A stretch of DNA of 40,076 nucleotides from positions 128,001 to 168,076 of IMG/VR virus record IMGVR_UViG_3300022205_000001; one strand, given 5' to 3'. This DNA is from a virus. Its lineage: Duplodnaviria > Heunggongvirae > Uroviricota > Caudoviricetes. The notes beneath the pieces are model-generated. The model saw only the letters and a program-made list of their open reading frames with translations. It made no database searches and was not told the DNA's origin. How positions within the stretch are numbered: position 1 is the first letter of the stretch; every line of letters begins with the position of its first letter. The position numbers and the translations under genes are program-made. Positions 1 through 40,076 of this stretch are shown one piece after another.

Positions 1-289
1 GAACATCTTGAAATGGATCAGATGAAAGATATGTAAGGGCCTCACTTTGGGTCATGGCTGGATTGGTGACCGTTCCTGTTGATACGTCAGTGACATGGGT
101 TTCAATTCTCTGGATAGCATCTCCCAAAAAGTTTGTGGATTGAACCATCGGATTGGTGAAGAGTGATCCAGGGTCACTAGTCATCTTATTGATAATCGTC
201 TTGGACACATCCGACACCCCTGACGAAGAGGTAGGGAGCCTCGGTATGTCTAAACTTGGGATATGGGAAAAGTCTAAATTGAATGGCAT
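1..289 (-). CDS. Partial hypothetical virion-module protein (MPFNLDFSHIPSLDIP..., runs off the window)
   Basis: ATG at 289, 2 nt after the PAAR stop; frame open to the window edge. Confidence 0.6.
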   Translation of the reverse strand, partial: MPFNLDFSHIPSLDIPRLPTSSSGVSDVSKTIINKMTSDPGSLFTNPMVQSTNFLGDAIQRIETHVTDVSTGTVTNPAMTQSEALTYLSSDPFQDV

Positions 290-291
290 AG

Positions 292-603
292 TTATCCTGC
301 AAAAGTAGTAGTTGATCCTGTGAGTGCAATCGAGCCACAATTGATAACATCAGTCATTCTCATGAGTGGCATTCCATTACAAAATACTGTGGGGGAACCT
401 GTTACTCCGATTCCACTATGAACACTTATAATGTTTGTATGTGGTGCCCAGGTATCTAGTCCAGCCCGCACAGCAGGGAGACCGTCCACGAAGACATCAG
501 GAGAACCAGTCATTGCTGGTCTCGGTGGAAAGAACGTCGGGCCCGCCGGATGGCCACTACACATATCCACACCCATGCGAACAATCCCAAGAGGTATTCC
601 CAT
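292..603 (-). CDS. PAAR spike-tip protein (T4 gp5.4-like)
   Basis: GSPDVFVDGLPAVR and GSPTVFCNGMPLMR PAAR-type repeats, C/H zinc ligands, follows gp5. Confidence 0.9.
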   Translation of the reverse strand: MGIPLGIVRMGVDMCSGHPAGPTFFPPRPAMTGSPDVFVDGLPAVRAGLDTWAPHTNIISVHSGIGVTGSPTVFCNGMPLMRMTDVINCGSIALTGSTTTFAG

Positions 604-604
604 G

Positions 605-1627
605 TTACTCCAATGTAATCGATCCAGCCGTAACCACGGTTACTGGAGTTGGTGGTGTACCTGAGACTACTCCCGGTCCGTTTAGATTCATGGGAATTCC
701 ACTCAAATCCATCGGCCCACTCGCAACATGACTCTGTGTTGTGCCCTGAGTTTTTATCTGACCAAGTGCTGAAATATTCACATCCCCGGCTGCCTCTAAC
801 ACAAGATCTCCGCCGGCTTTCAAGTTGATCGCCCCACTTGCTGTAATATTGACATCTCCATGAACAACGATATTCTTGTCTCCAAGAACAATTTCATAAT
901 GTGTGGCATGGACTCGTGACACTTTTGTTCCATCTGGATGCACTTCATCAAATGTTCCTGACCGATGATAAATGTGCAAGCGTTCTGCTCCAGGTGTATC
1001 ATCCAATTCGATAAGGTGACCTGCTTCTGTTTCAATGACATGATTATACGGATACTGGGCAGCGTATGGTGTGGTTGGTTCGGACCATGATCCTCCGCCA
1101 GCAGTAGGTACCCCTGACGTGATAGTATTTTTCTTGAATTGGATCGGAGTCAACGATGTTTTTTCATTTCTCGCCATCCGTGAAACGGTGGATTCGTTCA
1201 ATGGGTGTGGATTGCGCTGCCCCGTTCCTTCTGTAATACTAACCGGTCCACTCGATACACGTAACGATTTCGGAGGCTTAGGTGCTGCCTTCAATTGTGC
1301 CGCAGTTCTTGGATCTGAAAATCCTTTTGACGCTGGGCGCAGTTCTGCGGGAACCCCATGCAATGACCCCATGATAACAGGCACCTGAGCGTCATGCCCA
1401 TCGACATAGAACCCCATAACAAAATCGCCCTCTTTCAGAGCGACATTTACGGATACCAATGTCTGAGCCCATGGTAATTGTTCACTTGGAAGATCGGATT
1501 TGTTTTCAGTGTGCGCTCCAATAATTCGCACACGATATCGACCTGCTTTTTGGGGGTCCTGTCGATCTTCAACAACTCCCATCCACCACACAAATTCCAT
1601 ACCGAGATTCTGATCATGTTCTTGCAT
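605..1627 (-). CDS. Baseplate central spike gp5 (OB fold + beta-helix, no lysozyme domain)
   Basis: WWMGVVEDRQDP..GRYRVRIIG, YPYNHVIETEAGH, ELDDTPGAERLHIYHRSGTF motifs. Confidence 0.92.
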   Translation of the reverse strand: MQEHDQNLGMEFVWWMGVVEDRQDPQKAGRYRVRIIGAHTENKSDLPSEQLPWAQTLVSVNVALKEGDFVMGFYVDGHDAQVPVIMGSLHGVPAELRPASKGFSDPRTAAQLKAAPKPPKSLRVSSGPVSITEGTGQRNPHPLNESTVSRMARNEKTSLTPIQFKKNTITSGVPTAGGGSWSEPTTPYAAQYPYNHVIETEAGHLIELDDTPGAERLHIYHRSGTFDEVHPDGTKVSRVHATHYEIVLGDKNIVVHGDVNITASGAINLKAGGDLVLEAAGDVNISALGQIKTQGTTQSHVASGPMDLSGIPMNLNGPGVVSGTPPTPVTVVTAGSITLE

Positions 1628-2928
1628 TATCGAGACCTTATAGCATTCATCGCTGGTGAGCCAAATGACTCAGCAGGCAATGAAGACGTGAGACTATCTT
1701 TTGATATTTCAAGGATACAAACATAGTGTGTGCGTTGTATTTTGTGACGCACCGCAGTGATCAAATAATTCCCACTGTAGAGTTCATCAATTAACTTTGA
1801 TTCTCGTGAAGGGGTTCCCCCTACAGCAAAGTTTGCTTGCACTACTTGCCCAGCACGAAGAATGATGTTACCAGGCAATGCGACTTTCATTTGAAATCCG
1901 TGTAACCCCGCGAGATACGAGTTTCGTTGTAGTAACCATGTATCGGGTTTGAGTTTGTTGCTCGCCACGCGAAAGAATGATTCGTGATGTTCAGTGACGG
2001 ATTTATTCGTACGGTCTTCATTCAACTGCAAATGTGGAAAATTATTCAAATGCTTTGTCTGTTTGAATAATGTAGAAGAGTCTGTCGAACTCAGTGTGAT
2101 CTTCTGTGCGAATGGATCAACCATCGTCAGCTTGCCTGCATAGGTACCTATTCCAAATCCCCGAAGCATATCAGGAGAATTGTGCATTTCATACTCAAAC
2201 GCAGATTCGTGCTTGATCGTCGTATCGGATTTCTCCTCTTTTTCCCCTGCAAAGTTTACTGGCATAAAATTGATTGCCTGCAAAGGCTCTTGTTGCGTCA
2301 ATGTTTCAATCGGCTTGAAATGATATCCCTGTGAATCCTCGAAAAAGACAAATGACGCACTTGCTGCCTGGGCAGTCTTTCCCATTCGTGCAAGCCAATT
2401 GATTGCATAGAATGGTCTCCAATACGGAATAACGATATCAAATGTTCCTTGTGTGTCGAGTATATCTGTTGATTGTAATTTCTTGGGATTGATCTTTAGA
2501 TACGTCATGCAGATATCGCGCACCATGGCGCTGATAGTTTGTCCCTTGTAAGACTTAGAAATCTTGACGGACTCACTCACGATGGCTTCTTCTGAACAAA
2601 AATGGAGTATGTACCGTTCTGTGGTGGTGTCTTTCTGTCTATCGGAAATTTTATAAACACGGAATACTTTCTTGATCTTCCACGGACTAGACGGTTTGGA
2701 GACCGTGATCATCAAAAATTCCATACCAATGATCGGAAGTTGATTGATCAAGTTGTTTGTATCCTGAACGAGAAGTGATCCATTCATAGTGTTGCCAAAT
2801 AGATCCTCGTGAAGGTTCAACTCGACCATAATTTCTCGTAAATCTACAGAACGACCAGATGTGCCTACCAGAAGCAATTCTTCGATGCTACAATCAGTCG
2901 CTTTCGCTACACCATCAAGAATCGGCAT
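1627..2928 (-). CDS. Baseplate hub protein (gp27-like)
   Basis: 433 aa between gp53 and gp5; FFEDSQGYHF and YSGNYLITAVRH motifs of phage hub proteins. Confidence 0.7.
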   Translation of the reverse strand: MPILDGVAKATDCSIEELLLVGTSGRSVDLREIMVELNLHEDLFGNTMNGSLLVQDTNNLINQLPIIGMEFLMITVSKPSSPWKIKKVFRVYKISDRQKDTTTERYILHFCSEEAIVSESVKISKSYKGQTISAMVRDICMTYLKINPKKLQSTDILDTQGTFDIVIPYWRPFYAINWLARMGKTAQAASASFVFFEDSQGYHFKPIETLTQQEPLQAINFMPVNFAGEKEEKSDTTIKHESAFEYEMHNSPDMLRGFGIGTYAGKLTMVDPFAQKITLSSTDSSTLFKQTKHLNNFPHLQLNEDRTNKSVTEHHESFFRVASNKLKPDTWLLQRNSYLAGLHGFQMKVALPGNIILRAGQVVQANFAVGGTPSRESKLIDELYSGNYLITAVRHKIQRTHYVCILEISKDSLTSSLPAESFGSPAMNAIRSR

Positions 2929-2933
2929 ATGTA

Positions 2934-3563
2934 TTACTCTTGTGTATTGAGAAGGGTTTCAAGTTCAGCGACTACCTGAGGAATGAATGTATCTTTGAGC
3001 AATTTGATTGATCGCTTCTGCTCATTGAGATCAATTTCATAGGTATAGCAGTCCACCGATGAACGGGAAATTGTTTTTGTCACCGTGTTTCCATCAGAGA
3101 AGGTGAAGACTTCAGGAACAAGGCTTACAAGACTATCATACTTAGTTTGATCGATAACTGTCGTTTCTTCGCTTGCATTCCCTAACGAATCAGTTTTTGT
3201 GATTGTCATGGTGTAATGATGAATCGTGGAGGATGCCAGTGCAAGCGAACCATATTTGTCTGTGACATATGCAACAAGATCCCCATAGTTCTTTGGCCAA
3301 TCCAACAAGGGATCACGAATATTGTTCAGAAGAGTAATTACCCAGAAGTACTTGGGTGACCCGTATTCCTTATCCGCAACGATTTCAGGAGATTCCCCTT
3401 CAATAACCTGATACGTGTAGTAGGCCTCTCGGTTTTGGAGGATGTTCTTGATCGGTGCCGCACGATGAAAGATATCCGTTACCCACTCATACTCTCCAGG
3501 AGCCGTCTGTGGGTTTAAGGAGTATCTGTGAAATGGAAAATTGGAAAAATATGCCGCAGGCAT
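2934..3563 (-). CDS. Baseplate wedge subunit gp53
   Basis: YFSNFP..., GESPEIVADKEYGSPKYFWVITLLNNIRDPLLDWP. Confidence 0.9.
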   Translation of the reverse strand: MPAAYFSNFPFHRYSLNPQTAPGEYEWVTDIFHRAAPIKNILQNREAYYTYQVIEGESPEIVADKEYGSPKYFWVITLLNNIRDPLLDWPKNYGDLVAYVTDKYGSLALASSTIHHYTMTITKTDSLGNASEETTVIDQTKYDSLVSLVPEVFTFSDGNTVTKTISRSSVDCYTYEIDLNEQKRSIKLLKDTFIPQVVAELETLLNTQE

Positions 3564-4639
3564 TAGTACCCCTTCTCATGAATGAGTTCTTTGGTGATGT
3601 ATTCCAGTTCTTTGAAACGTAGCGTCAAGCGAGTATGCACAGGCATATCATCACGATAAAATGCAGAACCAGTTGCGCCATAGTCTACAGTAATATCTTC
3701 CAAAACACAGGAAGAAATTTTTCCCATTTTCTGATTGGAAAATTCAATATCAAAGTCCGATGGTGGAACAAAGTATCGTCCGAAGACTCCCCCTCCCTTG
3801 AGGATTTCAGGAGCCGCATGGAACTTAAATGCTTGAATGATATCGTAGACGGCTTTCCCCTCTTCTTGTGAACGAGGGGCAAATATAAACTCAAAATTGA
3901 AAGAACGGAGAACTGGGGTTTCGTAAATGACATCGATTTGGGGATTGAGAGCCATCCCAAACGTGTTCAATGCGAAATTCACATCCCCCGTTGCCCGACC
4001 GACAGCTTCAGCCCCCAATGCTTTAAATTCGTTGCCTTTTTTTGATAGACTGGCGAGTTTAGCAGGATCACCACCTGAATCAATCAATTCCTTAATTGAT
4101 TTGATCGCACTATCAGAGGCGCCAGCCACCCCCAATGCCATTCCAGGAAGGGTTGAAGAAAGTGCGGATTCACTGAATTGATTCTGGAAACTCCAAGAGA
4201 GTGTATCCGGCATATACAAACGGATACCAACTGTGGTGCGAGAAGTTTTTCGATTGAATCCGAATGTTCCACCGAACATTGATCGACCAGTGATACCAGG
4301 CCGGCTTCGTTGATTGATAGCGACTGTTGATTCAATAAAATTCCCCTTTTCGTCCTTAGCCCTTTTTCCTAATGGAGACGAATCAGCATACTTTGAGAGA
4401 TTGCGAATATTGACAAAGAATGTGATATAATGGGGATGGCGAGTATTATCCCCAAGTATCAATGGATATTTGAGATAGGTGTATCCATACTTCTGTTGTG
4501 CAGCAATTTTTTCATTTGTTTGTTTCCGATTTTCAGGTTGGACTTCAGCTTGTATTGCTCCATACAGTTCTTTCCCCTTCCTCTGAACGGTGTCAATACT
4601 TTCCGAAACCATATTTCCAACGTAATCGACCAGTCCCAT
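3563..4639 (-). CDS. Baseplate tail-tube cap gp48
   Basis: LYMPD, NPQIDVIYETPVLRSFNFEFIFAPRS, SCVLEDITVDY, LRFKELE. Confidence 0.85.
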   Translation of the reverse strand: MGLVDYVGNMVSESIDTVQRKGKELYGAIQAEVQPENRKQTNEKIAAQQKYGYTYLKYPLILGDNTRHPHYITFFVNIRNLSKYADSSPLGKRAKDEKGNFIESTVAINQRSRPGITGRSMFGGTFGFNRKTSRTTVGIRLYMPDTLSWSFQNQFSESALSSTLPGMALGVAGASDSAIKSIKELIDSGGDPAKLASLSKKGNEFKALGAEAVGRATGDVNFALNTFGMALNPQIDVIYETPVLRSFNFEFIFAPRSQEEGKAVYDIIQAFKFHAAPEILKGGGVFGRYFVPPSDFDIEFSNQKMGKISSCVLEDITVDYGATGSAFYRDDMPVHTRLTLRFKELEYITKELIHEKGY

Positions 4640-4644
4640 AAATA
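4637..4644 (+). promoter_or_regulatory. T4-type late promoter box CATAAATA (gp4)
   Basis: TATAAATA-like box upstream of gp4; gp33 encoded in window. Confidence 0.6.
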
Positions 4645-4664
4645 CCCCCTTAGTGGTTATAGTA

Positions 4665-4672
4665 TATTTATG
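4665..4672 (-). promoter_or_regulatory. T4-type late promoter box CATAAATA (gp48 operon)
   Basis: Plus-strand tatttatg, about 25 nt upstream of gp48 ATG. Confidence 0.65.
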
Positions 4673-4689
4673 CGTTATTTGGGAGGGTT

Positions 4690-5130
4690 ATGGCCAGGGA
4701 ATATGTTCAAGGGAAATATACTCCAGAGAACCCCAAAAAGTATGCCGGGGACATCCGCAATATTGTCTACCGATCTGGTTGGGAACGCCAATTCATGATT
4801 CGGTTAGATCGATCCCCCTCTGTCATTCTTTGGAATTCGGAAGGACTAGTCATACCATATCTCTCTCCGGTGGATGGAAGAAAACATCGATACTTCCCCG
4901 ACTTCCTCGTAAAAGTGCAAACGAAGGCGGTTCAAAAGACATTTTTATTGGAAATCAAACCCCACGCTCAAACACAACTACGCACACCAAAACGGCAGAC
5001 ACGCAAGTTTCTGAATGAAGTAGCGACCTACGCAATCAACCGGGCAAAATGGGAAGCTGCGGAAGAATTTTGTAAGGACCAGGGATGGCAATTTCAAGTC
5101 ATCACTGAGAAAGATACTGTATTTTTCTAG
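4690..5130 (+). CDS. Head completion protein gp4 (TnsA-like nuclease fold)
   Basis: NPKKYAGD..IVYRSGWE, IPYLSPVDGRKHRYFPDF, EIKP, NRAKWEAA. Confidence 0.93.
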   Translation: MAREYVQGKYTPENPKKYAGDIRNIVYRSGWERQFMIRLDRSPSVILWNSEGLVIPYLSPVDGRKHRYFPDFLVKVQTKAVQKTFLLEIKPHAQTQLRTPKRQTRKFLNEVATYAINRAKWEAAEEFCKDQGWQFQVITEKDTVFF

Positions 5131-5138
5131 CATAAATA
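5131..5138 (+). promoter_or_regulatory. T4-type late promoter box CATAAATA (gp2 operon)
   Basis: Box 6 nt before gp2 ATG. Confidence 0.6.
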
Positions 5139-5144
5139 CTCATT

Positions 5145-5741
5145 ATGGCAACAATTATTCAACGTATACAAGAACAACTCGGAGAGAAATCATTAGTCCC
5201 AGGTACGAGCCTGGCACATAAATGGTTGCTCCAAAAAGTCAAGCAACTCAATCCGACAGGGCAAGATCGGATGCAATTGCTCAAGCAGCGTGATGCACAA
5301 CGAAATAAGGCAATCATCGGACGGTTCTATTTCTTTCACTACGAACCCAAGCTTAAAGAAGTGCTTCCGTATTGGGATCGCTTTCCACTTGTCATTCCAA
5401 TCAAGCAATATACCGATGGGTTCCTGGGGCTCAACTTACACTATATTTCCCCAAAGGATCGTTTGATTCTATTGAAGCAACTCAGCCGTTTTGCGACCGG
5501 GTCATTGCAGGATGAGCGAACACGATTGAAACCCTCATATCCATTGTTGTCCGCTACGCATCAGGCATATCGAGCGACCCCATGCGTAAAACGATATTTG
5601 CTTCAACATATCAGGACACGAGTGATTGAGATTCCTACTCCCGAATGGGATATTGCTGCTGCATTGCCATTACAACAGTTCACCAGTAAGACAAGTATAC
5701 GACCACAAGAAGTGTGGGAAGAATCGAAGGAGAAGTTCTAA
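5145..5741 (+). CDS. DNA end protector gp2
   Basis: YEPKLKEVLPYWDRFPLV, GFLGLNLHYI, PCVKRYL. Confidence 0.93.
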   Translation: MATIIQRIQEQLGEKSLVPGTSLAHKWLLQKVKQLNPTGQDRMQLLKQRDAQRNKAIIGRFYFFHYEPKLKEVLPYWDRFPLVIPIKQYTDGFLGLNLHYISPKDRLILLKQLSRFATGSLQDERTRLKPSYPLLSATHQAYRATPCVKRYLLQHIRTRVIEIPTPEWDIAAALPLQQFTSKTSIRPQEVWEESKEKF

Positions 5742-6367
5742 TGGCCGGCATATTTCATGAATTTCTATCACATCTTAAGGGAACAGGATTAGCGAAGTCC
5801 TCACACTTCCAGGTGTTTATTCCTCTTGCGCCTCGTGATTTGGACAAAACCGTTCTCAACGGTCGCACTCTGTCGTTCCGTTGCGAATCCGCAGAACTAC
5901 CAGGTCGTCAATTGGTCACGCAGGATAGCCGAATTTATGGACCCGTCTACAAGACCCCTTATCAATCGGTGTATCAAGATATCACATTGACGTTCTTAGA
6001 AACTGGGGATTTCTTTGTCCGTCGGTTCTTTGAAACATGGATGAACATCATTTTCAACTCAGTGACCAATACGATGGCATATCCAAACGAGTATCGTTCT
6101 GATATCCTTATCACACAGTATGATATGTCGTTACCAAGCGAAGGGGCAGATTCGTTAGCAACAATTGCCACATGGCAACTCGTGTCTGCATTTCCGACCG
6201 CGGTCAACCAGATGCCAGTCGCATGGACTGAGGATGGTTTTCATCGTGTATCGGTCACGCTCGCATACGAATTCTATGTGATCACTCGACCACAGAAACC
6301 AGCAGAGAACATCAATGAAAAGGCTCCAACATCCCCGAAGCAAACGCAGGGGTCGGCTCGTAACTAA
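5741..6367 (+). CDS. Tail tube initiator gp54 (gp19 superfamily)
   Basis: CESAELPGRQL, FFETWMN, AFPTAV, VTLAY; start moved to ATG 5741. Confidence 0.8.
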   Translation: MAGIFHEFLSHLKGTGLAKSSHFQVFIPLAPRDLDKTVLNGRTLSFRCESAELPGRQLVTQDSRIYGPVYKTPYQSVYQDITLTFLETGDFFVRRFFETWMNIIFNSVTNTMAYPNEYRSDILITQYDMSLPSEGADSLATIATWQLVSAFPTAVNQMPVAWTEDGFHRVSVTLAYEFYVITRPQKPAENINEKAPTSPKQTQGSARN

Positions 6368-6387
6368 CACATGAAAGGTGATTGACC

Positions 6388-7134
6388 ATGGCATTGAAGG
6401 ATATTTTGAGTGTTCCGTTGTATGATGTAACATGCCCATCAGGAAAGAAACTTTCGTTTCGTCCGTTCCTGGGGAAAGAAGAGAAACTTTTATTGATCGC
6501 TATGGAATCTGAGGATGCTAAGGTAGTGTTTGATACCGTGATAAAGATCCTCCAGAATTGTGTCGGCGATATTTCAAACGTCAAGGTCGATACACTACCT
6601 TTGTTTGATATTGAGTATCTATTCTTGAATCTTCGCGCAAGAAGCATAGGGGAAACTGTACCCTTGAAGTATAGATGCCGATCAACCGTCCAGAACACGG
6701 CGACTCAGCAGGCGGAGACGTGTGGTACCATTTCGGAGTATAAGGTCGACCTTTTGTCCATCAAACCAGCCTTTGGTGAGGGCCATACTAAATACATTGC
6801 TCTAACGGACACCGTTGGGGTAACACTCAAGTATCCTGCATTCAAATCCTTCTCAAAACTAGCTCGGAAGGATCTTCCAGCAGAGGAAGCATTTGAGTTT
6901 GTCCTCAACTGCATCGAATCTGTCAGTGACGCAAACACGATCACATATGCAAAAGATGTCTCTCGTGAAGAGTTGATTGATTTTGTCGAATCACTTTCGC
7001 ATCAACAAATCGCCAAGTTGGATAAATTTTTCCAGACGATGCCGAAGATTGAGAGTACGGTTCATTTCAATTGCCCTAAGTGCGGTGCAAAAGAAGATAT
7101 TGTGGTTTCGGGGCTCGACAATTTTTTCGTCTAA
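6388..7134 (+). CDS. Baseplate hub assembly protein gp26
   Basis: FRPFLGKEEKLLLIA, FDIEYLFLNLRARSIGE, FFQTMPK, CPKCG..GLDNFF. Confidence 0.92.
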   Translation: MALKDILSVPLYDVTCPSGKKLSFRPFLGKEEKLLLIAMESEDAKVVFDTVIKILQNCVGDISNVKVDTLPLFDIEYLFLNLRARSIGETVPLKYRCRSTVQNTATQQAETCGTISEYKVDLLSIKPAFGEGHTKYIALTDTVGVTLKYPAFKSFSKLARKDLPAEEAFEFVLNCIESVSDANTITYAKDVSREELIDFVESLSHQQIAKLDKFFQTMPKIESTVHFNCPKCGAKEDIVVSGLDNFFV

Positions 7135-7322
7135 CTTTTCAGCATGATACACTCCAGAACTATTTCGTGACGAATTTTGCATTAGTTCAGGATCATAAGT
7201 TTTCCATCACCGAGCTTGAGGAAATGCTTCCTTGGGAACGGCTGGTGTATATTACACTTGTGCAGCAACGGGTAGAAAAAGAAAACGCTCGCATCCGCGA
7301 GGCACAACTAAGGAAGAAGTAA
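7122..7322 (+). CDS. gp51-like baseplate assembly peptide, probably reached by -1 frameshift from gp26
   Basis: NYFVTNFALVQDHKFSITELEEMLPWERLVY matches short gp51; no ATG/SD before the conserved part; T TTT TTC at 7122-7128. Confidence 0.8.
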   Translation, partial: FFRLTFQHDTLQNYFVTNFALVQDHKFSITELEEMLPWERLVYITLVQQRVEKENARIREAQLRKK

Positions 7323-9098
7323 ATGGCGGACATCAAGGGACAGAAAATCGAATTAGGAAAAGAGACTCGCAAAGAAATCCTCGATGCTCTGAAGAATATC
7401 AAAGCACAGATCGCCCAGGCACGTCATCGTGAGTCAACGCCGTCAGGAGTTGCCGCGGATGTGTTGGCATCAGGAGGCGGTCCATTCTCTGCAATCAAAG
7501 AGGCGCTTGCATTTCGAGCGTCCCAGTCGAAAGCACGATTCAAGCAAAAGTTCGATCCTCTCAACATTGTCCAGCGTACTACTGGGTCAAAGATTGCAAC
7601 CGTCCTCGCCGGCAAACTTATGCGTCGGTCAGAAGAGTCCATTCGTGCGGCCGCAGGATTGCAGCAACGACCCACTGCGATTTCTCCCATTGCTGAACCT
7701 ATTGCGGAGGCACCTCCAGCAACACGAGGCGCTGAACAATTATCACAGCCTCTACTCAACGCTATTGCAAAGACATCCACCATCACTGCGAAGAATGTAG
7801 TGGCCATTGCCAAAAAATTAGGGGCAACACGCACATCCACTCCTACCGGGGATGGTCGTTTCCGCGATGTCCTCACAGGACAATTTCTCTCAAAGGAGTT
7901 CGTCAAGCAGGAGCATGAGCAAACAGAATACCTTGAGAATATTTGGGGTGGCATCGACAAGATTGCAGAATTGGTAGAAAGTGATCAAGATGAACGAAGA
8001 GATGCCCTTGCTGTGACGCAGAGAGAACGAGGAACCGCAACACAAGAATCAAAGCCTACTGCGAAAGAAAAGAAGAAAGAAGACGGAGGATTTCTCGGTT
8101 CTATTGGTGGATGGGCAAAGAGTCTCATGGGGATGTTATCGACAACACTATTCAGCCCCCTTGGATTAGCATTTGCGGGGCTTGTCACAGCAGGAGTGAT
8201 GCTCTATCGTCAATGGGATAAAATCAAGCTGTCGTTTTCATTGTTGGGTGATTCAATCAATGAAGTGTGGGAATCTGTCAAAGCTGGATTTGTTGCAGTC
8301 AAAGATTGGATATCGAACACGCTCACGTCTATTGGTGATAGCGTTATTGACATGGGGGAAACTATCGCCGAGAAAGTGAAGAGTATTCTTCCTGGATACA
8401 CAGCACCAACAGAAGAAGAAAAGATCCAAGCACTCCAGAAACGGGCGGACGCCGGAGAAGGATACGCACAACGTAAACTTGCGAAGATCAATACCCAAAA
8501 CCTAGGTGGCGATAAAGAAATATCTGACGCAGTTGAAAAACGTGCTTCCATGTTTGCTGCTAGGGTACCTGCCGGCACCACAGAAAAAATGCAACGTGGA
8601 GACTATGAACAAGCAGCAATTGATAATCTCATGGGGAGAGCACAGCCTAAGGGTACCCCTGAAGACAAAGCGGCGATTGCATCCATTACACAATTGGCCG
8701 GACAATCTTATGGGGAAGTCTTTAAAGATGAAAATGGGCAACCACTTTCTCCAGGAAAAGATAAGTCTCCCCATCGTGAAGAACGAATTGCTAAAATGGT
8801 CAGACAGGCTACCCAGACACTTGGTCAGGTTGCAACGGTTGCACCAGCCTCTACCCAAACAGTACCAGAAGCAATTGCTCCAGCACCACCGACTACTGGT
8901 CAATCACTCAACGATGCCGCAGAATTGAAAGCATCTGCTTCGGCAGCCTATGCGCCAGCAACCAATGTCAATACTGTGGCACCTGTAAACAATGTCACCA
9001 ATGTGAATAATAACACCATCCACCAAAAACTGCCAGGACTGCGCGGCGGCGAATCCTCATTTCTACGGTCCTCTACCAGGGATTATGTGCCTTCATAA
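7323..9098 (+). CDS. Tape measure / baseplate hub protein (gp29-like)
   Basis: 591 aa, Ala/Gln-rich helical, central hydrophobic segment, VNNVTNVNNN tail, follows gp26/gp51. Confidence 0.7.
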   Translation: MADIKGQKIELGKETRKEILDALKNIKAQIAQARHRESTPSGVAADVLASGGGPFSAIKEALAFRASQSKARFKQKFDPLNIVQRTTGSKIATVLAGKLMRRSEESIRAAAGLQQRPTAISPIAEPIAEAPPATRGAEQLSQPLLNAIAKTSTITAKNVVAIAKKLGATRTSTPTGDGRFRDVLTGQFLSKEFVKQEHEQTEYLENIWGGIDKIAELVESDQDERRDALAVTQRERGTATQESKPTAKEKKKEDGGFLGSIGGWAKSLMGMLSTTLFSPLGLAFAGLVTAGVMLYRQWDKIKLSFSLLGDSINEVWESVKAGFVAVKDWISNTLTSIGDSVIDMGETIAEKVKSILPGYTAPTEEEKIQALQKRADAGEGYAQRKLAKINTQNLGGDKEISDAVEKRASMFAARVPAGTTEKMQRGDYEQAAIDNLMGRAQPKGTPEDKAAIASITQLAGQSYGEVFKDENGQPLSPGKDKSPHREERIAKMVRQATQTLGQVATVAPASTQTVPEAIAPAPPTTGQSLNDAAELKASASAAYAPATNVNTVAPVNNVTNVNNNTIHQKLPGLRGGESSFLRSSTRDYVPS

Positions 9099-9275
9099 AG
9101 CACGGTAAACGAGTCAAATCCGGCTTATGGGGGCACTTCTCCCCTATATGTGAGTCATCATTCATCCAACCAGAAAAAGACCGCCTATAAACCGTTTAAA
9201 AGCGTCTCTAAGTTATTGATTTTATTGAGGAATTTTCGAGTGTTTTTAGGAAGGTAAGTGTTTGAAATATAAGGG

Positions 9276-9318
9276 AAATGGACATGCTCAGTCTATGAAA
9301 CCAAGCATGTCCATTTTT
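9276..9318. terminator. Hairpin terminator between convergent gp29 and gp32
   Basis: aaatggacatgct / agcatgtccattt 13-bp inverted repeat with T-run. Confidence 0.7.
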
Positions 9319-9328
9319 GAACAACTGG

Positions 9329-10252
9329 CTATTCGTCGTCTGCCAGGTTCTTGAAGAAACTCAAGTCTTCATCCTCTTCGTCGGCAACTTGACCGACTGG
9401 AGCCGGATTTGCCGCTTTGGGGGCGAATGACTGAGGAGGTGTGTCCTCATGTTCTTGTTCCGGCTCAAGTGGGGTAGATTCTGCGGTTGACGATTGCACC
9501 GCCGTTCCCAACACCTTTACACGGCGAGCTTCTAGTTGAGCATAACTCTTGAAGTTCTTTGGTTCAACAAATTCCTTCAAGGCATGTTCCTGCTTCCAAA
9601 TTGCTTCCAATTTTGCATCATCGTCTGCAACCGGAGACTGAACATCGAAACCAGACTTGTCATAGTTTCGATACCCTTCTACCTTACGGATCTTGAGGGA
9701 GAAATTTGCACCTTCCCACAAGTCAAAAGGACTGAATACCTTTTCGTCAGGAAATTCTGGGTGCATCTTTTCATAGATCTTGTCAAAAATCTTCTTCCCA
9801 AACTTGAAGAGTCTGACCGTACCATTGTTTGCCGGTGCCGCAGGATCATTGACCACCAAGATATTTGCTGTGTACGACAACTTGCGCTTCCGTTCACTAA
9901 CGATTTTCTTGTTGGATTCAATGCCCGTATTCCAGAGAATATTGTTCCCCTCACACACCGGACATTTCTGTTCGATGGTCGTCGGGCAGTTATCAATAAA
10001 CCATCCGCCCGGTCCCTGGAATCCATGTGTAAACTGACGAACCCATGGCAATCCATCTTCCCCATCTTGGGGTGGGGCTGGAAGAAAACGAATGATGGCA
10101 TACCCGTTTCCCGACTTATCGACGGTGGGTTCCCAAAATCGCGTATCTTCTTTCTTTCCGTTGGAAGATGCTGCTTTGATCGCCGCTTCTAGTTTTTCAA
10201 CTGAACCGCGGGAACGTTTGAGGGCAGAAAAACTGACTGGTGTGTTTGACAT
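9329..10252 (-). CDS. Single-stranded DNA-binding protein gp32
   Basis: DTRFWEP..GNGYAIIRFLP, NCPTT..CPVC, GANFSLK, NYDKS, acidic tail; GGAGG SD before ATG 10252. Confidence 0.96.
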   Translation of the reverse strand: MSNTPVSFSALKRSRGSVEKLEAAIKAASSNGKKEDTRFWEPTVDKSGNGYAIIRFLPAPPQDGEDGLPWVRQFTHGFQGPGGWFIDNCPTTIEQKCPVCEGNNILWNTGIESNKKIVSERKRKLSYTANILVVNDPAAPANNGTVRLFKFGKKIFDKIYEKMHPEFPDEKVFSPFDLWEGANFSLKIRKVEGYRNYDKSGFDVQSPVADDDAKLEAIWKQEHALKEFVEPKNFKSYAQLEARRVKVLGTAVQSSTAESTPLEPEQEHEDTPPQSFAPKAANPAPVGQVADEEDEDLSFFKNLADDE

Positions 10253-10315
10253 ATAAAACCTCCGTATATGTTGTATGGTTGTGTAAATGTATCCACGCAC
10301 TACATTATGATAACT

Positions 10316-10921
10316 CTATTTAGCCTCACCGAAGAGTGTCCTCAACGAGTGTGCCAGGGTTTTTCGATCAACATGAAGAAACGGCGTATACCTTCGTAAC
10401 CGTAACTTCAATGATGGATAGATGATCGTGTCACTGAGTTTATTGCTCCACGCATCTAAGCAATTGGTCAATAGATCTACGGCAATCAATGTTTCAGGTT
10501 GTAGTCTATGCTGCATCACACCGAGCAACAATGTGGGATAGTTCCCATCCTGCACCTGCATCTCTAACCGTAGATCGTCCAAACTCTGTATCTGATGGTT
10601 GTAAAGGTCCTCTCGTACAGAGTACTCAAATGACTCCTTGATCTTTTTCCGTTCCATGTAGGAAGTCACTGCCTCTTCAGTGAAGAGGGTACCCACCCAC
10701 AATTTCGGAACCATGAAAAAGGATGCCGCAAGAAAATATTCTACTTCCTCAGGCGTAGGATATTTCTTCGCCAACTTATGAAACATGTATTTGTCGCGCC
10801 GCTTATCAAACGTATCCACCGAACACCTCGTTTTCTTATTGTACTTGAAGTAGTCATAAGAATCTGAGGTGAAATGCAGCTTTAACGCTTGATATGTCGC
10901 ATAGGCATCAAATCCAGTCAT
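10316..10921 (-). CDS. Helicase loader gp59
   Basis: YQALKLHFTSDSYDYFKYNKK..FDKRRDKYMFHKLAKKY. Confidence 0.92.
   Translation of the reverse strand: MTGFDAYATYQALKLHFTSDSYDYFKYNKKTRCSVDTFDKRRDKYMFHKLAKKYPTPEEVEYFLAASFFMVPKLWVGTLFTEEAVTSYMERKKIKESFEYSVREDLYNHQIQSLDDLRLEMQVQDGNYPTLLLGVMQHRLQPETLIAVDLLTNCLDAWSNKLSDTIIYPSLKLRLRRYTPFLHVDRKTLAHSLRTLFGEAK
10317..10324 (-). promoter_or_regulatory. Late promoter-like box GCTAAATA upstream of gp32
   Basis: TAAATA core about 65 nt before gp32 ATG. Confidence 0.5.
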
Positions 10922-11151
10922 AACGGCAACTTGACAGATTTCTTCCCGCGGTCCCTAAGCAAATTCAGATCATCACATTCGCACATGATATCTGCTTTGA
11001 GTGATTTGCTCAAGAGTGACGCGACGATTTGAGGTTCCATTTCTGATTCGCTGACATAATCGGTCAAAGCTTCCCACAAAGGGATGTTTTTAAGCGCCGA
11101 CCGCACACGAATCATTTTACTAAACACTTCAATTTCATCGGTGGTAGGCAT
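10918..11151 (-). CDS. Late transcription coactivator gp33
   Basis: 77 aa, LLSKSLKADIMCECDDLNLL, T4 order dsbA-33-59-32. Confidence 0.85.
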   Translation of the reverse strand: MPTTDEIEVFSKMIRVRSALKNIPLWEALTDYVSESEMEPQIVASLLSKSLKADIMCECDDLNLLRDRGKKSVKLPL

Positions 11152-11153
11152 GA

Positions 11154-11441
11154 CTACCCTTTCGTGGTCAGCTTCGTATACAGCTTTTCAAACTGCTCAT
11201 GTTCTGCCACTTCCTGATCGAAGTTCTGCCGATGATAGACACGAGCCAACTTGGCGACCATCTTTCCAGGTAACTTCAAATCGGCCGAAAGCTTCTTCTT
11301 GGTTTCCTTGATCAACTCTTTCTCGCCTTCCGTTCGTGCGAGCGCATTTGAGATTTCCTTCAATGCGGCAAGCAACTGAGAACGTTCCTCGGCCGAAAGA
11401 TTTTCCACATTGACAACTTTCAACGCATCACCCTTTGCCAT
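11154..11441 (-). CDS. dsbA: T4 DsbA-like dsDNA-binding protein
   Basis: KLARVYHRQNFDQEVAEHEQFEKLY; synteny; GGAGG SD before ATG 11441. Confidence 0.85.
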   Translation of the reverse strand: MAKGDALKVVNVENLSAEERSQLLAALKEISNALARTEGEKELIKETKKKLSADLKLPGKMVAKLARVYHRQNFDQEVAEHEQFEKLYTKLTTKG

Positions 11442-12039
11442 AACAAATTCCTCCAATGTTAATGTTAGTACATGTACCTGGTTTCTCTGCATAGAACAAA
11501 TGATTTCCGATCTTCCCTAGAAATTGCTTCTCCTTTCTCCATTGAGGGTTAACATAATCTGCATGGAAATACATGGCGGAATTCAATCTCACCAGAATCT
11601 CATGCTTCCAGTGATTCTTGAGAACACGTCTAGCAATCTCCAAAGACTCCGACCATATTTCTCTCTTCGGACTTTTGACCACTTCACACCAAAACGAGAA
11701 TTGACAAATCCGTCTCTCTTGGATAAGGTGGGATTGACGAACTACCCCACAAATCGTTCGTGGATAGCGGCGATCATTGACGCGGTTGACAATAACCAAT
11801 GCTACCGCTTCTTTCCCCAACGCATCCTGGTTTCCTGCTTCGTAGTAGATTGCTTGAGCAAGGCACTGTATTTGCTTTAGGCTTTTGGTTTGTACAGGAG
11901 GTGCAAAATATCGTTCAACAAACTCTGTCTCGTACTTGTAGTTTCCGGTTGGTTCATTCGCATCGACCACATTAATGATCAACCCGAAAATCAATAGACA
12001 TAGCATCGTCTTCATAATTGAAACAAGAACATTTTTCAT
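11428..12039 (-). CDS. SleB/Hydrolase_2 cell wall hydrolase with signal peptide
   Basis: CLAQAIYYEA, VIVNRV, CQFSFWC, YFHADYVNPQW, IGNHLFY. Confidence 0.92.
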   Translation of the reverse strand: MKNVLVSIMKTMLCLLIFGLIINVVDANEPTGNYKYETEFVERYFAPPVQTKSLKQIQCLAQAIYYEAGNQDALGKEAVALVIVNRVNDRRYPRTICGVVRQSHLIQERRICQFSFWCEVVKSPKREIWSESLEIARRVLKNHWKHEILVRLNSAMYFHADYVNPQWRKEKQFLGKIGNHLFYAEKPGTCTNINIGGICYGKG

Positions 12040-12052
12040 AATATACTCCCTG

Positions 12053-12745
12053 TTAGGGATGCTCTGATCGATACGTCTCAATGCACTTCTGCAAGACTGG
12101 CAGATAAGCGTCCTTCTCTTTGATATACACGGTGGGGATAGTTTCAGTTTCGGTCGCCATGGCTACAACAATTTTACGGATTGGACGGCCCGTTCTCTCT
12201 TCAAACATTTCTGCATATGCCGCACATTGGACGAAATAATTGAGAATCCATTCATCCGGCTTCGGCTTCTCACTCGTTTTGAAATCCAATATCGCAATTT
12301 CACCATCCCACAATACAATAGCATCTGTTCGCCCAGCAATCTGCAAACGGTCCGAATATAGAGCTTGTTCTATAGCATACACGACTTCGACGTGGTTGTC
12401 AAGCTTCTTTTTTAACTGCAAAAATAACTCTTTCGTGGTAGGCATCATTCCCAAACGCTCTTGGAGGCTCAATGTGCCCAAGAGGTATTTTTCGCAGATC
12501 AAATGGACATGGGAACCTCTATCGGCTCCCCGTTTTGTTTTCTTATCGGCAGCTTCGGTACCGACACGCTTTCTCCATGCAGCAATCACATCACGAGTAA
12601 GGACTTTGGTAATGGTGGAGGCAGAAGGATAAATTTTCCCTTCTGGTGTGGTGTAGACACGGCCCTCATCTGTGGTGACAGCAGTGAGGGCGATGTCCAA
12701 TCCTGGGATGGTTTCTCGTTTGAAATTATATGACGTGTCCTGCAT
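12053..12745 (-). CDS. PD-(D/E)xK exonuclease (Cas4/lambda-exo-like)
   Basis: YPSASTI, RGSHVH, AGRTDA, LDFKTS, YFVQCAAYA. Confidence 0.9.
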   Translation of the reverse strand: MQDTSYNFKRETIPGLDIALTAVTTDEGRVYTTPEGKIYPSASTITKVLTRDVIAAWRKRVGTEAADKKTKRGADRGSHVHLICEKYLLGTLSLQERLGMMPTTKELFLQLKKKLDNHVEVVYAIEQALYSDRLQIAGRTDAIVLWDGEIAILDFKTSEKPKPDEWILNYFVQCAAYAEMFEERTGRPIRKIVVAMATETETIPTVYIKEKDAYLPVLQKCIETYRSEHP

Positions 12746-13430
12746 CTTGATATTGACTCTCACGAATAATAAAGTCTTTCACAAGTCCATTTCGCACAAT
12801 GTCGTTATGATCGAACTCAATTTTTGCAAATGACTCCATCGTATCGATGATGTTTAAGAAATGACCGAGACCTTCACGATCCTTGTACCGTTCAAAATCA
12901 CTTTGGCGATAGTCTCCCGAAAAGATCAACCGAGAGTTATCGCCGACTCGTGTAATCACCGTTCTCAACTCCTCATAGTTGAGGTTTTGCATTTCATCAA
13001 CGATGATAATCGAATCCTTGAATGTAACACCTCGGAGATACGAGGTTGTCGCAAACACTAACTGCTTTCGTGCTTTCAATTCTTCATACGCGGTACCCTT
13101 CTCAAAGAGGTCAGTACAGATATCCCGATAAGGATCTTCGTATGCGGAAATCTTTTCCTTCAATGAACCTGGGAGATACCCAATCTCACGGCTCGGCACG
13201 GCAGATCGAATAATCACGACCTGTTGCTGCTTCGGTTCCTCTGCAAGGACAACGGTAAGTGCCATGTGCATGGAAATGAACGTCTTCCCCGTTCCTGGGA
13301 CACCATGCAATATGAGATTGTATCCTTTGTGAAATTCCTTGTATGCCTTATGTTGATTGATCGTCTTTGCTTTTACATGAACACATGATAAAGGGGAAGG
13401 CATCACTGAAACCGCCTTCTTGCGTCCCAT
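12726..13430 (-). CDS. phoH: PhoH-family ATPase
   Basis: GVPGTGKT, IGYLPG, LRGVTF, DEMQN, GDYRQSD. Confidence 0.95.
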   Translation of the reverse strand: MGRKKAVSVMPSPLSCVHVKAKTINQHKAYKEFHKGYNLILHGVPGTGKTFISMHMALTVVLAEEPKQQQVVIIRSAVPSREIGYLPGSLKEKISAYEDPYRDICTDLFEKGTAYEELKARKQLVFATTSYLRGVTFKDSIIIVDEMQNLNYEELRTVITRVGDNSRLIFSGDYRQSDFERYKDREGLGHFLNIIDTMESFAKIEFDHNDIVRNGLVKDFIIRESQYQDAGHVI

Positions 13431-13450
13431 GCTTATTCCTTTGTTGAATG

Positions 13451-13708
13451 TTATACTTCCTTTGGTGCCTTGAATCGTGACTCCCTCGGCTTTCCAAACA
13501 AGCGTTTCTCGATAGGTTGGATAACATGTTTGATAAAATCTGAAGGAGGCTGCGTTATGCCAAGTGCCACAGGATCACCCACATTCATTTGACGGAATGT
13601 AATTTCGTAATCAGGGTTTTCCTTGAGAAATATTTCCATTGCAGCAATGGTCATGCGTTTCTCAACTACTTCACCTGTTGGCTTGTGTAAGAAATCGTAG
13701 GTAGGCAT
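13451..13708 (-). CDS. Small conserved T4-like protein (FmdB-like, MPTYDF...)
   Basis: MPTYDF..TGEVVE..MEIFLKENP pattern common next to phoH. Confidence 0.7.
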   Translation of the reverse strand: MPTYDFLHKPTGEVVEKRMTIAAMEIFLKENPDYEITFRQMNVGDPVALGITQPPSDFIKHVIQPIEKRLFGKPRESRFKAPKEV

Positions 13709-13709
13709 A

Positions 13710-13859
13710 TTACCACTTCACCTTTACAGCAGCAGGCGCTTCAATCACCTGTTCATATTGAGGGTTATCGGATAAAAATTTCTGCAACTCAGCAAATGAC
13801 ATTTGTGGCAAAGGTTGCACGATCTCAGTTCCCTTCTCGCGCACAGAATAAAATGGCAT
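13710..13859 (-). CDS. 49-aa paralog of the adjacent MPTY protein
   Basis: MPFYSVREKGTEIV..MSFAELQKFLSDNPQYE; GAGG SD; late box ACTAAATA at 13872-13879. Confidence 0.65.
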   Translation of the reverse strand: MPFYSVREKGTEIVQPLPQMSFAELQKFLSDNPQYEQVIEAPAAVKVKW

Positions 13860-13874
13860 GATGTTACCTCTTAT

Positions 13875-14534
13875 TTAGTCAAGGTCAACTATTGTGACCG
13901 GGTTCGTGGGTTGATATTCAACTGTGCATACAGAAACATTATAGAACCGCGTAGAACAATCCTGAATTGTGTATGAACCATATCCCTCATGAATGTGCCC
14001 AAAAATGTGCACCTTGGGTTGGATATCTTTCACCACTCGCAACAGTGCTCCATCGCCGTCGTGCGGATCTTCTCGATCATGTTGTGAAATGACACGGTCA
14101 CCTATTGTTCGTGGTGGACCATGGGTAATGAGAACATCCACCGGATAATCACGAATGGCACTCCAAAGGCGCGGACCGAATTCGCCATATCGAGGGTAAT
14201 CATAGCACCACTCTGACGGCTCAAAAATGGATGAAGAGTATGCGGACCCAAAAATACGTAGTCCGCCCACATAATGATAATCATGGCGAAAGAAGACCGC
14301 AGGCGCAAATTCTTCTTGAGCCCAGAGTTCGTTCCCTTCACAGGCCATGTCATGATTTCCAGGCACGACAATTTTATATTTGTGGGGAAGTGAATCAACC
14401 CAACGGGCAAATTCGACTACATGCGACATCTTCGCTCGCATCGAGAAGTCACCGGCGCAGATAAACATGTCACCGTCGGGAATGGTGAGCTTCTTATGGA
14501 AGCCGTGGGTGTCGCTCATGCAGACTAGTCTCAT
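13875..14534 (-). CDS. Calcineurin-like metallophosphoesterase
   Basis: SDTH, AGD, GNHD, THGPP, FGHIHE. Confidence 0.93.
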   Translation of the reverse strand: MRLVCMSDTHGFHKKLTIPDGDMFICAGDFSMRAKMSHVVEFARWVDSLPHKYKIVVPGNHDMACEGNELWAQEEFAPAVFFRHDYHYVGGLRIFGSAYSSSIFEPSEWCYDYPRYGEFGPRLWSAIRDYPVDVLITHGPPRTIGDRVISQHDREDPHDGDGALLRVVKDIQPKVHIFGHIHEGYGSYTIQDCSTRFYNVSVCTVEYQPTNPVTIVDLD

Positions 14535-14881
14535 ACCGATACCTTATATCCCTTGTTGATCTTTTCTTGAATGATTGTCGAATAGACGTTTCGCGCAATT
14601 GCCCATGAGACATCGCTGGCCTTCCTCATACTCTGCAATGTGCCACCGCGGCGCCCCCACTTCACATCGACGTTATAACGGTTCGGCCCGCAATGTGGGG
14701 AATCGTCGTCACATGTAATGCGAACAAAGTATACTTTATCGGACGATCCAACATTACAGTAGAGTGACGTTTCTTTGTCCGAATCCTTAGGTTTTGAAAG
14801 ACCTGAAGTTTGCGCCTCTCGCGGAGATTGTATTTCCGCCAAGGACTTCTCTAACATATACCCTAACAAACTCAAACTCAT
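14531..14881 (-). CDS. WGR-domain protein
   Basis: SSDKVY, VKWGRRG, EKINKGY. Confidence 0.85.
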   Translation of the reverse strand: MSLSLLGYMLEKSLAEIQSPREAQTSGLSKPKDSDKETSLYCNVGSSDKVYFVRITCDDDSPHCGPNRYNVDVKWGRRGGTLQSMRKASDVSWAIARNVYSTIIQEKINKGYKVSV

Positions 14882-14985
14882 TTTCGGTCTCGCTTTTCGT
14901 CAAGGTAATAGTCCACCAGAGTGAGCCCAAATACCAACATCCCAAATACAAGAACGACAAAAATCAACGTGTCCACAAATGCCAT
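14878..14985 (-). CDS. Small single-TM protein (MAFVDTLIFVVLVFGMLVFGLTLVDYY...)
   Basis: GAGG SD; stop overlaps WGR start (ATGA). Confidence 0.5.
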   Translation of the reverse strand: MAFVDTLIFVVLVFGMLVFGLTLVDYYLDEKRDRK

Positions 14986-15080
14986 GACGTGCCTCTCAAA
15001 ATCGAGAGCCTTGTGAATGATGATCGACCACTCACAAGACCCTTTGTCAGCCACCCTCGATTAAAGGTCTTGGCTGGCTG

Positions 15081-15401
15081 TTATTTCGTGACCATCATAT
15101 CTTCCGCCCTCAACTCTACCGGAGGCGGAGCAATCAACTTGCGGTCTTGAGCATACGCAAGCATGGCATCCCGATTCAAGAGCTTGAACGCCACAAGATT
15201 GCGACCATTTTTCTTCTTTTCGATTTCTGCGCCGTTCTTTTTCAGATCATACAGGTAGGTAGGGAGACGGTACAACTGGATCTCATTGGAGAGTGTTTGC
15301 TTGATTTCGTCCAACGAAACAAACTCACCTTCCTTCGCATTAATGAGAATCACGAGAATCTTTTCTGCCTGATGGGTTTTCTTTCCTTTACCGCGTGACA
15401 T
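15081..15401 (-). CDS. Winged-HTH DNA-binding protein
   Basis: EKILVIL..VSLDEIKQTL..LPTYLYDLKKNGAEI; own sigma70 promoter. Confidence 0.65.
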   Translation of the reverse strand: MSRGKGKKTHQAEKILVILINAKEGEFVSLDEIKQTLSNEIQLYRLPTYLYDLKKNGAEIEKKKNGRNLVAFKLLNRDAMLAYAQDRKLIAPPPVELRAEDMMVTK

Positions 15402-15431
15402 AGTAACATCCTTTCATAACAAAGTGAATTG

Positions 15432-15460
15432 AGTATAACACAACTTCACAAAAAAGTCAA
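15432..15460 (-). promoter_or_regulatory. Sigma70-type early promoter TTGACT-17-TATACT
   Basis: Near-consensus with extended -10 TG. Confidence 0.8.
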
Positions 15461-15461
15461 T

Positions 15462-15662
15462 CTACTTCTTCGATATTTTCTTCCGAAACGCCCGAACCTG
15501 TTTCTTATCCGATATCTCCTCTGTCATCATCGCTGAACGAAAATTCAACGCAACGCCTGGTGGACATTCTGTAATTTTTCCACCCCTCTGAAGGTATTCA
15601 TCCACCAATACTTTCAGTTCGGCCGAAGACATTTCTCGCGGAGCAATCAAATCCTTATTCAT
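15462..15662 (-). CDS. Hypothetical protein (YLQRGGKITECPPG family)
   Basis: Tiles with neighbours; common small phage motif. Confidence 0.65.
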   Translation of the reverse strand: MNKDLIAPREMSSAELKVLVDEYLQRGGKITECPPGVALNFRSAMMTEEISDKKQVRAFRKKISKK

Positions 15663-15837
15663 CCTCTAATCTCCCTCGTTCGTTTGCAGAGTCTTTTGCT
15701 TTCAACTCTTGAAATTTGCGATTACGCTCACACCATGGGCAACTCCCATGATTGCGGCAACTCGTATCGATGGACTTTGCTTTACGATACGGTTTCCGAT
15801 ACTCCTTCTTGTGCAAGATCGCTTTGTCCAGGCTCAC
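15655..15837 (-). CDS. Small basic protein (SCRNHGSCPWC)
   Basis: Motif typical of small phage proteins. Confidence 0.65.
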   Translation of the reverse strand: MSLDKAILHKKEYRKPYRKAKSIDTSCRNHGSCPWCERNRKFQELKAKDSANERGRLEDE

Positions 15838-15985
15838 GTTTCACCTTCGCTTTCTTTCCACGGTACTCTGCTTGGATTTCCTGCTTGAGGGCAGGCGTCA
15901 ATGTCGTATACTTAGTATACGTCATACGCTTTGTAGTTTGTAGCCATGAACCGAATTGTGCTTTTGTTCCTGTCTGTCCCATCAT
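15782..15985 (-). CDS. Hypothetical protein
   Basis: GAGGAGG SD. Confidence 0.5.
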   Translation of the reverse strand: MMGQTGTKAQFGSWLQTTKRMTYTKYTTLTPALKQEIQAEYRGKKAKVKREPGQSDLAQEGVSETVS

Positions 15986-15991
15986 ACCTCC

Positions 15992-16192
15992 TCAATACCC
16001 ATCATGTGAAATGTGACCGTCAATAATGTCCTGTACTTCGTCGTTGTCACTGACGCCGAAGATATCGTAGATTTTCTGCATTTCGCTGCCATCAAAGTCT
16101 ACGACGGCGTTGCGGCTATACTTTTCATCCGTCTCTACTTGAGTCGGCTTACCCCGTTTGATCCCTGCTTTCGGTCGCTTTTGCTTCGCCAT
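15992..16192 (-). CDS. Hypothetical protein
   Basis: Tiling ORF with GGGGA SD. Confidence 0.55.
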   Translation of the reverse strand: MAKQKRPKAGIKRGKPTQVETDEKYSRNAVVDFDGSEMQKIYDIFGVSDNDEVQDIIDGHISHDGY

Positions 16193-16202
16193 GGTTCCCC
16201 CA

Positions 16203-16718
16203 TTATAAAAGTGACTCTTCCACCGCTACCACCAAATCATACGCATCATTCCAAAGGTACTTGTCCGCCTTCTGGAGAACATCAAGCAAGGCTCGCTTCT
16301 CCTTCACATACACGGCCGCGAACTTCTTATCATTCGCTGCAATGCTTTGTGTATTGGAAATCAAATCAGCCAGCTTGACCGTCTGGGCCTCGGCAGGTGC
16401 CTTGGCGATATGCGCCCTATCCAAAGCCTTGCGGGCCGCACGGTTCCCGTCGGCTGGGGTGCTTACGTCAGTCAGCCACTTTACCAGTGACGTGATTTCA
16501 TCCCCAAATTCCTCACGCAATAAGGATTCGGTAACCTTCGTATCTTCCAGCGTATCATGTAACAACGCCGCGCACAATTGTGCCTCAGTGTGTTCCACCT
16601 TCCGCAAGATCTTCGCCACCTCGATTGGGTGCGTGATATACGGTACCCCTGTATACTTTCGGACCTGCCCCGCATGGGCTGCCGTCGCAAACACTCGTGC
16701 CTTCTCAACCAACGTCAT
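16203..16718 (-). CDS. HD-domain small alarmone hydrolase (Mesh1/SpoT-HD-like)
   Basis: HAGQVRKYTGVPYITHP, AALLHDTLEDT, VKLADLISN. Confidence 0.9.
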   Translation of the reverse strand: MTLVEKARVFATAAHAGQVRKYTGVPYITHPIEVAKILRKVEHTEAQLCAALLHDTLEDTKVTESLLREEFGDEITSLVKWLTDVSTPADGNRAARKALDRAHIAKAPAEAQTVKLADLISNTQSIAANDKKFAAVYVKEKRALLDVLQKADKYLWNDAYDLVVAVEESLL

Positions 16719-16879
16719 TATGCAACCTCCAACAGTTCTGCCAACTTTGCTTCTGCTTCATCCCGGTAAGAGGATTCATACAGGGCGGATGGCTGATCCA
16801 GTGCATAAACCTTATAGCGGTACAACGGACAGCATTCACAATCCGAAACGTTGTCTTCTTCCATCCAATACTTTTCCAT
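16718..16879 (-). CDS. 53-aa hypothetical protein (MEKYWMEEDN...)
   Basis: GAGGG SD; first ORF after promoter; TAATG coupling to HD gene. Confidence 0.55.
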   Translation of the reverse strand: MEKYWMEEDNVSDCECCPLYRYKVYALDQPSALYESSYRDEAEAKLAELLEVA

Positions 16880-16900
16880 ATCTTCCCTCACTCTATTATA

Positions 16901-16949
16901 AGTCTATCATAATAAGGCAGGGATGTCAAGTCCTTGTAAGTGCTTGATT
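16901..16949 (-). promoter_or_regulatory. Sigma70 promoter TTGACA-17-TAGACT with upstream IHF-like box
   Basis: -10 at 16901-06, -35 at 16924-29, TAAGTGCTTGATT at 16937-49. Confidence 0.8.
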
Positions 16950-17195
16950 TTATTTGAGAAGTTCCACAAGATATGTTTCAAATTCGGGGGTTCCATCTAT
17001 ATGATTATGCTGGGCTTTTGTCTTCGCAAGTAGCTTAATATCTGCAAGTTGACAGAATCGAGCGAACTCTTCCGAAAAGGTAGGATCATCCGCAAAAATG
17101 ACCAATCGGTCACCTTTCTTGAGGGGGTTCAGTGCCAATCTGGTTTTGAGAATTGGCATGGGGCACTGAAGCCCCCGACAGTCTACCACATCCAT
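16950..17195 (-). CDS. tusA: TusA/SirA sulfurtransferase
   Basis: DCRGLQCPMPILKT CPxP motif, ADDP. Confidence 0.9.
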   Translation of the reverse strand: MDVVDCRGLQCPMPILKTRLALNPLKKGDRLVIFADDPTFSEEFARFCQLADIKLLAKTKAQHNHIDGTPEFETYLVELLK

Positions 17196-17197
17196 CG

Positions 17198-17353
17198 TTA
17201 TCCTTGCAGTAAGGAACGACCGTCTTTTTTAGTGGCGGCTTCTGACGCAACCATCGCTCGCTCTCGTTCCAACCTCGACAATTCTAGGGACAATAACGCC
17301 ACTTGCTTCCGCACATCTGCAATTCGTTCATCGAGCCAGTTAATGTCGTTCAT
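17198..17353 (-). CDS. Small coiled-coil hypothetical protein
   Basis: GGAGGA SD before MNDINW. Confidence 0.55.
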   Translation of the reverse strand: MNDINWLDERIADVRKQVALLSLELSRLERERAMVASEAATKKDGRSLLQG

Positions 17354-17513
17354 CGGGAGTTTCCTCCTCCCACATATCAAATGTCTGGCGAGTAGACATT
17401 TGCTTTCTGTGGTTCTGTTTGTTCACTTTCCCTGGTTTCTTTGAAACCTGTTCTTCTCGCCCGCCCCGAAACTTCGTCCGCTTCGTCTCTTCTAAATGCC
17501 GACTCCCCTGCAT
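17340..17513 (-). CDS. Small basic hypothetical protein
   Basis: SD before MQGSRH. Confidence 0.5.
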   Translation of the reverse strand: MQGSRHLEETKRTKFRGGREEQVSKKPGKVNKQNHRKQMSTRQTFDMWEEETPDERH

Positions 17514-17523
17514 AACCCCTCTC

Positions 17524-18180
17524 CTAAAAATGGGTGAATATTTTGTCTGCAAGTTTCAGTTTCACAGCCTCTTCCGCGGTCACCCATGCATCGGATGGCT
17601 GCAACAACTGCTTTGTCACAACACGCTCACTAATCTTGCAGTAATTGGTGAGCAAACTATGAATGCGTTTACGACAGAATTCCAATTCCTTCATTCCTGC
17701 CCGAAGTTCATGCTCCTTCCCCTCCAACCCGGAGGAAAATTGGTGCATCATAATACCGGTATGTTTCCCGATATACCGTTCTCCTCGTTGTCCACACGCA
17801 AGAATCAATGTCGCCGCCGACATCACATTTCCTATTCCAATTGTGCGAATAGGGTATTTCGATATATGCATCAAGTCAACTAAAGCAAATGTTTGATAGA
17901 GGTCACCACCGACAGAATTGATATACAGCGTCAATACCCGTTTCTCGTTAGGTAATAGTGGTCTCAAATTTTCTGCAATGATCCATTGGGTCGCTCGTGC
18001 GATATTTTCATCCCCAATTTCCCCATTTAGCAAATGCGTATGTTGAGAAATCAATTCATTCTGAAGAGGATCTTCTAAGTTCTCATTCAGAACGAGAAAC
18101 TGTTTTAACTCGTTCGGTATATCAAGGTGTTCTTCTGTTGGGGACCCGTTGCTGGCGCGGCGGCGTTTTCGGTTGACCAT
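17524..18180 (-). CDS. clpP: ClpP proteolytic subunit
   Basis: LYINSVGG, MSAAT (Ser), MMHQ (His), DAWVTAEEAV (Asp); AAGGAG SD before ATG 18180. Confidence 0.92.
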   Translation of the reverse strand: MVNRKRRRASNGSPTEEHLDIPNELKQFLVLNENLEDPLQNELISQHTHLLNGEIGDENIARATQWIIAENLRPLLPNEKRVLTLYINSVGGDLYQTFALVDLMHISKYPIRTIGIGNVMSAATLILACGQRGERYIGKHTGIMMHQFSSGLEGKEHELRAGMKELEFCRKRIHSLLTNYCKISERVVTKQLLQPSDAWVTAEEAVKLKLADKIFTHF

Positions 18181-18875
18181 GGGAATACTCCTTGGTAAAT
18201 TTGATTGGCAACTGTGTTGCCTTGCAAAAACATTTCCTTCGTCGCCATGTTCGTTGCGCCACCCAATCTGTAATTGAGGGTATACTTCCCTGTGCATCCA
18301 AATTGAGGCGCAACGCCCCTCAGAGCATCAAAAAACTGCCGATCTGCGCCCCATTGACCATACCACGCATGACTTACCTTTACGGCAATATTTCGAGGTA
18401 CAGCGAAACAACTAGTATCCACATGATGTCTTCCGGTCCGATCACCTATGACTGGCCACAGTCCTAAATTTTCGCAGTTATCTTGGCAGATAAATGATCC
18501 ATCTGCATCGACTATGTTCCGAAGGGTAAAGGCCCACTGACGAGTATTTAGAACTTTCTTGAATGATTCAATGTAGTTCGGCTCGACCCAGTTATCTTCA
18601 TCAAGATAACAGATTACCTCCTCATTGACGAGAAAGGGACTTGCAGCATAGACCCTATGTCCATACCACCCCTTACCAATGTTTTCATCCAACCAAATCA
18701 TCTTTTCTTGCTGAGTCAATCCAGTCCGATTGACTAGAATCTCATTGACTTTTCTATTGTGTTCGCGTCCATCCACTACAATGTAATGGACACAATCCTG
18801 CCCTCGGAGGGACATGATGCACCGCTCCAAATCATCCGTACCAGTGGTGGGGGTAATAACAGCAAAGGACGGCAT
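18105..18875 (-). CDS. Glycosyltransferase family 2
   Basis: VITPT, IVVDG, YLDEDNW, GADRQF. Confidence 0.85.
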   Translation of the reverse strand: MPSFAVITPTTGTDDLERCIMSLRGQDCVHYIVVDGREHNRKVNEILVNRTGLTQQEKMIWLDENIGKGWYGHRVYAASPFLVNEEVICYLDEDNWVEPNYIESFKKVLNTRQWAFTLRNIVDADGSFICQDNCENLGLWPVIGDRTGRHHVDTSCFAVPRNIAVKVSHAWYGQWGADRQFFDALRGVAPQFGCTGKYTLNYRLGGATNMATKEMFLQGNTVANQIYQGVFPWSTENAAAPATGPQQKNTLIYRTS

Positions 18876-18876
18876 A

Positions 18877-19335
18877 CTACTTCTCCTCAACCTCGAATGG
18901 CATGGTGGGGAACGCATCCTTCACAAGGCGAGCCGTCAAATACTTGACACCCAATTTCTTACGGAGCAATCCACACAGAAGGGCTGCTTCATCCTTATGT
19001 AAGGAGATAAGTAGGGTATACAGCAACCGATGCTCTTTCTTAGGGTCCAACTTTGCGGCTCTCTTTGGGTGTCCCTTGATAAAAATGTAGAGTCGGCGCA
19101 ACTCATTATTGAGAGTGGTAATCGTCAAGCCAGCAGGGTCAGGAGAAGGTTTATAATCAGGAATCTCTGAGATCTCAAACTGAATTCGTGGGTTGAATGC
19201 ATAGTTCAAAAATTCCTTGAACCACACATTCTCGTTCCCGTACTTTTGGAGTACAGCAATTCGCTGTTCTCGGTTATACTTCGTATCAAACTCCGCAAAA
19301 ATCTCACTGAACAACACATTGCTATACTTCGCCAT
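18877..19335 (-). CDS. Conserved T4-like hypothetical protein
   Basis: ELRRLYIF, LHKDEAALL, LVKDAFP; typical rnh neighbour. Confidence 0.75.
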   Translation of the reverse strand: MAKYSNVLFSEIFAEFDTKYNREQRIAVLQKYGNENVWFKEFLNYAFNPRIQFEISEIPDYKPSPDPAGLTITTLNNELRRLYIFIKGHPKRAAKLDPKKEHRLLYTLLISLHKDEAALLCGLLRKKLGVKYLTARLVKDAFPTMPFEVEEK

Positions 19336-19344
19336 ACATCCTCC

Positions 19345-20202
19345 CTAAAAATCACTGATCGCACTGGTTAGTTCGCGCAACCCAGATGCCGCGAGGTAAT
19401 TCAAAAATTCAGGTCTCGTGCCATGGGTCGTCTTGTCATAAGTATCTAGGATGGCAGTTTTGATCGATGCAGGAATACACCGCAGGTCAATCAATTCCTG
19501 GTTGCGTTTGTAATTCCTGAGCATATCCCCCACCGTACAAAACTCTTCGGGCGTCTTCGTCAACCACTCAACAACCTTCTTCTCATGGAGTGGCTTTTGT
19601 CTTCCACCGCTCACGAATACATCATCCGGTGAGAGGATGTTCGGAATACCATCCCCCGAATCTCCCCGAATGATATGATGCATCAACACGGTTACTGGAG
19701 CAACTTTCTCCTCCATTGTGCCCTTTTGGAATGGGGAGAATTGACGAACATCCGCAGGCGCCATCAATAACTGATTGAAGTCTTTGTCACCAGAAATAAT
19801 CGTGACGGGTGCACCCAATCCCTGTTCATAGGTCAACACGCCGATAATATCATCCGCTTCGGCTCCTGTCACTTCCAGAACTTTATAGGGAAGGTATTGC
19901 TTGAATTCTTCCCTCAATGTATCCATACAGGTGAAGATGGATTGCCAGTTGAACGGGGAGTTGTCGCGTGACTTCTTACGATTTGCTTTATAGTGCGGGA
20001 ATCGTTCCTTACGCCAATACTCTTTCGAGTCATACGCAATGACTACTTCATCCCCTTGTGTCCGGTGCTTTTTCACCTGCGACCGGATCGTGTTCAGGAT
20101 CATATGACGAACCAGCTTGATATCAGCATCCTTCTGCTTTGTCATGAGCAAGAATTCGATGGTACAGGCGTATGCTATCTGTGAAAAGTCAATAAGTAAC
20201 AT
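19345..20202 (-). CDS. rnh: T4-type RNase H (5'-3' exonuclease)
   Basis: IDFSQI, YWRK..YKANR, EADDII, SGDKDF, GDSGDGIPNI. Confidence 0.95.
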   Translation of the reverse strand: MLLIDFSQIAYACTIEFLLMTKQKDADIKLVRHMILNTIRSQVKKHRTQGDEVVIAYDSKEYWRKERFPHYKANRKKSRDNSPFNWQSIFTCMDTLREEFKQYLPYKVLEVTGAEADDIIGVLTYEQGLGAPVTIISGDKDFNQLLMAPADVRQFSPFQKGTMEEKVAPVTVLMHHIIRGDSGDGIPNILSPDDVFVSGGRQKPLHEKKVVEWLTKTPEEFCTVGDMLRNYKRNQELIDLRCIPASIKTAILDTYDKTTHGTRPEFLNYLAASGLRELTSAISDF

Positions 20203-21317
20203 TAGATCAATGCCCTCAGTATGATGGTTTTAGAATTCACTCTCCCTGTTACTTTCGCATCCTTGGTGGTCAAATCATCGAGGATATGCCGCAGGGCGAC
20301 CTTTCCCCCATTCAACACTTGCGGCAACACCTTCTCCGGCTTCCGCAGTTTCTTCGATTGGGACTTTTCTTTACAGTAGTTGAGGATTGCACAACCCTTA
20401 ACTTCAAATCCGGCATCGGTGTTAGACACATATTGGGTCAATATTCGGCTAGGAACATGATATACCCACAACGCTGACGCACCAACCACTTTCGTCGGCT
20501 CAATGGATTTCACTCGCAAGGTCTTGTCTTCCTCCATAAACTTCATCCGCTTGACTTGCATTGCAGGAGTCTTGACCTTCTTTTTCCGCGGCTTACGAGC
20601 GACAGAGGGAATCGCCGTTTTCTTCTGCAACACATCAATGATCTGACCGTAGAAAGCTTCCATCTTTCGCAATTCAACAATCGTATAGTTCTGGTACGCT
20701 TCAGATGCTTCATTCTCTTTTCTCTGCAACTTTGCATCCAATGCTGCACGATGTTCGTCTCGTTGTTTCTCGAAAAACTTCACAAGATCATGACGGTGGG
20801 TTTCGTGAAGAGGGTACAGTGACACAATTCCCTCAACATTGGGGGTGTGTTTGAAACTATCTCCAATGAACTGGTCAACCGCTGCTTCCAGGTCAGAGAA
20901 ACACTTTTCATATTCGTGCCTGGAAATGGAATCTTTCGGGGTCTTTGATACCGGTACCTCTTTGGGCTTCGGCTTTTCGGCTGGCACATACTTCAACATT
21001 TGATCGACGTGAGCATTGAACCACTGCATTGATCGATCATCAAGCTTCGCGTTTCGCGTCAAGAGCCGAGCGACAAATCCCATTGTGGCTACTTGATTAT
21101 CAATCTGTTCCCTTGTCGCAGGAATACCGTTCTCCCGGCAATACTGTTCCAGGTAATCATGAGAATCATCACTCTCCCGATTCTGATTGTACCAATTCAG
21201 TAAATGGCACAACTCCATCTTATCTAGATCCACAAGAATCTGAAGGGATGGTTCATCTTTTGCAATGATTCGCTGGATTCGACGGGCTTCTGTGAGTTTT
21301 TTCTTACGCACGATCAA
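20202..21317 (-). CDS. Conserved hypothetical protein of T4-like phages
   Basis: 371 aa; KKLRKPE and TGRVN C-terminal motifs; upstream of rnh. Confidence 0.75.
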   Translation of the reverse strand: MIVRKKKLTEARRIQRIIAKDEPSLQILVDLDKMELCHLLNWYNQNRESDDSHDYLEQYCRENGIPATREQIDNQVATMGFVARLLTRNAKLDDRSMQWFNAHVDQMLKYVPAEKPKPKEVPVSKTPKDSISRHEYEKCFSDLEAAVDQFIGDSFKHTPNVEGIVSLYPLHETHRHDLVKFFEKQRDEHRAALDAKLQRKENEASEAYQNYTIVELRKMEAFYGQIIDVLQKKTAIPSVARKPRKKKVKTPAMQVKRMKFMEEDKTLRVKSIEPTKVVGASALWVYHVPSRILTQYVSNTDAGFEVKGCAILNYCKEKSQSKKLRKPEKVLPQVLNGGKVALRHILDDLTTKDAKVTGRVNSKTIILRALI

Positions 21318-21582
21318 ACCTCTTATCCCAAATCACATGTTCAATTTTCGCACGAGTCGGCTTGATACCTTCATCTTCAAGGATCATCAAGGCCTGACCC
21401 ACTTCAAATTTCGCGTCTCTGAGGGAAGGAAAATGGTTCGTCGCATAGCAGAACACACCGTACCCCAAAACTGGATCTCCATCAATACATGAAAACGACC
21501 AACCGTGCTTGAGAGTCTTCACAATTCGCTCAAGGAAGAATCGATCCCCCTTCATGGTGATATGACATTCAAAATCAGCCAT
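21304..21582 (-). CDS. Hypothetical protein
   Basis: Tiling ORF with SD. Confidence 0.6.
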   Translation of the reverse strand: MADFECHITMKGDRFFLERIVKTLKHGWSFSCIDGDPVLGYGVFCYATNHFPSLRDAKFEVGQALMILEDEGIKPTRAKIEHVIWDKRFDRA

Positions 21583-22072
21583 GCTTCCCTCTCCATCCCC
21601 CCACCAATGAATCTACATTGAACGTCATGCAATGAACCCCCGTATCATGATCCTGAAATGTCCGGTTCTTAACGACATCATCAAACAAAAAATTTGTCGT
21701 AAGAAACTTAACATTACACCAATCAAGAAATGCCCCCTCTTTCCCTCGGAGACAGATAAACTCTGTTACATCATCAAACCGCAGTGAGTGTGCAATTTCA
21801 CTCACTGCCATCATTTCGGGCACCGTAATGACCCCATCAATCGTCACACCTAATACCTGTTCAATATTAGGGCGCAAGATCTTATTGAAATGATCTAATT
21901 CTTCTTGTGTATGGATGGCAAAACTAAAAATGAATGTTTTGATTGGAGCCGTTTCAAACTCACGAATGGAGTCTATAGACTGACGGATGGCGGCACATTT
22001 CTTGTGCAAAATCATACCAGAATTAAACGAGTCAATCACGGTGTCTTCAAGATCAAGGAATATGTTTGGCAT
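21575..22072 (-). CDS. HAD-like hypothetical protein
   Basis: IFLDLEDTVI motif I-like, LFDD motif IV-like. Confidence 0.6.
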   Translation of the reverse strand: MPNIFLDLEDTVIDSFNSGMILHKKCAAIRQSIDSIREFETAPIKTFIFSFAIHTQEELDHFNKILRPNIEQVLGVTIDGVITVPEMMAVSEIAHSLRFDDVTEFICLRGKEGAFLDWCNVKFLTTNFLFDDVVKNRTFQDHDTGVHCMTFNVDSLVGGWRGKHG

Positions 22073-22094
22073 AATAAATCTCCCACTATGCTAG

Positions 22095-22123
22095 AGTATA
22101 ACATAGTGGGAGCCTCCTGTCAA
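22095..22123 (-). promoter_or_regulatory. Sigma70 promoter TTGACA-17-TATACT embedded in an 11-bp inverted repeat
   Basis: -35 at 22118-23, -10 at 22095-100; IR 22080-90/22102-12. Confidence 0.85.
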
Positions 22124-22129
22124 GCCGTA

Positions 22130-23326
22130 TTATCCTTTCACGCATAACACCTGCCTCAACACGGCAACAACTTTGACCAGATCCTTCTGATCTTCCATCA
22201 CGGCATCAATGTCCTTGTATGCCGCAGGGATTTCATCCACCACACCTGCATCCTTACGACAGACAATTCCCGCGGTCTGCTTCTCAACATCCTCCGCGGT
22301 ATACAGTTCCTTTGCCTTTCCTCGTGACAACTGGCGTCCGGCACCATGCGAACAAGAGCAAAACGAATCAGAGTTTCCTAATCCCTGCACAATGTAGGAC
22401 CGGGTCCCCATTGAACCAGGAATGATCCCCATATCGCCCACGCGAGCCCGTACCGCACCCTTACGAGTGACAATCACGTTCTCCCCGAAATGGTTCTCCC
22501 GTTCCGCATAGTTATGGTGACAGTTTATCATGACTTCTGGGTCAATGATACCATACTTATCACCAAAGATTACTTCTGCAATCGCCTGAAGCGTCAACTT
22601 CATCATGATCTCACGGTTCTTCATGGCGTAGGACTGTGCCCACTGCAAATCGCGCCAGTACGCATCAAACAGAGGAGTACCCTCCGGCAGATACGCCAAG
22701 TCTGGGTTTTCCAGCTTGATCATGAATTGCTGCATCAACTCCTTGGCACAGTCAATGTAATAGTTCCCGATCTTGTTTCCAATTCCACGAGAACCTGAAT
22801 GCAGCATGACCCATACGTTGTTCTTTTCGTCTAAGCACACTTCGATGAAGTGGTTTCCACCACCGAGCGTACCTAACTGAGCCAGAGTCTTATCAAGCAA
22901 ACCCTTCGTAACAACTTCTGGAAGTTTGCAGTACCCAGGCATCATACCATTCCAAACAACCGCATCGTCGGTTGCCGTCTTATGCTGCCCCTGCCCAACA
23001 GGAATTGCCTTTGACAAGGCAGAAAACAAGGCATCCAATGAATCCGGTAAACGATCTGCTGAGAACGGCATCTGAGCCGCCATCATTCCGCACCCAATAT
23101 CCACACCAACCGCAGCCGGAACCAACGCACCCTTCGTCGCCACTACAGACCCAACGGTTGCACCCTTTCCATAGTGAACATCCGGCATAGCCGCTACATG
23201 CTTGAAGATGAATGGTAACGCAGCCGTCTGGCGCAATTGCACCTCAGACTGTAGATCTACATTCTTCGTCCAAATCTTGACCGGAACCGTTTGCTTCTCG
23301 CCCGTCAATACCTTTGAAATTCCCAT
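22130..23326 (-). CDS. rtcB: RtcB RNA ligase
   Basis: MPDVHYGKG, GVDIGCG, GTLGGGNHF, HSGSRG, HHNY, HGAGR, DEIPAAYK. Confidence 0.97.
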   Translation of the reverse strand: MGISKVLTGEKQTVPVKIWTKNVDLQSEVQLRQTAALPFIFKHVAAMPDVHYGKGATVGSVVATKGALVPAAVGVDIGCGMMAAQMPFSADRLPDSLDALFSALSKAIPVGQGQHKTATDDAVVWNGMMPGYCKLPEVVTKGLLDKTLAQLGTLGGGNHFIEVCLDEKNNVWVMLHSGSRGIGNKIGNYYIDCAKELMQQFMIKLENPDLAYLPEGTPLFDAYWRDLQWAQSYAMKNREIMMKLTLQAIAEVIFGDKYGIIDPEVMINCHHNYAERENHFGENVIVTRKGAVRARVGDMGIIPGSMGTRSYIVQGLGNSDSFCSCSHGAGRQLSRGKAKELYTAEDVEKQTAGIVCRKDAGVVDEIPAAYKDIDAVMEDQKDLVKVVAVLRQVLCVKG

Positions 23327-23358
23327 AACTCCCCCTTGTTGATTCTCAATGTCCTATA

Positions 23359-23406
23359 AGTCTATCAAATTTCGCAGTATTTGTCAAGACCTATAACTCA
23401 TTGTTT
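23359..23406 (-). promoter_or_regulatory. Sigma70 promoter TTGACA-17-TAGACT for rtcB with IHF-like box
   Basis: -10 at 23359-64, -35 at 23382-87, TAACTCATTGTTT at 23394-406. Confidence 0.8.
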
Positions 23407-23712
23407 TCAAAGGGTTTTCATGAATTTTCGATAGTCTTTGAATTTTCGAGCATCATGAACCACCTGCTCGTGGTACATATCCTCGGCATAGACTTGAAAT
23501 GACTTCTCAGTTGGCCATTCTCCCTCGCCACCGCACTCCTCACAATCATGTTCATGATCGAAGTTGCACCTGACGTACCCCTTACCGTCACATTCAGTGC
23601 ATTGTTCGATAACCTCGGTATCAACTTCCCCTTCAAACTCACCACGCAAGTCTTCCTGATTCAGGTCAAACCACATTCCAAATGGGATTTTCCCATAAGC
23701 ACTAGAAGACAT
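23407..23712 (-). CDS. DnaJ-type CxxCxGxG zinc-finger protein
   Basis: CTECDGKG and CEECGGEG. Confidence 0.7.
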   Translation of the reverse strand: MSSSAYGKIPFGMWFDLNQEDLRGEFEGEVDTEVIEQCTECDGKGYVRCNFDHEHDCEECGGEGEWPTEKSFQVYAEDMYHEQVVHDARKFKDYRKFMKTL

Positions 23713-23908
23713 AATTTTTCCTTGTCTTCTGATAGTGTTCAGAAATCCACTTCACCTGAGATTGAGTCAATTTCGGAGACACGAAACTGGTCACACTATT
23801 GAACAGCAATTCTTTACCTGTTCCATACACCTTCAAGTGTTGTCCAAATGATACCCAATCAAGCCCCAAATCTTTATCTGCTATCGCAGCCATTGATCCT
23901 ACCTCCAT
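23702..23908 (-). CDS. Hypothetical protein
   Basis: Tiling ORF; start may be the internal Met after GGAGG. Confidence 0.55.
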   Translation of the reverse strand: MEVGSMAAIADKDLGLDWVSFGQHLKVYGTGKELLFNSVTSFVSPKLTQSQVKWISEHYQKTRKNYVF

Positions 23909-24324
23909 TTATGTTTCATCACTTGCAGTTCGCGTTCAGCCCACTCCAATAATTTACGACCTTCTGGCATATCAAAGAATGCATAGTTTTTTTGGCGAAT
24001 GGTCTCCGCCATACACAGAATATTGAGGTAATTCTGATCGCGTGTCATCAACTGGTTTGTAATTTTTGTTACATTCTCTTCAAGATCTTTCTTTTGGAGA
24101 GTGAGTGCCTGAATCTTCTCTGTCAAATTCTCGACCTGTGCAATACGCACCTTTTCGCAAGCGTCCTCGATAGTATCGAGTTTGTTCTCCAATTTCTCTA
24201 TCGTGTTCTCCAATTGATCAATCGTCTTATATGAATCCTGAAGATCAATCCGTAGATCATGCACCATGTCTTCAAGATCATCAATTTGTTCCTCATATTG
24301 TTCAGGTGTGCAATCATCACTCAT
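23899..24324 (-). CDS. Coiled-coil hypothetical protein
   Basis: Heptad-rich; overlaps ligase stop. Confidence 0.65.
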   Translation of the reverse strand: MSDDCTPEQYEEQIDDLEDMVHDLRIDLQDSYKTIDQLENTIEKLENKLDTIEDACEKVRIAQVENLTEKIQALTLQKKDLEENVTKITNQLMTRDQNYLNILCMAETIRQKNYAFFDMPEGRKLLEWAERELQVMKHKWR

Positions 24325-25513
24325 AATCTCGCACCGCAATACCAACAGGGAAAATAGGAATCCCTTCATCGCTCAAAGTCTGGTAACGCACAGTCAATGG
24401 CTCACCAACAAAGTGTTTCCAGTCCTGCCATTGCTTCCGGCGCTTTGTATAGGTACCCTTACAGCGAACATCGAATGTGCCGTCTTCATATGACCCACCA
24501 GTCCGACTCTTTGATTGACACCGGAAAATCGCAGTTCCTTCGTCCTTTCCCTTCCCTTCCTTGCATCCTACAATCGGGAATTCTGCATCGATGAAGTCCT
24601 TATACTTTTGTAACTGATTGTCCCGATACTGGAAATTATACGGTTCATCCCCACCAGAACGAACAATGGTTCCCTCATACCCATCGGCCATGAAGATGCG
24701 GTGTTTTCGCAACAACATATCTTCATTGTCAACCAGGTATGTATCCACTAACTTAATATAGGTTGAATCGACCGGGCGGTTTTCCAATCTCCATTTCAAA
24801 TATCGATCCTTGAATCCTCCCTTTCCACTTGGTCGATCATAGTGCCAAAACTTCACATACTTCTTCAAAGAATCGAGGTCTGGATTTTTCTCGTCCTTGA
24901 TCAGGGAAATCAATTCCTGAAAGGTGATATCCCCATGGTTATACATTTCCCCATCGAGGATTTCCCCATCCTCCATGAACGACAAAAATTCTGGGTCCAT
25001 GTAGAGATTGAAATTCTTGTATTGCTTGGCTTTGCGGGACCAATAGAAAATCTTGTTACCCTTACGCTCAACTAAGCAGCGGACACCATTCAATTTTGAC
25101 TGAACAAACACAGGCCACACCAAATACTTCTTACGCTCATTATACTTTTGAGCAAGCATCGGAAGAAGCTTGGTGCCTCCAACGGAAGAGTCTACCGGTT
25201 CTGTAGTCCCTTCAACAAGTTCAGGCGCTTTTTCAGAATAGTTCTTATCGTGCTGTTTCTTCCATTTCGATTCAGCTTGCAAACAGGCCTGTTCAAATGG
25301 AGTCGTCTCGTTTGCTTTTCCGATATTCTTACCCTTATGCACCTTCTCCGTAGCAGTTTGAATCTTCCCACCCAATTGACCATGTTCAATTATAATTGTA
25401 GAATGGTCAATGAATTCCTGAACGAAAACGGACCACTGCTTCACCGTTCCCTTTGAGGAAAGACCATAAAGGATAGGAAACTTTTTTGATTTTAGATTGA
25501 TCGACATTGACAT
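24317..25513 (-). CDS. ATP-dependent DNA ligase with N-terminal WGR-like domain
   Basis: PMLA, KLNGVRC, LDGEMY, GYEGTIVR, KYKDFIDAEF, GIPIFP. Confidence 0.93.
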   Translation of the reverse strand: MSMSINLKSKKFPILYGLSSKGTVKQWSVFVQEFIDHSTIIIEHGQLGGKIQTATEKVHKGKNIGKANETTPFEQACLQAESKWKKQHDKNYSEKAPELVEGTTEPVDSSVGGTKLLPMLAQKYNERKKYLVWPVFVQSKLNGVRCLVERKGNKIFYWSRKAKQYKNFNLYMDPEFLSFMEDGEILDGEMYNHGDITFQELISLIKDEKNPDLDSLKKYVKFWHYDRPSGKGGFKDRYLKWRLENRPVDSTYIKLVDTYLVDNEDMLLRKHRIFMADGYEGTIVRSGGDEPYNFQYRDNQLQKYKDFIDAEFPIVGCKEGKGKDEGTAIFRCQSKSRTGGSYEDGTFDVRCKGTYTKRRKQWQDWKHFVGEPLTVRYQTLSDEGIPIFPVGIAVRDYE

Positions 25514-25522
25514 TATAACCTC

Positions 25523-25699
25523 TTAGAAAAATGTAATCAATTTCAACAGTATCGTGACCAATGCCAGCCCCAGGAAAAAGGGAATGACTTTAAATACAAG
25601 GGCTGAACCAAAATTTGACGTATGCATGATCAAACTCATTGTGAGATTGTATAATGCAGTCAATGTAATCACCACTAGGGTAAACGTATAAAATTCCAT
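25523..25699 (-). CDS. 58-aa two-TM membrane protein (MEFYTFTLVVITL...)
   Basis: Fills gap between genes, hydrophobic, GGGG SD. Confidence 0.6.
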   Translation of the reverse strand: MEFYTFTLVVITLTALYNLTMSLIMHTSNFGSALVFKVIPFFLGLALVTILLKLITFF

Positions 25700-25700
25700 A

Positions 25701-26645
25701 TTATCCCCTTCCGTAACGATGAACAGAAATCAGCAACTCCAACAACAACTGGTCCGCGGCTTCAGTGTCCACCTTCTCAGGAAGTGTAGACTTCGCCGAC
25801 AAGCCTTCCAGTTCATCCATCAAGTTCTCCAACACCGGAGACACCTCCTTGAAATGCAGTGAACCAGACTTCACCGCCTTCAAAAATTCAGTCTCCTTCA
25901 ACGGGTAGGTGAAATCACCCTCAGTGAGGATAGCTTTCACCTGAAAACCTGCACGAAACGCATGAGAGATAGCTTTCCAATCCACCCCCTGGTTCGTTTC
26001 CGCCTGCTTCGCCCGTTCGCCAAACTCCCTGATAAAATTCTCCAACATTGGAACATAGTGGTCGGTCGTCGCCGTCAAGGTCAACTTCTTTCCACATACA
26101 CCGTAGAATGCACGTCCTTCCGCCTCTTGCTGACCACAATGTTCGGTCGTCGGAAATGCCCATAGCACTTCCCCCACCTTCTTTTTCGGGAAAGTCTTAA
26201 GAACATCCAACACTACCCGGGCATCCGCCAAACGGCTACCCTTGATCCCATACTTCGCCGCTTGGGTTCTCGCATAGCCCACAAAAGACGAGAGTGTTCT
26301 AGTATGGAACATATGCCGCTTAGAATGCAGCAATTCCCACTCATTCGCCGCCGTGAGCCAGGCAGACTTGGGGGCATGAAGCATGTCAAGAGCCACCGTT
26401 TCCCCCTTCTTTGCTAATTCAAAGAAGTATTGCAGAGAATACAGTTCCTTGTCCACGTCTTCAGCCGTGTTTTTCTCGTTTGAATTTTGTTTTGTATTGA
26501 AAGACAAACTCTTGGGAACCTTCCCCAAAAACATATCTCTCATACTGGGCGCAAACACTCCCTTGAAATCCATGTCGGACGTAGGGGAGTTTAGCCCGTA
26601 GAGGTGTGAGCCGAACTTCATTTCTACAATCGTTGTTCTCATCAT
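25701..26645 (-). CDS. Pol-beta superfamily nucleotidyltransferase (T4 NrdC.11 / RlaP-like)
   Basis: FGSHLYGLNSPTSDMDFKG, GYARTQAAKYGIKG, DWKAISHA. Confidence 0.88.
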   Translation of the reverse strand: MMRTTIVEMKFGSHLYGLNSPTSDMDFKGVFAPSMRDMFLGKVPKSLSFNTKQNSNEKNTAEDVDKELYSLQYFFELAKKGETVALDMLHAPKSAWLTAANEWELLHSKRHMFHTRTLSSFVGYARTQAAKYGIKGSRLADARVVLDVLKTFPKKKVGEVLWAFPTTEHCGQQEAEGRAFYGVCGKKLTLTATTDHYVPMLENFIREFGERAKQAETNQGVDWKAISHAFRAGFQVKAILTEGDFTYPLKETEFLKAVKSGSLHFKEVSPVLENLMDELEGLSAKSTLPEKVDTEAADQLLLELLISVHRYGRG

Positions 26646-26651
26646 GTTATA

Positions 26652-26700
26652 ATTATAGCAAGTTTAGATGGGATTGTCAAGTAGAGGTAAGTGCTTGATT
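26652..26700 (-). promoter_or_regulatory. Consensus sigma70 promoter TTGACA-17-TATAAT with IHF-like box
   Basis: -10 at 26652-57, -35 at 26675-80, TAAGTGCTTGATT at 26688-700. Confidence 0.9.
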
Positions 26701-26712
26701 TTATTGAGGAAT

Positions 26713-26786
26713 TGGTAGACCCTGAAGGTAACGCCCCGTCGTCTTCGCCATGTCATAGCGAGATTCTACTCTTGAACTAAGGGTCC
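26713..26786 (-). tRNA. tRNA-Val(GAC)
   Basis: Cloverleaf, loop ATGACAT, CCA; non-canonical T loop. Confidence 0.85.
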
Positions 26787-26790
26787 AATT

Positions 26791-26868
26791 TGGTCCGCCT
26801 GACAGGACTCGAACCTGCATAATCCGTGGGTCGAAACCACGGTGGCTTCCAGTTGCCGTCACAGGCGG
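26791..26868 (-). tRNA. tRNA-Arg(UCG)
   Basis: Loop TTTCGAC, GGTTCGA, CCA. Confidence 0.9.
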
Positions 26869-26869
26869 A

Positions 26870-27268
26870 TTAGATCAGATAGTCTTTCCACGATTGCTCA
26901 AACATACAGTTATCAGGTGCACCACGAAACAAGGGGGCAATCTGTTCGTTTGTATATCCAGCCAATCCACAGCCGATACGAGTTACGAAAAACTTTTCAT
27001 GAGGATGCTTTTTCGCGTATTCGATAAACTCACACACATAACCGAGAATTCTATCAAGACGTAGTGTGTTCAAAGATTCATCCTTTGTAGGGATTGCGTA
27101 GGACTGTCCTGTTCGTCCTTCCCCCACACCATACTGAGCCCCATACCAATACTTAGCAAATGCCGCCGCACCCGCCCCATGTCTCCCGGCTAAATTAGAC
27201 CCAAATACGAAAATGATCTGTTGGTGTTCTCGTGGGTCTCTGCGGTCATGCTCATTATAAAATTCCAT
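26870..27268 (-). CDS. Macro-like phage protein (FVFGSN family)
   Basis: IFVFGSNLAGRHGAGAA, SYAIPT, TRIGCGLAG. Confidence 0.8.
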   Translation of the reverse strand: MEFYNEHDRRDPREHQQIIFVFGSNLAGRHGAGAAAFAKYWYGAQYGVGEGRTGQSYAIPTKDESLNTLRLDRILGYVCEFIEYAKKHPHEKFFVTRIGCGLAGYTNEQIAPLFRGAPDNCMFEQSWKDYLI

Positions 27269-27283
27269 TACCGTCCCTCAAAT

Positions 27284-27358
27284 TGGTACCCCCGGCAGGA
27301 ATCGAACCTGCGTACATCACGTTAGGACCGTGAGACCTGTCCTCTAGGATACGGAGGT
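27284..27358 (-). tRNA. tRNA-Arg(CCU)
   Basis: Loop GTCCTAA, GGTTCGA, CCA. Confidence 0.9.
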
Positions 27359-27547
27359 GTGTAGTTCTTCGCCAACAATCAACTCAACCACATCAGTATT
27401 CTGGGCAAACTTCCCATGTTTCTTACAGATAGCTTTTACAATAGTCGCCGGATTACGAGATTTAGACTTTCGTATCTGTTCCTGTACAGTCTCACGAAGT
27501 TCTCTTAGGTGCTTGGCTTCTGTTGCGGCATCTCCGAATACTAGCAT
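27344..27547 (-). CDS. Hypothetical protein; stop lies inside tRNA-Arg(CCU)
   Basis: AAGGA SD, 67 aa. Confidence 0.6.
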   Translation of the reverse strand: MLVFGDAATEAKHLRELRETVQEQIRKSKSRNPATIVKAICKKHGKFAQNTDVVELIVGEELHTSVS

Positions 27548-27551
27548 GTTG

Positions 27552-27755
27552 TCAATCCTTCATCATCGGTTTGAACCACATCAATGCTTCGGTACATTCC
27601 TCAAACATATCTGAGGTAATCTCACCTTGCAATAACTGAATATGAAACACATTCATCAAGAATGACCACTTCTGCCAAGCAAGATCGTCACGAATTTCTT
27701 CATCCGTAAAATCCCCAGGCCCTCGCAGTTGACGCTTGATTTCAGTAAGTCTCAT
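27552..27755 (-). CDS. Hypothetical protein
   Basis: GGAG SD, 67 aa. Confidence 0.6.
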   Translation of the reverse strand: MRLTEIKRQLRGPGDFTDEEIRDDLAWQKWSFLMNVFHIQLLQGEITSDMFEECTEALMWFKPMMKD

Positions 27756-27765
27756 ACATAAACTC

Positions 27766-27842
27766 CGGTGACTCGCAAAGGGGTATCGATCCCCGACCTC
27801 TCAGTCCCATACTTTGAGTGTGCTCTCCTGCACTTGCGAATC
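27766..27842 (-). ncRNA. Aberrant tRNA-like RNA (11-nt anticodon loop containing GGG; ends ACCG)
   Basis: GATTCGCA/TGCGAGTC acceptor, GTGC/GCAC D stem, GGGG-ATCGATA-CCCC T arm. Confidence 0.65.
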
Positions 27843-27845
27843 AAT

Positions 27846-27922
27846 TGGTGCCCCCAACAGGATTTGAACCTGTGTTGTTCCGCTTAGAAGGCGGATGCCT
27901 CTCCAGACTAGACTATAGGGGC
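27846..27922 (-). tRNA. tRNA-Arg(UCU)
   Basis: Loop CTTCTAA, CCA. Confidence 0.92.
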
Positions 27923-27923
27923 A

Positions 27924-28007
27924 TTATCCTGTCACTGCAAAATACATGATTATGATTGCTACAATGAACAAAAACCCATATACCCAAACTTCCAAATAGT
28001 CAATCAT
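27924..28007 (-). CDS. 27-aa single-TM peptide
   Basis: AAGGA SD; MIDYLEVWVYGFLFIVAIIIMYFAVTG. Confidence 0.5.
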   Translation of the reverse strand: MIDYLEVWVYGFLFIVAIIIMYFAVTG

Positions 28008-28019
28008 AATATTCCTTTA

Positions 28020-28112
28020 TGGAGGAGAGAGGTGGACTTGCACCACTGCCGACAATATGTCGGCCGATCCGTTTTCGAGACGGCCCCAGTTCGCTTGCCT
28101 GGTTCACTCTCC
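28020..28112 (-). tRNA. tRNA-Ser(CGA)
   Basis: Loop CTCGAAA, long V arm, CCA. Confidence 0.88.
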
Positions 28113-28184
28113 ATTAGACGGATTCAATGAATAAAATATCACAATCAACATAAACAATGCCACAAGAAATATTCCGGTACCCAT
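28104..28184 (-). CDS. 26-aa single-TM peptide; stop inside tRNA-Ser(CGA)
   Basis: AAGGAG SD; MGTGIFLVALFMLIVIFYSLNPSNGE. Confidence 0.5.
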   Translation of the reverse strand: MGTGIFLVALFMLIVIFYSLNPSNGE

Positions 28185-28196
28185 GATTCTCCTTTT

Positions 28197-28507
28197 TGGT
28201 GGAGGTGCGGGGCATTGCAGCCCCGGTCCAAAGAAACATTTGAAATAGGAACTCCATGCTACTCAATCTGAATACGCACTAAGCTGACGGATTGAGACCT
28301 CAGCTTACGGAAGGAACCACCCTGACCAGCCTGTTATTACGCTGTTTCCATACACAGGCATCTATGGAACAACGAGCAACACTTAAGCTGCCAACGCGAA
28401 TTCAGATTCGACGTTTAGTTTTTGCTAATGAGATTAACGTGAGCACCAGCACTCACGGCATGACCTAGATTTCTCTTGTTTTCTCTGTCGAACTCCTTAT
28501 CACCCCC
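28197..28507 (-). ncRNA. ssrA: tmRNA, tag (A)VESEFALAA*
   Basis: GGGGGTG...TTCGAC 5' end, CACCTCCACCA 3' end with G3.U70, tag frame 28412-28383 ending ALAA-TAA. Confidence 0.93.
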
Positions 28508-29024
28508 GTATTTGATGTGTTCTACCCACTTCTTCTATCAATGAATATCCTTTATGACTTCGTTTTCTCTCCACTACGCCTTTATGAAATGAATTGTAGT
28601 TGAGCCCATTCTGAACACAAAATGTAGTCAAACATGGAACTTCTACAACCTCTCCACTTGGTGTTTTGAGCCGATAAGTTTTAGCGTATAGGTTATCCAC
28701 TCCATTTTTCCATACACAACTTGGATTGGGATTCCTATTTGGGTTACCGCATCCCCAACTTGATCTTGTTCCTTTTGGAAATCTTATTCCTGTTACAGAA
28801 CCACCCTTTTTCGATCCAGCCATTATTGCCGCTTGCAAACACTCATCGCTACTTTTTATTCCACTCAACCCTTGCCATGCGACATAATCCTGCCAATTCC
28901 CATGTTGTTCCCACAACTTCTTATGAGCAAGAGCATGTTCTTCGGGAGACAACTCCACTAAATTAGCAGGGGCATCTGTTCCACCAGCATATTTTGGAAT
29001 AATGTGATGTTTATGTTTTACCAT
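28500..29024 (-). CDS. HNH homing endonuclease
   Basis: HKHHIIPKYAGGTDAPANLVELSPEEHALAH; NUMOD-type C-terminus. Confidence 0.9.
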   Translation of the reverse strand: MVKHKHHIIPKYAGGTDAPANLVELSPEEHALAHKKLWEQHGNWQDYVAWQGLSGIKSSDECLQAAIMAGSKKGGSVTGIRFPKGTRSSWGCGNPNRNPNPSCVWKNGVDNLYAKTYRLKTPSGEVVEVPCLTTFCVQNGLNYNSFHKGVVERKRSHKGYSLIEEVGRTHQIRG

Positions 29025-29263
29025 GAATCGTAATCTGTTACATCTAACTCAGTCAATGTCACCGTGTCTTCAATCTTTACCACAACCCCAATTGACGTTG
29101 GAGTGATATGATACGTGAATGCTCCACCAATCGCTCCCGTCCTCGCAAGACCATTGTTCTCTAAGCGTTGAATAATCTTGGTTTGCTTCTTGATAAAACG
29201 ATCAACCTGTTTAGATTGTTTGGTGGTCAATATAATCAACGGCGCATTTTCTTTCATCATCAT
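29018..29263 (-). CDS. Hypothetical protein (GAIGGAFTY..TPTSIG..DYDSW family)
   Basis: Start moved to MMMKEN, outside the tRNA. Confidence 0.7.
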   Translation of the reverse strand: MMMKENAPLIILTTKQSKQVDRFIKKQTKIIQRLENNGLARTGAIGGAFTYHITPTSIGVVVKIEDTVTLTELDVTDYDSW

Positions 29264-29267
29264 CCTA

Positions 29268-29363
29268 TGGCGGAAGAGGGAGGTCTTGATCCCCAATGCC
29301 AGGAATTAGCTGGCATCCCATCGCCTTCCAAGCGAGTCTGGCGTCCTCACCAGTTCCTCTTCC
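29268..29363 (-). tRNA. tRNA-Ser(GGA)
   Basis: Loop TTGGAAG, long V arm, CCA. Confidence 0.88.
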
Positions 29364-29370
29364 AGTTCTA

Positions 29371-29463
29371 TGGCGGAGAGCGGAGGGCTTGCACCCCAAC
29401 GGGTTTTTACGCCGTCAATCCGCTTTCAAGGCGGTTCCGGTACGCTTGTCCGGTTCACTCTCC
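29371..29463 (-). tRNA. tRNA-Ser(UGA)
   Basis: Loop CTTGAAA, long V arm, CCA. Confidence 0.88.
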
Positions 29464-29939
29464 ATATTTTTCATGAAATCAAAATCTTGTATTTCTTCGT
29501 TTGTCCATTCATCATGGTGGAGGTCATAAGACTTAAGAGGTTCCACCAGGTTGAGCTTCTTCATCTTTCGTGCAGTCCGCCACACTTTCCAAGTCTCAAG
29601 AATAAACTGACACTTCCGCTTCACTCCATATCGTATCCAATATTTTATCGCATGATAAAATCTACTACAAAAATCCCGTAAAATACGGTTCCATAACATC
29701 CATTTTGGTAGTGAAGGAATATCAACGAATTCTGGATGCTTGATAGACCCAATTAACAACCATGTGTTATCACTCTGCTGTATCAGCAAACAATGACCAT
29801 CAAGGGCATACTTCTTCGCTTTCCATTTCGTAATCAACCTATGAGACAATAATTCTTCGGTAGTATTGAATTCAAATTCCTTCCGTAACGAGGGCAAATC
29901 TATAAAATATGGCATATACACATAGAATTTATTTCTCAT
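29415..29939 (-). CDS. Hypothetical protein; last 16 codons read into tRNA-Ser(UGA)
   Basis: GGAG SD before MRNKFY. Confidence 0.6.
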   Translation of the reverse strand: MRNKFYVYMPYFIDLPSLRKEFEFNTTEELLSHRLITKWKAKKYALDGHCLLIQQSDNTWLLIGSIKHPEFVDIPSLPKWMLWNRILRDFCSRFYHAIKYWIRYGVKRKCQFILETWKVWRTARKMKKLNLVEPLKSYDLHHDEWTNEEIQDFDFMKNMESEPDKRTGTALKAD

Positions 29940-29954
29940 CACATCTCCATATAT

Positions 29955-30029
29955 TGGTGCTCCCACCGGGTATCGATCCCGGTCCTCTAGATTGAGAATC
30001 TAGCGACCTAGCCAGTAGTCGATGGGAGC
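29955..30029 (-). tRNA. tRNA-Glu(CUC)
   Basis: Loop TTCTCAA, CCA. Confidence 0.92.
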
Positions 30030-30394
30030 AAATTCAAATTCATATCAAATACAGTTGTGAGCCACAGTGGTTTAGGCTCAACTCCCCGATAAAACAAGAC
30101 CACTGCCGACATGGGGTATTCTTTATTCACCAATTTCATTAAACTTCCACCGGTTGTCCACACATCATCTGCATACAAAATACAAGAAGATTCTTCAGAT
30201 CGATACTGATACAAGGCTTCAGCAAACTTCCATCCGCCACGAGGAATTCCGATCACGGTTCTGAATCGTAACTTGGGGGCAACCAATGCAGCGATTGCAG
30301 CCCAATCGTCAGAAGTCAATGCGTCACAATCAATCTTGAAATTTGATTTCTTCCCTGATGCTAATGTAAAATCCCCATGATTGAAAAGATTCAT
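30008..30394 (-). CDS. Type I phosphoribosyltransferase (orotate PRTase-like, short)
   Basis: GDFTLASGKKS, GIPRGG, ADDVWTTGGS. Confidence 0.85.
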   Translation of the reverse strand: MNLFNHGDFTLASGKKSNFKIDCDALTSDDWAAIAALVAPKLRFRTVIGIPRGGWKFAEALYQYRSEESSCILYADDVWTTGGSLMKLVNKEYPMSAVVLFYRGVEPKPLWLTTVFDMNLNLLPSTTG

Positions 30395-30410
30395 TACATC
30401 CTCATAATAT

Positions 30411-30487
30411 TGGTGGAACGGGTGGGAGTCGAACCCACGTATTCTTGGTTAAGAGCCAAGACTGAATGCCTCTCCAGTCACCGTTCC
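30411..30487 (-). tRNA. tRNA-Lys(CUU)
   Basis: Loop CTCTTAA, CCA. Confidence 0.92.
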
Positions 30488-30491
30488 GTTA

Positions 30492-30569
30492 TGGTGTCCC
30501 TGGTTGGATTTAAACCAACGTTCTCCGGTTTCGCAAACCGGCGTGTTATTCAGGCTTCACTACAGGGAC
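30492..30569 (-). tRNA. tRNA-Arg(GCG)
   Basis: Loop TTGCGAA, CCA. Confidence 0.85.
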
Positions 30570-30574
30570 GTAAT

Positions 30575-30649
30575 TGGTGCACGGTGTTGGTACTGCCCCA
30601 ACTTAGTCCACTTTGTAGGAGTGGTGCATATCTTTCCTGCCCACCGTGC
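30575..30649 (-). tRNA. tRNA-Val(UAC), C33
   Basis: Loop CCTACAA, CCA. Confidence 0.83.
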
Positions 30650-30658
30650 GTTCTATTC

Positions 30659-30735
30659 TGGAGCCCCTTGTTGGACTTGCACCAACCGTTTCCACTTTAC
30701 CAAAGTGGCGTGTCAACTACCTCTACTTAAGGGGC
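30659..30735 (-). tRNA. tRNA-Thr(GGU)
   Basis: Loop TTGGTAA, CCA. Confidence 0.88.
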
Positions 30736-30743
30736 ATATTGTA

Positions 30744-31071
30744 GTAGGAAGAACCATAGCCGGGGTTCTGTTCTATTCCATCATTTCTCTAGGAATATCA
30801 TTACTGATACCCTCAAGCCACCTACCCGTCAACATCATGAGAGCGTCACTTGTTCGTTGACCTATTTGGTGTTGCACCACGTAGAGATTGTTCGTATCAC
30901 CTCCCCATACTCTGAGCCTGATATGAGCAGTCTCGTATTATGAGTATGGTTCCTCGTCTCTTTAACTCTAATCCTCAGGTTACCCTGGGTGGCCGTTAGC
31001 CACTACGCTGCTCTTGGTGCCCCGAACTTCCTCTAGTGCATCAGTCACTAGCGATGGATCGTTCTTCCTAC
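30744..31071 (-). ncRNA. rnpB: RNase P RNA (type A-like)
   Basis: P1 GTAGGAAGAAC/GTTCTTCCTAC; GAGGAAGTTCGGG, GCAA..CCAAATAGG, CGGGTAGG..GCTTGAG, AGAGAAATGA, ACAGAACCCCGGCTAT blocks in order. Confidence 0.9.
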
Positions 31072-31087
31072 ATTCTCCTTTCTATCT

Positions 31088-31163
31088 TGGTACCATCGGT
31101 GGGATTTGAACCCACACTTGACTACTTTTGAGGTAGCTGACTCTGCCGTTGGTCTACGATGGC
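31088..31163 (-). tRNA. tRNA-Leu(CAA), short variable loop
   Basis: Loop CTCAAAA, 76 nt, CCA. Confidence 0.88.
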
Positions 31164-31173
31164 ATTAGTATCT

Positions 31174-31249
31174 TGGTACCGCTGGTGGGATTTGAACCCA
31201 CACTACACAGGGTTTAAGCCTGGTGACTCTGCCGTTGGTCTACAGCGGC
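31174..31249 (-). tRNA. tRNA-Leu(UAA), short variable loop
   Basis: Loop CTTAAAC, CCA. Confidence 0.88.
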
Positions 31250-31252
31250 ATA

Positions 31253-31327
31253 TGGAGCCCAACACCGGACTTGCGCCGGTCTCTTCCGCTTACGAAACGG
31301 ATGCATCGCTCTCAATGCTTGTCGGGC
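31253..31327 (-). tRNA. tRNA-Thr(CGU)
   Basis: Loop TTCGTAA, CCA. Confidence 0.88.
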
Positions 31328-31357
31328 ATTATAACATATCTCAGATACAAAAGTCAA
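31328..31357 (-). promoter_or_regulatory. Possible internal sigma70 promoter TTGACT-18-TATAAT
   Basis: Extended -10, but it abuts the tRNA-Thr 5' end, so the TSS would fall inside the tRNA. Confidence 0.45.
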
Positions 31358-31365
31358 CAACTATT

Positions 31366-31440
31366 TGGTGCCGCCGGTAGGAATCGAACCCACCTGAATC
31401 CGGTTAAAAGCCGGGAGCATAGCCACTCTGCCACGACGGC
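31366..31440 (-). tRNA. tRNA-Lys(UUU)
   Basis: Loop CTTTTAA, CCA. Confidence 0.92.
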
Positions 31441-31447
31441 GCTATAT

Positions 31448-31525
31448 TGGTCTGGATGGTGGGATTTGAACCCACAATTTCTCCGATCCGAACGGAGAGG
31501 AGTAGCCAGGTTCTCCTACATCCAG
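31448..31525 (-). tRNA. tRNA-Pro(CGG)
   Basis: Loop TTCGGAT, C1:G72, CCA. Confidence 0.9.
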
Positions 31526-31529
31526 GTTC

Positions 31530-31853
31530 TTAGTTTTCAATAACAGTATGCTTTTTCAGTTCAATATAAAACGATCTCTCAAGTCTAAACACTTTTCCTG
31601 CTGGTGCTGTCATTGGTTGCACAGAACATAATTCTTTAGCGATCACTGCCGGGTACGCTGTTCGCACGATATCAATAATACGATTCCGATTTTCCTGAGT
31701 ATTCGGTTTTCCAATAAACTGAGATAAACTATCTGCCAGGTATTCTGGTGCTGGTTCTGGTGCTGGTGCCTGGTCACTAAGAACTTTTACAGGGTTCAGT
31801 ATGACCGCGCCAACTGTGCCGATCAACACTTTCAGAAATGTTCGTCTATTCAT
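31530..31853 (-). CDS. Tat-signal protein carrying a gp23 (major capsid) Gol-region-like segment
   Basis: MNRRTFLK + hydrophobic core; IVRTAYPAVIAKELCSVQPMTAPAGKVF; GAGG SD. Confidence 0.7.
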   Translation of the reverse strand: MNRRTFLKVLIGTVGAVILNPVKVLSDQAPAPEPAPEYLADSLSQFIGKPNTQENRNRIIDIVRTAYPAVIAKELCSVQPMTAPAGKVFRLERSFYIELKKHTVIEN

Positions 31854-31870
31854 ACATGCCTCATAATAAT

Positions 31871-31944
31871 TGGAGCGACCACCGGATTCTGCCACCGGGA
31901 CTACGGGTTGGAAGCCCATCGTTTTGCTTCTAAACTATGGTCGC
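31871..31944 (-). tRNA. tRNA-Gly(UCC)
   Basis: Loop CTTCCAA, U73, CCA. Confidence 0.85.
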
Positions 31945-31956
31945 ATATTCAATTTT

Positions 31957-32031
31957 TGGAGCGGATGGCGGGAGTCGAACCCGCGTGATCTTCGTTGGCA
32001 ACGAAGCACATAACCGTTCTGTCACATCCGC
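31957..32031 (-). tRNA. tRNA-Gly(GCC)
   Basis: Loop TTGCCAA, CCA. Confidence 0.92.
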
Positions 32032-32040
32032 ATATGCAAT

Positions 32041-32115
32041 TGGCGCGGTCTCGGAGAATCGAACTCCGGTGTCTCCCTCTTCAGGGGAGTGCTTTACCAA
32101 CTAAGCTAAGACCGC
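32041..32115 (-). tRNA. tRNA-Phe(GAA)
   Basis: Loop CTGAAGA, CCA. Confidence 0.92.
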
Positions 32116-32120
32116 ATAAA

Positions 32121-32194
32121 TGGCTGGAGATGAAGGAGTCGAACCTTCCTAGCCGGTTTCAGAGACCGGTGCATTGCCGCTTTGCTAATCTCCA
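32121..32194 (-). tRNA. tRNA-Gln(CUG)
   Basis: Loop CTCTGAA, U1:A72, G73, CCA. Confidence 0.92.
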
Positions 32195-32346
32195 TCTTTT
32201 CTAAGTGGTATCACAAATGGATTATCATTGACCTTTCTTAATCTTTTCTTCAGTCTCAATAAATGCCGCGTAGCAATTTGTTCTGTAACAATATCACTGA
32301 ATTTCTCGATATCAGCTTCTAGTATTATCCTGGTCCTGGTTTCCAT
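32185..32346 (-). CDS. 53-aa hypothetical (METRTRIILEAD...); stop inside tRNA-Gln(CUG)
   Basis: Starts 2 nt after phosphoesterase stop. Confidence 0.5.
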   Translation of the reverse strand: METRTRIILEADIEKFSDIVTEQIATRHLLRLKKRLRKVNDNPFVIPLRKDGD

Positions 32347-32348
32347 AA

Positions 32349-32858
32349 TCAACTTCCGTTATACCACCAAATTCTCTTTCGTACTTCTTCCAACGAAATC
32401 GGTGCCCAATCCGTATGCTCGACACAGACACATTGATACCAAGGATCAGGTATCACATTCGCGTGTGTGTGCCCATGCACATTCGCTTTGAATCGTCCTT
32501 TACTCTCAGGATGCACTGGAATATGTGAGAGTAGCATATGATCTAACACATGGTACGCTCTGATATCCCGAAAATGCTTCAGATAATCTTTCAAACTGAA
32601 GATGTCATGGTTCCCTTTGATTAGAACCTTGTCACCATTCAATCGGCTGAGTGTCGCCAGGTTCTTGCGAGCGATAACAACATCACCTAGATGATAGACT
32701 TTATCGTTCGGTCGCACGACCTTGTTCCAACGCTCAACCATCACCTCATCCATTTCTTCGGGAGTTTCCCAAGGTCTCAGCTTGGTGCCATCATTCCGAA
32801 GAAACTTGCACATTCCAGCATGACCGAAATGCGTGTCTGCTGTCAGAAAAATATTCAT
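32349..32858 (-). CDS. Calcineurin-like phosphoesterase (phage type)
   Basis: ADTHFGH, HLGDV, GNHD, SHIP, HGHTH. Confidence 0.93.
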   Translation of the reverse strand: MNIFLTADTHFGHAGMCKFLRNDGTKLRPWETPEEMDEVMVERWNKVVRPNDKVYHLGDVVIARKNLATLSRLNGDKVLIKGNHDIFSLKDYLKHFRDIRAYHVLDHMLLSHIPVHPESKGRFKANVHGHTHANVIPDPWYQCVCVEHTDWAPISLEEVRKRIWWYNGS

Positions 32859-33040
32859 TTCGGATGCAACCCAAACACTTTCATTTCACGATATTCATCT
32901 TCCGTTCCATCAAAAAGAGAAACAGGACGATGATTACAAAATTGGCATCGTGAATTCACATGAACCGCACCGACTACATTCAATTCACTAATCCACCCAC
33001 ATCCACGACAACCAAACCAATGCATAATATTACTTTGCAT
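32855..33040 (-). CDS. Small zinc-ribbon protein
   Basis: CRGC...CQFC; AAGGA SD before MQSNIM. Confidence 0.6.
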   Translation of the reverse strand: MQSNIMHWFGCRGCGWISELNVVGAVHVNSRCQFCNHRPVSLFDGTEDEYREMKVFGLHPK

Positions 33041-33049
33041 ATTATTCCT

Positions 33050-33124
33050 TGGAAGCCCCACAGGGATTTGAACCCCGACCAATTGATTCAAAGTCAATTG
33101 TGCTGCCAGTTACACCATAGGGCT
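33050..33124 (-). tRNA. tRNA-Gln(UUG)
   Basis: Loop CTTTGAA, CCA. Confidence 0.9.
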
Positions 33125-33253
33125 ATGTATCTTTGCAATAATCTGTGCATCGATCTCCCGGCGAATCTCATTTGCAGCAAACCAATACAATTGGTGTTCT
33201 GCTGTGAGGAGATGCAACTTATATCGATATTTTCCACGGTTCTTCTTTCTCAT
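33110..33253 (-). CDS. 47-aa ORF (..AANEIRREIDAQIIAKI..); stop inside tRNA-Gln(UUG)
   Basis: AGGA SD; fills the inter-tRNA gap. Confidence 0.5.
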   Translation of the reverse strand: MRKKNRGKYRYKLHLLTAEHQLYWFAANEIRREIDAQIIAKIHSPMV

Positions 33254-33266
33254 AATAATATCCTAA

Positions 33267-33354
33267 TGGCGGAAGGTGAAGGATTTGAACCTTCGTGGGT
33301 GTTACCCCGCATCCCTTAGCAGGGGAGCCGAATTAGCCTCTCTCGCAACCTTCC
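33267..33354 (-). tRNA. tRNA-Ser(GCU)
   Basis: Loop CTGCTAA, long V arm, CCA. Confidence 0.92.
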
Positions 33355-33367
33355 AAAAATCTTTTTT

Positions 33368-33455
33368 GTGGTGCTTCGCCCCGTTCACAACTGGACTAAC
33401 GGGGGTGTGCATTATCCAGCTTCCCTCTCTTCCACAACACCACTGAAGAGACTGT
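33368..33455 (-). ncRNA. Unassigned structured RNA with possible pseudoknot
   Basis: GTGGTGTT/AGCACCAC, CCCCGTT/AACGGGG, loop TCCAGTT complementary to AGCTGGA. Confidence 0.45.
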
Positions 33456-33461
33456 GCCTCT

Positions 33462-33536
33462 TGGAGTCGCCGGAGGGATTTGCACCCCCGTCATGCCGCT
33501 TTGCAGGCGGCTGCCTCGCTACTCGGCCACGGCGAC
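33462..33536 (-). tRNA. tRNA-Cys(GCA)
   Basis: Loop CTGCAAA, U73, CCA. Confidence 0.92.
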
Positions 33537-33641
33537 ATTAAAACAATATACTCCAACCAACAACAAAGTAGACTTTATGTGACGCGAAAGTGTTTCCGGC
33601 ATTGAACCACACTTCGCCATGCTCAAGTAACCACAACATAA

Positions 33642-33729
33642 TGGGCTGGAGGAGGCTGGATTTGCACCAGTCCATACGAATGTATGCATCACCCTCGTAT
33701 GTCTAGATTTCCCTTCTAGCCGTCCTCCA
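33642..33729 (-). ncRNA. tRNA-like RNA with elongated anticodon arm
   Basis: TGGAGGA/TCCTCCA, CTAGA/TCTAG, CATACGA/TCGTATG, CTGG-TGCAAAT-CCAG, ends CCA. Confidence 0.65.
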
Positions 33730-33736
33730 CTCTATT

Positions 33737-33814
33737 TGGCGCCCATGATGGGATTTGAACCCACGATCTTTTGCGTGACAAGCAAACGGGGACTCCAGGC
33801 TCCCCTACACAGGC
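33737..33814 (-). tRNA. tRNA-Asp(GUC)
   Basis: Loop TTGTCAC, G73, CCA. Confidence 0.92.
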
Positions 33815-33825
33815 ATAAATCTTTT

Positions 33826-34038
33826 TTACGCTGGAACCGCATAACGGTTCCGTATGCTCCACTAGCACATGGCTAGCAAGTTTCTTCAATCCCAAGAGAA
33901 GAGTAGAAGGCTTTCACTTCGTTCGCAAAGTATCCGTATACTCACCTTCCACTATTCTTTGGATGCCGGCCACACGGGCTGTTGCCTGTTGCCGGCTCTA
34001 TCTCACAGATTTGCGGCCGCCCCCATGAGACAGCGTAA
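33826..34038 (-). ncRNA. Unassigned ~210-nt multibranch RNA
   Basis: Closing helix TTACGCTG/CAGCGTAA enclosing five hairpins. Confidence 0.6.
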
Positions 34039-34040
34039 TA

Positions 34041-34108
34041 TGGTGGTGAGAGACTTTCTACTTTCGTTTTACCTCATGCAACGAGGTGTCCGTAGCTCGC
34101 CCCTCACC
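34041..34108 (-). ncRNA. Armless CCA-ended hairpin RNA
   Basis: GGTGAGGGGC/GTCTCTCACC + ACCA; no D or T arm. Confidence 0.55.
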
Positions 34109-34112
34109 AAAC

Positions 34113-34196
34113 TGGTGGATAGCCAGAGAGTCGAACTCTGCGAGAATTAACGACGGTGTTACAGACCGCCCCGCCTCCGTAACGGTTTAGCTACCC
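34113..34196 (-). tRNA. tRNA-Tyr(GUA)
   Basis: Loop CTGTAAC, extended V region, CCA. Confidence 0.88.
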
Positions 34197-34209
34197 CTAT
34201 ATCAAAAAT

Positions 34210-35045
34210 TGGTGGGGTCTCTTATAGAGCGATCACAACCCCCTCTCGCTTTAGCTGAAACTTTTAGAGCGTCAGTCAGCCATCTTCGCTATCAGGTGCC
34301 TAGGTCCTCAGTTATTCCCCGGCAGGGAGGACTCCACGATAATTGCCGGGCCAGATGTTCCCATGTCTGCACCTGTTGGGGAACCCACGAATCGATCCGG
34401 TCCTCTTGGGAGCGGAAAATCTAGGGGTCAGTGATTTTAGTGGTCCCACCCCCAAGCCCCACCCTGCACTCCGTTCTCCGTCGCAAGGACCATGAACTTG
34501 CACAGGTCAGAGAATCTTAAGCTTCTCCGATAGGAAACCTTTGTTATGGCAGTGTTTCGTCTGCCTTAGTGCAGTCTTCCCTTTTACAAGAATGGAATCA
34601 ACCCAGTGGTCAGCTTCCCTGCACATTCTATTTCTTTGAGTGCGAAAGGTGAACTAGAGGTTCCTCGTTCAGCTTCCTGAAAGATTAGCCAACCTTGCTG
34701 GCATCTCTTTCCTTCAGCACCGGACCGTATTTCTTCCCTCGGTGCCTGTGTCGCTTTGGGCGCGGTTATCACTCTATAGTGGCCGCAGCAAGTTACCCGC
34801 CGTTCTTGTCGCATTGGGGCGCTTGCCTCACCCCGCCGATTTTATTGTAGGATCGCCCGTGCTGCGCGGGTTCTGATCAGTGTTTTCCCCATGAATCGTA
34901 TACTATTCATGGGCACTATTGGGTGCTACCCCAATTACATCCTACAATATTTACTCAAACTCTTTTGTCTATCAAGCGACAGATTCGCCTCTAGGCGCTT
35001 TATTGATCCGATTGGGATCGCTTATTCTGTCGCTCATTCATCATA
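34210..35045 (-). ncRNA. Large (~830 nt) highly structured RNA, family unassigned
   Basis: No credible ORF, GC-rich, many helices and a pseudoknot, own promoter. Confidence 0.7.
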
Positions 35046-35050
35046 TTAAG

Positions 35051-35079
35051 AGTATAACAGACTCATTCTATCCTGTCAA
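35051..35079 (-). promoter_or_regulatory. Sigma70 promoter TTGACA-17-TATACT with A-tract UP region, driving the large RNA
   Basis: -10 at 35051-56, -35 at 35074-79, IHF-like box at 35121-33. Confidence 0.88.
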
Positions 35080-35223
35080 GGGTCTTTTTGCACTTTTTTC
35101 AAAAATATTTTTCTCAATACTTTCAAGCACTTAGAAATCGTCCCTTTTCGCTATAGGGGATTATCCTCTTATCCAAAAACACCGCCTATAAGCCGGTTTT
35201 GACCGTTTTTCGAGCATCCTATA

Positions 35224-35312
35224 TGGTACACCCGTATGGAATCGAACCATATCAAGCCGGTAATCTGCCGGGAAGGACTTATAAGGTCCTCTTGCCTCCA
35301 AGGCGCGGGTGC
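35224..35312 (-). tRNA. tRNA-Ile(UAU) with long V arm and minimal D arm
   Basis: Loop CTTATAA; V arm CCGG-CAGATTA-CCGG; GGTTCGA; CCA. Confidence 0.8.
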
Positions 35313-35319
35313 ATCTATT

Positions 35320-35395
35320 TGGTGCCTGTGAGAGGATTTGAACCTCTACTTCACGGCTTCTAAGACCGTTGACTCTGCCGTTGGTCTACACAGGC
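35320..35395 (-). tRNA. tRNA-Leu(UAG), short variable loop
   Basis: Loop CTTAGAA, CCA. Confidence 0.88.
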
Positions 35396-35400
35396 ATAGT

Positions 35401-35474
35401 TGGTGCCGGTAGAAGGAATTGCACCTTCTCAGAATGACTTATGAAATCATCTGGCTTCGCTTGTGCTTACCGGC
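35401..35474 (-). tRNA. tRNA-Met/Ile2(CAU), weak D arm
   Basis: Loop TTCATAA, CCA. Confidence 0.78.
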
Positions 35475-36045
35475 TATTGTTATACCGCTTTAGCCCTTCA
35501 CTTATCTTTTGTTTATAATCATCAGAAAGTGTTTTACCTTTATTCCAAGGAATGCGGCCTTTCTGTGATTCACTCATCTTTCTCTTCGTTTCTTCAGAAT
35601 GACGTTTGCCTATGAATCCATTCTTCATCAAACCATTTCGCCATGCTTCTATTGACTTTTCAGAACATATTCGTTTTGTTTTTTCCGTGTGGGTCTTACC
35701 TAAAAAAGGTCGTGCTTTCTTGCCGCCTGCCGACTGAAGGGCTTTCCATTGTTCAGGTGTTTTTACATTATTCGCATAATCCCACCCACCAAACCCACCT
35801 TGCTTGAGATTATAGGTATGTGGTCCCAAAACTACTAACTCTTTTTCCTTCTGAAACATTTCCTCAGAAGTATTTGCTTCAAACAGGATTTCCCTAATGA
35901 AGTTATTAGCACCATACTTCTCAATGGCTCGTTTGAGAAGAGTTCCTGACCCCAGGTACCCATCATCACGATCTTGTGTTTGGTGAGAGCCAATGTAAAA
36001 CTTTCCATTCACTAAGTTTGTTGTTTTATAGACCAAATAGAGCAT
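35467..36045 (-). CDS. GIY-YIG homing endonuclease (Seg-like) with NUMOD3 repeats
   Basis: LVYKTTNLVNGKFYIGSH, YLGSG, GKTHTEKTK, GKRHSEETKRKMS; late box at 36065-72, AGGAGG SD. Confidence 0.93.
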   Translation of the reverse strand: MLYLVYKTTNLVNGKFYIGSHQTQDRDDGYLGSGTLLKRAIEKYGANNFIREILFEANTSEEMFQKEKELVVLGPHTYNLKQGGFGGWDYANNVKTPEQWKALQSAGGKKARPFLGKTHTEKTKRICSEKSIEAWRNGLMKNGFIGKRHSEETKRKMSESQKGRIPWNKGKTLSDDYKQKISEGLKRYNNSR

Positions 36046-36078
36046 ATTAGTACCTCCTATGCGCTATTTAGTCTTATG

Positions 36079-36152
36079 TAGCGGGCCACCGGAGTTGCAC
36101 CGGGAACATAAGGTTATGGGCCTTATCGGGTCACTGTCCCCTGCCACCCGCA
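36079..36152 (-). tRNA. tRNA-Met(CAU), initiator-like (U1xU72), C33, no encoded CCA
   Basis: Loop CCCATAA; TGCGGGT/GCCCGCT acceptor; ends ACAT. Confidence 0.75.
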
Positions 36153-36156
36153 AACT

Positions 36157-36233
36157 TGGTGCCTCTGGTAGGATTTGAACCTTCACTAAACAGGCTCTCG
36201 ACCTGCCGACTCTGCCAATTGGTCTACAGAGGC
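36157..36233 (-). tRNA. tRNA-Leu(GAG), short variable loop, C33
   Basis: Loop TCGAGAG, CCA. Confidence 0.85.
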
Positions 36234-36239
36234 AATATC

Positions 36240-36322
36240 ATGGACAGAGTATTCTACCACTTGAACTACTAGCAGTGTGTAGCTGCTAACCAGGGCATTG
36301 AAACCTGGATCTCTCCGCTTAT
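36240..36322 (-). ncRNA. Circularly permuted tRNA-like RNA (T arm - closed acceptor - D arm)
   Basis: GCGGAG, CCAGG/CCTGG, TTAGCAG-CTACACA-CTGCTAG, TAGTTCAAGTGGTAGAAT, CTCTGT. Confidence 0.8.
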
Positions 36323-36397
36323 TGGTCTAGGCGACAGGATTCGCACCTGCATGGTCCCCGCCCCAAACGGGGTGGTCCACTCTTGACCCACGCCTAG
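36323..36397 (-). tRNA. tRNA-Pro(UGG)
   Basis: Loop TTTGGGG, C1:G72, CCA. Confidence 0.92.
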
Positions 36398-36402
36398 ATA
36401 TT

Positions 36403-36477
36403 TGGCGCTCCCTACGGGTATCGATCCCGTTCCTGAAGCTTGAAAGGCTTCCGACCTAGCCAGTAGTCGAAGGGAGC
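36403..36477 (-). tRNA. tRNA-Glu(UUC)
   Basis: Loop CTTTCAA, CCA. Confidence 0.92.
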
Positions 36478-36488
36478 ATATTCAATTT

Positions 36489-36563
36489 TGGTGGACCGAC
36501 CGGGCTTCGCTCCCGGCTCTCAACATTGCAAGTGTTGTGTTTTCCTGAATAAACTATCAGCCC
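36489..36563 (-). tRNA. tRNA-Ala(UGC) 1
   Basis: Loop CTTGCAA, G3.U70, CCA. Confidence 0.9.
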
Positions 36564-36568
36564 ATATT

Positions 36569-36643
36569 TGGTGGAGGTTGGCGGTTCTGCCCCGCCGACT
36601 TCTCGGTGCAAGCGAGATGGTTTCCTAATTAGCCTAAACCCCC
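36569..36643 (-). tRNA. tRNA-Ala(UGC) 2
   Basis: Loop CTTGCAC, G3.U70, CCA. Confidence 0.88.
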
Positions 36644-36655
36644 ATATTTTCTTTT

Positions 36656-36859
36656 AGCCCGTTCATTACTTCCACCTAAGCTTGGAAGACTGCCCTCACG
36701 GCAGCGAACGGAGCCTGCTTACCGGCTTGGGGTGATTGTGAGTAGCACTAGCCCTTTATCGGCTACGGTACATCTCACGCCCCAAACCTACATATTTTTG
36801 TTATCCTTTTACCCCGCCGTGTATAACGGGAACCGTATTAGGAGTTAGGAAAGGATAAC
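36656..36859 (-). ncRNA. Three consecutive unassigned structured RNA modules
   Basis: GTTATCCTTT/AAAGGATAAC; GGTTTGGGG/CCCCAAGCC; three-way junction closed by CCGTTC/GAACGG. Confidence 0.5.
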
Positions 36860-36864
36860 TCTCT

Positions 36865-36939
36865 TGGGGTGTCTGGTGGGCCAACGCACCCACATACCCA
36901 GGGCCACAACCTGGTACCTTACTCTTAGGTTACAGACAC
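36865..36939 (-). tRNA. tRNA-His(GUG)
   Basis: Loop TTGTGGC, C73, CCA; no encoded G-1. Confidence 0.85.
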
Positions 36940-37000
36940 AATCGATCTGGGTCCACGTAGGAGCCAGAAACTTTGGGATTCTTGTAAGGATGCATCAAGC

Positions 37001-37075
37001 TGGAGCCCATTGAGGGAATCGAACCCCCTTATCCGAGGTACAAACTCGGCGCATCACCATTTATGCTTAACGGGC
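37001..37075 (-). tRNA. tRNA-Thr(UGU)
   Basis: Loop TTTGTAC, CCA. Confidence 0.92.
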
Positions 37076-37398
37076 TAAAAACTCTTTCCTTCTTTGTACC
37101 TAACTCTACGAAAATGCCTACCCTTACCAATGTTCCTAGTCTTGTATGTTGGTGTCAACCCGTGACAATTGAGGCACAGCAATCTAGTATTTTTCACAGA
37201 ATCATTATCACTGTTACCGTCATCATGCTCAACATCTAAGGGAATAGGAACTCCATTCCATTCTTTCAATCCACACTGTTGACATTGATACCCTCGCTCC
37301 TCTATCAGGTATTTGCGAAGAGTCTGAGGATTAAGGGATACGCATGTTCCCGCTAACCAAGATTTACGCATCTCCACAAAATCTTTTCTATACGCCAT
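37075..37398 (-). CDS. HNH endonuclease (start uncertain)
   Basis: CQQCG..LDVEHDDGNSDND..NTRLLCLNCH. Confidence 0.82.
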   Translation of the reverse strand: MAYRKDFVEMRKSWLAGTCVSLNPQTLRKYLIEERGYQCQQCGLKEWNGVPIPLDVEHDDGNSDNDSVKNTRLLCLNCHGLTPTYKTRNIGKGRHFRRVRYKEGKSF

Positions 37399-37527
37399 AT
37401 TGATCTTACCAACAAGTTTCTGTTGACAACGGATGCAGGATTTCTGCGTGTCCTCCCCTTACAGGCGACTGGGCTACCTGCACAACCCCTGGTACCTTGG
37501 AGTCTGCTTGGTGTTTACATCAATCCG

Positions 37528-38052
37528 TTATGTCAATTCTGCCGTCCAATACAAATAATCACGCCAGGTCTCTGGCATTGTTCGCAATCCAATCGTGACC
37601 GTCACGACCTGCGCCCACTGAGGCTGCTTCGGCTTGCGAATCAACTTCATCCTCGCCTGTTCCGGTGTGCGTCCCGCCTTGCGGGAATTACAATCCACAC
37701 ACGCCGTCACAATGTTGTCCCAGGACTTCACGCCACCCTGAGTCACTGGCTTGACGTGATCGAACGTCAACTCTTCTGATTTAAACTTCTCTCCGCAATA
37801 CTGACATGACCAGTTATCCCTAGTGAAGATATTCAATCGCGTAAACTTCACCGGAATTTTACGCTTCAATCTCACCGGCATCAACATACGGATAACCGAT
37901 GGGATCTTCATCGTGAAAGAGATCGAATGAATTTCTTCGTTATGTTCCTCAATCACTTCTACCTTACCACTCCATAAAAGAGTAATGGCTCGTTGCCAGG
38001 TTACAATTTGTAGTGGTTCATAATGTGCATTAAGAACTAGCGTATGATTCAT
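37528..38052 (-). CDS. McrA-like HNH endonuclease
   Basis: LVLNAHYEPL, RDNWSCQYCG, DHVKP..GG..WDNIVTACVDCNSRK. Confidence 0.93.
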   Translation of the reverse strand: MNHTLVLNAHYEPLQIVTWQRAITLLWSGKVEVIEEHNEEIHSISFTMKIPSVIRMLMPVRLKRKIPVKFTRLNIFTRDNWSCQYCGEKFKSEELTFDHVKPVTQGGVKSWDNIVTACVDCNSRKAGRTPEQARMKLIRKPKQPQWAQVVTVTIGLRTMPETWRDYLYWTAELT

Positions 38053-38602
38053 GATGCATCCCTTTTTTACAATTGTCAAAATGGTACCGCTTCATCCCAG
38101 GTATCCCACCAACTTTATGACAATTTGGGCATTCTATTCGCTTTTGTGCTTTGCCCCTCATTCGTTCAGATTTCCTCAAATTTCTCTCTAACGAATGCTT
38201 TACTCCCCTCAATGTATCAGAAATCTTTTTTCTCGATTCTTCCGAAAATGTCTTTCCTAATCGATATGAATTTCCCTGGATTCTTTCTGCTTGAGCTTGC
38301 CTCCGTTCCGGTGTATGAGGAGGCATTTTCTTTCCTTTAGCATGTTGGTTGCCCTTCATATACTCAGAAGCAACCATTCTCTGAACATCGCCTTTACTTA
38401 TCTTACCTGACATCATCAATGCTGCTAAACGATCATACTCACTTCCATTCAATTCATAGAGTAGTTCATGTGCCTGTATATGTTGTTCCAGGGTCAACCA
38501 AACCACATTATCTGACGCATTGTAATCCCTATCGTATCTAGTCACATTCGGATTGATTCTACTTTTCCATTCATGAAATGGAATTACATGATGTTTATAC
38601 AT
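38030..38602 (-). CDS. HNH homing endonuclease with NUMOD3
   Basis: HHVIP..NVVWLTLEQHIQAH, SEESRKKIS, CPNC..RYHFDNC. Confidence 0.88.
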   Translation of the reverse strand: MYKHHVIPFHEWKSRINPNVTRYDRDYNASDNVVWLTLEQHIQAHELLYELNGSEYDRLAALMMSGKISKGDVQRMVASEYMKGNQHAKGKKMPPHTPERRQAQAERIQGNSYRLGKTFSEESRKKISDTLRGVKHSLERNLRKSERMRGKAQKRIECPNCHKVGGIPGMKRYHFDNCKKGMHHESYASS

Positions 38603-38617
38603 TCACACTCTTATAAA

Positions 38618-38691
38618 TGGCATGCCAGCGAGGAATCGAACCCCGGTCTTCTAGTTTGGAGCTAGAAATGTTCCCACTACACCACCAGCAT
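38618..38691 (-). tRNA. tRNA-Trp(CCA)
   Basis: Loop CTCCAAA, G73, CCA. Confidence 0.92.
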
Positions 38692-38696
38692 ATTAA

Positions 38697-38774
38697 TGGC
38701 TCCGGTCCCAGGGATCGAACCTGGCTCGTTCTCCGTTAACAGCGGAGCGCACTCACCCTGAATGCTAGACCGGA
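38697..38774 (-). tRNA. tRNA-Asn(GUU)
   Basis: Loop CTGTTAA, CCA. Confidence 0.92.
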
Positions 38775-38792
38775 ATACACTCTATTCAATTT

Positions 38793-38866
38793 TGGTACGC
38801 CCTCATGGTACTGCCCCATGTACTCCCGCTAATCAGGCGAGCGCCTCACTTTTTGGCCTAGAGCGT
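38793..38866 (-). tRNA. tRNA-Ile(GAU)
   Basis: Loop CTGATTA, CCA; non-canonical T loop. Confidence 0.85.
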
Positions 38867-38874
38867 ATAATCTT

Positions 38875-38948
38875 TGGTGGAGCCATACGGAATCGCACCG
38901 TAATTTCCACGTTGCCGACGTGGTATAATCCTTTTATATCATGGCCCC
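38875..38948 (-). tRNA. tRNA-Ala(GGC), C33; first tRNA of the array
   Basis: Loop TCGGCAA, G3.U70, CCA. Confidence 0.88.
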
Positions 38949-38952
38949 TTAT

Positions 38953-38988
38953 AAACAAAAAGCCGAAGGGTTTGTCTCCCCTTCGGCT
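38953..38988 (-). terminator. Intrinsic terminator/attenuator just before the first tRNA
   Basis: AGCCGAAGGG-GAGACAAA-CCCTTCGGCT followed by TTTTGTTT. Confidence 0.88.
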
Positions 38989-39039
38989 CTACTTTCTCTC
39001 TTCTCCCCTTGTAACATCGGGGAGTGATGCTACAAGTTC

Positions 39040-39153
39040 TTATGTATTTGCCTGTTCAATATTACCGAGAAACAAATGCCATGCCGCTGGATACACGGGT
39101 GACATACTATCTAGTGTCCCTTTAGTTTCTTGATAACGGCTTCGTGAATCCAT
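39040..39153 (-). CDS. Putative attenuator leader peptide MDSRSRYQETKGTLDSMSPVYPAAWHLFLGNIEQANT
   Basis: AGGGAG SD-like, 37 codons, between promoter and terminator. Confidence 0.7.
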   Translation of the reverse strand: MDSRSRYQETKGTLDSMSPVYPAAWHLFLGNIEQANT

Positions 39154-39185
39154 AACTCCCTACTACTTGCTCGATGATGTTTAAG

Positions 39186-39225
39186 AGTATAACACAGTTT
39201 CTTGTCCCTGTCAAGAGTATTTATA
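39186..39225 (-). promoter_or_regulatory. Tandem promoters of the tRNA array: sigma70 TTGACA-17-TATACT and late TATAAATA
   Basis: -10 at 39186-91, -35 at 39209-14, late box at 39218-25. Confidence 0.88.
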
Positions 39226-39280
39226 CAACTTTTTTCTCAAAACCAGGTTTTTTGAAAATTTTTTTATCCTGGTATACTTC

Positions 39281-39526
39281 CTACTTCCGTTCCTCAGGTC
39301 CTCCACAATAGATACACGTATCATGGGGAGGATCATCTAGATCATTATAAAGACAAATCCCCACAGGTGACGTAGGACATTTCCAATTGTAATAGTCTGC
39401 AATACTCTTCATCCCCAAATGGTTATTCACTGAACAATGCTCACGCAAATGGGCAAAAATATCACGTTCAATCTGGCGCCTGGCTCTCAGTAGATCTTGC
39501 ATTTTTTCCTGAGGTGTCATATGCAC
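39281..39526 (-). CDS. Cys-rich hypothetical protein (CPTSPVGICLY..CIYCGGPEERK)
   Basis: GGGAG SD, tiling ORF. Confidence 0.7.
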   Translation of the reverse strand: MHMTPQEKMQDLLRARRQIERDIFAHLREHCSVNNHLGMKSIADYYNWKCPTSPVGICLYNDLDDPPHDTCIYCGGPEERK

Positions 39527-39756
39527 TCCCTAAAATGCTCATTCAACAATGCCGAATCCTCTTTCGGTCTAGACTTCAAATTCAACGACACACTCCGACC
39601 AAAAGCCTCCCATTTGCCATCCCTAACCAATGCAAACCCGGCACTCACCGATTCATGATCCCGACCAAACTTCTGGACCGTACTATGATTGATCGTCTCG
39701 CGGAACAACAGCGGTACCTCTTCACCCAATTCATTTCTAACGACCACATATTTCAT
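39517..39756 (-). CDS. Hypothetical protein (VSAGF..GRSVSLNLKSR family)
   Basis: Common small phage motif, GAGG SD. Confidence 0.7.
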   Translation of the reverse strand: MKYVVVRNELGEEVPLLFRETINHSTVQKFGRDHESVSAGFALVRDGKWEAFGRSVSLNLKSRPKEDSALLNEHFRECI

Positions 39757-39808
39757 GATGCCCTCTTGATTTCATTGAGGAGTGATTTTGCTTCTGACAA
39801 CTTCCTCT

Positions 39809-40069
39809 TTATTTGAACAATAGTCGCAACAGAATCTTTTGACGAACCATCCAACCCTTTTTTAGATTCTCCCGATATTCTTCATCCATCACTTTGCCGT
39901 TGACCAGGACTTTATAGAAGTCCACTTGCTTAGGCGACGGCGCATTCGGTCCAACCATCACAAAAGAAAACCCATCTGTTTTTCCCTGCGCCTGGTCCTG
40001 AACCGTCTCAAGATTTCGTCCTAGTGCTTCGCTCAACATCCCCATGTTGTTATCCCCTTTCTTCATCAT
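39809..40069 (-). CDS. Hypothetical protein
   Basis: ORF; start probably the internal Met after AGGGGA. Confidence 0.55.
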   Translation of the reverse strand: MMKKGDNNMGMLSEALGRNLETVQDQAQGKTDGFSFVMVGPNAPSPKQVDFYKVLVNGKVMDEEYRENLKKGWMVRQKILLRLLFK

Positions 40070-40076
40070 ATTAAGA

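Follow-up and report, generated by a model that had tools for sequence, protein, structure and literature searches.

Open reading frames that terminate inside the next tRNA or tmRNA gene in the tRNA array of a T4-like phage

Nine ORFs ending within downstream RNA genes

The window (the whole 40,076-nucleotide stretch of DNA that was analyzed) belongs to a complete 168-kb T4-like phage genome that encodes RNase P RNA, tmRNA and ClpP. Nine minus-strand open reading frames (ORFs) in this window lack a stop codon of their own, and each terminates inside the next tRNA or tmRNA gene, with the stop ending 1 to 49 nt within the RNA. They are listed here together with the RNA genes and two further genes (stop positions are counted from RNA +1):

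17524..18297, minus: ClpP-family protease gene, outside the tRNA array; under the NCBIfam equivalog cut-offs
26870..27268, minus: A1S_2505-family gene, internal control; stop 1 nt ahead of tRNA-Arg(UCG)
27284..27358, minus: tRNA-Arg(CCU); +1 = 27358
27344..27547, minus: 67-aa ORFan; stop TAG = nt 13-15 of tRNA-Arg(CCU)
28020..28112, minus: tRNA-Ser(CGA), relaxed ARAGORN; +1 = 28112
28104..28184, minus: hydrophobic 26-aa peptide, next gene after the tmRNA; stop TGA = nt 7-9 of tRNA-Ser(CGA)
28197..28507, minus: tmRNA, tag VESEFALAA, 89 bits; +1 = 28507
28500..29024, minus: 174-aa HNH homing endonuclease; stop TGA = nt 6-8 of tmRNA
29371..29463, minus: tRNA-Ser(UGA), relaxed ARAGORN; +1 = 29463
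29415..29939, minus: ORF of about 174-175 aa; stop TGA = nt 47-49 of tRNA-Ser(UGA)
29955..30029, minus: tRNA-Glu(CUC); +1 = 30029
30008..30394, minus: 128-aa orotate-PRTase-like protein; stop TAG = nt 20-22 of tRNA-Glu(CUC)
30741..31070, minus: RNase P RNA, bacterial class A, 191 bits
32121..32194, minus: tRNA-Gln(CUG); +1 = 32194
32185..32346, minus: 53-aa ORF, questionable as a gene; stop TAG = nt 8-10 of tRNA-Gln(CUG)
33050..33124, minus: tRNA-Gln(UUG); +1 = 33124
33110..33253, minus: 47-aa ORF; stop TAA = nt 13-15 of tRNA-Gln(UUG)
35401..35474, minus: CAU-anticodon tRNA (Met or Ile2), weak score; +1 = 35474
35467..36045, minus: 192-aa GIY-YIG/NUMOD3 homing endonuclease; stop TAA = nt 6-8 of the CAU tRNA
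37001..37075, minus: tRNA-Thr(UGU); +1 = 37075
37075..37398, minus: 107-aa HNH endonuclease; stop TAG shares just its G with tRNA-Thr(UGU), as nt 1

The original prediction located all nine stops correctly, recognized three of the ORFs as endonucleases, and identified the phage-encoded RNase P RNA, tmRNA and ClpP-family gene. The three endonucleases are of the HNH, GIY-YIG/NUMOD3 and HNH types. The two tRNA-Ser genes are detected only under relaxed ARAGORN settings, and Rfam matches the CAU tRNA weakly (29.4 bits); a paired acceptor stem and CCA are present in all nine overlapped RNAs. At the four other credible ORF-tRNA junctions in the window, the stops lie 1, 1, 1 and 4 nt ahead of the tRNA. 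Across the complete genome, there is no match to SmpB (PF01668), RnpA (PF00825) or a ClpX/ClpA-type ATPase (PF07724); a GGQ release-factor-domain protein is encoded, with no clear placement as either ArfB or PrfH.

Six of the nine ORFs are well supported as genes: family matches back the PRTase and all three nucleases, and the 67-aa and 47-aa ORFs have codon scores exceeding those of 99% of shadow ORFs. The nucleases match PHROG 655 (E 5e-14), 314 (9e-47) and 10822 (1e-19), in addition to NUMOD3, and carry the HNH or GIY-YIG domain in a stand-alone ORF, as free-standing homing endonucleases of tRNA clusters do. The 67-aa ORF is preceded by a Shine-Dalgarno sequence, and a search for its homologues found none; the 47-aa ORF, which is too short for such a search, likewise gave none. 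The 26-aa peptide has positional homologues with gap 0, gap 1 and an overlap of 9. In the 174-175-aa ORF, only the first ~80 aa match a protein family, whose members are 86-98 aa long, and the final 16 codons and TGA of this ORF come from nt 1-49 of tRNA-Ser(UGA). The case for the 53-aa ORF is weak: 31% of shadow ORFs score equally well, and a homologue search found no relative.

Overlap across phage tRNA arrays and among relatives

The overlap layout is common in phage tRNA clusters and is not special to the source phage. In a census of about 60 arrays that were retrieved via one marker gene, so that the junctions are partly non-independent, overlap was found at 87 of 234 close ORF-tRNA junctions (about one third), and 38 of 56 arrays contain at least one. 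The comparison with a null model that was proposed along with the original prediction thus shows the layout to be frequent but not significantly more so than in non-coding frames (68 of 195 versus 28%, p=0.12); for comparison, ORF-ORF junctions overlap in 58 of 111 cases. Frameshifted stops just ahead of +1 show no excess (25/82 versus 512/1568). The distribution of gaps is continuous across the cut site, with the mode 1 nt ahead of +1, and the stops inside tRNAs peak at the conserved triplets nt 8-10 and 13-15 (20 of 68 cases at +10 versus 13 expected, with a further peak at +15). The overlapped tRNAs retain AU-rich leaders, as do other tRNAs. The window is comparatively rich in overlaps (9 of 13 credible junctions versus 82 of 226 elsewhere, p=0.019, in a post hoc comparison that is not like-for-like). 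An RNase H-like family shows no overlap in 12 cases, so in some genes the junction is under selection.

The frequency of overlap among homing endonucleases is about double that of other genes (17/24 versus 70/210, p=0.0006), and the enrichment is retained without the window (14/21 versus 68/205, p=0.004) and with by-eye additions (24/38 versus 63/196). At loci bearing RNase P RNA or tmRNA, 10 of 11 nucleases overlap, compared to 14 of 27 elsewhere. The nucleases are optional, being missing at the same slots in four relatives (G001, G002, L094 and L096). Among non-nuclease genes, singletons, taken as a proxy for recent arrivals, overlap in 20 of 67 cases versus 50 of 143 for family members. Insertion of a nuclease into a tRNA, leaving a 5' stump, gave no signal (best 12-mer match 8.2 versus 8.0 in controls), and travel of a nuclease with a divergent tRNA allele showed a trend only (p=0.15). 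The nuclease enrichment could equally stem from mobile-gene insertion or dispensable tails, with no selection for damping.

Comparison with relatives indicates that the PRTase/tRNA-Glu and HNH/tmRNA junctions are inherited. The former persists at 57% protein identity, and an 83% PRTase homologue has been relocated to another tRNA, keeping the tRNA-Glu-derived end as its own stop; the latter is common to the source phage and its relative L088, which holds a deleted remnant. Because both junctions are inherited, the refutation by recent erosion, under which homologs would end ahead of the tRNA, fails for them. Erosion as a general cause in the source genome is ruled out for the PRTase, the HNH ahead of the tmRNA and the 107-aa HNH, the final residue of which is the same as in a homologue with its own stop; the sole plausible case is the 174-175-aa ORF. 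A 59% homologue of the GIY-YIG nuclease has a 10-nt overlap with tRNA-Lys, and searches of viral contigs with the PRTase and GIY-YIG proteins found no homologue. Distant homologues of the HNH ahead of the tmRNA are encoded away from tRNA arrays, each with a stop of its own.

The junctions are nevertheless labile. Overlap is found in 3 of 6 PRTase, 3 of 7 A1S_2505 and 10 of 21 metallophosphoesterase orthologues, at differing tRNAs, in 2 of 4 post-tmRNA peptides, and in all four members of a family upstream of Leu(CAA). Relative to tRNA-Arg(UCG), the A1S_2505 orthologues either overlap by 10, 10 and 23 nt or have the stop 1, 1 and 17 nt ahead. Close homologues carry their own stops, so overlap is not required, and the PRTase, peptide and A1S_2505 counts show that a cut before the stop is not conserved across orthologues in the manner of arfA.

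Borrowed stops and tRNA maturation

On balance, we lean towards tight packing with borrowed stops; removal of the stop when RNase P cleaves would be a likely side effect, preferentially retained in nucleases. Cargo genes in phage tRNA arrays would be packed tightly up to the AU-rich leader that precedes the next tRNA. One that comes in, or is shortened, without a stop would read a few tRNA codons until it first meets a stop in frame, most often the conserved triplet U8-A9-G10 or U13-A14-G15/A15. Such reading is tolerated because, in most cases, only 0-6 tail residues are concerned. RNase P cleaves pre-tRNA and pre-tmRNA at +1 (PMC10731613), which in the nine junctions is 1-49 nt ahead of the end of the stop, so that the predicted cut falls upstream of it. 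The ORFs are probably co-transcribed with the tRNAs, and cleavage would then leave an unprotected, stopless message. Judging from known biochemistry, ribosomes at the message end would be rescued either by tmRNA, with tagging followed by Clp decay, or through a GGQ hydrolase, and full, untagged protein would come mainly from precursor translated ahead of processing. Excision of the tRNA thus probably dampens the expression of overlapping ORFs. This damping would be passive, cheap for most genes, and freely gained and lost; its retention may be favored in homing endonucleases, the observed enrichment of which could reflect the harm that an excess would do to the phage's own DNA. Host RNase P, tmRNA/SmpB and Clp would suffice, with no need for phage copies. 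The proposal that tRNA maturation turns these mRNAs into non-stop messages accordingly fits the geometry, the AU-rich leaders and the nuclease enrichment, but not as a coordinated nine-gene switch.

Such a switch, evolved to turn off nine genes through processing by the phage's RNase P RNA, tmRNA and ClpP and timed by RNA accumulation, appears very unlikely. All its parts occur together in one genome, the high overlap rates in the window and among nucleases of the RNase P RNA- or tmRNA-bearing loci fit it, as do the long-lived PRTase/tRNA-Glu overlap and the Leu(CAA) family, and arfA is a precedent for such control (PMC3989581). However, overlaps of the same kind occur in T5, Arash and Slocum, in which RNase P RNA and tmRNA were looked for and neither was found, and the overlap rate in the clade with these RNAs is 29/61 versus 58/173 in other phages (p=0.06; p=0.14 without the window). 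Moreover, orthologues differ in whether they overlap the tRNA or end short of it, overlap extends to one third of the non-nuclease genes, no function is common to the nine genes, and SmpB, RnpA and the Clp ATPase are not in the genome; the GGQ-domain protein could free near-full-length nucleases untagged, given that the cut takes only 0, 2 and 2 nuclease residues. A purpose-built nine-gene switch run by phage-encoded parts is therefore unsupported. Overlaps are more frequent in the window and among the nucleases of this clade than elsewhere, and on that ground a clade-specific use is conceivable: as a long shot, nearly all homing endonucleases of the array (10 of 11) would have been selected to end in the next tRNA or tmRNA, with the phage's own tRNA maturation and tmRNA tag serving as a timed genome-wide silencer of selfish nucleases. 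If so, one nuclease message would be cut by maturation of the same tmRNA that tags it.

At the other extreme, overlap could be a by-product of packing or insertion with no selectable effect, given that cuts 1-5 nt past the stop and just before it would cause similar instability, and nucleases would overlap more only as recent insertions with dispensable tails. We consider this possible but rather unlikely. It agrees with the continuous gap distribution, the overlap rate near that of non-coding frames, the four window genes that end 1-4 nt ahead of a tRNA, the T4 segB stop 5 nt ahead of tRNA-Arg, the LPCS28 HNH 1 nt ahead of tRNA-Thr, and the efficient homing of segB despite processing (PMC2988022). 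Against it, non-nuclease singletons overlap no more than family members, the RNase H-like family avoids overlap altogether, no tRNA 5' stump is found upstream of overlapping genes, and the downstream tRNAs show no significant divergence.

Known systems and implications

The idea is not new: the layout is visible in the T5 annotation, and damping of endonucleases by processing of tRNA precursors was proposed for T4 segB and T5 in 2008 (PMC2330249). In T5 (AY543070), the HNH genes hegC (F-TflI) and hegD (F-TflII) reach 14 and 23 nt into the next tRNA, as here, and T5.069 overlaps by 24 nt, versus one of eight other genes. Unlike T5, the source phage has one nuclease that ends in the tmRNA itself, and six of its nine genes are not nucleases. 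T4 segB, a GIY-YIG gene between tRNA-Ile and tRNA-Arg, similarly encodes a nuclease co-transcribed with tRNA precursors, and a cut that parts its last codon from the stop codon as tRNA-Arg matures was proposed as negative control (PMC2330249); however, segB has its own stop ahead of the tRNA, and the cut was ascribed to RNase E (PMC2988022) rather than to RNase P at +1. In E. coli arfA, RNase III removes the stop and trans-translation (tmRNA tagging) destroys the product (PMC3989581). The likeness is the loss of a stop to a processing nuclease, a loss that is predicted here; arfA differs in its dedicated hairpin and experimentally demonstrated feedback loop, compared to ordinary tRNA maturation at a labile junction.

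In animal mitochondria, tRNA excision sets mRNA 3' ends and may leave an incomplete stop, which polyadenylation completes to UAA as a required step. The Thr-UGU junction would likewise leave ...UA; however, eight of the nine overlaps are too deep for such completion.

No count or test of the overlap arrangement was found in the literature searched, and the census puts overlap at about one third of the close ORF-tRNA junctions and about two thirds of those formed by nucleases. T5 hegC and hegD in E. coli offer a direct test case for tRNA maturation and trans-translation limiting homing endonucleases. Annotation pipelines that bar CDS-tRNA overlap will lose genuine genes or tRNAs from arrays of this kind.

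Nine overlaps in the tRNA array

The virus record is complete (168,076 bp), with the window forming its final 40 kb, and inspection of the ORF list indicates a T4-like gene set. The relevant features are as follows:

Window ~26.7 to 39 kb, minus strand: tRNA array with ~40 tRNAs, tmRNA and class A RNase P RNA
G000 (complete genome record) 6650-7012 = L124:651-1013 (fetched locus), minus strand, outside the window: stand-alone 120-aa GGQ release-factor-domain gene, ArfB- or PrfH-like

Nucleotide, counted from +1 of the RNA, at which the stop codon of the upstream ORF ends
Arg-CCU: 15
Ser-CGA: 9
tmRNA: 8
Ser-UGA: 49
Glu-CUC: 22
Gln-CUG: 10
Gln-UUG: 15
CAU tRNA: 8
Thr-UGU: 1

All nine ORFs originally described as stopping inside the next tRNA or tmRNA gene do so, three of the nine are, as stated, of the homing endonuclease type, and the phage indeed encodes RNase P RNA, tmRNA (tag VESEFALAA) and ClpP; SmpB, RnpA and a ClpX/ClpA-type ATPase were not found in the genome. 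Near-consensus sigma-70-type promoters are located at 39214, 35079 and 31357, and no promoter of such strength directly precedes any of the nine ORFs, so that these are likely co-transcribed with the tRNA precursors. One of the ORFs encodes an orotate-PRTase-like protein (hereafter PRTase). Codon use supports the 67-aa and 47-aa ORFs as real genes but not the 53-aa ORF; in three relatives, positional homologues of the 26-aa peptide follow the tmRNA. Four further credible window ORFs end 1, 1, 1 and 4 nt upstream of a tRNA.

The genome also encodes RtcB (window 22130-23326). Additional elements on the minus strand of the window include a divergent tRNA-Val(UAC) (30575-30655), missed by ARAGORN and Rfam and conserved in seven related loci; two tRNA-like RNAs ending in CCA, with abnormal anticodon arms (33645-33735 and 34040-34112), for which the fetched relatives gave no match; non-coding elements between tRNAs (34290-34420, 36235-36320 and 36650-36860), for which one to five related loci show conservation and Rfam has no family; and a 107-aa ORF (31530-31853) that starts with a twin-arginine-like motif, stops 4 nt before tRNA-Pro(CGG) and has no NCBIfam match. 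A structured non-coding RNA (37417-37540, minus strand), present in four relatives and without a match in Rfam, follows the conserved HNH gene 37528-38052; its TGTAAACACCAAGCA core is invariant, and 18 of the 30 predicted pairs covary. In the window, its closing stem takes in the stop codon of this HNH gene, making a possible tenth overlap.

Frequency and inheritance of the overlaps

We retrieved 80 loci via the metallophosphoesterase of the array and further loci via the PRTase, called tRNAs, and retained ORFs of at least 100 aa or with a diverged homologue. In this census, sampled through one marker gene with simple ORF calling and comprising related junctions, 68 of the 195 close junctions in the first set overlap (at least one in 38 of 56 arrays), which is not a significant excess over the 28% in two non-coding control frames (p=0.12); in the enlarged set, 87/234 overlap. 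Among ORF-ORF junctions, 58 of 111 overlap. Overlap length has two peaks, 10 and 15 nt, matching the tRNA stop triplets U8-A9-G10 and U13-A14-G/A15; as a distribution, the lengths are only mildly shorter than expected from random frames (p=0.10). With 9/13 overlapping junctions vs 82/226 elsewhere, the window ranks high (p=0.019, post hoc). Thus, the layout is common in such arrays; overall, it is not avoided, and not clearly favoured either.

Members of an RNase H-like family (PF04308; L003:12203-12679 and 11 homologues) precede a tRNA in 12 arrays without a single overlap (0/12; background one third). Among non-nuclease genes, the strongest candidate for overlap conservation is a family of 63-79 aa, absent from the window, which lies immediately before tRNA-Leu(CAA) and overlaps it in 4/4 clade members (L088:8099-8290, L097:5018-5257 and the related genomes G001 and G002).

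Recent erosion, under which homologues would end before the tRNA, is rejected as the general cause, since the PRTase and HNH/tmRNA junctions are inherited; some homologues do have their own stops. PRTase homologues at 88% and 57% identity enter tRNA-Glu(CUC) in the same frame (overlap 10 and 22), and those at 83%, 77% and 62% have their own stops 6, 2 and 7 nt upstream of other tRNAs. Because the end of the 83% homologue still consists of the first tRNA-Glu bases, converted to a TAA of its own, this overlap is ancestral and was harmlessly lost there. The HNH/tmRNA junction (..QIRG stop) is common to the window and a deletion remnant in L088. The 107-aa HNH protein shares its end residue with a homologue in phage Atu_ph07, which has its own stop, and the homologue of the GIY-YIG gene in L096 extends 10 nt into a different tRNA. 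Relatives of the post-tmRNA peptide have a gap of 0, a gap of 1 and an overlap of 9; the A1S_2505 gene, which stops 1 nt early in the window, has overlaps of 10-23 nt in three relatives. Only the 175-aa ORF appears eroded or fused, given that its family measures 86-98 aa and that 16 of its codons lie within the tRNA. Taken together, the overlaps are old, tolerated and labile.

Nucleases, processing and possible function

Nucleases were identified by an iterative search seeded with proteins that do not belong to the test set. Of these nucleases, 17/24 overlap, vs 70/210 other genes (p=0.0006); the figures are 14/21 vs 68/205 with the window excluded (p=0.004), and 24/38 vs 63/196 when families assigned by eye, some Pfam-checked, are added. 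In loci with RNase P RNA or tmRNA, 10/11 nucleases and 19/50 other genes overlap; in the remaining loci, which are partial and so may carry these RNAs too, 14/27 and 44/146. Cultured phages bear this out. In T5, the overlaps of hegC, hegD and the T5orf172-domain gene T5.069 measure 14, 23 and 24 nt, and 1 of 8 other genes overlaps. HNH genes overlap in Arash, Slocum, S124, PumpkinSpice and iF6; those of LPCS28 and KP13-7 stop short of the tRNA, and T4 segB ends 5 nt short.

The RNase P cleavage site of pre-tRNA and pre-tmRNA lies between -1 and +1 (PMC10731613), and non-stop messages are dealt with by tmRNA or by ArfA/ArfB (PMC3989581). The leaders of overlapped tRNAs are AU-rich, with U at -1 in 51%; the figure is 60% where gene and tRNA do not overlap and 70% for all tRNAs together. 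The geometry, frequency, lability, nuclease enrichment and leader composition are observed. On the established biochemistry, the cut would leave an upstream message without a stop and without a protective end, the product of which would be tagged and degraded, or released short. The cut would shorten the three window nucleases by 0, 2 and 2 residues, so any silencing would rest on tagging and mRNA decay rather than truncation; a GGQ hydrolase would counteract it. Destabilisation probably extends to genes whose end lies 1-5 nt before +1, so that overlap differs from a short gap only in degree.

We favour packing accompanied by passive damping, the latter being retained in nucleases. That the overlaps are a by-product of packing, with no selected effect, is a less probable reading. 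A dedicated switch run by the phage is unlikely: T5, Arash and Slocum, which carry overlaps and have neither RNase P RNA nor tmRNA, speak against the proposed dependence on phage-encoded machinery. The mode of action would resemble arfA regulation, but the overlaps lack the conservation across orthologues expected of arfA-type control. Brok-Volchanskaya et al. (PMC2330249) proposed lowered expression through precursor processing for T4 segB and for hegC and hegD of T5; according to Edgell et al. (PMC2988022), such processing does not prevent homing.

The observation is real and the arrangement is of a known kind, with its regulatory consequence already proposed (Brok-Volchanskaya et al., PMC2330249). 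To this, the present analysis adds a census of the junctions, their enrichment among nucleases, the inheritance of the HNH/tmRNA junction and evidence against dependence on phage-encoded machinery.

Follow-up and report, generated by a model that had tools for sequence, protein, structure and literature searches.

The P0001 gene of an uncultured T4-like phage is located on the minus strand at positions 31530-31853 of the analysed DNA (the window, i.e. the final 40 kb of a virus record that is 168,076 bp long and has direct terminal repeats). It encodes a short protein, in which a twin-arginine (Tat)-type signal peptide and a variable linker precede a segment homologous to the N-terminal arm of gp23, which is T4's major capsid protein, the stretch that contains the Gol region. 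We propose, at a probability of roughly 40%, that the gene encodes a linear, Tat-targeted mimic of capsid protein in its unassembled state, which engages a host or phage partner.

A gene within a tRNA array

The intact ORF comprises 107 codons and a TAA stop, and a Shine-Dalgarno motif, GAGG (31859-31862, minus strand), can be read 5 nt before the ATG of the MNRR start. The original prediction was exact in the coordinates of the ORF, and the three parts that it described, MNRRTFLK with a hydrophobic core, a QAPAPEPAPE stretch and a capsid-like stretch, are all present. A 129-codon reading from an ATG at position 31919 is wrong, because this ATG falls within the gene for tRNA-Gly(UCC) (31874-31944). 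The GC3 of the ORF is 31.5% versus 45.4% in long ORFs, and a Megablast search with the 4-kb surroundings against 50,697 phage records returned no match.

The P0001 gene fills the gap between two tRNA genes and lies on the same strand as the array to which they belong. Upstream is the tRNA-Gly(UCC) gene (31874-31944, minus strand; Rfam tRNA, 44.3 bits), in which the T loop is non-canonical and a CCA-like end is encoded, and its 3' end is located about 20 nt before the P0001 ATG. Downstream, the P0001 stop codon is followed by 4 nt and then by the 5' end of the tRNA-Pro(CGG) gene (31448-31525, minus strand), which is found by both ARAGORN and Rfam. ARAGORN identifies 26 tRNA genes and a tmRNA in the minus-strand array but leaves a 430-nt gap at the P0001 locus, where the tRNA-Gly(UCC) gene is missed. 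The Rfam-found gene, which aligns with the tRNA-Gly(tcc) of the related phage locus L005, raises the array to 27 tRNAs and a tmRNA. What had been described as a translation-rescue array is simply the tRNA/tmRNA array of the phage. Since tRNA genes on the same strand flank the P0001 gene at distances of 4 and about 20 nt, RNase P together with tRNA 3' processing would be expected to cut out a monocistronic P0001 mRNA of approximately 350 nt, a layout of the 'tRNA punctuation' kind. Between tRNA-Lys(UUU) and tRNA-Leu(UAA), the array also contains a near-consensus sigma-70-type promoter (31357-31328, minus strand; TTGACT, 18 nt, TG, TATAAT; 11/12), which suggests that transcription of the array restarts internally.

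The equivalent tRNA-Gly(tcc)/tRNA-Pro(cgg) gap is occupied in another phage, with a 176-kb genome, by the gene for P0003, a protein of 116 aa that is 49% identical to P0001. A profile search of short proteins yielded seven further relatives, and a nine-way alignment was built. The module ORF is absent from 80 kin loci, which were found via the neighbouring phosphoesterase gene and for which positive controls were run, and in the kin loci L146 and L149 only 105 and 9 nt, respectively, separate the two adjacent tRNA genes. As the flanking tRNA genes are adjacent in these kin, the P0001 gene appears to be a sporadic accessory insertion. Judged by these comparisons and by the conservation described below, it is an intact, selected and sporadically distributed accessory gene.

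Leader, linker and capsid-like module

The first 26 residues of P0001 (31776-31853, minus strand) are assigned to a twin-arginine-type signal peptide based on sequence features and on the relatives. Residues 2-8 of the n-region, N-R-R-T-F-L-K, agree with the Tat motif Z-R-R-x-F-L-K, and are followed by a weakly hydrophobic, Gly/Thr/Val-rich h-region of 13 residues (Kyte-Doolittle mean of 2.1 over 15 residues), the helix breaker Pro21 and the basic c-region residue K23. The leader ends with V-L-S at positions -3 to -1, or V-L-A in most relatives, and the region directly after it is acidic. A lipoprotein reading was rejected, as a Cys is absent at position +1. Profile models score the leader below their cut-offs: the Pfam TAT_signal model PF10518 gives 14.3 bits for P0001 (cut-off 22.7; E 0.041) and 18.9 bits for the ortholog P0003 (same cut-off), and TIGR01409 gives 12.3 for P0003 against a cut-off of 16.7. 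The proposed twin-arginine-type leader nevertheless fits every rule-based feature, and by these features the P0001 N-terminus carries all sequence hallmarks of a twin-arginine signal peptide. Among the 477 ORFs of the genome, P0001 is the only one with a leader of this kind.

The linker that follows (residues 27-55, QAPAPEPAPE...; 31689-31775, minus strand) is Pro/Glu/Ala-rich and poorly conserved among the relatives, and its pLDDT in an AlphaFold2 model is about 50, in agreement with the flexible linker that had been predicted. In the nine-way alignment, invariant residues are limited to the leader (N2, R3, R4, F6, K8, V9, G12, T13, P21, K23, V24 and L25) and to the module (I60, D61, V63, Y67, P68, A72, C76, S77, V78, Q79, P80, M81, T82, G86 and F89), while the linker varies in both length and sequence. 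At least nine relatives retain the leader together with the module. The C-terminal tail of P0001 (residues 93-107 and the stop codon; 31530-31577, minus strand), as delimited in the alignment of the relatives, has diverged from the basic-aromatic PWYKR..W tail that most of them possess.

Residues 56-92 (31578-31688, minus strand) form the capsid N-arm or Gol-like module, a stretch of about 37 residues that corresponds to the N-arm and first P-domain segment of gp23 and is homologous to approximately residues 93-129 of the T4 protein. The Pfam Gp23 model PF07068 matches this segment with 33.3 bits (gathering cut-off 24.4; E 4.5e-8), and the 'major head protein' profile phrog_138 with an E-value of 8.5e-8. 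Against the T4 gp23 chains in the PDB, residues 59-93 align to gp23 95-129 (E 9e-5), and 14 of 28 residues are identical to gp23 95-122. The Gol-region homology of the original prediction is therefore significant in the profile comparison with gp23 that had been put forward as a check. The match covers only positions 5-41 of the 376 profile positions, and the full HK97-like capsid domain, with its P, A and I domains, is not covered in the 107-residue protein; on this evidence P0001 is no capsid protein. Instead, the true major capsid gene of the phage is located 75 kb from the window gene (G000:C1:84662-85768) and encodes a protein of 446 aa (PF07068, E 3.6e-141), which is about 62% identical to its nearest cultured relatives, those of cyanomyoviruses. 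The segment is thus a stand-alone capsid piece, as had been suggested, in a phage that encodes a full capsid protein elsewhere.

A comparison of the module with the phage's own capsid gene, also proposed at the outset, revealed 14 identical residues out of 32 but a nucleotide identity of 46%, a third-codon identity at chance level (5/32) and a longest exact run of 8 nt. A recent duplication of, or gene conversion from, the phage's own capsid gene was rejected on the basis of the third-codon and nucleotide identities. By the same figures, the module is an old one, which has diverged from the capsid gene of the phage and is preserved in its protein sequence only.

Short module proteins in other phages

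The combination of an RR leader, a variable linker and a Gp23 N-arm module in a protein of less than about 200 aa, whose gene lies apart from the full PF07068 capsid gene of the same phage, is here used to define a class of Tat-leader capsid-module mini-proteins. P0001 falls within this class, which has about 40 members. A profile search of 1.84 billion proteins (representatives) gave 268 matches at E<=1e-3, nearly all of which are 60-250 aa long; leader and module were matched together only in proteins of up to 152 aa, and no fused long form was seen in this search. Across the wider searches, 255 short Gp23-module proteins were collected, among which 119 were excluded because they stem from real capsid genes that are truncated or split. 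A further 89 share the module only, and form 53 clusters by their non-motif parts, a count that depends on the chosen thresholds; motif-seeded searches also favour the C-S-V-Q-P-M variant. Canonical RR leaders, for instance MKRRDFLK, MDRRGFLK and MISRRKFV, are present in about 38-41 of the 255 proteins, and other hydrophobic leaders in about seven; a few relatives have leaders that are Sec-like or plain membrane anchors. The background rate of RR leaders is 1/477 and 1/1472 ORFs. Among 19 members with an RR leader, 18 are matched by Pfam Gp23 and five by TAT_signal (E<=0.05).

The module is also found in short ORFs of large phages with unrelated flanks (loci L044, L049/L050/L053, L055 and L062), and in each genome checked a single true PF07068 capsid gene is accompanied by one module gene at a distance. 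An origin of the module in bacteria or prophages found no support: one motif pattern, searched for in 185,579 species genomes of bacteria and archaea, did not occur there. A second scan of viral contigs with the RR-leader alignment returned full capsid genes only. A group of 141-aa proteins starting with 'MNSHQRR' was dropped as a carrier, since its members are the N-termini of true Rak2/BF-like jumbo-phage capsid genes.

These false carriers, the 119 broken capsid genes and the absence from P0001 of the tail motif of its relatives are what could be expected if P0001 were a functionless relic, i.e. the leftover of a duplicated capsid gene that is open by chance. This explanation is very improbable and largely refuted. 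The ORF is intact and preceded by a Shine-Dalgarno sequence, nine relatives keep the residues of leader and module while their linkers drift, third codon positions agree with those of the phage's own capsid gene no more often than by chance, and an RR leader cannot derive from a capsid gene. That homologs might turn out to be decaying fragments had been named in advance as grounds for abandoning the prediction; they behave as conserved genes.

Several members have additional features. P0145, a metagenomic protein of 196 aa, contains an RR leader followed by a second capsid segment (a FSIEKVTV..ELA-type strand and helix) and then the N-arm module, and by its sequence amounts to a permuted mini-capsid piece with a Tat leader in front. 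In L053, a 138-aa ORF (L053:5054-5470, plus strand) located about 1 kb downstream of the module gene has a weak, sub-threshold PF07068 match (17 bits; profile positions 135-190), which could reflect a second capsid piece or be due to chance; its neighbours encode a Dam-like methylase, a ClpP-like protease and a DNA ligase. A conserved basic-aromatic tail, IFKIRYV..PWYKR..W, is present in P0010-P0017, P0122-P0126, P0153, P0234, P0242 and P0262, with or without a leader, and in some module proteins with the PWYKR..W tail it is followed by a Cys/Gly-rich end (GCWGGGCCK). The PWYKR..W tail may constitute a second portable module, perhaps one that binds membranes. P0169, P0237 and P0155, which have an RR leader and are otherwise different, end with ..WG(S/D)YI(I/V)-COOH, a terminus reminiscent of the C-terminal PDZ-ligand peptides of envelope proteins.

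In cultured phages, the module is represented by phrog_12830, members of which are Aeh1p187 of Aeromonas phage Aeh1 (L064:3501-3923), QIW86832 of phage Ahp1 (L003:119-898) and gp284 of Citrobacter phage Merlin (L063:3501-3887). In this family, which occurs in Aeromonas, Citrobacter and Vibrio phages, the module is carried on an unrelated domain, and only about 35 residues of the 128-259 aa of the Merlin, Aeh1 and Ahp1 proteins are capsid-like. The genes for Aeh1p187 and the Ahp1 homolog are located inside tRNA arrays, and that for Merlin gp284 between arn and asiA in the early region. The Merlin module shares the T4-type-specific residues RRAIP and QPMN with Tevenvirinae capsid proteins. As in the case of P0001, these proteins are small and non-structural, co-exist with a full capsid gene and have the same module as their sole capsid-like part. 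In contrast to P0001, their carrier is a soluble N-terminal domain of about 75-90 residues and a leader is absent. While P0002 matches phrog_12830 over positions 1-127, P0001 does so only at positions 90-127 of the 128 profile positions (E 4.8e-5), and is for this reason not assigned to the family. Judged by the extent of the capsid-like part, the RefSeq and PHROG label 'major head protein' on phrog_12830 members is wrong, an annotation error that will propagate. The gp23-like ORF of Aeh1 is not discussed in the 2006 Aeh1 genome paper, and no description of mini-protein genes of the kind reported here was found in the Gol, decoy, capsid-mimic and phage-Tat literature. The Tat-leader capsid-module family is large, and we found no paper describing it.

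The position of the motif within these proteins bears on a regulatory explanation. In secretion monitors such as SecM, VemP and MifM, an export leader at the N-terminus and a variable linker precede a conserved C-proximal motif, which acts within the ribosome, and P0001 could in principle be a nascent-chain regulatory peptide of a similar kind, coupling the status of Tat or the membrane to the expression or processing of the downstream tRNAs. The architecture of leader, variable linker, conserved motif and short tail matches, the motif lies 14-25 residues from the stop codon in several RR-leader relatives, and the stop codon of P0001 is only 4 nt from a tRNA gene. Nevertheless, there is little to recommend this explanation: Tat acts after translation, as is well established, and hence exerts no pull on the nascent chain, most module carriers have no leader and many continue for 70-100 residues after the motif, and stalling at Gol in gp23 is without evidence.

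Possible partners and modes of action

AlphaFold2, run on the nine-sequence alignment, gave a low-confidence model (pLDDT 55.7, pTM 0.20) with a leader helix and one helix over residues 53-76, and without a compact fold. No autonomous fold is thus predicted for the mature part of P0001, which in the model is peptide-like and not a folded domain. This fits the disorder of the N-arm in T4, where residues 66-105 of gp23* lack order in the unexpanded head and acquire it only via neighbouring subunits, and where Met98 touches the portal whiskers (PMC9546572). These same contacts could point to a modulator of capsid assembly, in which the N-arm mimic docks on capsid protein, capsomers or the portal and either tunes the phage's own head assembly at the membrane or poisons that of co-infecting T4-like competitors. 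The presence of one true capsid gene and one distant module gene in every genome checked, and the RRAIP and QPMN residues shared by the Merlin module with Tevenvirinae capsid proteins, would agree with such a function. We consider it distinctly unlikely, since the predicted topology is periplasmic, with a positively charged N-terminus and an acidic stretch following the core, the patchy distribution in close kin is at odds with a core assembly role, and the gene has an early or accessory location outside the structural module.

For the preferred reading, a Tat-targeted mimic of unassembled capsid protein, the nearest precedent is the exclusion system formed by Gol, EF-Tu and Lit (of prophage e14), in which the counterpart of P0001 residues 59-93 is gp23 95-129, with about half of the residues identical. 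Conservation within T4 gp23 is highest in the Gol region, and the Gol peptide alone binds domains II/III of EF-Tu (PMC3014915). The T4 segment works as a linear EF-Tu-binding peptide ligand (PMC3014915), with which P0001 shares positional homology. Unlike T4 Gol, P0001 is encoded by a separate gene, located in a tRNA array and not within a late structural gene, and its module is placed behind an export leader. The residues of the module are kept without the rest of the capsid fold, which argues for an intermolecular partner. Their retention on 53 clusters of unrelated carriers and in phrog_12830 argues that the module may act as a portable ligand.

Another reading of this homology is a cytoplasmic ligand of EF-Tu, which would bind domains II/III and either modulate translation or block EF-Tu-dependent host toxins; the RR leader would then not direct export but tether the protein to the membrane or be a tag to which chaperones bind. 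In T4, the Gol peptide associates with EF-Tu-GDP and inhibits the EF-Tu GTPase, and Kleanthous and colleagues suggested EF-Tu binding as a property of all gp23 relatives (reviewed in PMC3014915). The identity of 14 out of 28 residues to gp23 95-122 and the location of the gene in a tRNA/tmRNA array, shared with Aeh1p187 and the Ahp1 homolog, would also be in line with this function. Three points make it unlikely. The leader looks fully export-competent, the Merlin homolog is located in the arn-asiA early region, which is no translation locus, and the amounts of EF-Tu in the cell are far too large for titration by a small accessory protein.

We suggest that the mimic would operate as follows. 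RNase P and 3' processing would free the mRNA from the tRNA precursor, and the P0001 precursor would be made in the cytoplasm, engage TatBC post-translationally and be cleaved after VLS26. The exposed module would bind whatever recognises this segment of nascent or unassembled capsid protein, for which a host sensor, EF-Tu (the only Gol partner known from experiments) or a chaperone are candidates. The leader would then take the module, possibly together with the bound partner, to or across the inner membrane, and the partner would thereby be occupied or removed to the benefit of the phage. Tat is a post-translational route for folded or complexed cargo. Because it acts after translation, the bias towards RR leaders suggests that a cytoplasmic folding or binding step matters.

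A precedent for the transport step is found in Tat hitchhiker export, in which a protein with an RR leader binds a leaderless partner in the cytoplasm and the folded complex crosses the membrane; HybO carries HybC and DmsA carries DmsB in this manner. To our knowledge, this is the only way for a Tat-tagged peptide to relocate a cytoplasmic protein. The likeness of P0001 to these systems would be one of analogy, since, unlike P0001, they consist of cellular redox-enzyme subunits, and we know of no phage example of hitchhiker export and of none aimed at the removal of the partner.

The patchy distribution, the many unrelated carriers and the early or accessory neighbourhoods would fit a role in host interaction or counter-defence. 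Capsid proteins are frequent triggers of immunity and are sensed by many defence systems (PMC13728456). In the field of phage decoy counter-defence and capsid-sensing immunity (CapRel-SJ46, CBASS, Thoeris and Lit), the mimics, which imitate a molecule recognised by a host system, are small, early and patchy, as is P0001, although no report of a capsid-fragment decoy was found in the literature on mimic or decoy counter-defence and capsid-sensing immunity. A more specific form of the proposal is counter-defence by expulsion, in which the mini-protein would capture a cytoplasmic sensor of unassembled capsid protein, of the Lit, CapRel, CBASS or Thoeris kind, and export it by the hitchhiker route or jam with it at the Tat translocase. 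The many Tat-tagged capsid pieces would then represent a library of baits. We regard this specific version as improbable.

Several considerations weigh against the mimic. If the Tat leader is cleaved, the module should end up in the periplasm, where neither EF-Tu nor Lit nor any capsid sensor known so far is located; EF-Tu and Lit, the only Gol partners known, are both active in the cytoplasm (PMC3014915). Since a 29-residue region suffices for Gol function, according to the same review (PMC3014915), one would expect Lit to be triggered, and not blocked, by a free Gol-like peptide. Also, the Pfam and NCBIfam Tat models remain below their cut-offs. The Sec-like or membrane-anchor leaders of a few relatives may indicate that the envelope location itself, and not the co-export of a partner, is the point.

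The latter possibility leads to an explanation without capsid mimicry, in which P0001 is an exported envelope effector and the module simply an extended peptide put to new use in binding a target in the periplasm or the inner membrane. Such a protein could serve superinfection exclusion, the timing of lysis or the control of envelope stress. The canonical cleavable leader with V-L-S/A at -3 to -1 is what it would require, a minority of the relatives have Sec-type or plain membrane-anchor leaders, and the amphipathic PWYKR..W tails or hydrophobic ..WGSYII ends of many others look membrane- or PDZ-directed; the Atlas feature neighbours, which are Tat-signal secreted proteins, provide a lead only. 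What this explanation leaves unaccounted for is the retention of capsid residues across more than 50 unrelated carriers, most of them leaderless, and the heavy excess of RR over Sec leaders, and no periplasmic partner for a capsid segment is known. Hence, we consider an envelope effector possible but rather doubtful.

Why the Gol stretch is so conserved has been an open question since the work on Lit. That it is encoded alone on dozens of carriers, often behind a Tat leader, argues that it is a ligand and offers a tractable handle on its partner, and the leaderless relatives in the cultured phages Aeh1, Ahp1, Merlin and Moon make experiments feasible. Metagenomic g23 surveys and capsid-based classifiers can pick up these module genes. 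If the partner is an immune sensor, the Tat-targeted mimic would be the first decoy made from a piece of capsid, and possibly a new, export-based way to disarm immunity.

Follow-up and report, generated by a model that had tools for sequence, protein, structure and literature searches.

A probable cassette of small non-coding RNAs, each with its own fold, within a phage tRNA operon

What does a phage encode in an 836-nt gene-free stretch of its tRNA array that carries its own promoter: one ornate RNA of ∼830 nt, as a preliminary description of the locus proposed, or several RNAs in tandem, the alternative that it also raised? The stretch lies at positions 34210-35045 of the window, the 40,076 nt of DNA analyzed here, which is the final 40 kb of a complete phage record of 168,076 bases with direct terminal repeats. 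The phage encodes a T4-type tail sheath (gp18) and gp32, and ARAGORN identifies 27 tRNA/tmRNA genes. The gene-free region is bordered by tRNA-Ile(TAT) (35224-35312) and by tRNA-Tyr(GTA) (34113-34196), the first tRNA after it and probably part of the same transcript; both genes are on the minus strand, as are all features of the region described below. The tRNA-Ile(TAT) gene, 89 nt long with a short D-arm and a long variable arm, is conserved clade-wide; its identity is doubtful, and the Rfam tRNA model gives it no score. Elsewhere on the minus strand of the window are a phage RNase P RNA (30741-31070; Rfam RF00010, 191 bits), a tmRNA (28197-28507), and an RtcB RNA ligase (22130-23326; Pfam PF01139, E = 6e-129), and an RlaP-family nucleotidyltransferase is found at 25701-26645. 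Related loci encode tmRNA in four cases and RNase P RNA in six.

The near-consensus promoter first noticed at 35051-35079 is present. It is of the sigma-70 type with an extended -10, has an 11/12 match, and would start transcription near 35044. Its -10/start segment is a portable unit of 23-28 nt that also occurs at two other promoters of the genome, and a promoter occupies the equivalent site after tRNA-Ile(TAT) in six relatives: L166, L281, L282, L294, L295, and L297 (L-numbers denote fetched loci, G000 denotes coordinates on the whole phage genome, and G001 and G006 are complete relatives). No convincing terminator separates the region from tRNA-Tyr or follows any module, so the precursor would continue into the downstream tRNAs. 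The absence of a credible ORF also holds: four ORFs of 63-76 aa overlap the region, and in a comparison with the proteins of this phage only, none shows any resemblance except for an antisense sheath fragment. As a whole, the 836-nt region folds with z = -3.2 (against 20 shuffles) and contains 79 perfect 6-bp helices versus 54.6 ± 7.0 in shuffles. The excess holds for helices of 6-7 bp, and those of at least 8 bp are not clearly in excess, so helices picked singly by eye are weak evidence.

Comparison with syntenic relatives is more informative. Relatives were gathered by means of two neighbor genes, for a metallophosphoesterase and an HNH protein, and are 170-kb T4-like phages with the common tRNA order Leu(TAG), Ile(TAT), Tyr, Asp, Cys. 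A tail-sheath search for close relatives gave a best identity of 72%, useless for synteny, and a plasmid search gave no match. The Ile-Tyr interval is empty in two relatives (L165, with 40 nt, and L280, with 15 nt) and spans 150 nt in L211 with a 99-nt core as its sole module. In the six relatives with an equivalent promoter, it comprises that promoter and a further 0.7-1.4 kb made up of different structured elements. Six module types of the window have separate homologs, and the longest match of any sequence to the region is ∼115 nt. Module 3 precedes the core in the window and follows it in L282, which carries two cores, and module 4 is located after tRNA-Thr in L211. Modules are gained, lost, duplicated, and reordered among related phages. 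With homologous parts found singly, reordered, and at most ∼115 nt long, the region is a mosaic rather than a conserved 830-nt molecule. The single giant RNA fails at this point, as syntenic relatives shuffle, lose, or replace its parts, and the alternative of tandem RNAs matches what relatives display: an empty interval, the core alone, or other module sets.

The homologs of modules 1, 3, 4, 5, and 7 number one to five each and all come from one phage clade. About 300 nt (module 2 plus ∼190 nt of hairpins) lack any homolog and could form a larger domain. No close relative was found to carry this same cassette, so tertiary contacts between modules may exist in this one phage.

The related intervals contain further elements. 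A small element that begins with UUAAGUC, continues with a variable stem, and finishes in GCAGA was not found in the window's cassette but recurs in the Ile-Tyr intervals of L166 (8325-8360), L282, L284, L285, L294, and L281, with up to three per cassette between other modules. A conserved module of ∼45 nt, absent from the window, is found in the intervals of L166 (8510-8555), L282, L284, and L297, often just ahead of the core or module 3, and a 90-nt element near the cassette end is common to L166 and L282. Upstream of the HNH gene, L279, L280, L285, L294, and L296 carry nicotinamide phosphoribosyltransferase, NUDIX/nucleotidyltransferase, and PRPP-synthetase-like genes beside the tRNA array, gene sets resembling, by analogy, NAD-rebuilding counter-defence pathways. 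Tet/JBP and base-modification genes are present in L296.

The first element of the predicted transcript is module 1, a 60-nt three-way junction (34975-35034) that folds locally (z = -5.4), in agreement with the domain originally drawn from 34975-83/35026-34. Its one homolog (L295 8921-8978) also lies right after a promoter and has the same fold, with compensatory changes in two helices. The second proposed domain, closed by 34844-53/34939-48 around three internal hairpins, likewise folds locally (z = -4.7); this 105-nt multi-stem element (module 2, 34844-34948) is a prediction only, with no homologs among the fetched loci. By eye, a hairpin-loop palindrome of 6 nt and a single-stranded palindrome of 8 nt are visible in module 2 at 34899-34906 and 34884-34891; they could permit dimer formation.

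Module 3 is a two-hairpin element of ∼88 nt (34753-34840) with homologs in L281, L282, and L297. A 5-bp loop-loop pseudoknot joins 34826-34822 with 34792-34788. Across the four sequences 100% of cells are paired, and all 5 pseudoknot pairs change on both sides; the loop-loop helix differs in sequence in each of the four copies, with complementarity always kept. Between modules 3 and 4 are three hairpins (34629-34752, including 34717-45) that are a prediction only (z = -2.1) and have no homologs among the fetched loci. Module 4 (34534-34628; homologs in L211, L294, and L295) opens with a short stem whose interior is variable; an H-type pseudoknot comes next (34565-61/34552-48 and 34558-54/34538-34). 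Its four sequences are 97% paired, with double changes at 3 pairs. A long-range helix proposed between 34464-70 and 34568-74 is not supported here, as in the homologs 34569-74 pairs with an immediately upstream strand and the distal partner is missing. For module 4, pattern scans, one of them of metagenomes, gave chance matches in coding DNA, except for L211; scans of viral contigs gave no match to module 3 and, for module 5, only the contig of L211. Hairpins at 34466-34533 follow module 4 (z = -0.6), again without homologs among the fetched loci.

The remaining small modules flank the core. Module 5a (34424-34463), identified by descriptor search, is a 40-nt H-type pseudoknot of the module 7 type with no CCA end, and the same type lies at the equivalent position ahead of module 5 in L281, L294, and L295. 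Module 5 (34391-34420) is a 30-nt bulged hairpin of strongly conserved sequence, with copies in four loci (L281, L294, two in L295, and L211), each followed by a different element. Module 7 (34210-34250), 14 nt before tRNA-Tyr, is an H-type pseudoknot ending in ACCA plus an AU-rich spacer; its homologs are L294 11448-11483, 11899-11934, and 8298-8330, and L295 9303-9336. Most copies of the 5a/7 type end in a CCA-like tail, which suggests that CCA marks the end of a small module. The 3' CCA that had been noted for the region is real, but terminates a 40-nt pseudoknot module and not an 830-nt molecule. The proposed helix 34211-20/34455-63 is not supported either, as its two strands come from separate local pseudoknots that each recur in homologs. 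A pseudoknot-plus-CCA descriptor gave 7 matches versus 0-4 in shuffles and is supportive only in combination with sequence similarity.

The most informative element is module 6, the 99-nt core (34292-34390), for which covariation supports a pseudo-symmetric double pseudoknot of four helices: 34384-79/34362-57, 34375-69/34299-93, 34350-44/34324-18, and 34332-27/34309-04. An H-type pseudoknot recognized earlier at ∼34304-34350 is genuine, but it is only half of this fold, namely helices three and four. The core is built of two similar halves, each with an N-CGUGG start (N at 34390 and 34339), a hairpin, and a loop that pairs with the 3' tail of the other half. A pattern derived from the 3' half finds the core in 75 viral-contig stretches and in 12 genome-bin contigs, labeled as Bacillota, Proteobacteria, Gemmatimonadales, Phycisphaerales, Patescibacteria, and an archaeon. 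BLAST places it in Arthrobacter, Mycobacterium, and Microcystis phages. This genome has one copy. In a set of 64 distinct copies, the columns that covary most strongly are those of the predicted base pairs, and these columns lie outside the search pattern, which itself forces about half of the invariance in the 3' half. In 30 aligned copies the four helices are 94% paired, compared with 36-48% in slid controls; 20 of the 25 pairs change on both sides, and double-change cells number 157 versus 39 in shuffles. To judge from these alignments, the core is an uncatalogued RNA of many unrelated phages whose fold is kept across the phages of many hosts. A homolog search with covariation had been named as a check on the region; it yields homologs for six module types and a strongly covarying core.

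The connection between the two halves varies among copies. A hammerhead core, recognized by pattern, lies between them in 48 of 64 copies, with its GUC/GUA/GUU triplet ending exactly before the second N; these hammerheads would be expected to cleave, given their canonical core. The other 16 copies, including that of the window, mostly have a linker of few bases, and a hammerhead (CUGANGA plus GAAA core, three stems, NUH site) is absent from the window's copy. In L075 (near 9850-9960, plus strand) the core is circularly permuted, with the second half first and directly after tRNA-Leu. Hammerhead linkers, short linkers, and this swap together indicate that the link between the halves is dispensable. 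The first half alone is found in L297 (10112-10170, plus strand), where its loop could form a simple pseudoknot by pairing with the tail of the same half.

Several observations concern the 5' ends of the halves. A -10-like box lies 6-7 nt ahead of the first N in 13 of 75 copies, versus ∼2 per offset. A tRNA 3' end abuts about six distinct copies, though not that of the window or most others; elsewhere the core is a stand-alone element, with a same-strand tRNA within 1 kb in 29 of 64 copies and within 40 nt in 18. These features, along with the hammerhead before the second N, suggest that free 5' ends are frequently the starting points of both halves; no obvious free end is seen for the window's copy. 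The core is most likely a rigid, two-fold pseudo-symmetric fold in which both halves start in this way. Moreover, the two N bases are identical in 57 of 64 copies, with or without a hammerhead, and they change jointly on a rough tree (20, 19, and 20 joint changes); on well-supported branches the coupling comes down to 4 pairs (p = 0.125). Neighbor-gene clustering found no common gene near the core copies and no consistent downstream gene or distance, and the lack of a shared neighbor argues against a riboswitch.

None of these modules corresponds to a known family in the sources searched. In Rfam searches that covered the window as well as 30 loci and used both gathering and E-value thresholds, tRNA, tmRNA, and RNase P were the only families among the matches listed, and the core has no match, including to any ribozyme model, in Rfam searches of 20 loci. 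The catalogues and literature searched, a set outside the candidate lists of PMC10690425, hold no entry or paper for the modules, and the invariant 12-mer of the core occurs in no paper of that literature. The motifs in the available part of PMC10085705 were considered as possible cores and differ from it; the available part of a 2026 preprint on prokaryotic non-coding elements holds nothing matching the modules.

Taken together, these results make it probable that the region is a polycistronic cassette, inserted in the phage tRNA operon and made up of small non-coding RNAs that fold independently of one another. Host RNA polymerase would make one precursor from the host-type promoter, running through tRNA-Tyr and beyond. 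Processing of the tRNA type, with RNase P and with host nucleases that cut at AU-rich spacers and CCA ends, would then free separate stable RNAs; the phage RNase P RNA is a candidate processing enzyme. The closest known kind is found in T4, whose RNAC and RNAD are small RNAs from the phage tRNA region with no assigned role (PMC3014915, PMC9697503). Both sets are non-coding and encoded among the tRNA genes of a T4-like phage, but the present locus has a promoter of its own and strings together six or more module types in shuffled order, and its modules are mostly pseudoknots. As to a sequence relation with the T4 RNAs, a phage-collection search gave no T4-like enterobacterial phage.

The function of the freed RNAs can be addressed only by analogy. 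A tentative proposal, plausible without being favored, is that they act in trans as accessory ligands or decoys that engage host proteins during infection, such as defence nucleases, toxins, or tRNA-handling factors. This role would explain a patchy, fast-turnover distribution like that of accessory genes. Type III antitoxins are H-type pseudoknots of 35-45 nt with A-rich loops, and modules 4, 5a, and 7 appear to be similar pseudoknots. The pseudo-ToxI of phage PhiTE, also a phage array of short RNAs, offers a precedent for an RNA decoy (PMC3475682). In contrast to pseudo-ToxI, the modules are not repeats of one unit and have no known toxin partner. Tandem near-identical repeats like those of a known antitoxin, as in a type III antitoxin mimic, are absent, with no Rfam match and no internal direct repeats in a self-comparison.

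A second strategy that the phage might use is catalysis, the main rival reading, though an unlikely one. Instead of acting in trans, the modules would be small ribozymes, either selfish or with a part in processing, that cleave or ligate the tRNA precursor and spread through a homing-endonuclease-rich tRNA array, with the core as a new ribozyme class. RtcB joins the end types produced by hammerhead-like cleavage, and the phage encodes RtcB as well as several HNH or NUMOD3 endonucleases. The core combines two pseudoknots with many almost invariant unpaired bases, it abuts tRNA 3' ends in some of its copies, and its two N bases agree and change jointly, as if one site reads both. However, about half of the 3'-half invariance is imposed by the search pattern, the well-supported N-N coupling is limited to the 4 pairs above, and a symmetric same-base contact on a two-fold axis accounts for N identity without catalysis. 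A hammerhead would moreover be redundant were the core itself to cut there. Theta ribozymes, which lie in tRNA trailers and are proposed to act on tRNA precursors (PMC10879173), other HDV-like ribozymes, and type I phage hammerheads share with the core the property of being small pseudoknotted RNAs, which can lie beside phage tRNA 3' ends, as about six copies of the core do, and most relatives of the core carry a hammerhead, as an optional linker that the window's copy lacks. Unlike theta and HDV-like ribozymes, the core consists of two interlocked hairpin-pseudoknot halves without P3, L3, P4, or the J4/2 cytosine. A nested double pseudoknot of that kind (P1, P2, and P3, with J4/2 beginning in a catalytic C) was rejected for the core because its four helices come in a different order.

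Module 4 raises a separate question. Its variable interior, occupied in homologs by a short GNRA-capped hairpin, here holds a 39-nt exact antisense copy (34583-34621) of the phage's own tail-sheath gene. The match is 39/39 to G000 92289-92327 (E = 4e-14), within the sheath gene at G000 91900-93795 (minus strand, Pfam Phage_sheath), and the insert is antisense to codons 490-503. It is the sole inverted repeat of at least 22 nt in the genome. The peptide is conserved among sheath proteins, so copying must have run from gene to RNA. No further convincing antisense fragment to this genome was found in this cassette and nine related ones, and self-match searches of the tRNA arrays of G001 and G006 against their own genomes gave no comparable capture. 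One 28-nt match (82%, E = 0.44), which falls in the gene at G000 27716-29497, was taken as chance. A CRISPR mini-array was also considered for the insert and rejected, as direct repeats do not flank it and the flanks are the module 4 stem.

The likelier account of the insert is a recent, neutral, one-off capture into an insert-tolerant loop. Pairing with the late sheath mRNA could nonetheless occur: the predicted duplex has -84.6 kcal/mol versus -25.5 and -23.9 for the separate folds. It is possible, though unlikely, that module 4 with its insert has been selected as an antisense regulator, which would delay or tune sheath expression through an RNase III-sized duplex with the late mRNA. The antisense orientation, the far greater stability of the duplex, and the placement in a loop of the conserved scaffold, downstream of a host-type promoter, are consistent with regulation, as is full identity to the phage's own allele at sites where other phages' sheath genes show 11-22% divergence. 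Recent neutral capture, however, equally predicts perfect identity. Furthermore, the case is single, with three homologous scaffolds lacking an insert and the G001 and G006 arrays lacking a comparable match; the target site is deep within the coding sequence; and the insert is predicted to be able to fold on itself. An assembly artefact is improbable, since both flanks of the insert continue the module 4 scaffold. Elsewhere in the tRNA array, a 129-aa ORF (31530-31919, minus strand) has a 37-residue stretch that matches major capsid Gp23 (E = 6.5e-08) and is possibly another captured structural-gene fragment.

A joint reading of the core and module 4 is quite unlikely. It holds both that the core is a new natural ribozyme or ligand-binding class that needs two free 5' ends and that module 4 is a scaffold loadable with a captured antisense guide, which here would be directed at the phage's own sheath mRNA. 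The two ends would, with the same low likelihood, come from a transcription start or tRNA processing and from an embedded hammerhead.

The giant-RNA reading, in which a GOLLD- or ROOL-like ornate RNA folds and perhaps oligomerizes as an 830-nt unit, is highly improbable. It draws on the length, the promoter, the tRNA-array position, and the overall folding z value, and GOLLD is likewise found near tRNA islands (bioRxiv 10.1101/2024.12.08.627333), a location that this region shares. GOLLD (RF02032) and ROOL (RF03087) are also phage-borne and of similar total length, but the region has no conserved domain of several hundred bases, and its parts are independent and reordered. The absence of a match to either family by eye is borne out by a cmscan-type Rfam check, with nothing at the gathering score or E ≤ 10. 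The model of the conserved GOLLD 3' domain (RF02032) has no match at E ≤ 10 in the genome or the region, and RF03087 has no match in a dedicated search that ran without a working positive control. GOLLD membership defined by a continuous RNA with a fixed domain order was rejected as well, with modules absent, duplicated, and reordered in syntenic relatives. The shuffled modules, the ∼115-nt limit on matches, and the two contradicted long-range helices add to this; what stands of the original proposal is a non-coding, structured, promoter-driven RNA that is not GOLLD or ROOL by Rfam models.

Least likely of all is control of the downstream tRNAs in cis by a riboswitch-like or attenuating leader: the region does lie between a promoter and a tRNA run and the core is aptamer-like in size and conservation, but no module is followed by a terminator or expression platform, the core keeps no consistent downstream gene or distance, and relatives express the same tRNAs with the interval empty.

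Within the literature searched, then, the region is real, modular, and uncatalogued. Small RNAs of phage tRNA regions have been known since T4 without an assigned function, and to them this locus adds several families that are uncatalogued and have defined folds. With a length of ∼100 nt, the core is widespread and strongly covarying, and occurs naturally in one-piece, hammerhead-split, and permuted forms; these properties make a direct test of its catalysis or ligand binding cheap. The locus also advises caution, as long gene-free gaps in phage tRNA arrays may resemble GOLLD-sized RNAs yet be mosaics. Finally, the antisense capture illustrates that a one-step origin is possible for a phage regulatory RNA.

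Follow-up and report, generated by a model that had tools for sequence, protein, structure and literature searches.

Why phages carry tRNA genes is a long-standing question, and the head of one large phage tRNA array raises it in a specific form: does transcription of these genes depend on how well ribosomes are decoding? The window analysed here, 40,076 nt in length, is the end of the complete circular 168-kb genome of an uncultured T4-like myophage (IMG/VR record IMGVR_UViG_3300022205_000001, positions 128,001 to 168,076). Its minus strand, on which all window features described below lie, carries ~40 tRNA genes covering all 20 amino acids (26716–38948). A small ORF and a terminator precede the first of them, and an initial annotation proposed that they form an attenuator. 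We find that the array is very probably headed by a translation-linked cis-acting switch, and we regard the full model, a ribosome-dependent attenuator that tests all amino acids and allows read-through upon stalling, as likely.

The elements proposed for this cassette are all present in their places. Both an early and a late promoter precede the leader, as annotated, with the T4-type late box TATAAATA (39225–39218; nine exact copies in the genome, 9/9 on this strand) lying 5′ of the σ70-type early promoter (39214–39186; TTGACA-17-TATACT with extended TG, 11/12 match). The leader ORF, the proposed sensor (39153–39040), has 37 codons, 29 of them distinct, and encodes 19 of the 20 amino acids, lacking Cys. 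An ENA assembly annotates this ORF as a gene; it has gene-like codon usage and shares its start context, GGGAGTTATG, with the RtcB gene of the phage, while its Shine–Dalgarno spacing is only 2 nt. Hairpin A (39036–39008; 11 bp) carries the loop ACUCCCC (39025–39019), which contains the proposed antiterminator strand CUCCCC (39024–39019). The intrinsic terminator together with its U tract spans 38990–38953 (hairpin 38990–38959; −21.7 kcal/mol). The two GGGGAG partners assigned to this loop are likewise located: the proximal copy (39008–39003) is proposed to capture CUCCCC, forming hairpin B, once hairpin A has its 5′ arm covered, while the distal copy (38981–38976), which straddles the upper 5′ arm of the terminator and its loop, is the target of the hairpin A loop. 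The strong terminator ends a few nucleotides before the first tRNA gene with no promoter in between, defining a terminated transcript of 230 nt. A further pairing, between the ORF and the terminator loop, is possible at this locus and is unlikely to be conserved, because the terminator loop is 4 nt in most relatives. Taken alone the locus is unconvincing, since single-locus tests under three nulls give p ~0.03–0.04 for 19 amino acids and p 0.08–0.25 for 29 codons.

We therefore turned to relatives, traced through an HNH gene a few tRNAs into the array, which defines a clade of ~50 phages (65–84% identity). The comparison set (n = 17) comprises this phage and the 16 distinct relatives whose upstream region was available; the leader of contig L013/L018, which begins inside the terminator, was left out. 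In 17/17, the cassette heads the tRNA array and follows one order: late box, usually a σ70 promoter, an ORF of 32–39 codons, hairpin A, a linker, the terminator and a U tract. All 17 leaders have a TAAATA box upstream, and a σ70 promoter similar to that of the window precedes the leader in most relatives. In L127 and L128 the ATG follows the late box by 5 nt, which would fit a leaderless late transcript, given the geometry of T4 promoters. A covariance model built from ten cassettes recovers exactly these 17 elements, with one copy in this genome, and finds no match in five more distant phage records. Several other candidates were rejected: a weak covariance-model match in a Nitrospira genome corresponds to an ordinary terminator behind a gene of 265 aa, 12 hits of a hairpin A pattern scan are chance matches in coding DNA with no tRNAs, and a terminator-pattern match in L025 has no tRNA there. 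A DNA search of cultured phages gave tRNA matches only, and searches with two upstream small proteins and a tRNA-Ala pattern gave nothing useful.

The relatives show the anatomy of an attenuator. Specifically, a short conserved ORF lies between the promoter and the genes to be regulated, and its frame is open in 17/17 leaders, as against 1/34 for the other two frames; an intrinsic terminator precedes the first regulated gene; and 17/17 have a second pairing, incompatible with the terminator and close enough to the leader for the ribosome to reach, hairpin A beginning 0–4 nt past the leader stop. The ratio pN/pS is ~0.5 in most related leader pairs, and peptide identity averages 30%. With its own promoters and terminator the cassette yields a discrete RNA, so that the 230-nt transcript might instead be a trans-acting small RNA or the mRNA of a functional peptide, with any pseudoknot being structural. 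We consider this highly improbable: the leader and the terminated RNA match no Rfam 15 family (T-box, riboswitch or sRNA) at gathering score, no protein family or true homologue was found for the peptide (phmmer returned only the query itself and three repeat artefacts), peptide identity is just 30%, and the loop pairing and the terminator are mutually exclusive.

The most distinctive property of the leaders is their composition. The 17 leaders contain 19, 20, 20, 19, 20, 19, 19, 20, 20, 18, 17, 20, 16, 20, 20, 18 and 18 different amino acids (mean 19.0), eight of them having 20/20. By comparison, gene windows matched for length average 15.4, the remaining frames of the same DNA 15.6, and a set of 79 further small ORFs from these loci 15.5, with no member of that set containing 20. 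The 11 leaders collected after the hypothesis was set average 18.7. The observed 323 compares with 290 ± 4 after permutation of alignment columns; when each of ten independent lineages is represented by a single leader, 186–189 stands against 167–169; and in chimeric leaders assembled across lineages the mean drops to 17.9. Together with the 30% identity, these permutation, lineage and chimera results argue that shared descent does not explain the completeness, and the sequences support a leader kept near-complete in amino acids, or 'pan-amino-acid', by selection. Most amino acids occur once per leader; in particular, a single copy is usual for His, Tyr, Phe, Val, Asp and Glu, at positions that differ between leaders, and Trp occurs exactly once in 17/17. 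The comparison proposed beforehand, a search of related arrays for codon diversity in a variable peptide next to a covarying terminator and antiterminator, thus came out as predicted at the level of amino acids.

The invariant Trp, which lies 10–15 residues from the end in 16/17 leaders, bears on a different reading, in which the leader is a generic sensor of translation speed or an arrest peptide: a conserved Trp 12–14 residues before the stop and an Ile-x-x-Gly tail would slow the ribosome from within the exit tunnel, the full amino-acid set being incidental. A loose similarity to the SecM motif FxxxxWIxxxxGIRAGP is seen in some tails (PMC10951299). The critical Arg and the terminal Pro of GIRAGP are absent, which led us to reject a SecM-type arrest peptide, and positional conservation does not account for completeness, leaving this reading a slim chance. 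An arrest feature may be an addition to the attenuator that lengthens the dwell at the stop codon.

Completeness holds at the level of amino acids rather than codons. The leader had been described as 'pan-codon', a description that we abandon because the peptide itself predicts the codon variety observed: distinct codons are no more numerous than synonymous codons drawn at random would give (window p = 0.70; mean Z 0.4–0.7 over 17 leaders). Grouping codons by decoding class gives a mild excess (mean Z 1.3, from leaders that are not independent). Likewise, the window leader touches 26/38 anticodon types of the array and leaves 12/38 unsampled; it also lacks Cys although the array has a tRNA-Cys. 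The leader codons are thus tied to the function of the downstream genes, a near-20 leader facing an all-20 array, at the level of the amino acid and not of the isoacceptor. In addition, codons for Tyr, His, Asn and Asp, the queuosine-family codons, are almost always NAU (85 NAU vs 3 NAC in 17 leaders). The ratio is 52:2 in ten lineage representatives against a locus baseline of 0.53–0.75 (p ~1e-7 at 0.66), and the bias does not extend to the codons of Phe and Cys. Strict use of NAU may make the leader especially sensitive to loss or under-modification of queuosine-family tRNAs. GAA is also preferred over GAG (21:1), and Ala, Thr, Ser and Pro favour C- and A-ending codons across the 17 leaders.

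The RNA downstream of the stop codon is conserved as well. Hairpin A is more stable than shuffled sequences (z = −3.65 in the window; mean −2.5 over 17), and both stems, hairpin A and the terminator, covary. Two-sided changes occur in 12/14 modelled stem pairs, a level reached by 0/500 shuffles and above all slid controls, in an alignment of related sequences that was fitted to the model. The hairpin A loop carries CUCCC or CCCC, and the terminator invariably has a complementary G-run (GGGAG) at its top, the point from which the hairpin nucleates. This loop–terminator pairing is present in 17/17 and is stronger between own than between swapped partners, own pairs giving −12.4 kcal/mol, swapped pairs −11.0 kcal/mol (p = 0.0002) and shuffled pairs −6.1 kcal/mol. 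The loop usually has 1–2 unpaired nucleotides followed by 5–7 pairing nucleotides, which is the geometry of a pseudoknot, and a rough estimate of the pseudoknot gain is 8–12 kcal/mol in 16/17. Hairpin B, between CUCCCC and the proximal G-run, folds at −7.5 kcal/mol or lower in 13/17, and its strength does not exceed that in composition-matched shuffles. It is absent or weak in L125, L127, L128 and L138; in three of these four leaders the antiterminator strand lies at most 11 nt from the stop, and L127 has almost no hairpin A.

From the conserved anatomy, open frame, composition and pairing, all of which are observed, we infer translation, switching, direction and trigger as follows. When the ribosome is stalled, or never loads, hairpin A would fold, and its CUCCC loop would pair with the GGGAG that tops the emerging terminator. 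The resulting pseudoknot would keep the terminator from nucleating, so that RNA polymerase would enter the tRNA genes. A ribosome that arrives at the stop codon would melt the 5′ arm of hairpin A, and the freed C-run would either pair with the closer G-run, as hairpin B, or lie under the ribosome; the terminator would then form and transcription would stop. Since the RNA switch lies wholly downstream of the stop codon, a stall at almost any codon should act alike, and the one-of-each content of the leader would match an array with tRNAs for all 20 amino acids. Candidate triggers would be tRNA cleavage, a phage-driven drain on tRNAs and starvation. In short, these phages probably make more tRNA when ribosomes fail to finish the leader. 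A single codon per amino acid gives only a brief pause compared with the codon runs of trp/his-type leaders, which counts against the model. A stall in the last codons should be invisible to the switch, and single-copy amino acids are not depleted there (p = 0.16–0.44), so that no blind zone was detected.

The direction of the switch is addressed by folding. The annotation had assigned read-through to the stalled state, and folding arguments make this the better-supported direction, because hairpin A shows the antiterminator strand in its loop instead of burying it in a stem. Without a ribosome, five leaders (six with L125 at 0.60) favour the antiterminator even when no pseudoknot term is included. 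Folding with simulated ribosome positions, as had been suggested, gave a divided outcome. With 6–12 nt past the stop covered, the C-run of the window shifts to the proximal G-run, forming hairpin B with P = 0.96–0.98, whereas at equilibrium with the ribosome on the stop a nested antiterminator still forms in 13/17 leaders. The latter result, together with the ordinary strength of hairpin B against shuffles, implies that the OFF state would depend on the order of folding, hairpin B forming first. Similarly, every full-length fold contains the terminator, so that read-through would have to be kinetic.

The same folds admit the opposite polarity, a stringent-like switch in which the completed leader opens hairpin A and its loop and 3′ arm form a nested antiterminator of 8–10 bp. 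The tRNA genes would then be made only with all 20 amino acids charged and be shut off by starvation. The 13/17 equilibrium folds with 6–12 nt covered agree with such an arrangement, as does the duplex, which often reaches into the 3′ arm of hairpin A, and one codon per amino acid rather than per isoacceptor would suit a sensor of charging. Against it, the antiterminator stays exposed in the loop of hairpin A, several leaders favour it when no ribosome is present, and covering favours hairpin B in the window, L135 and L136. L127, in addition, has scarcely a hairpin A to open, and there a terminating ribosome would cover the C-run and remove the antiterminator directly. We judge both the inverted switch and the regulation that it would impose on the tRNA genes to be unlikely, and we favour, on modelled folds, read-through upon stalling. 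The most specific form of the favoured model, a protein-free decoding gauge encoded by the phage, with one codon per amino acid and a pseudoknot antiterminator after the stop, that would turn on replacement tRNAs when almost any tRNA is depleted by host anticodon nucleases or by infection, has in our estimate a little less than an even chance.

How much of the array is gated depends on its internal promoters. There is no strong terminator within the array, so read-through could span all of it. However, strong σ70 promoters at 35079 (35079–35051) and 31357 (31357–31328) bypass the leader and can feed the distal tRNA genes; early in infection, therefore, only about the first 15 tRNA genes, those between the terminator and position 35079, would depend on the leader, and the claim that it gates the tRNA array was overstated to that extent. 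In L127 and L133 an internal promoter precedes the first tRNAs or lies among them. Within the array region the exact late box is confined to the leader, which may thus be the main entry late in infection. These promoters, the weak single-locus statistics and the many similar units of promoter and small ORF in the genome would also suit an ordinary small early gene with a constitutive terminator, the tRNAs being made by leak-through or from other promoters. Such an arrangement, which is very unlikely in our view, leaves unexplained the completeness across ten lineages, the fixed distance from stop to hairpin, the covarying hairpin, the loop–terminator complementarity and a strong terminator lying a few nucleotides before the first tRNA with no intervening promoter.

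The array holds more than tRNA genes. A full class A RNase P RNA (30741–31070) and a tmRNA (28197–28507) are encoded within it, as are HNH and GIY-YIG-type genes, and an RtcB tRNA ligase gene (22130–23326) lies just downstream, a position consistent with defence against tRNA cleavage. The first gene 3′ of the terminator, tRNA-Ala(GGC) (38948–38878), is missed by default ARAGORN and detected by Rfam (49.6 bits). It has C instead of U at position 33, tRNA-Val(GAC) (26716–26786) has A at position 32, and many array tRNAs do not reach the default ARAGORN score. An HNH_5 gene (37528–38079) occupies one position of the array throughout the clade (65–84% identity), is ~60% identical to a chromosomal Nitrospira gene and looks like a retained gene rather than a mobile homing endonuclease. 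The best bacterial matches of one array gene are mostly from Nitrospiraceae, a hint from a single gene at the possible host and not a host assignment.

Several conserved non-coding segments accompany the array. Positions 34200–35050 within the array, ~850 nt without a long ORF and with their own strong promoter at 35079, match no Rfam family, are conserved in part in relatives and are a candidate large non-coding RNA. A ~100-nt RNA motif (79–92% identity; a pseudoknot is possible; no Rfam family) occurs in the window (~34295–34395), L029 (3407–3497), L135 (8351–8447), L138 (7925–8019) and L136 (6605–6701), the L029 copy lying directly 3′ of the attenuator. A second motif, TAGTCA followed by a hairpin with TGACT in its loop and likely a pseudoknot, occupies the gap from terminator to first tRNA in L027 (3140), L029 (3540), L133 (3002), L134 (3145) and L135 (3543); it was not found in the window, and the L029 copy has no Rfam match. 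L123 (~2229–2490) and L126 (~2157–2400) share an extra non-coding promoter-to-terminator unit of ~230 nt directly 5′ of the leader promoter.

The cassette can be compared with known attenuators. In trpL, hisL, pheL, thrL and ilvGMEDA, a short translated leader, alternative hairpins and an intrinsic terminator provide feedback on the supply that is decoded. Such leaders contain runs for 1–3 amino acids, depend on a ribosome stall at one fixed place, over segment 1, and terminate when untranslated. The phage cassette shares the short, probably translated leader, the alternative hairpins and the terminator, and differs in its single codons, a switch wholly 3′ of the stop, an untranslated state predicted to be ON and tRNA genes as targets. 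It is not a strict trp/his attenuator, having no codon run for one to three amino acids, and the modelled folding of the leaders leans against termination of the untranslated leader, without being decisive.

The closest published case is the whiB7 (wblC) uORF attenuator of mycobacteria, in which efficient uORF translation leads to a Rho-independent terminator and stalling or loss of the start codon leads to read-through, the logic of the phage model (10.1101/2023.06.02.543512). The uORF amino acids set what is sensed there, and the M. smegmatis uORF has all except Cys (10.1101/2023.06.02.543512). However, whiB7 uORFs are longer, Ala-enriched and, in other species, devoid of several amino acids, and they control a bacterial transcription factor, whereas the phage leader has 32–39 codons, is near-complete across lineages, would control tRNA genes and has an apparent loop–terminator pseudoknot. 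Membership of the whiB7/wblC family was rejected, as the downstream genes are phage tRNAs and Ala is not enriched (6.7% vs 7.4% in phage genes). In the E. coli toiL–topAI uORF, stalls at various positions of a short uORF induce the downstream genes; that system uses RBS occlusion and Rho and senses antibiotics, and the available part of the paper reports no amino-acid completeness (PMC12121999). Phage tRNAs replace host tRNAs cleaved by VapC, PrrC and the colicins D and E5, according to the available part of another study, which points to the likely purpose of the output and concerns tRNA sequence rather than on-demand transcription (PMC10264068). In the literature covered, which included few subscription papers, we found no description of attenuated phage tRNA genes or of all-20 leaders.

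The conserved regulatory element would carry leader-peptide attenuation beyond the genes for amino acids and resistance, to those for tRNAs. If the model is true, the 230-nt cassette would be a ready reporter for tRNA-targeting defence systems, and the composition of the leader would reveal what the phage monitors. Transcription of tRNAs only on decoding failure would, moreover, be direct evidence that phages carry them to replace depleted tRNAs rather than for static codon compensation.
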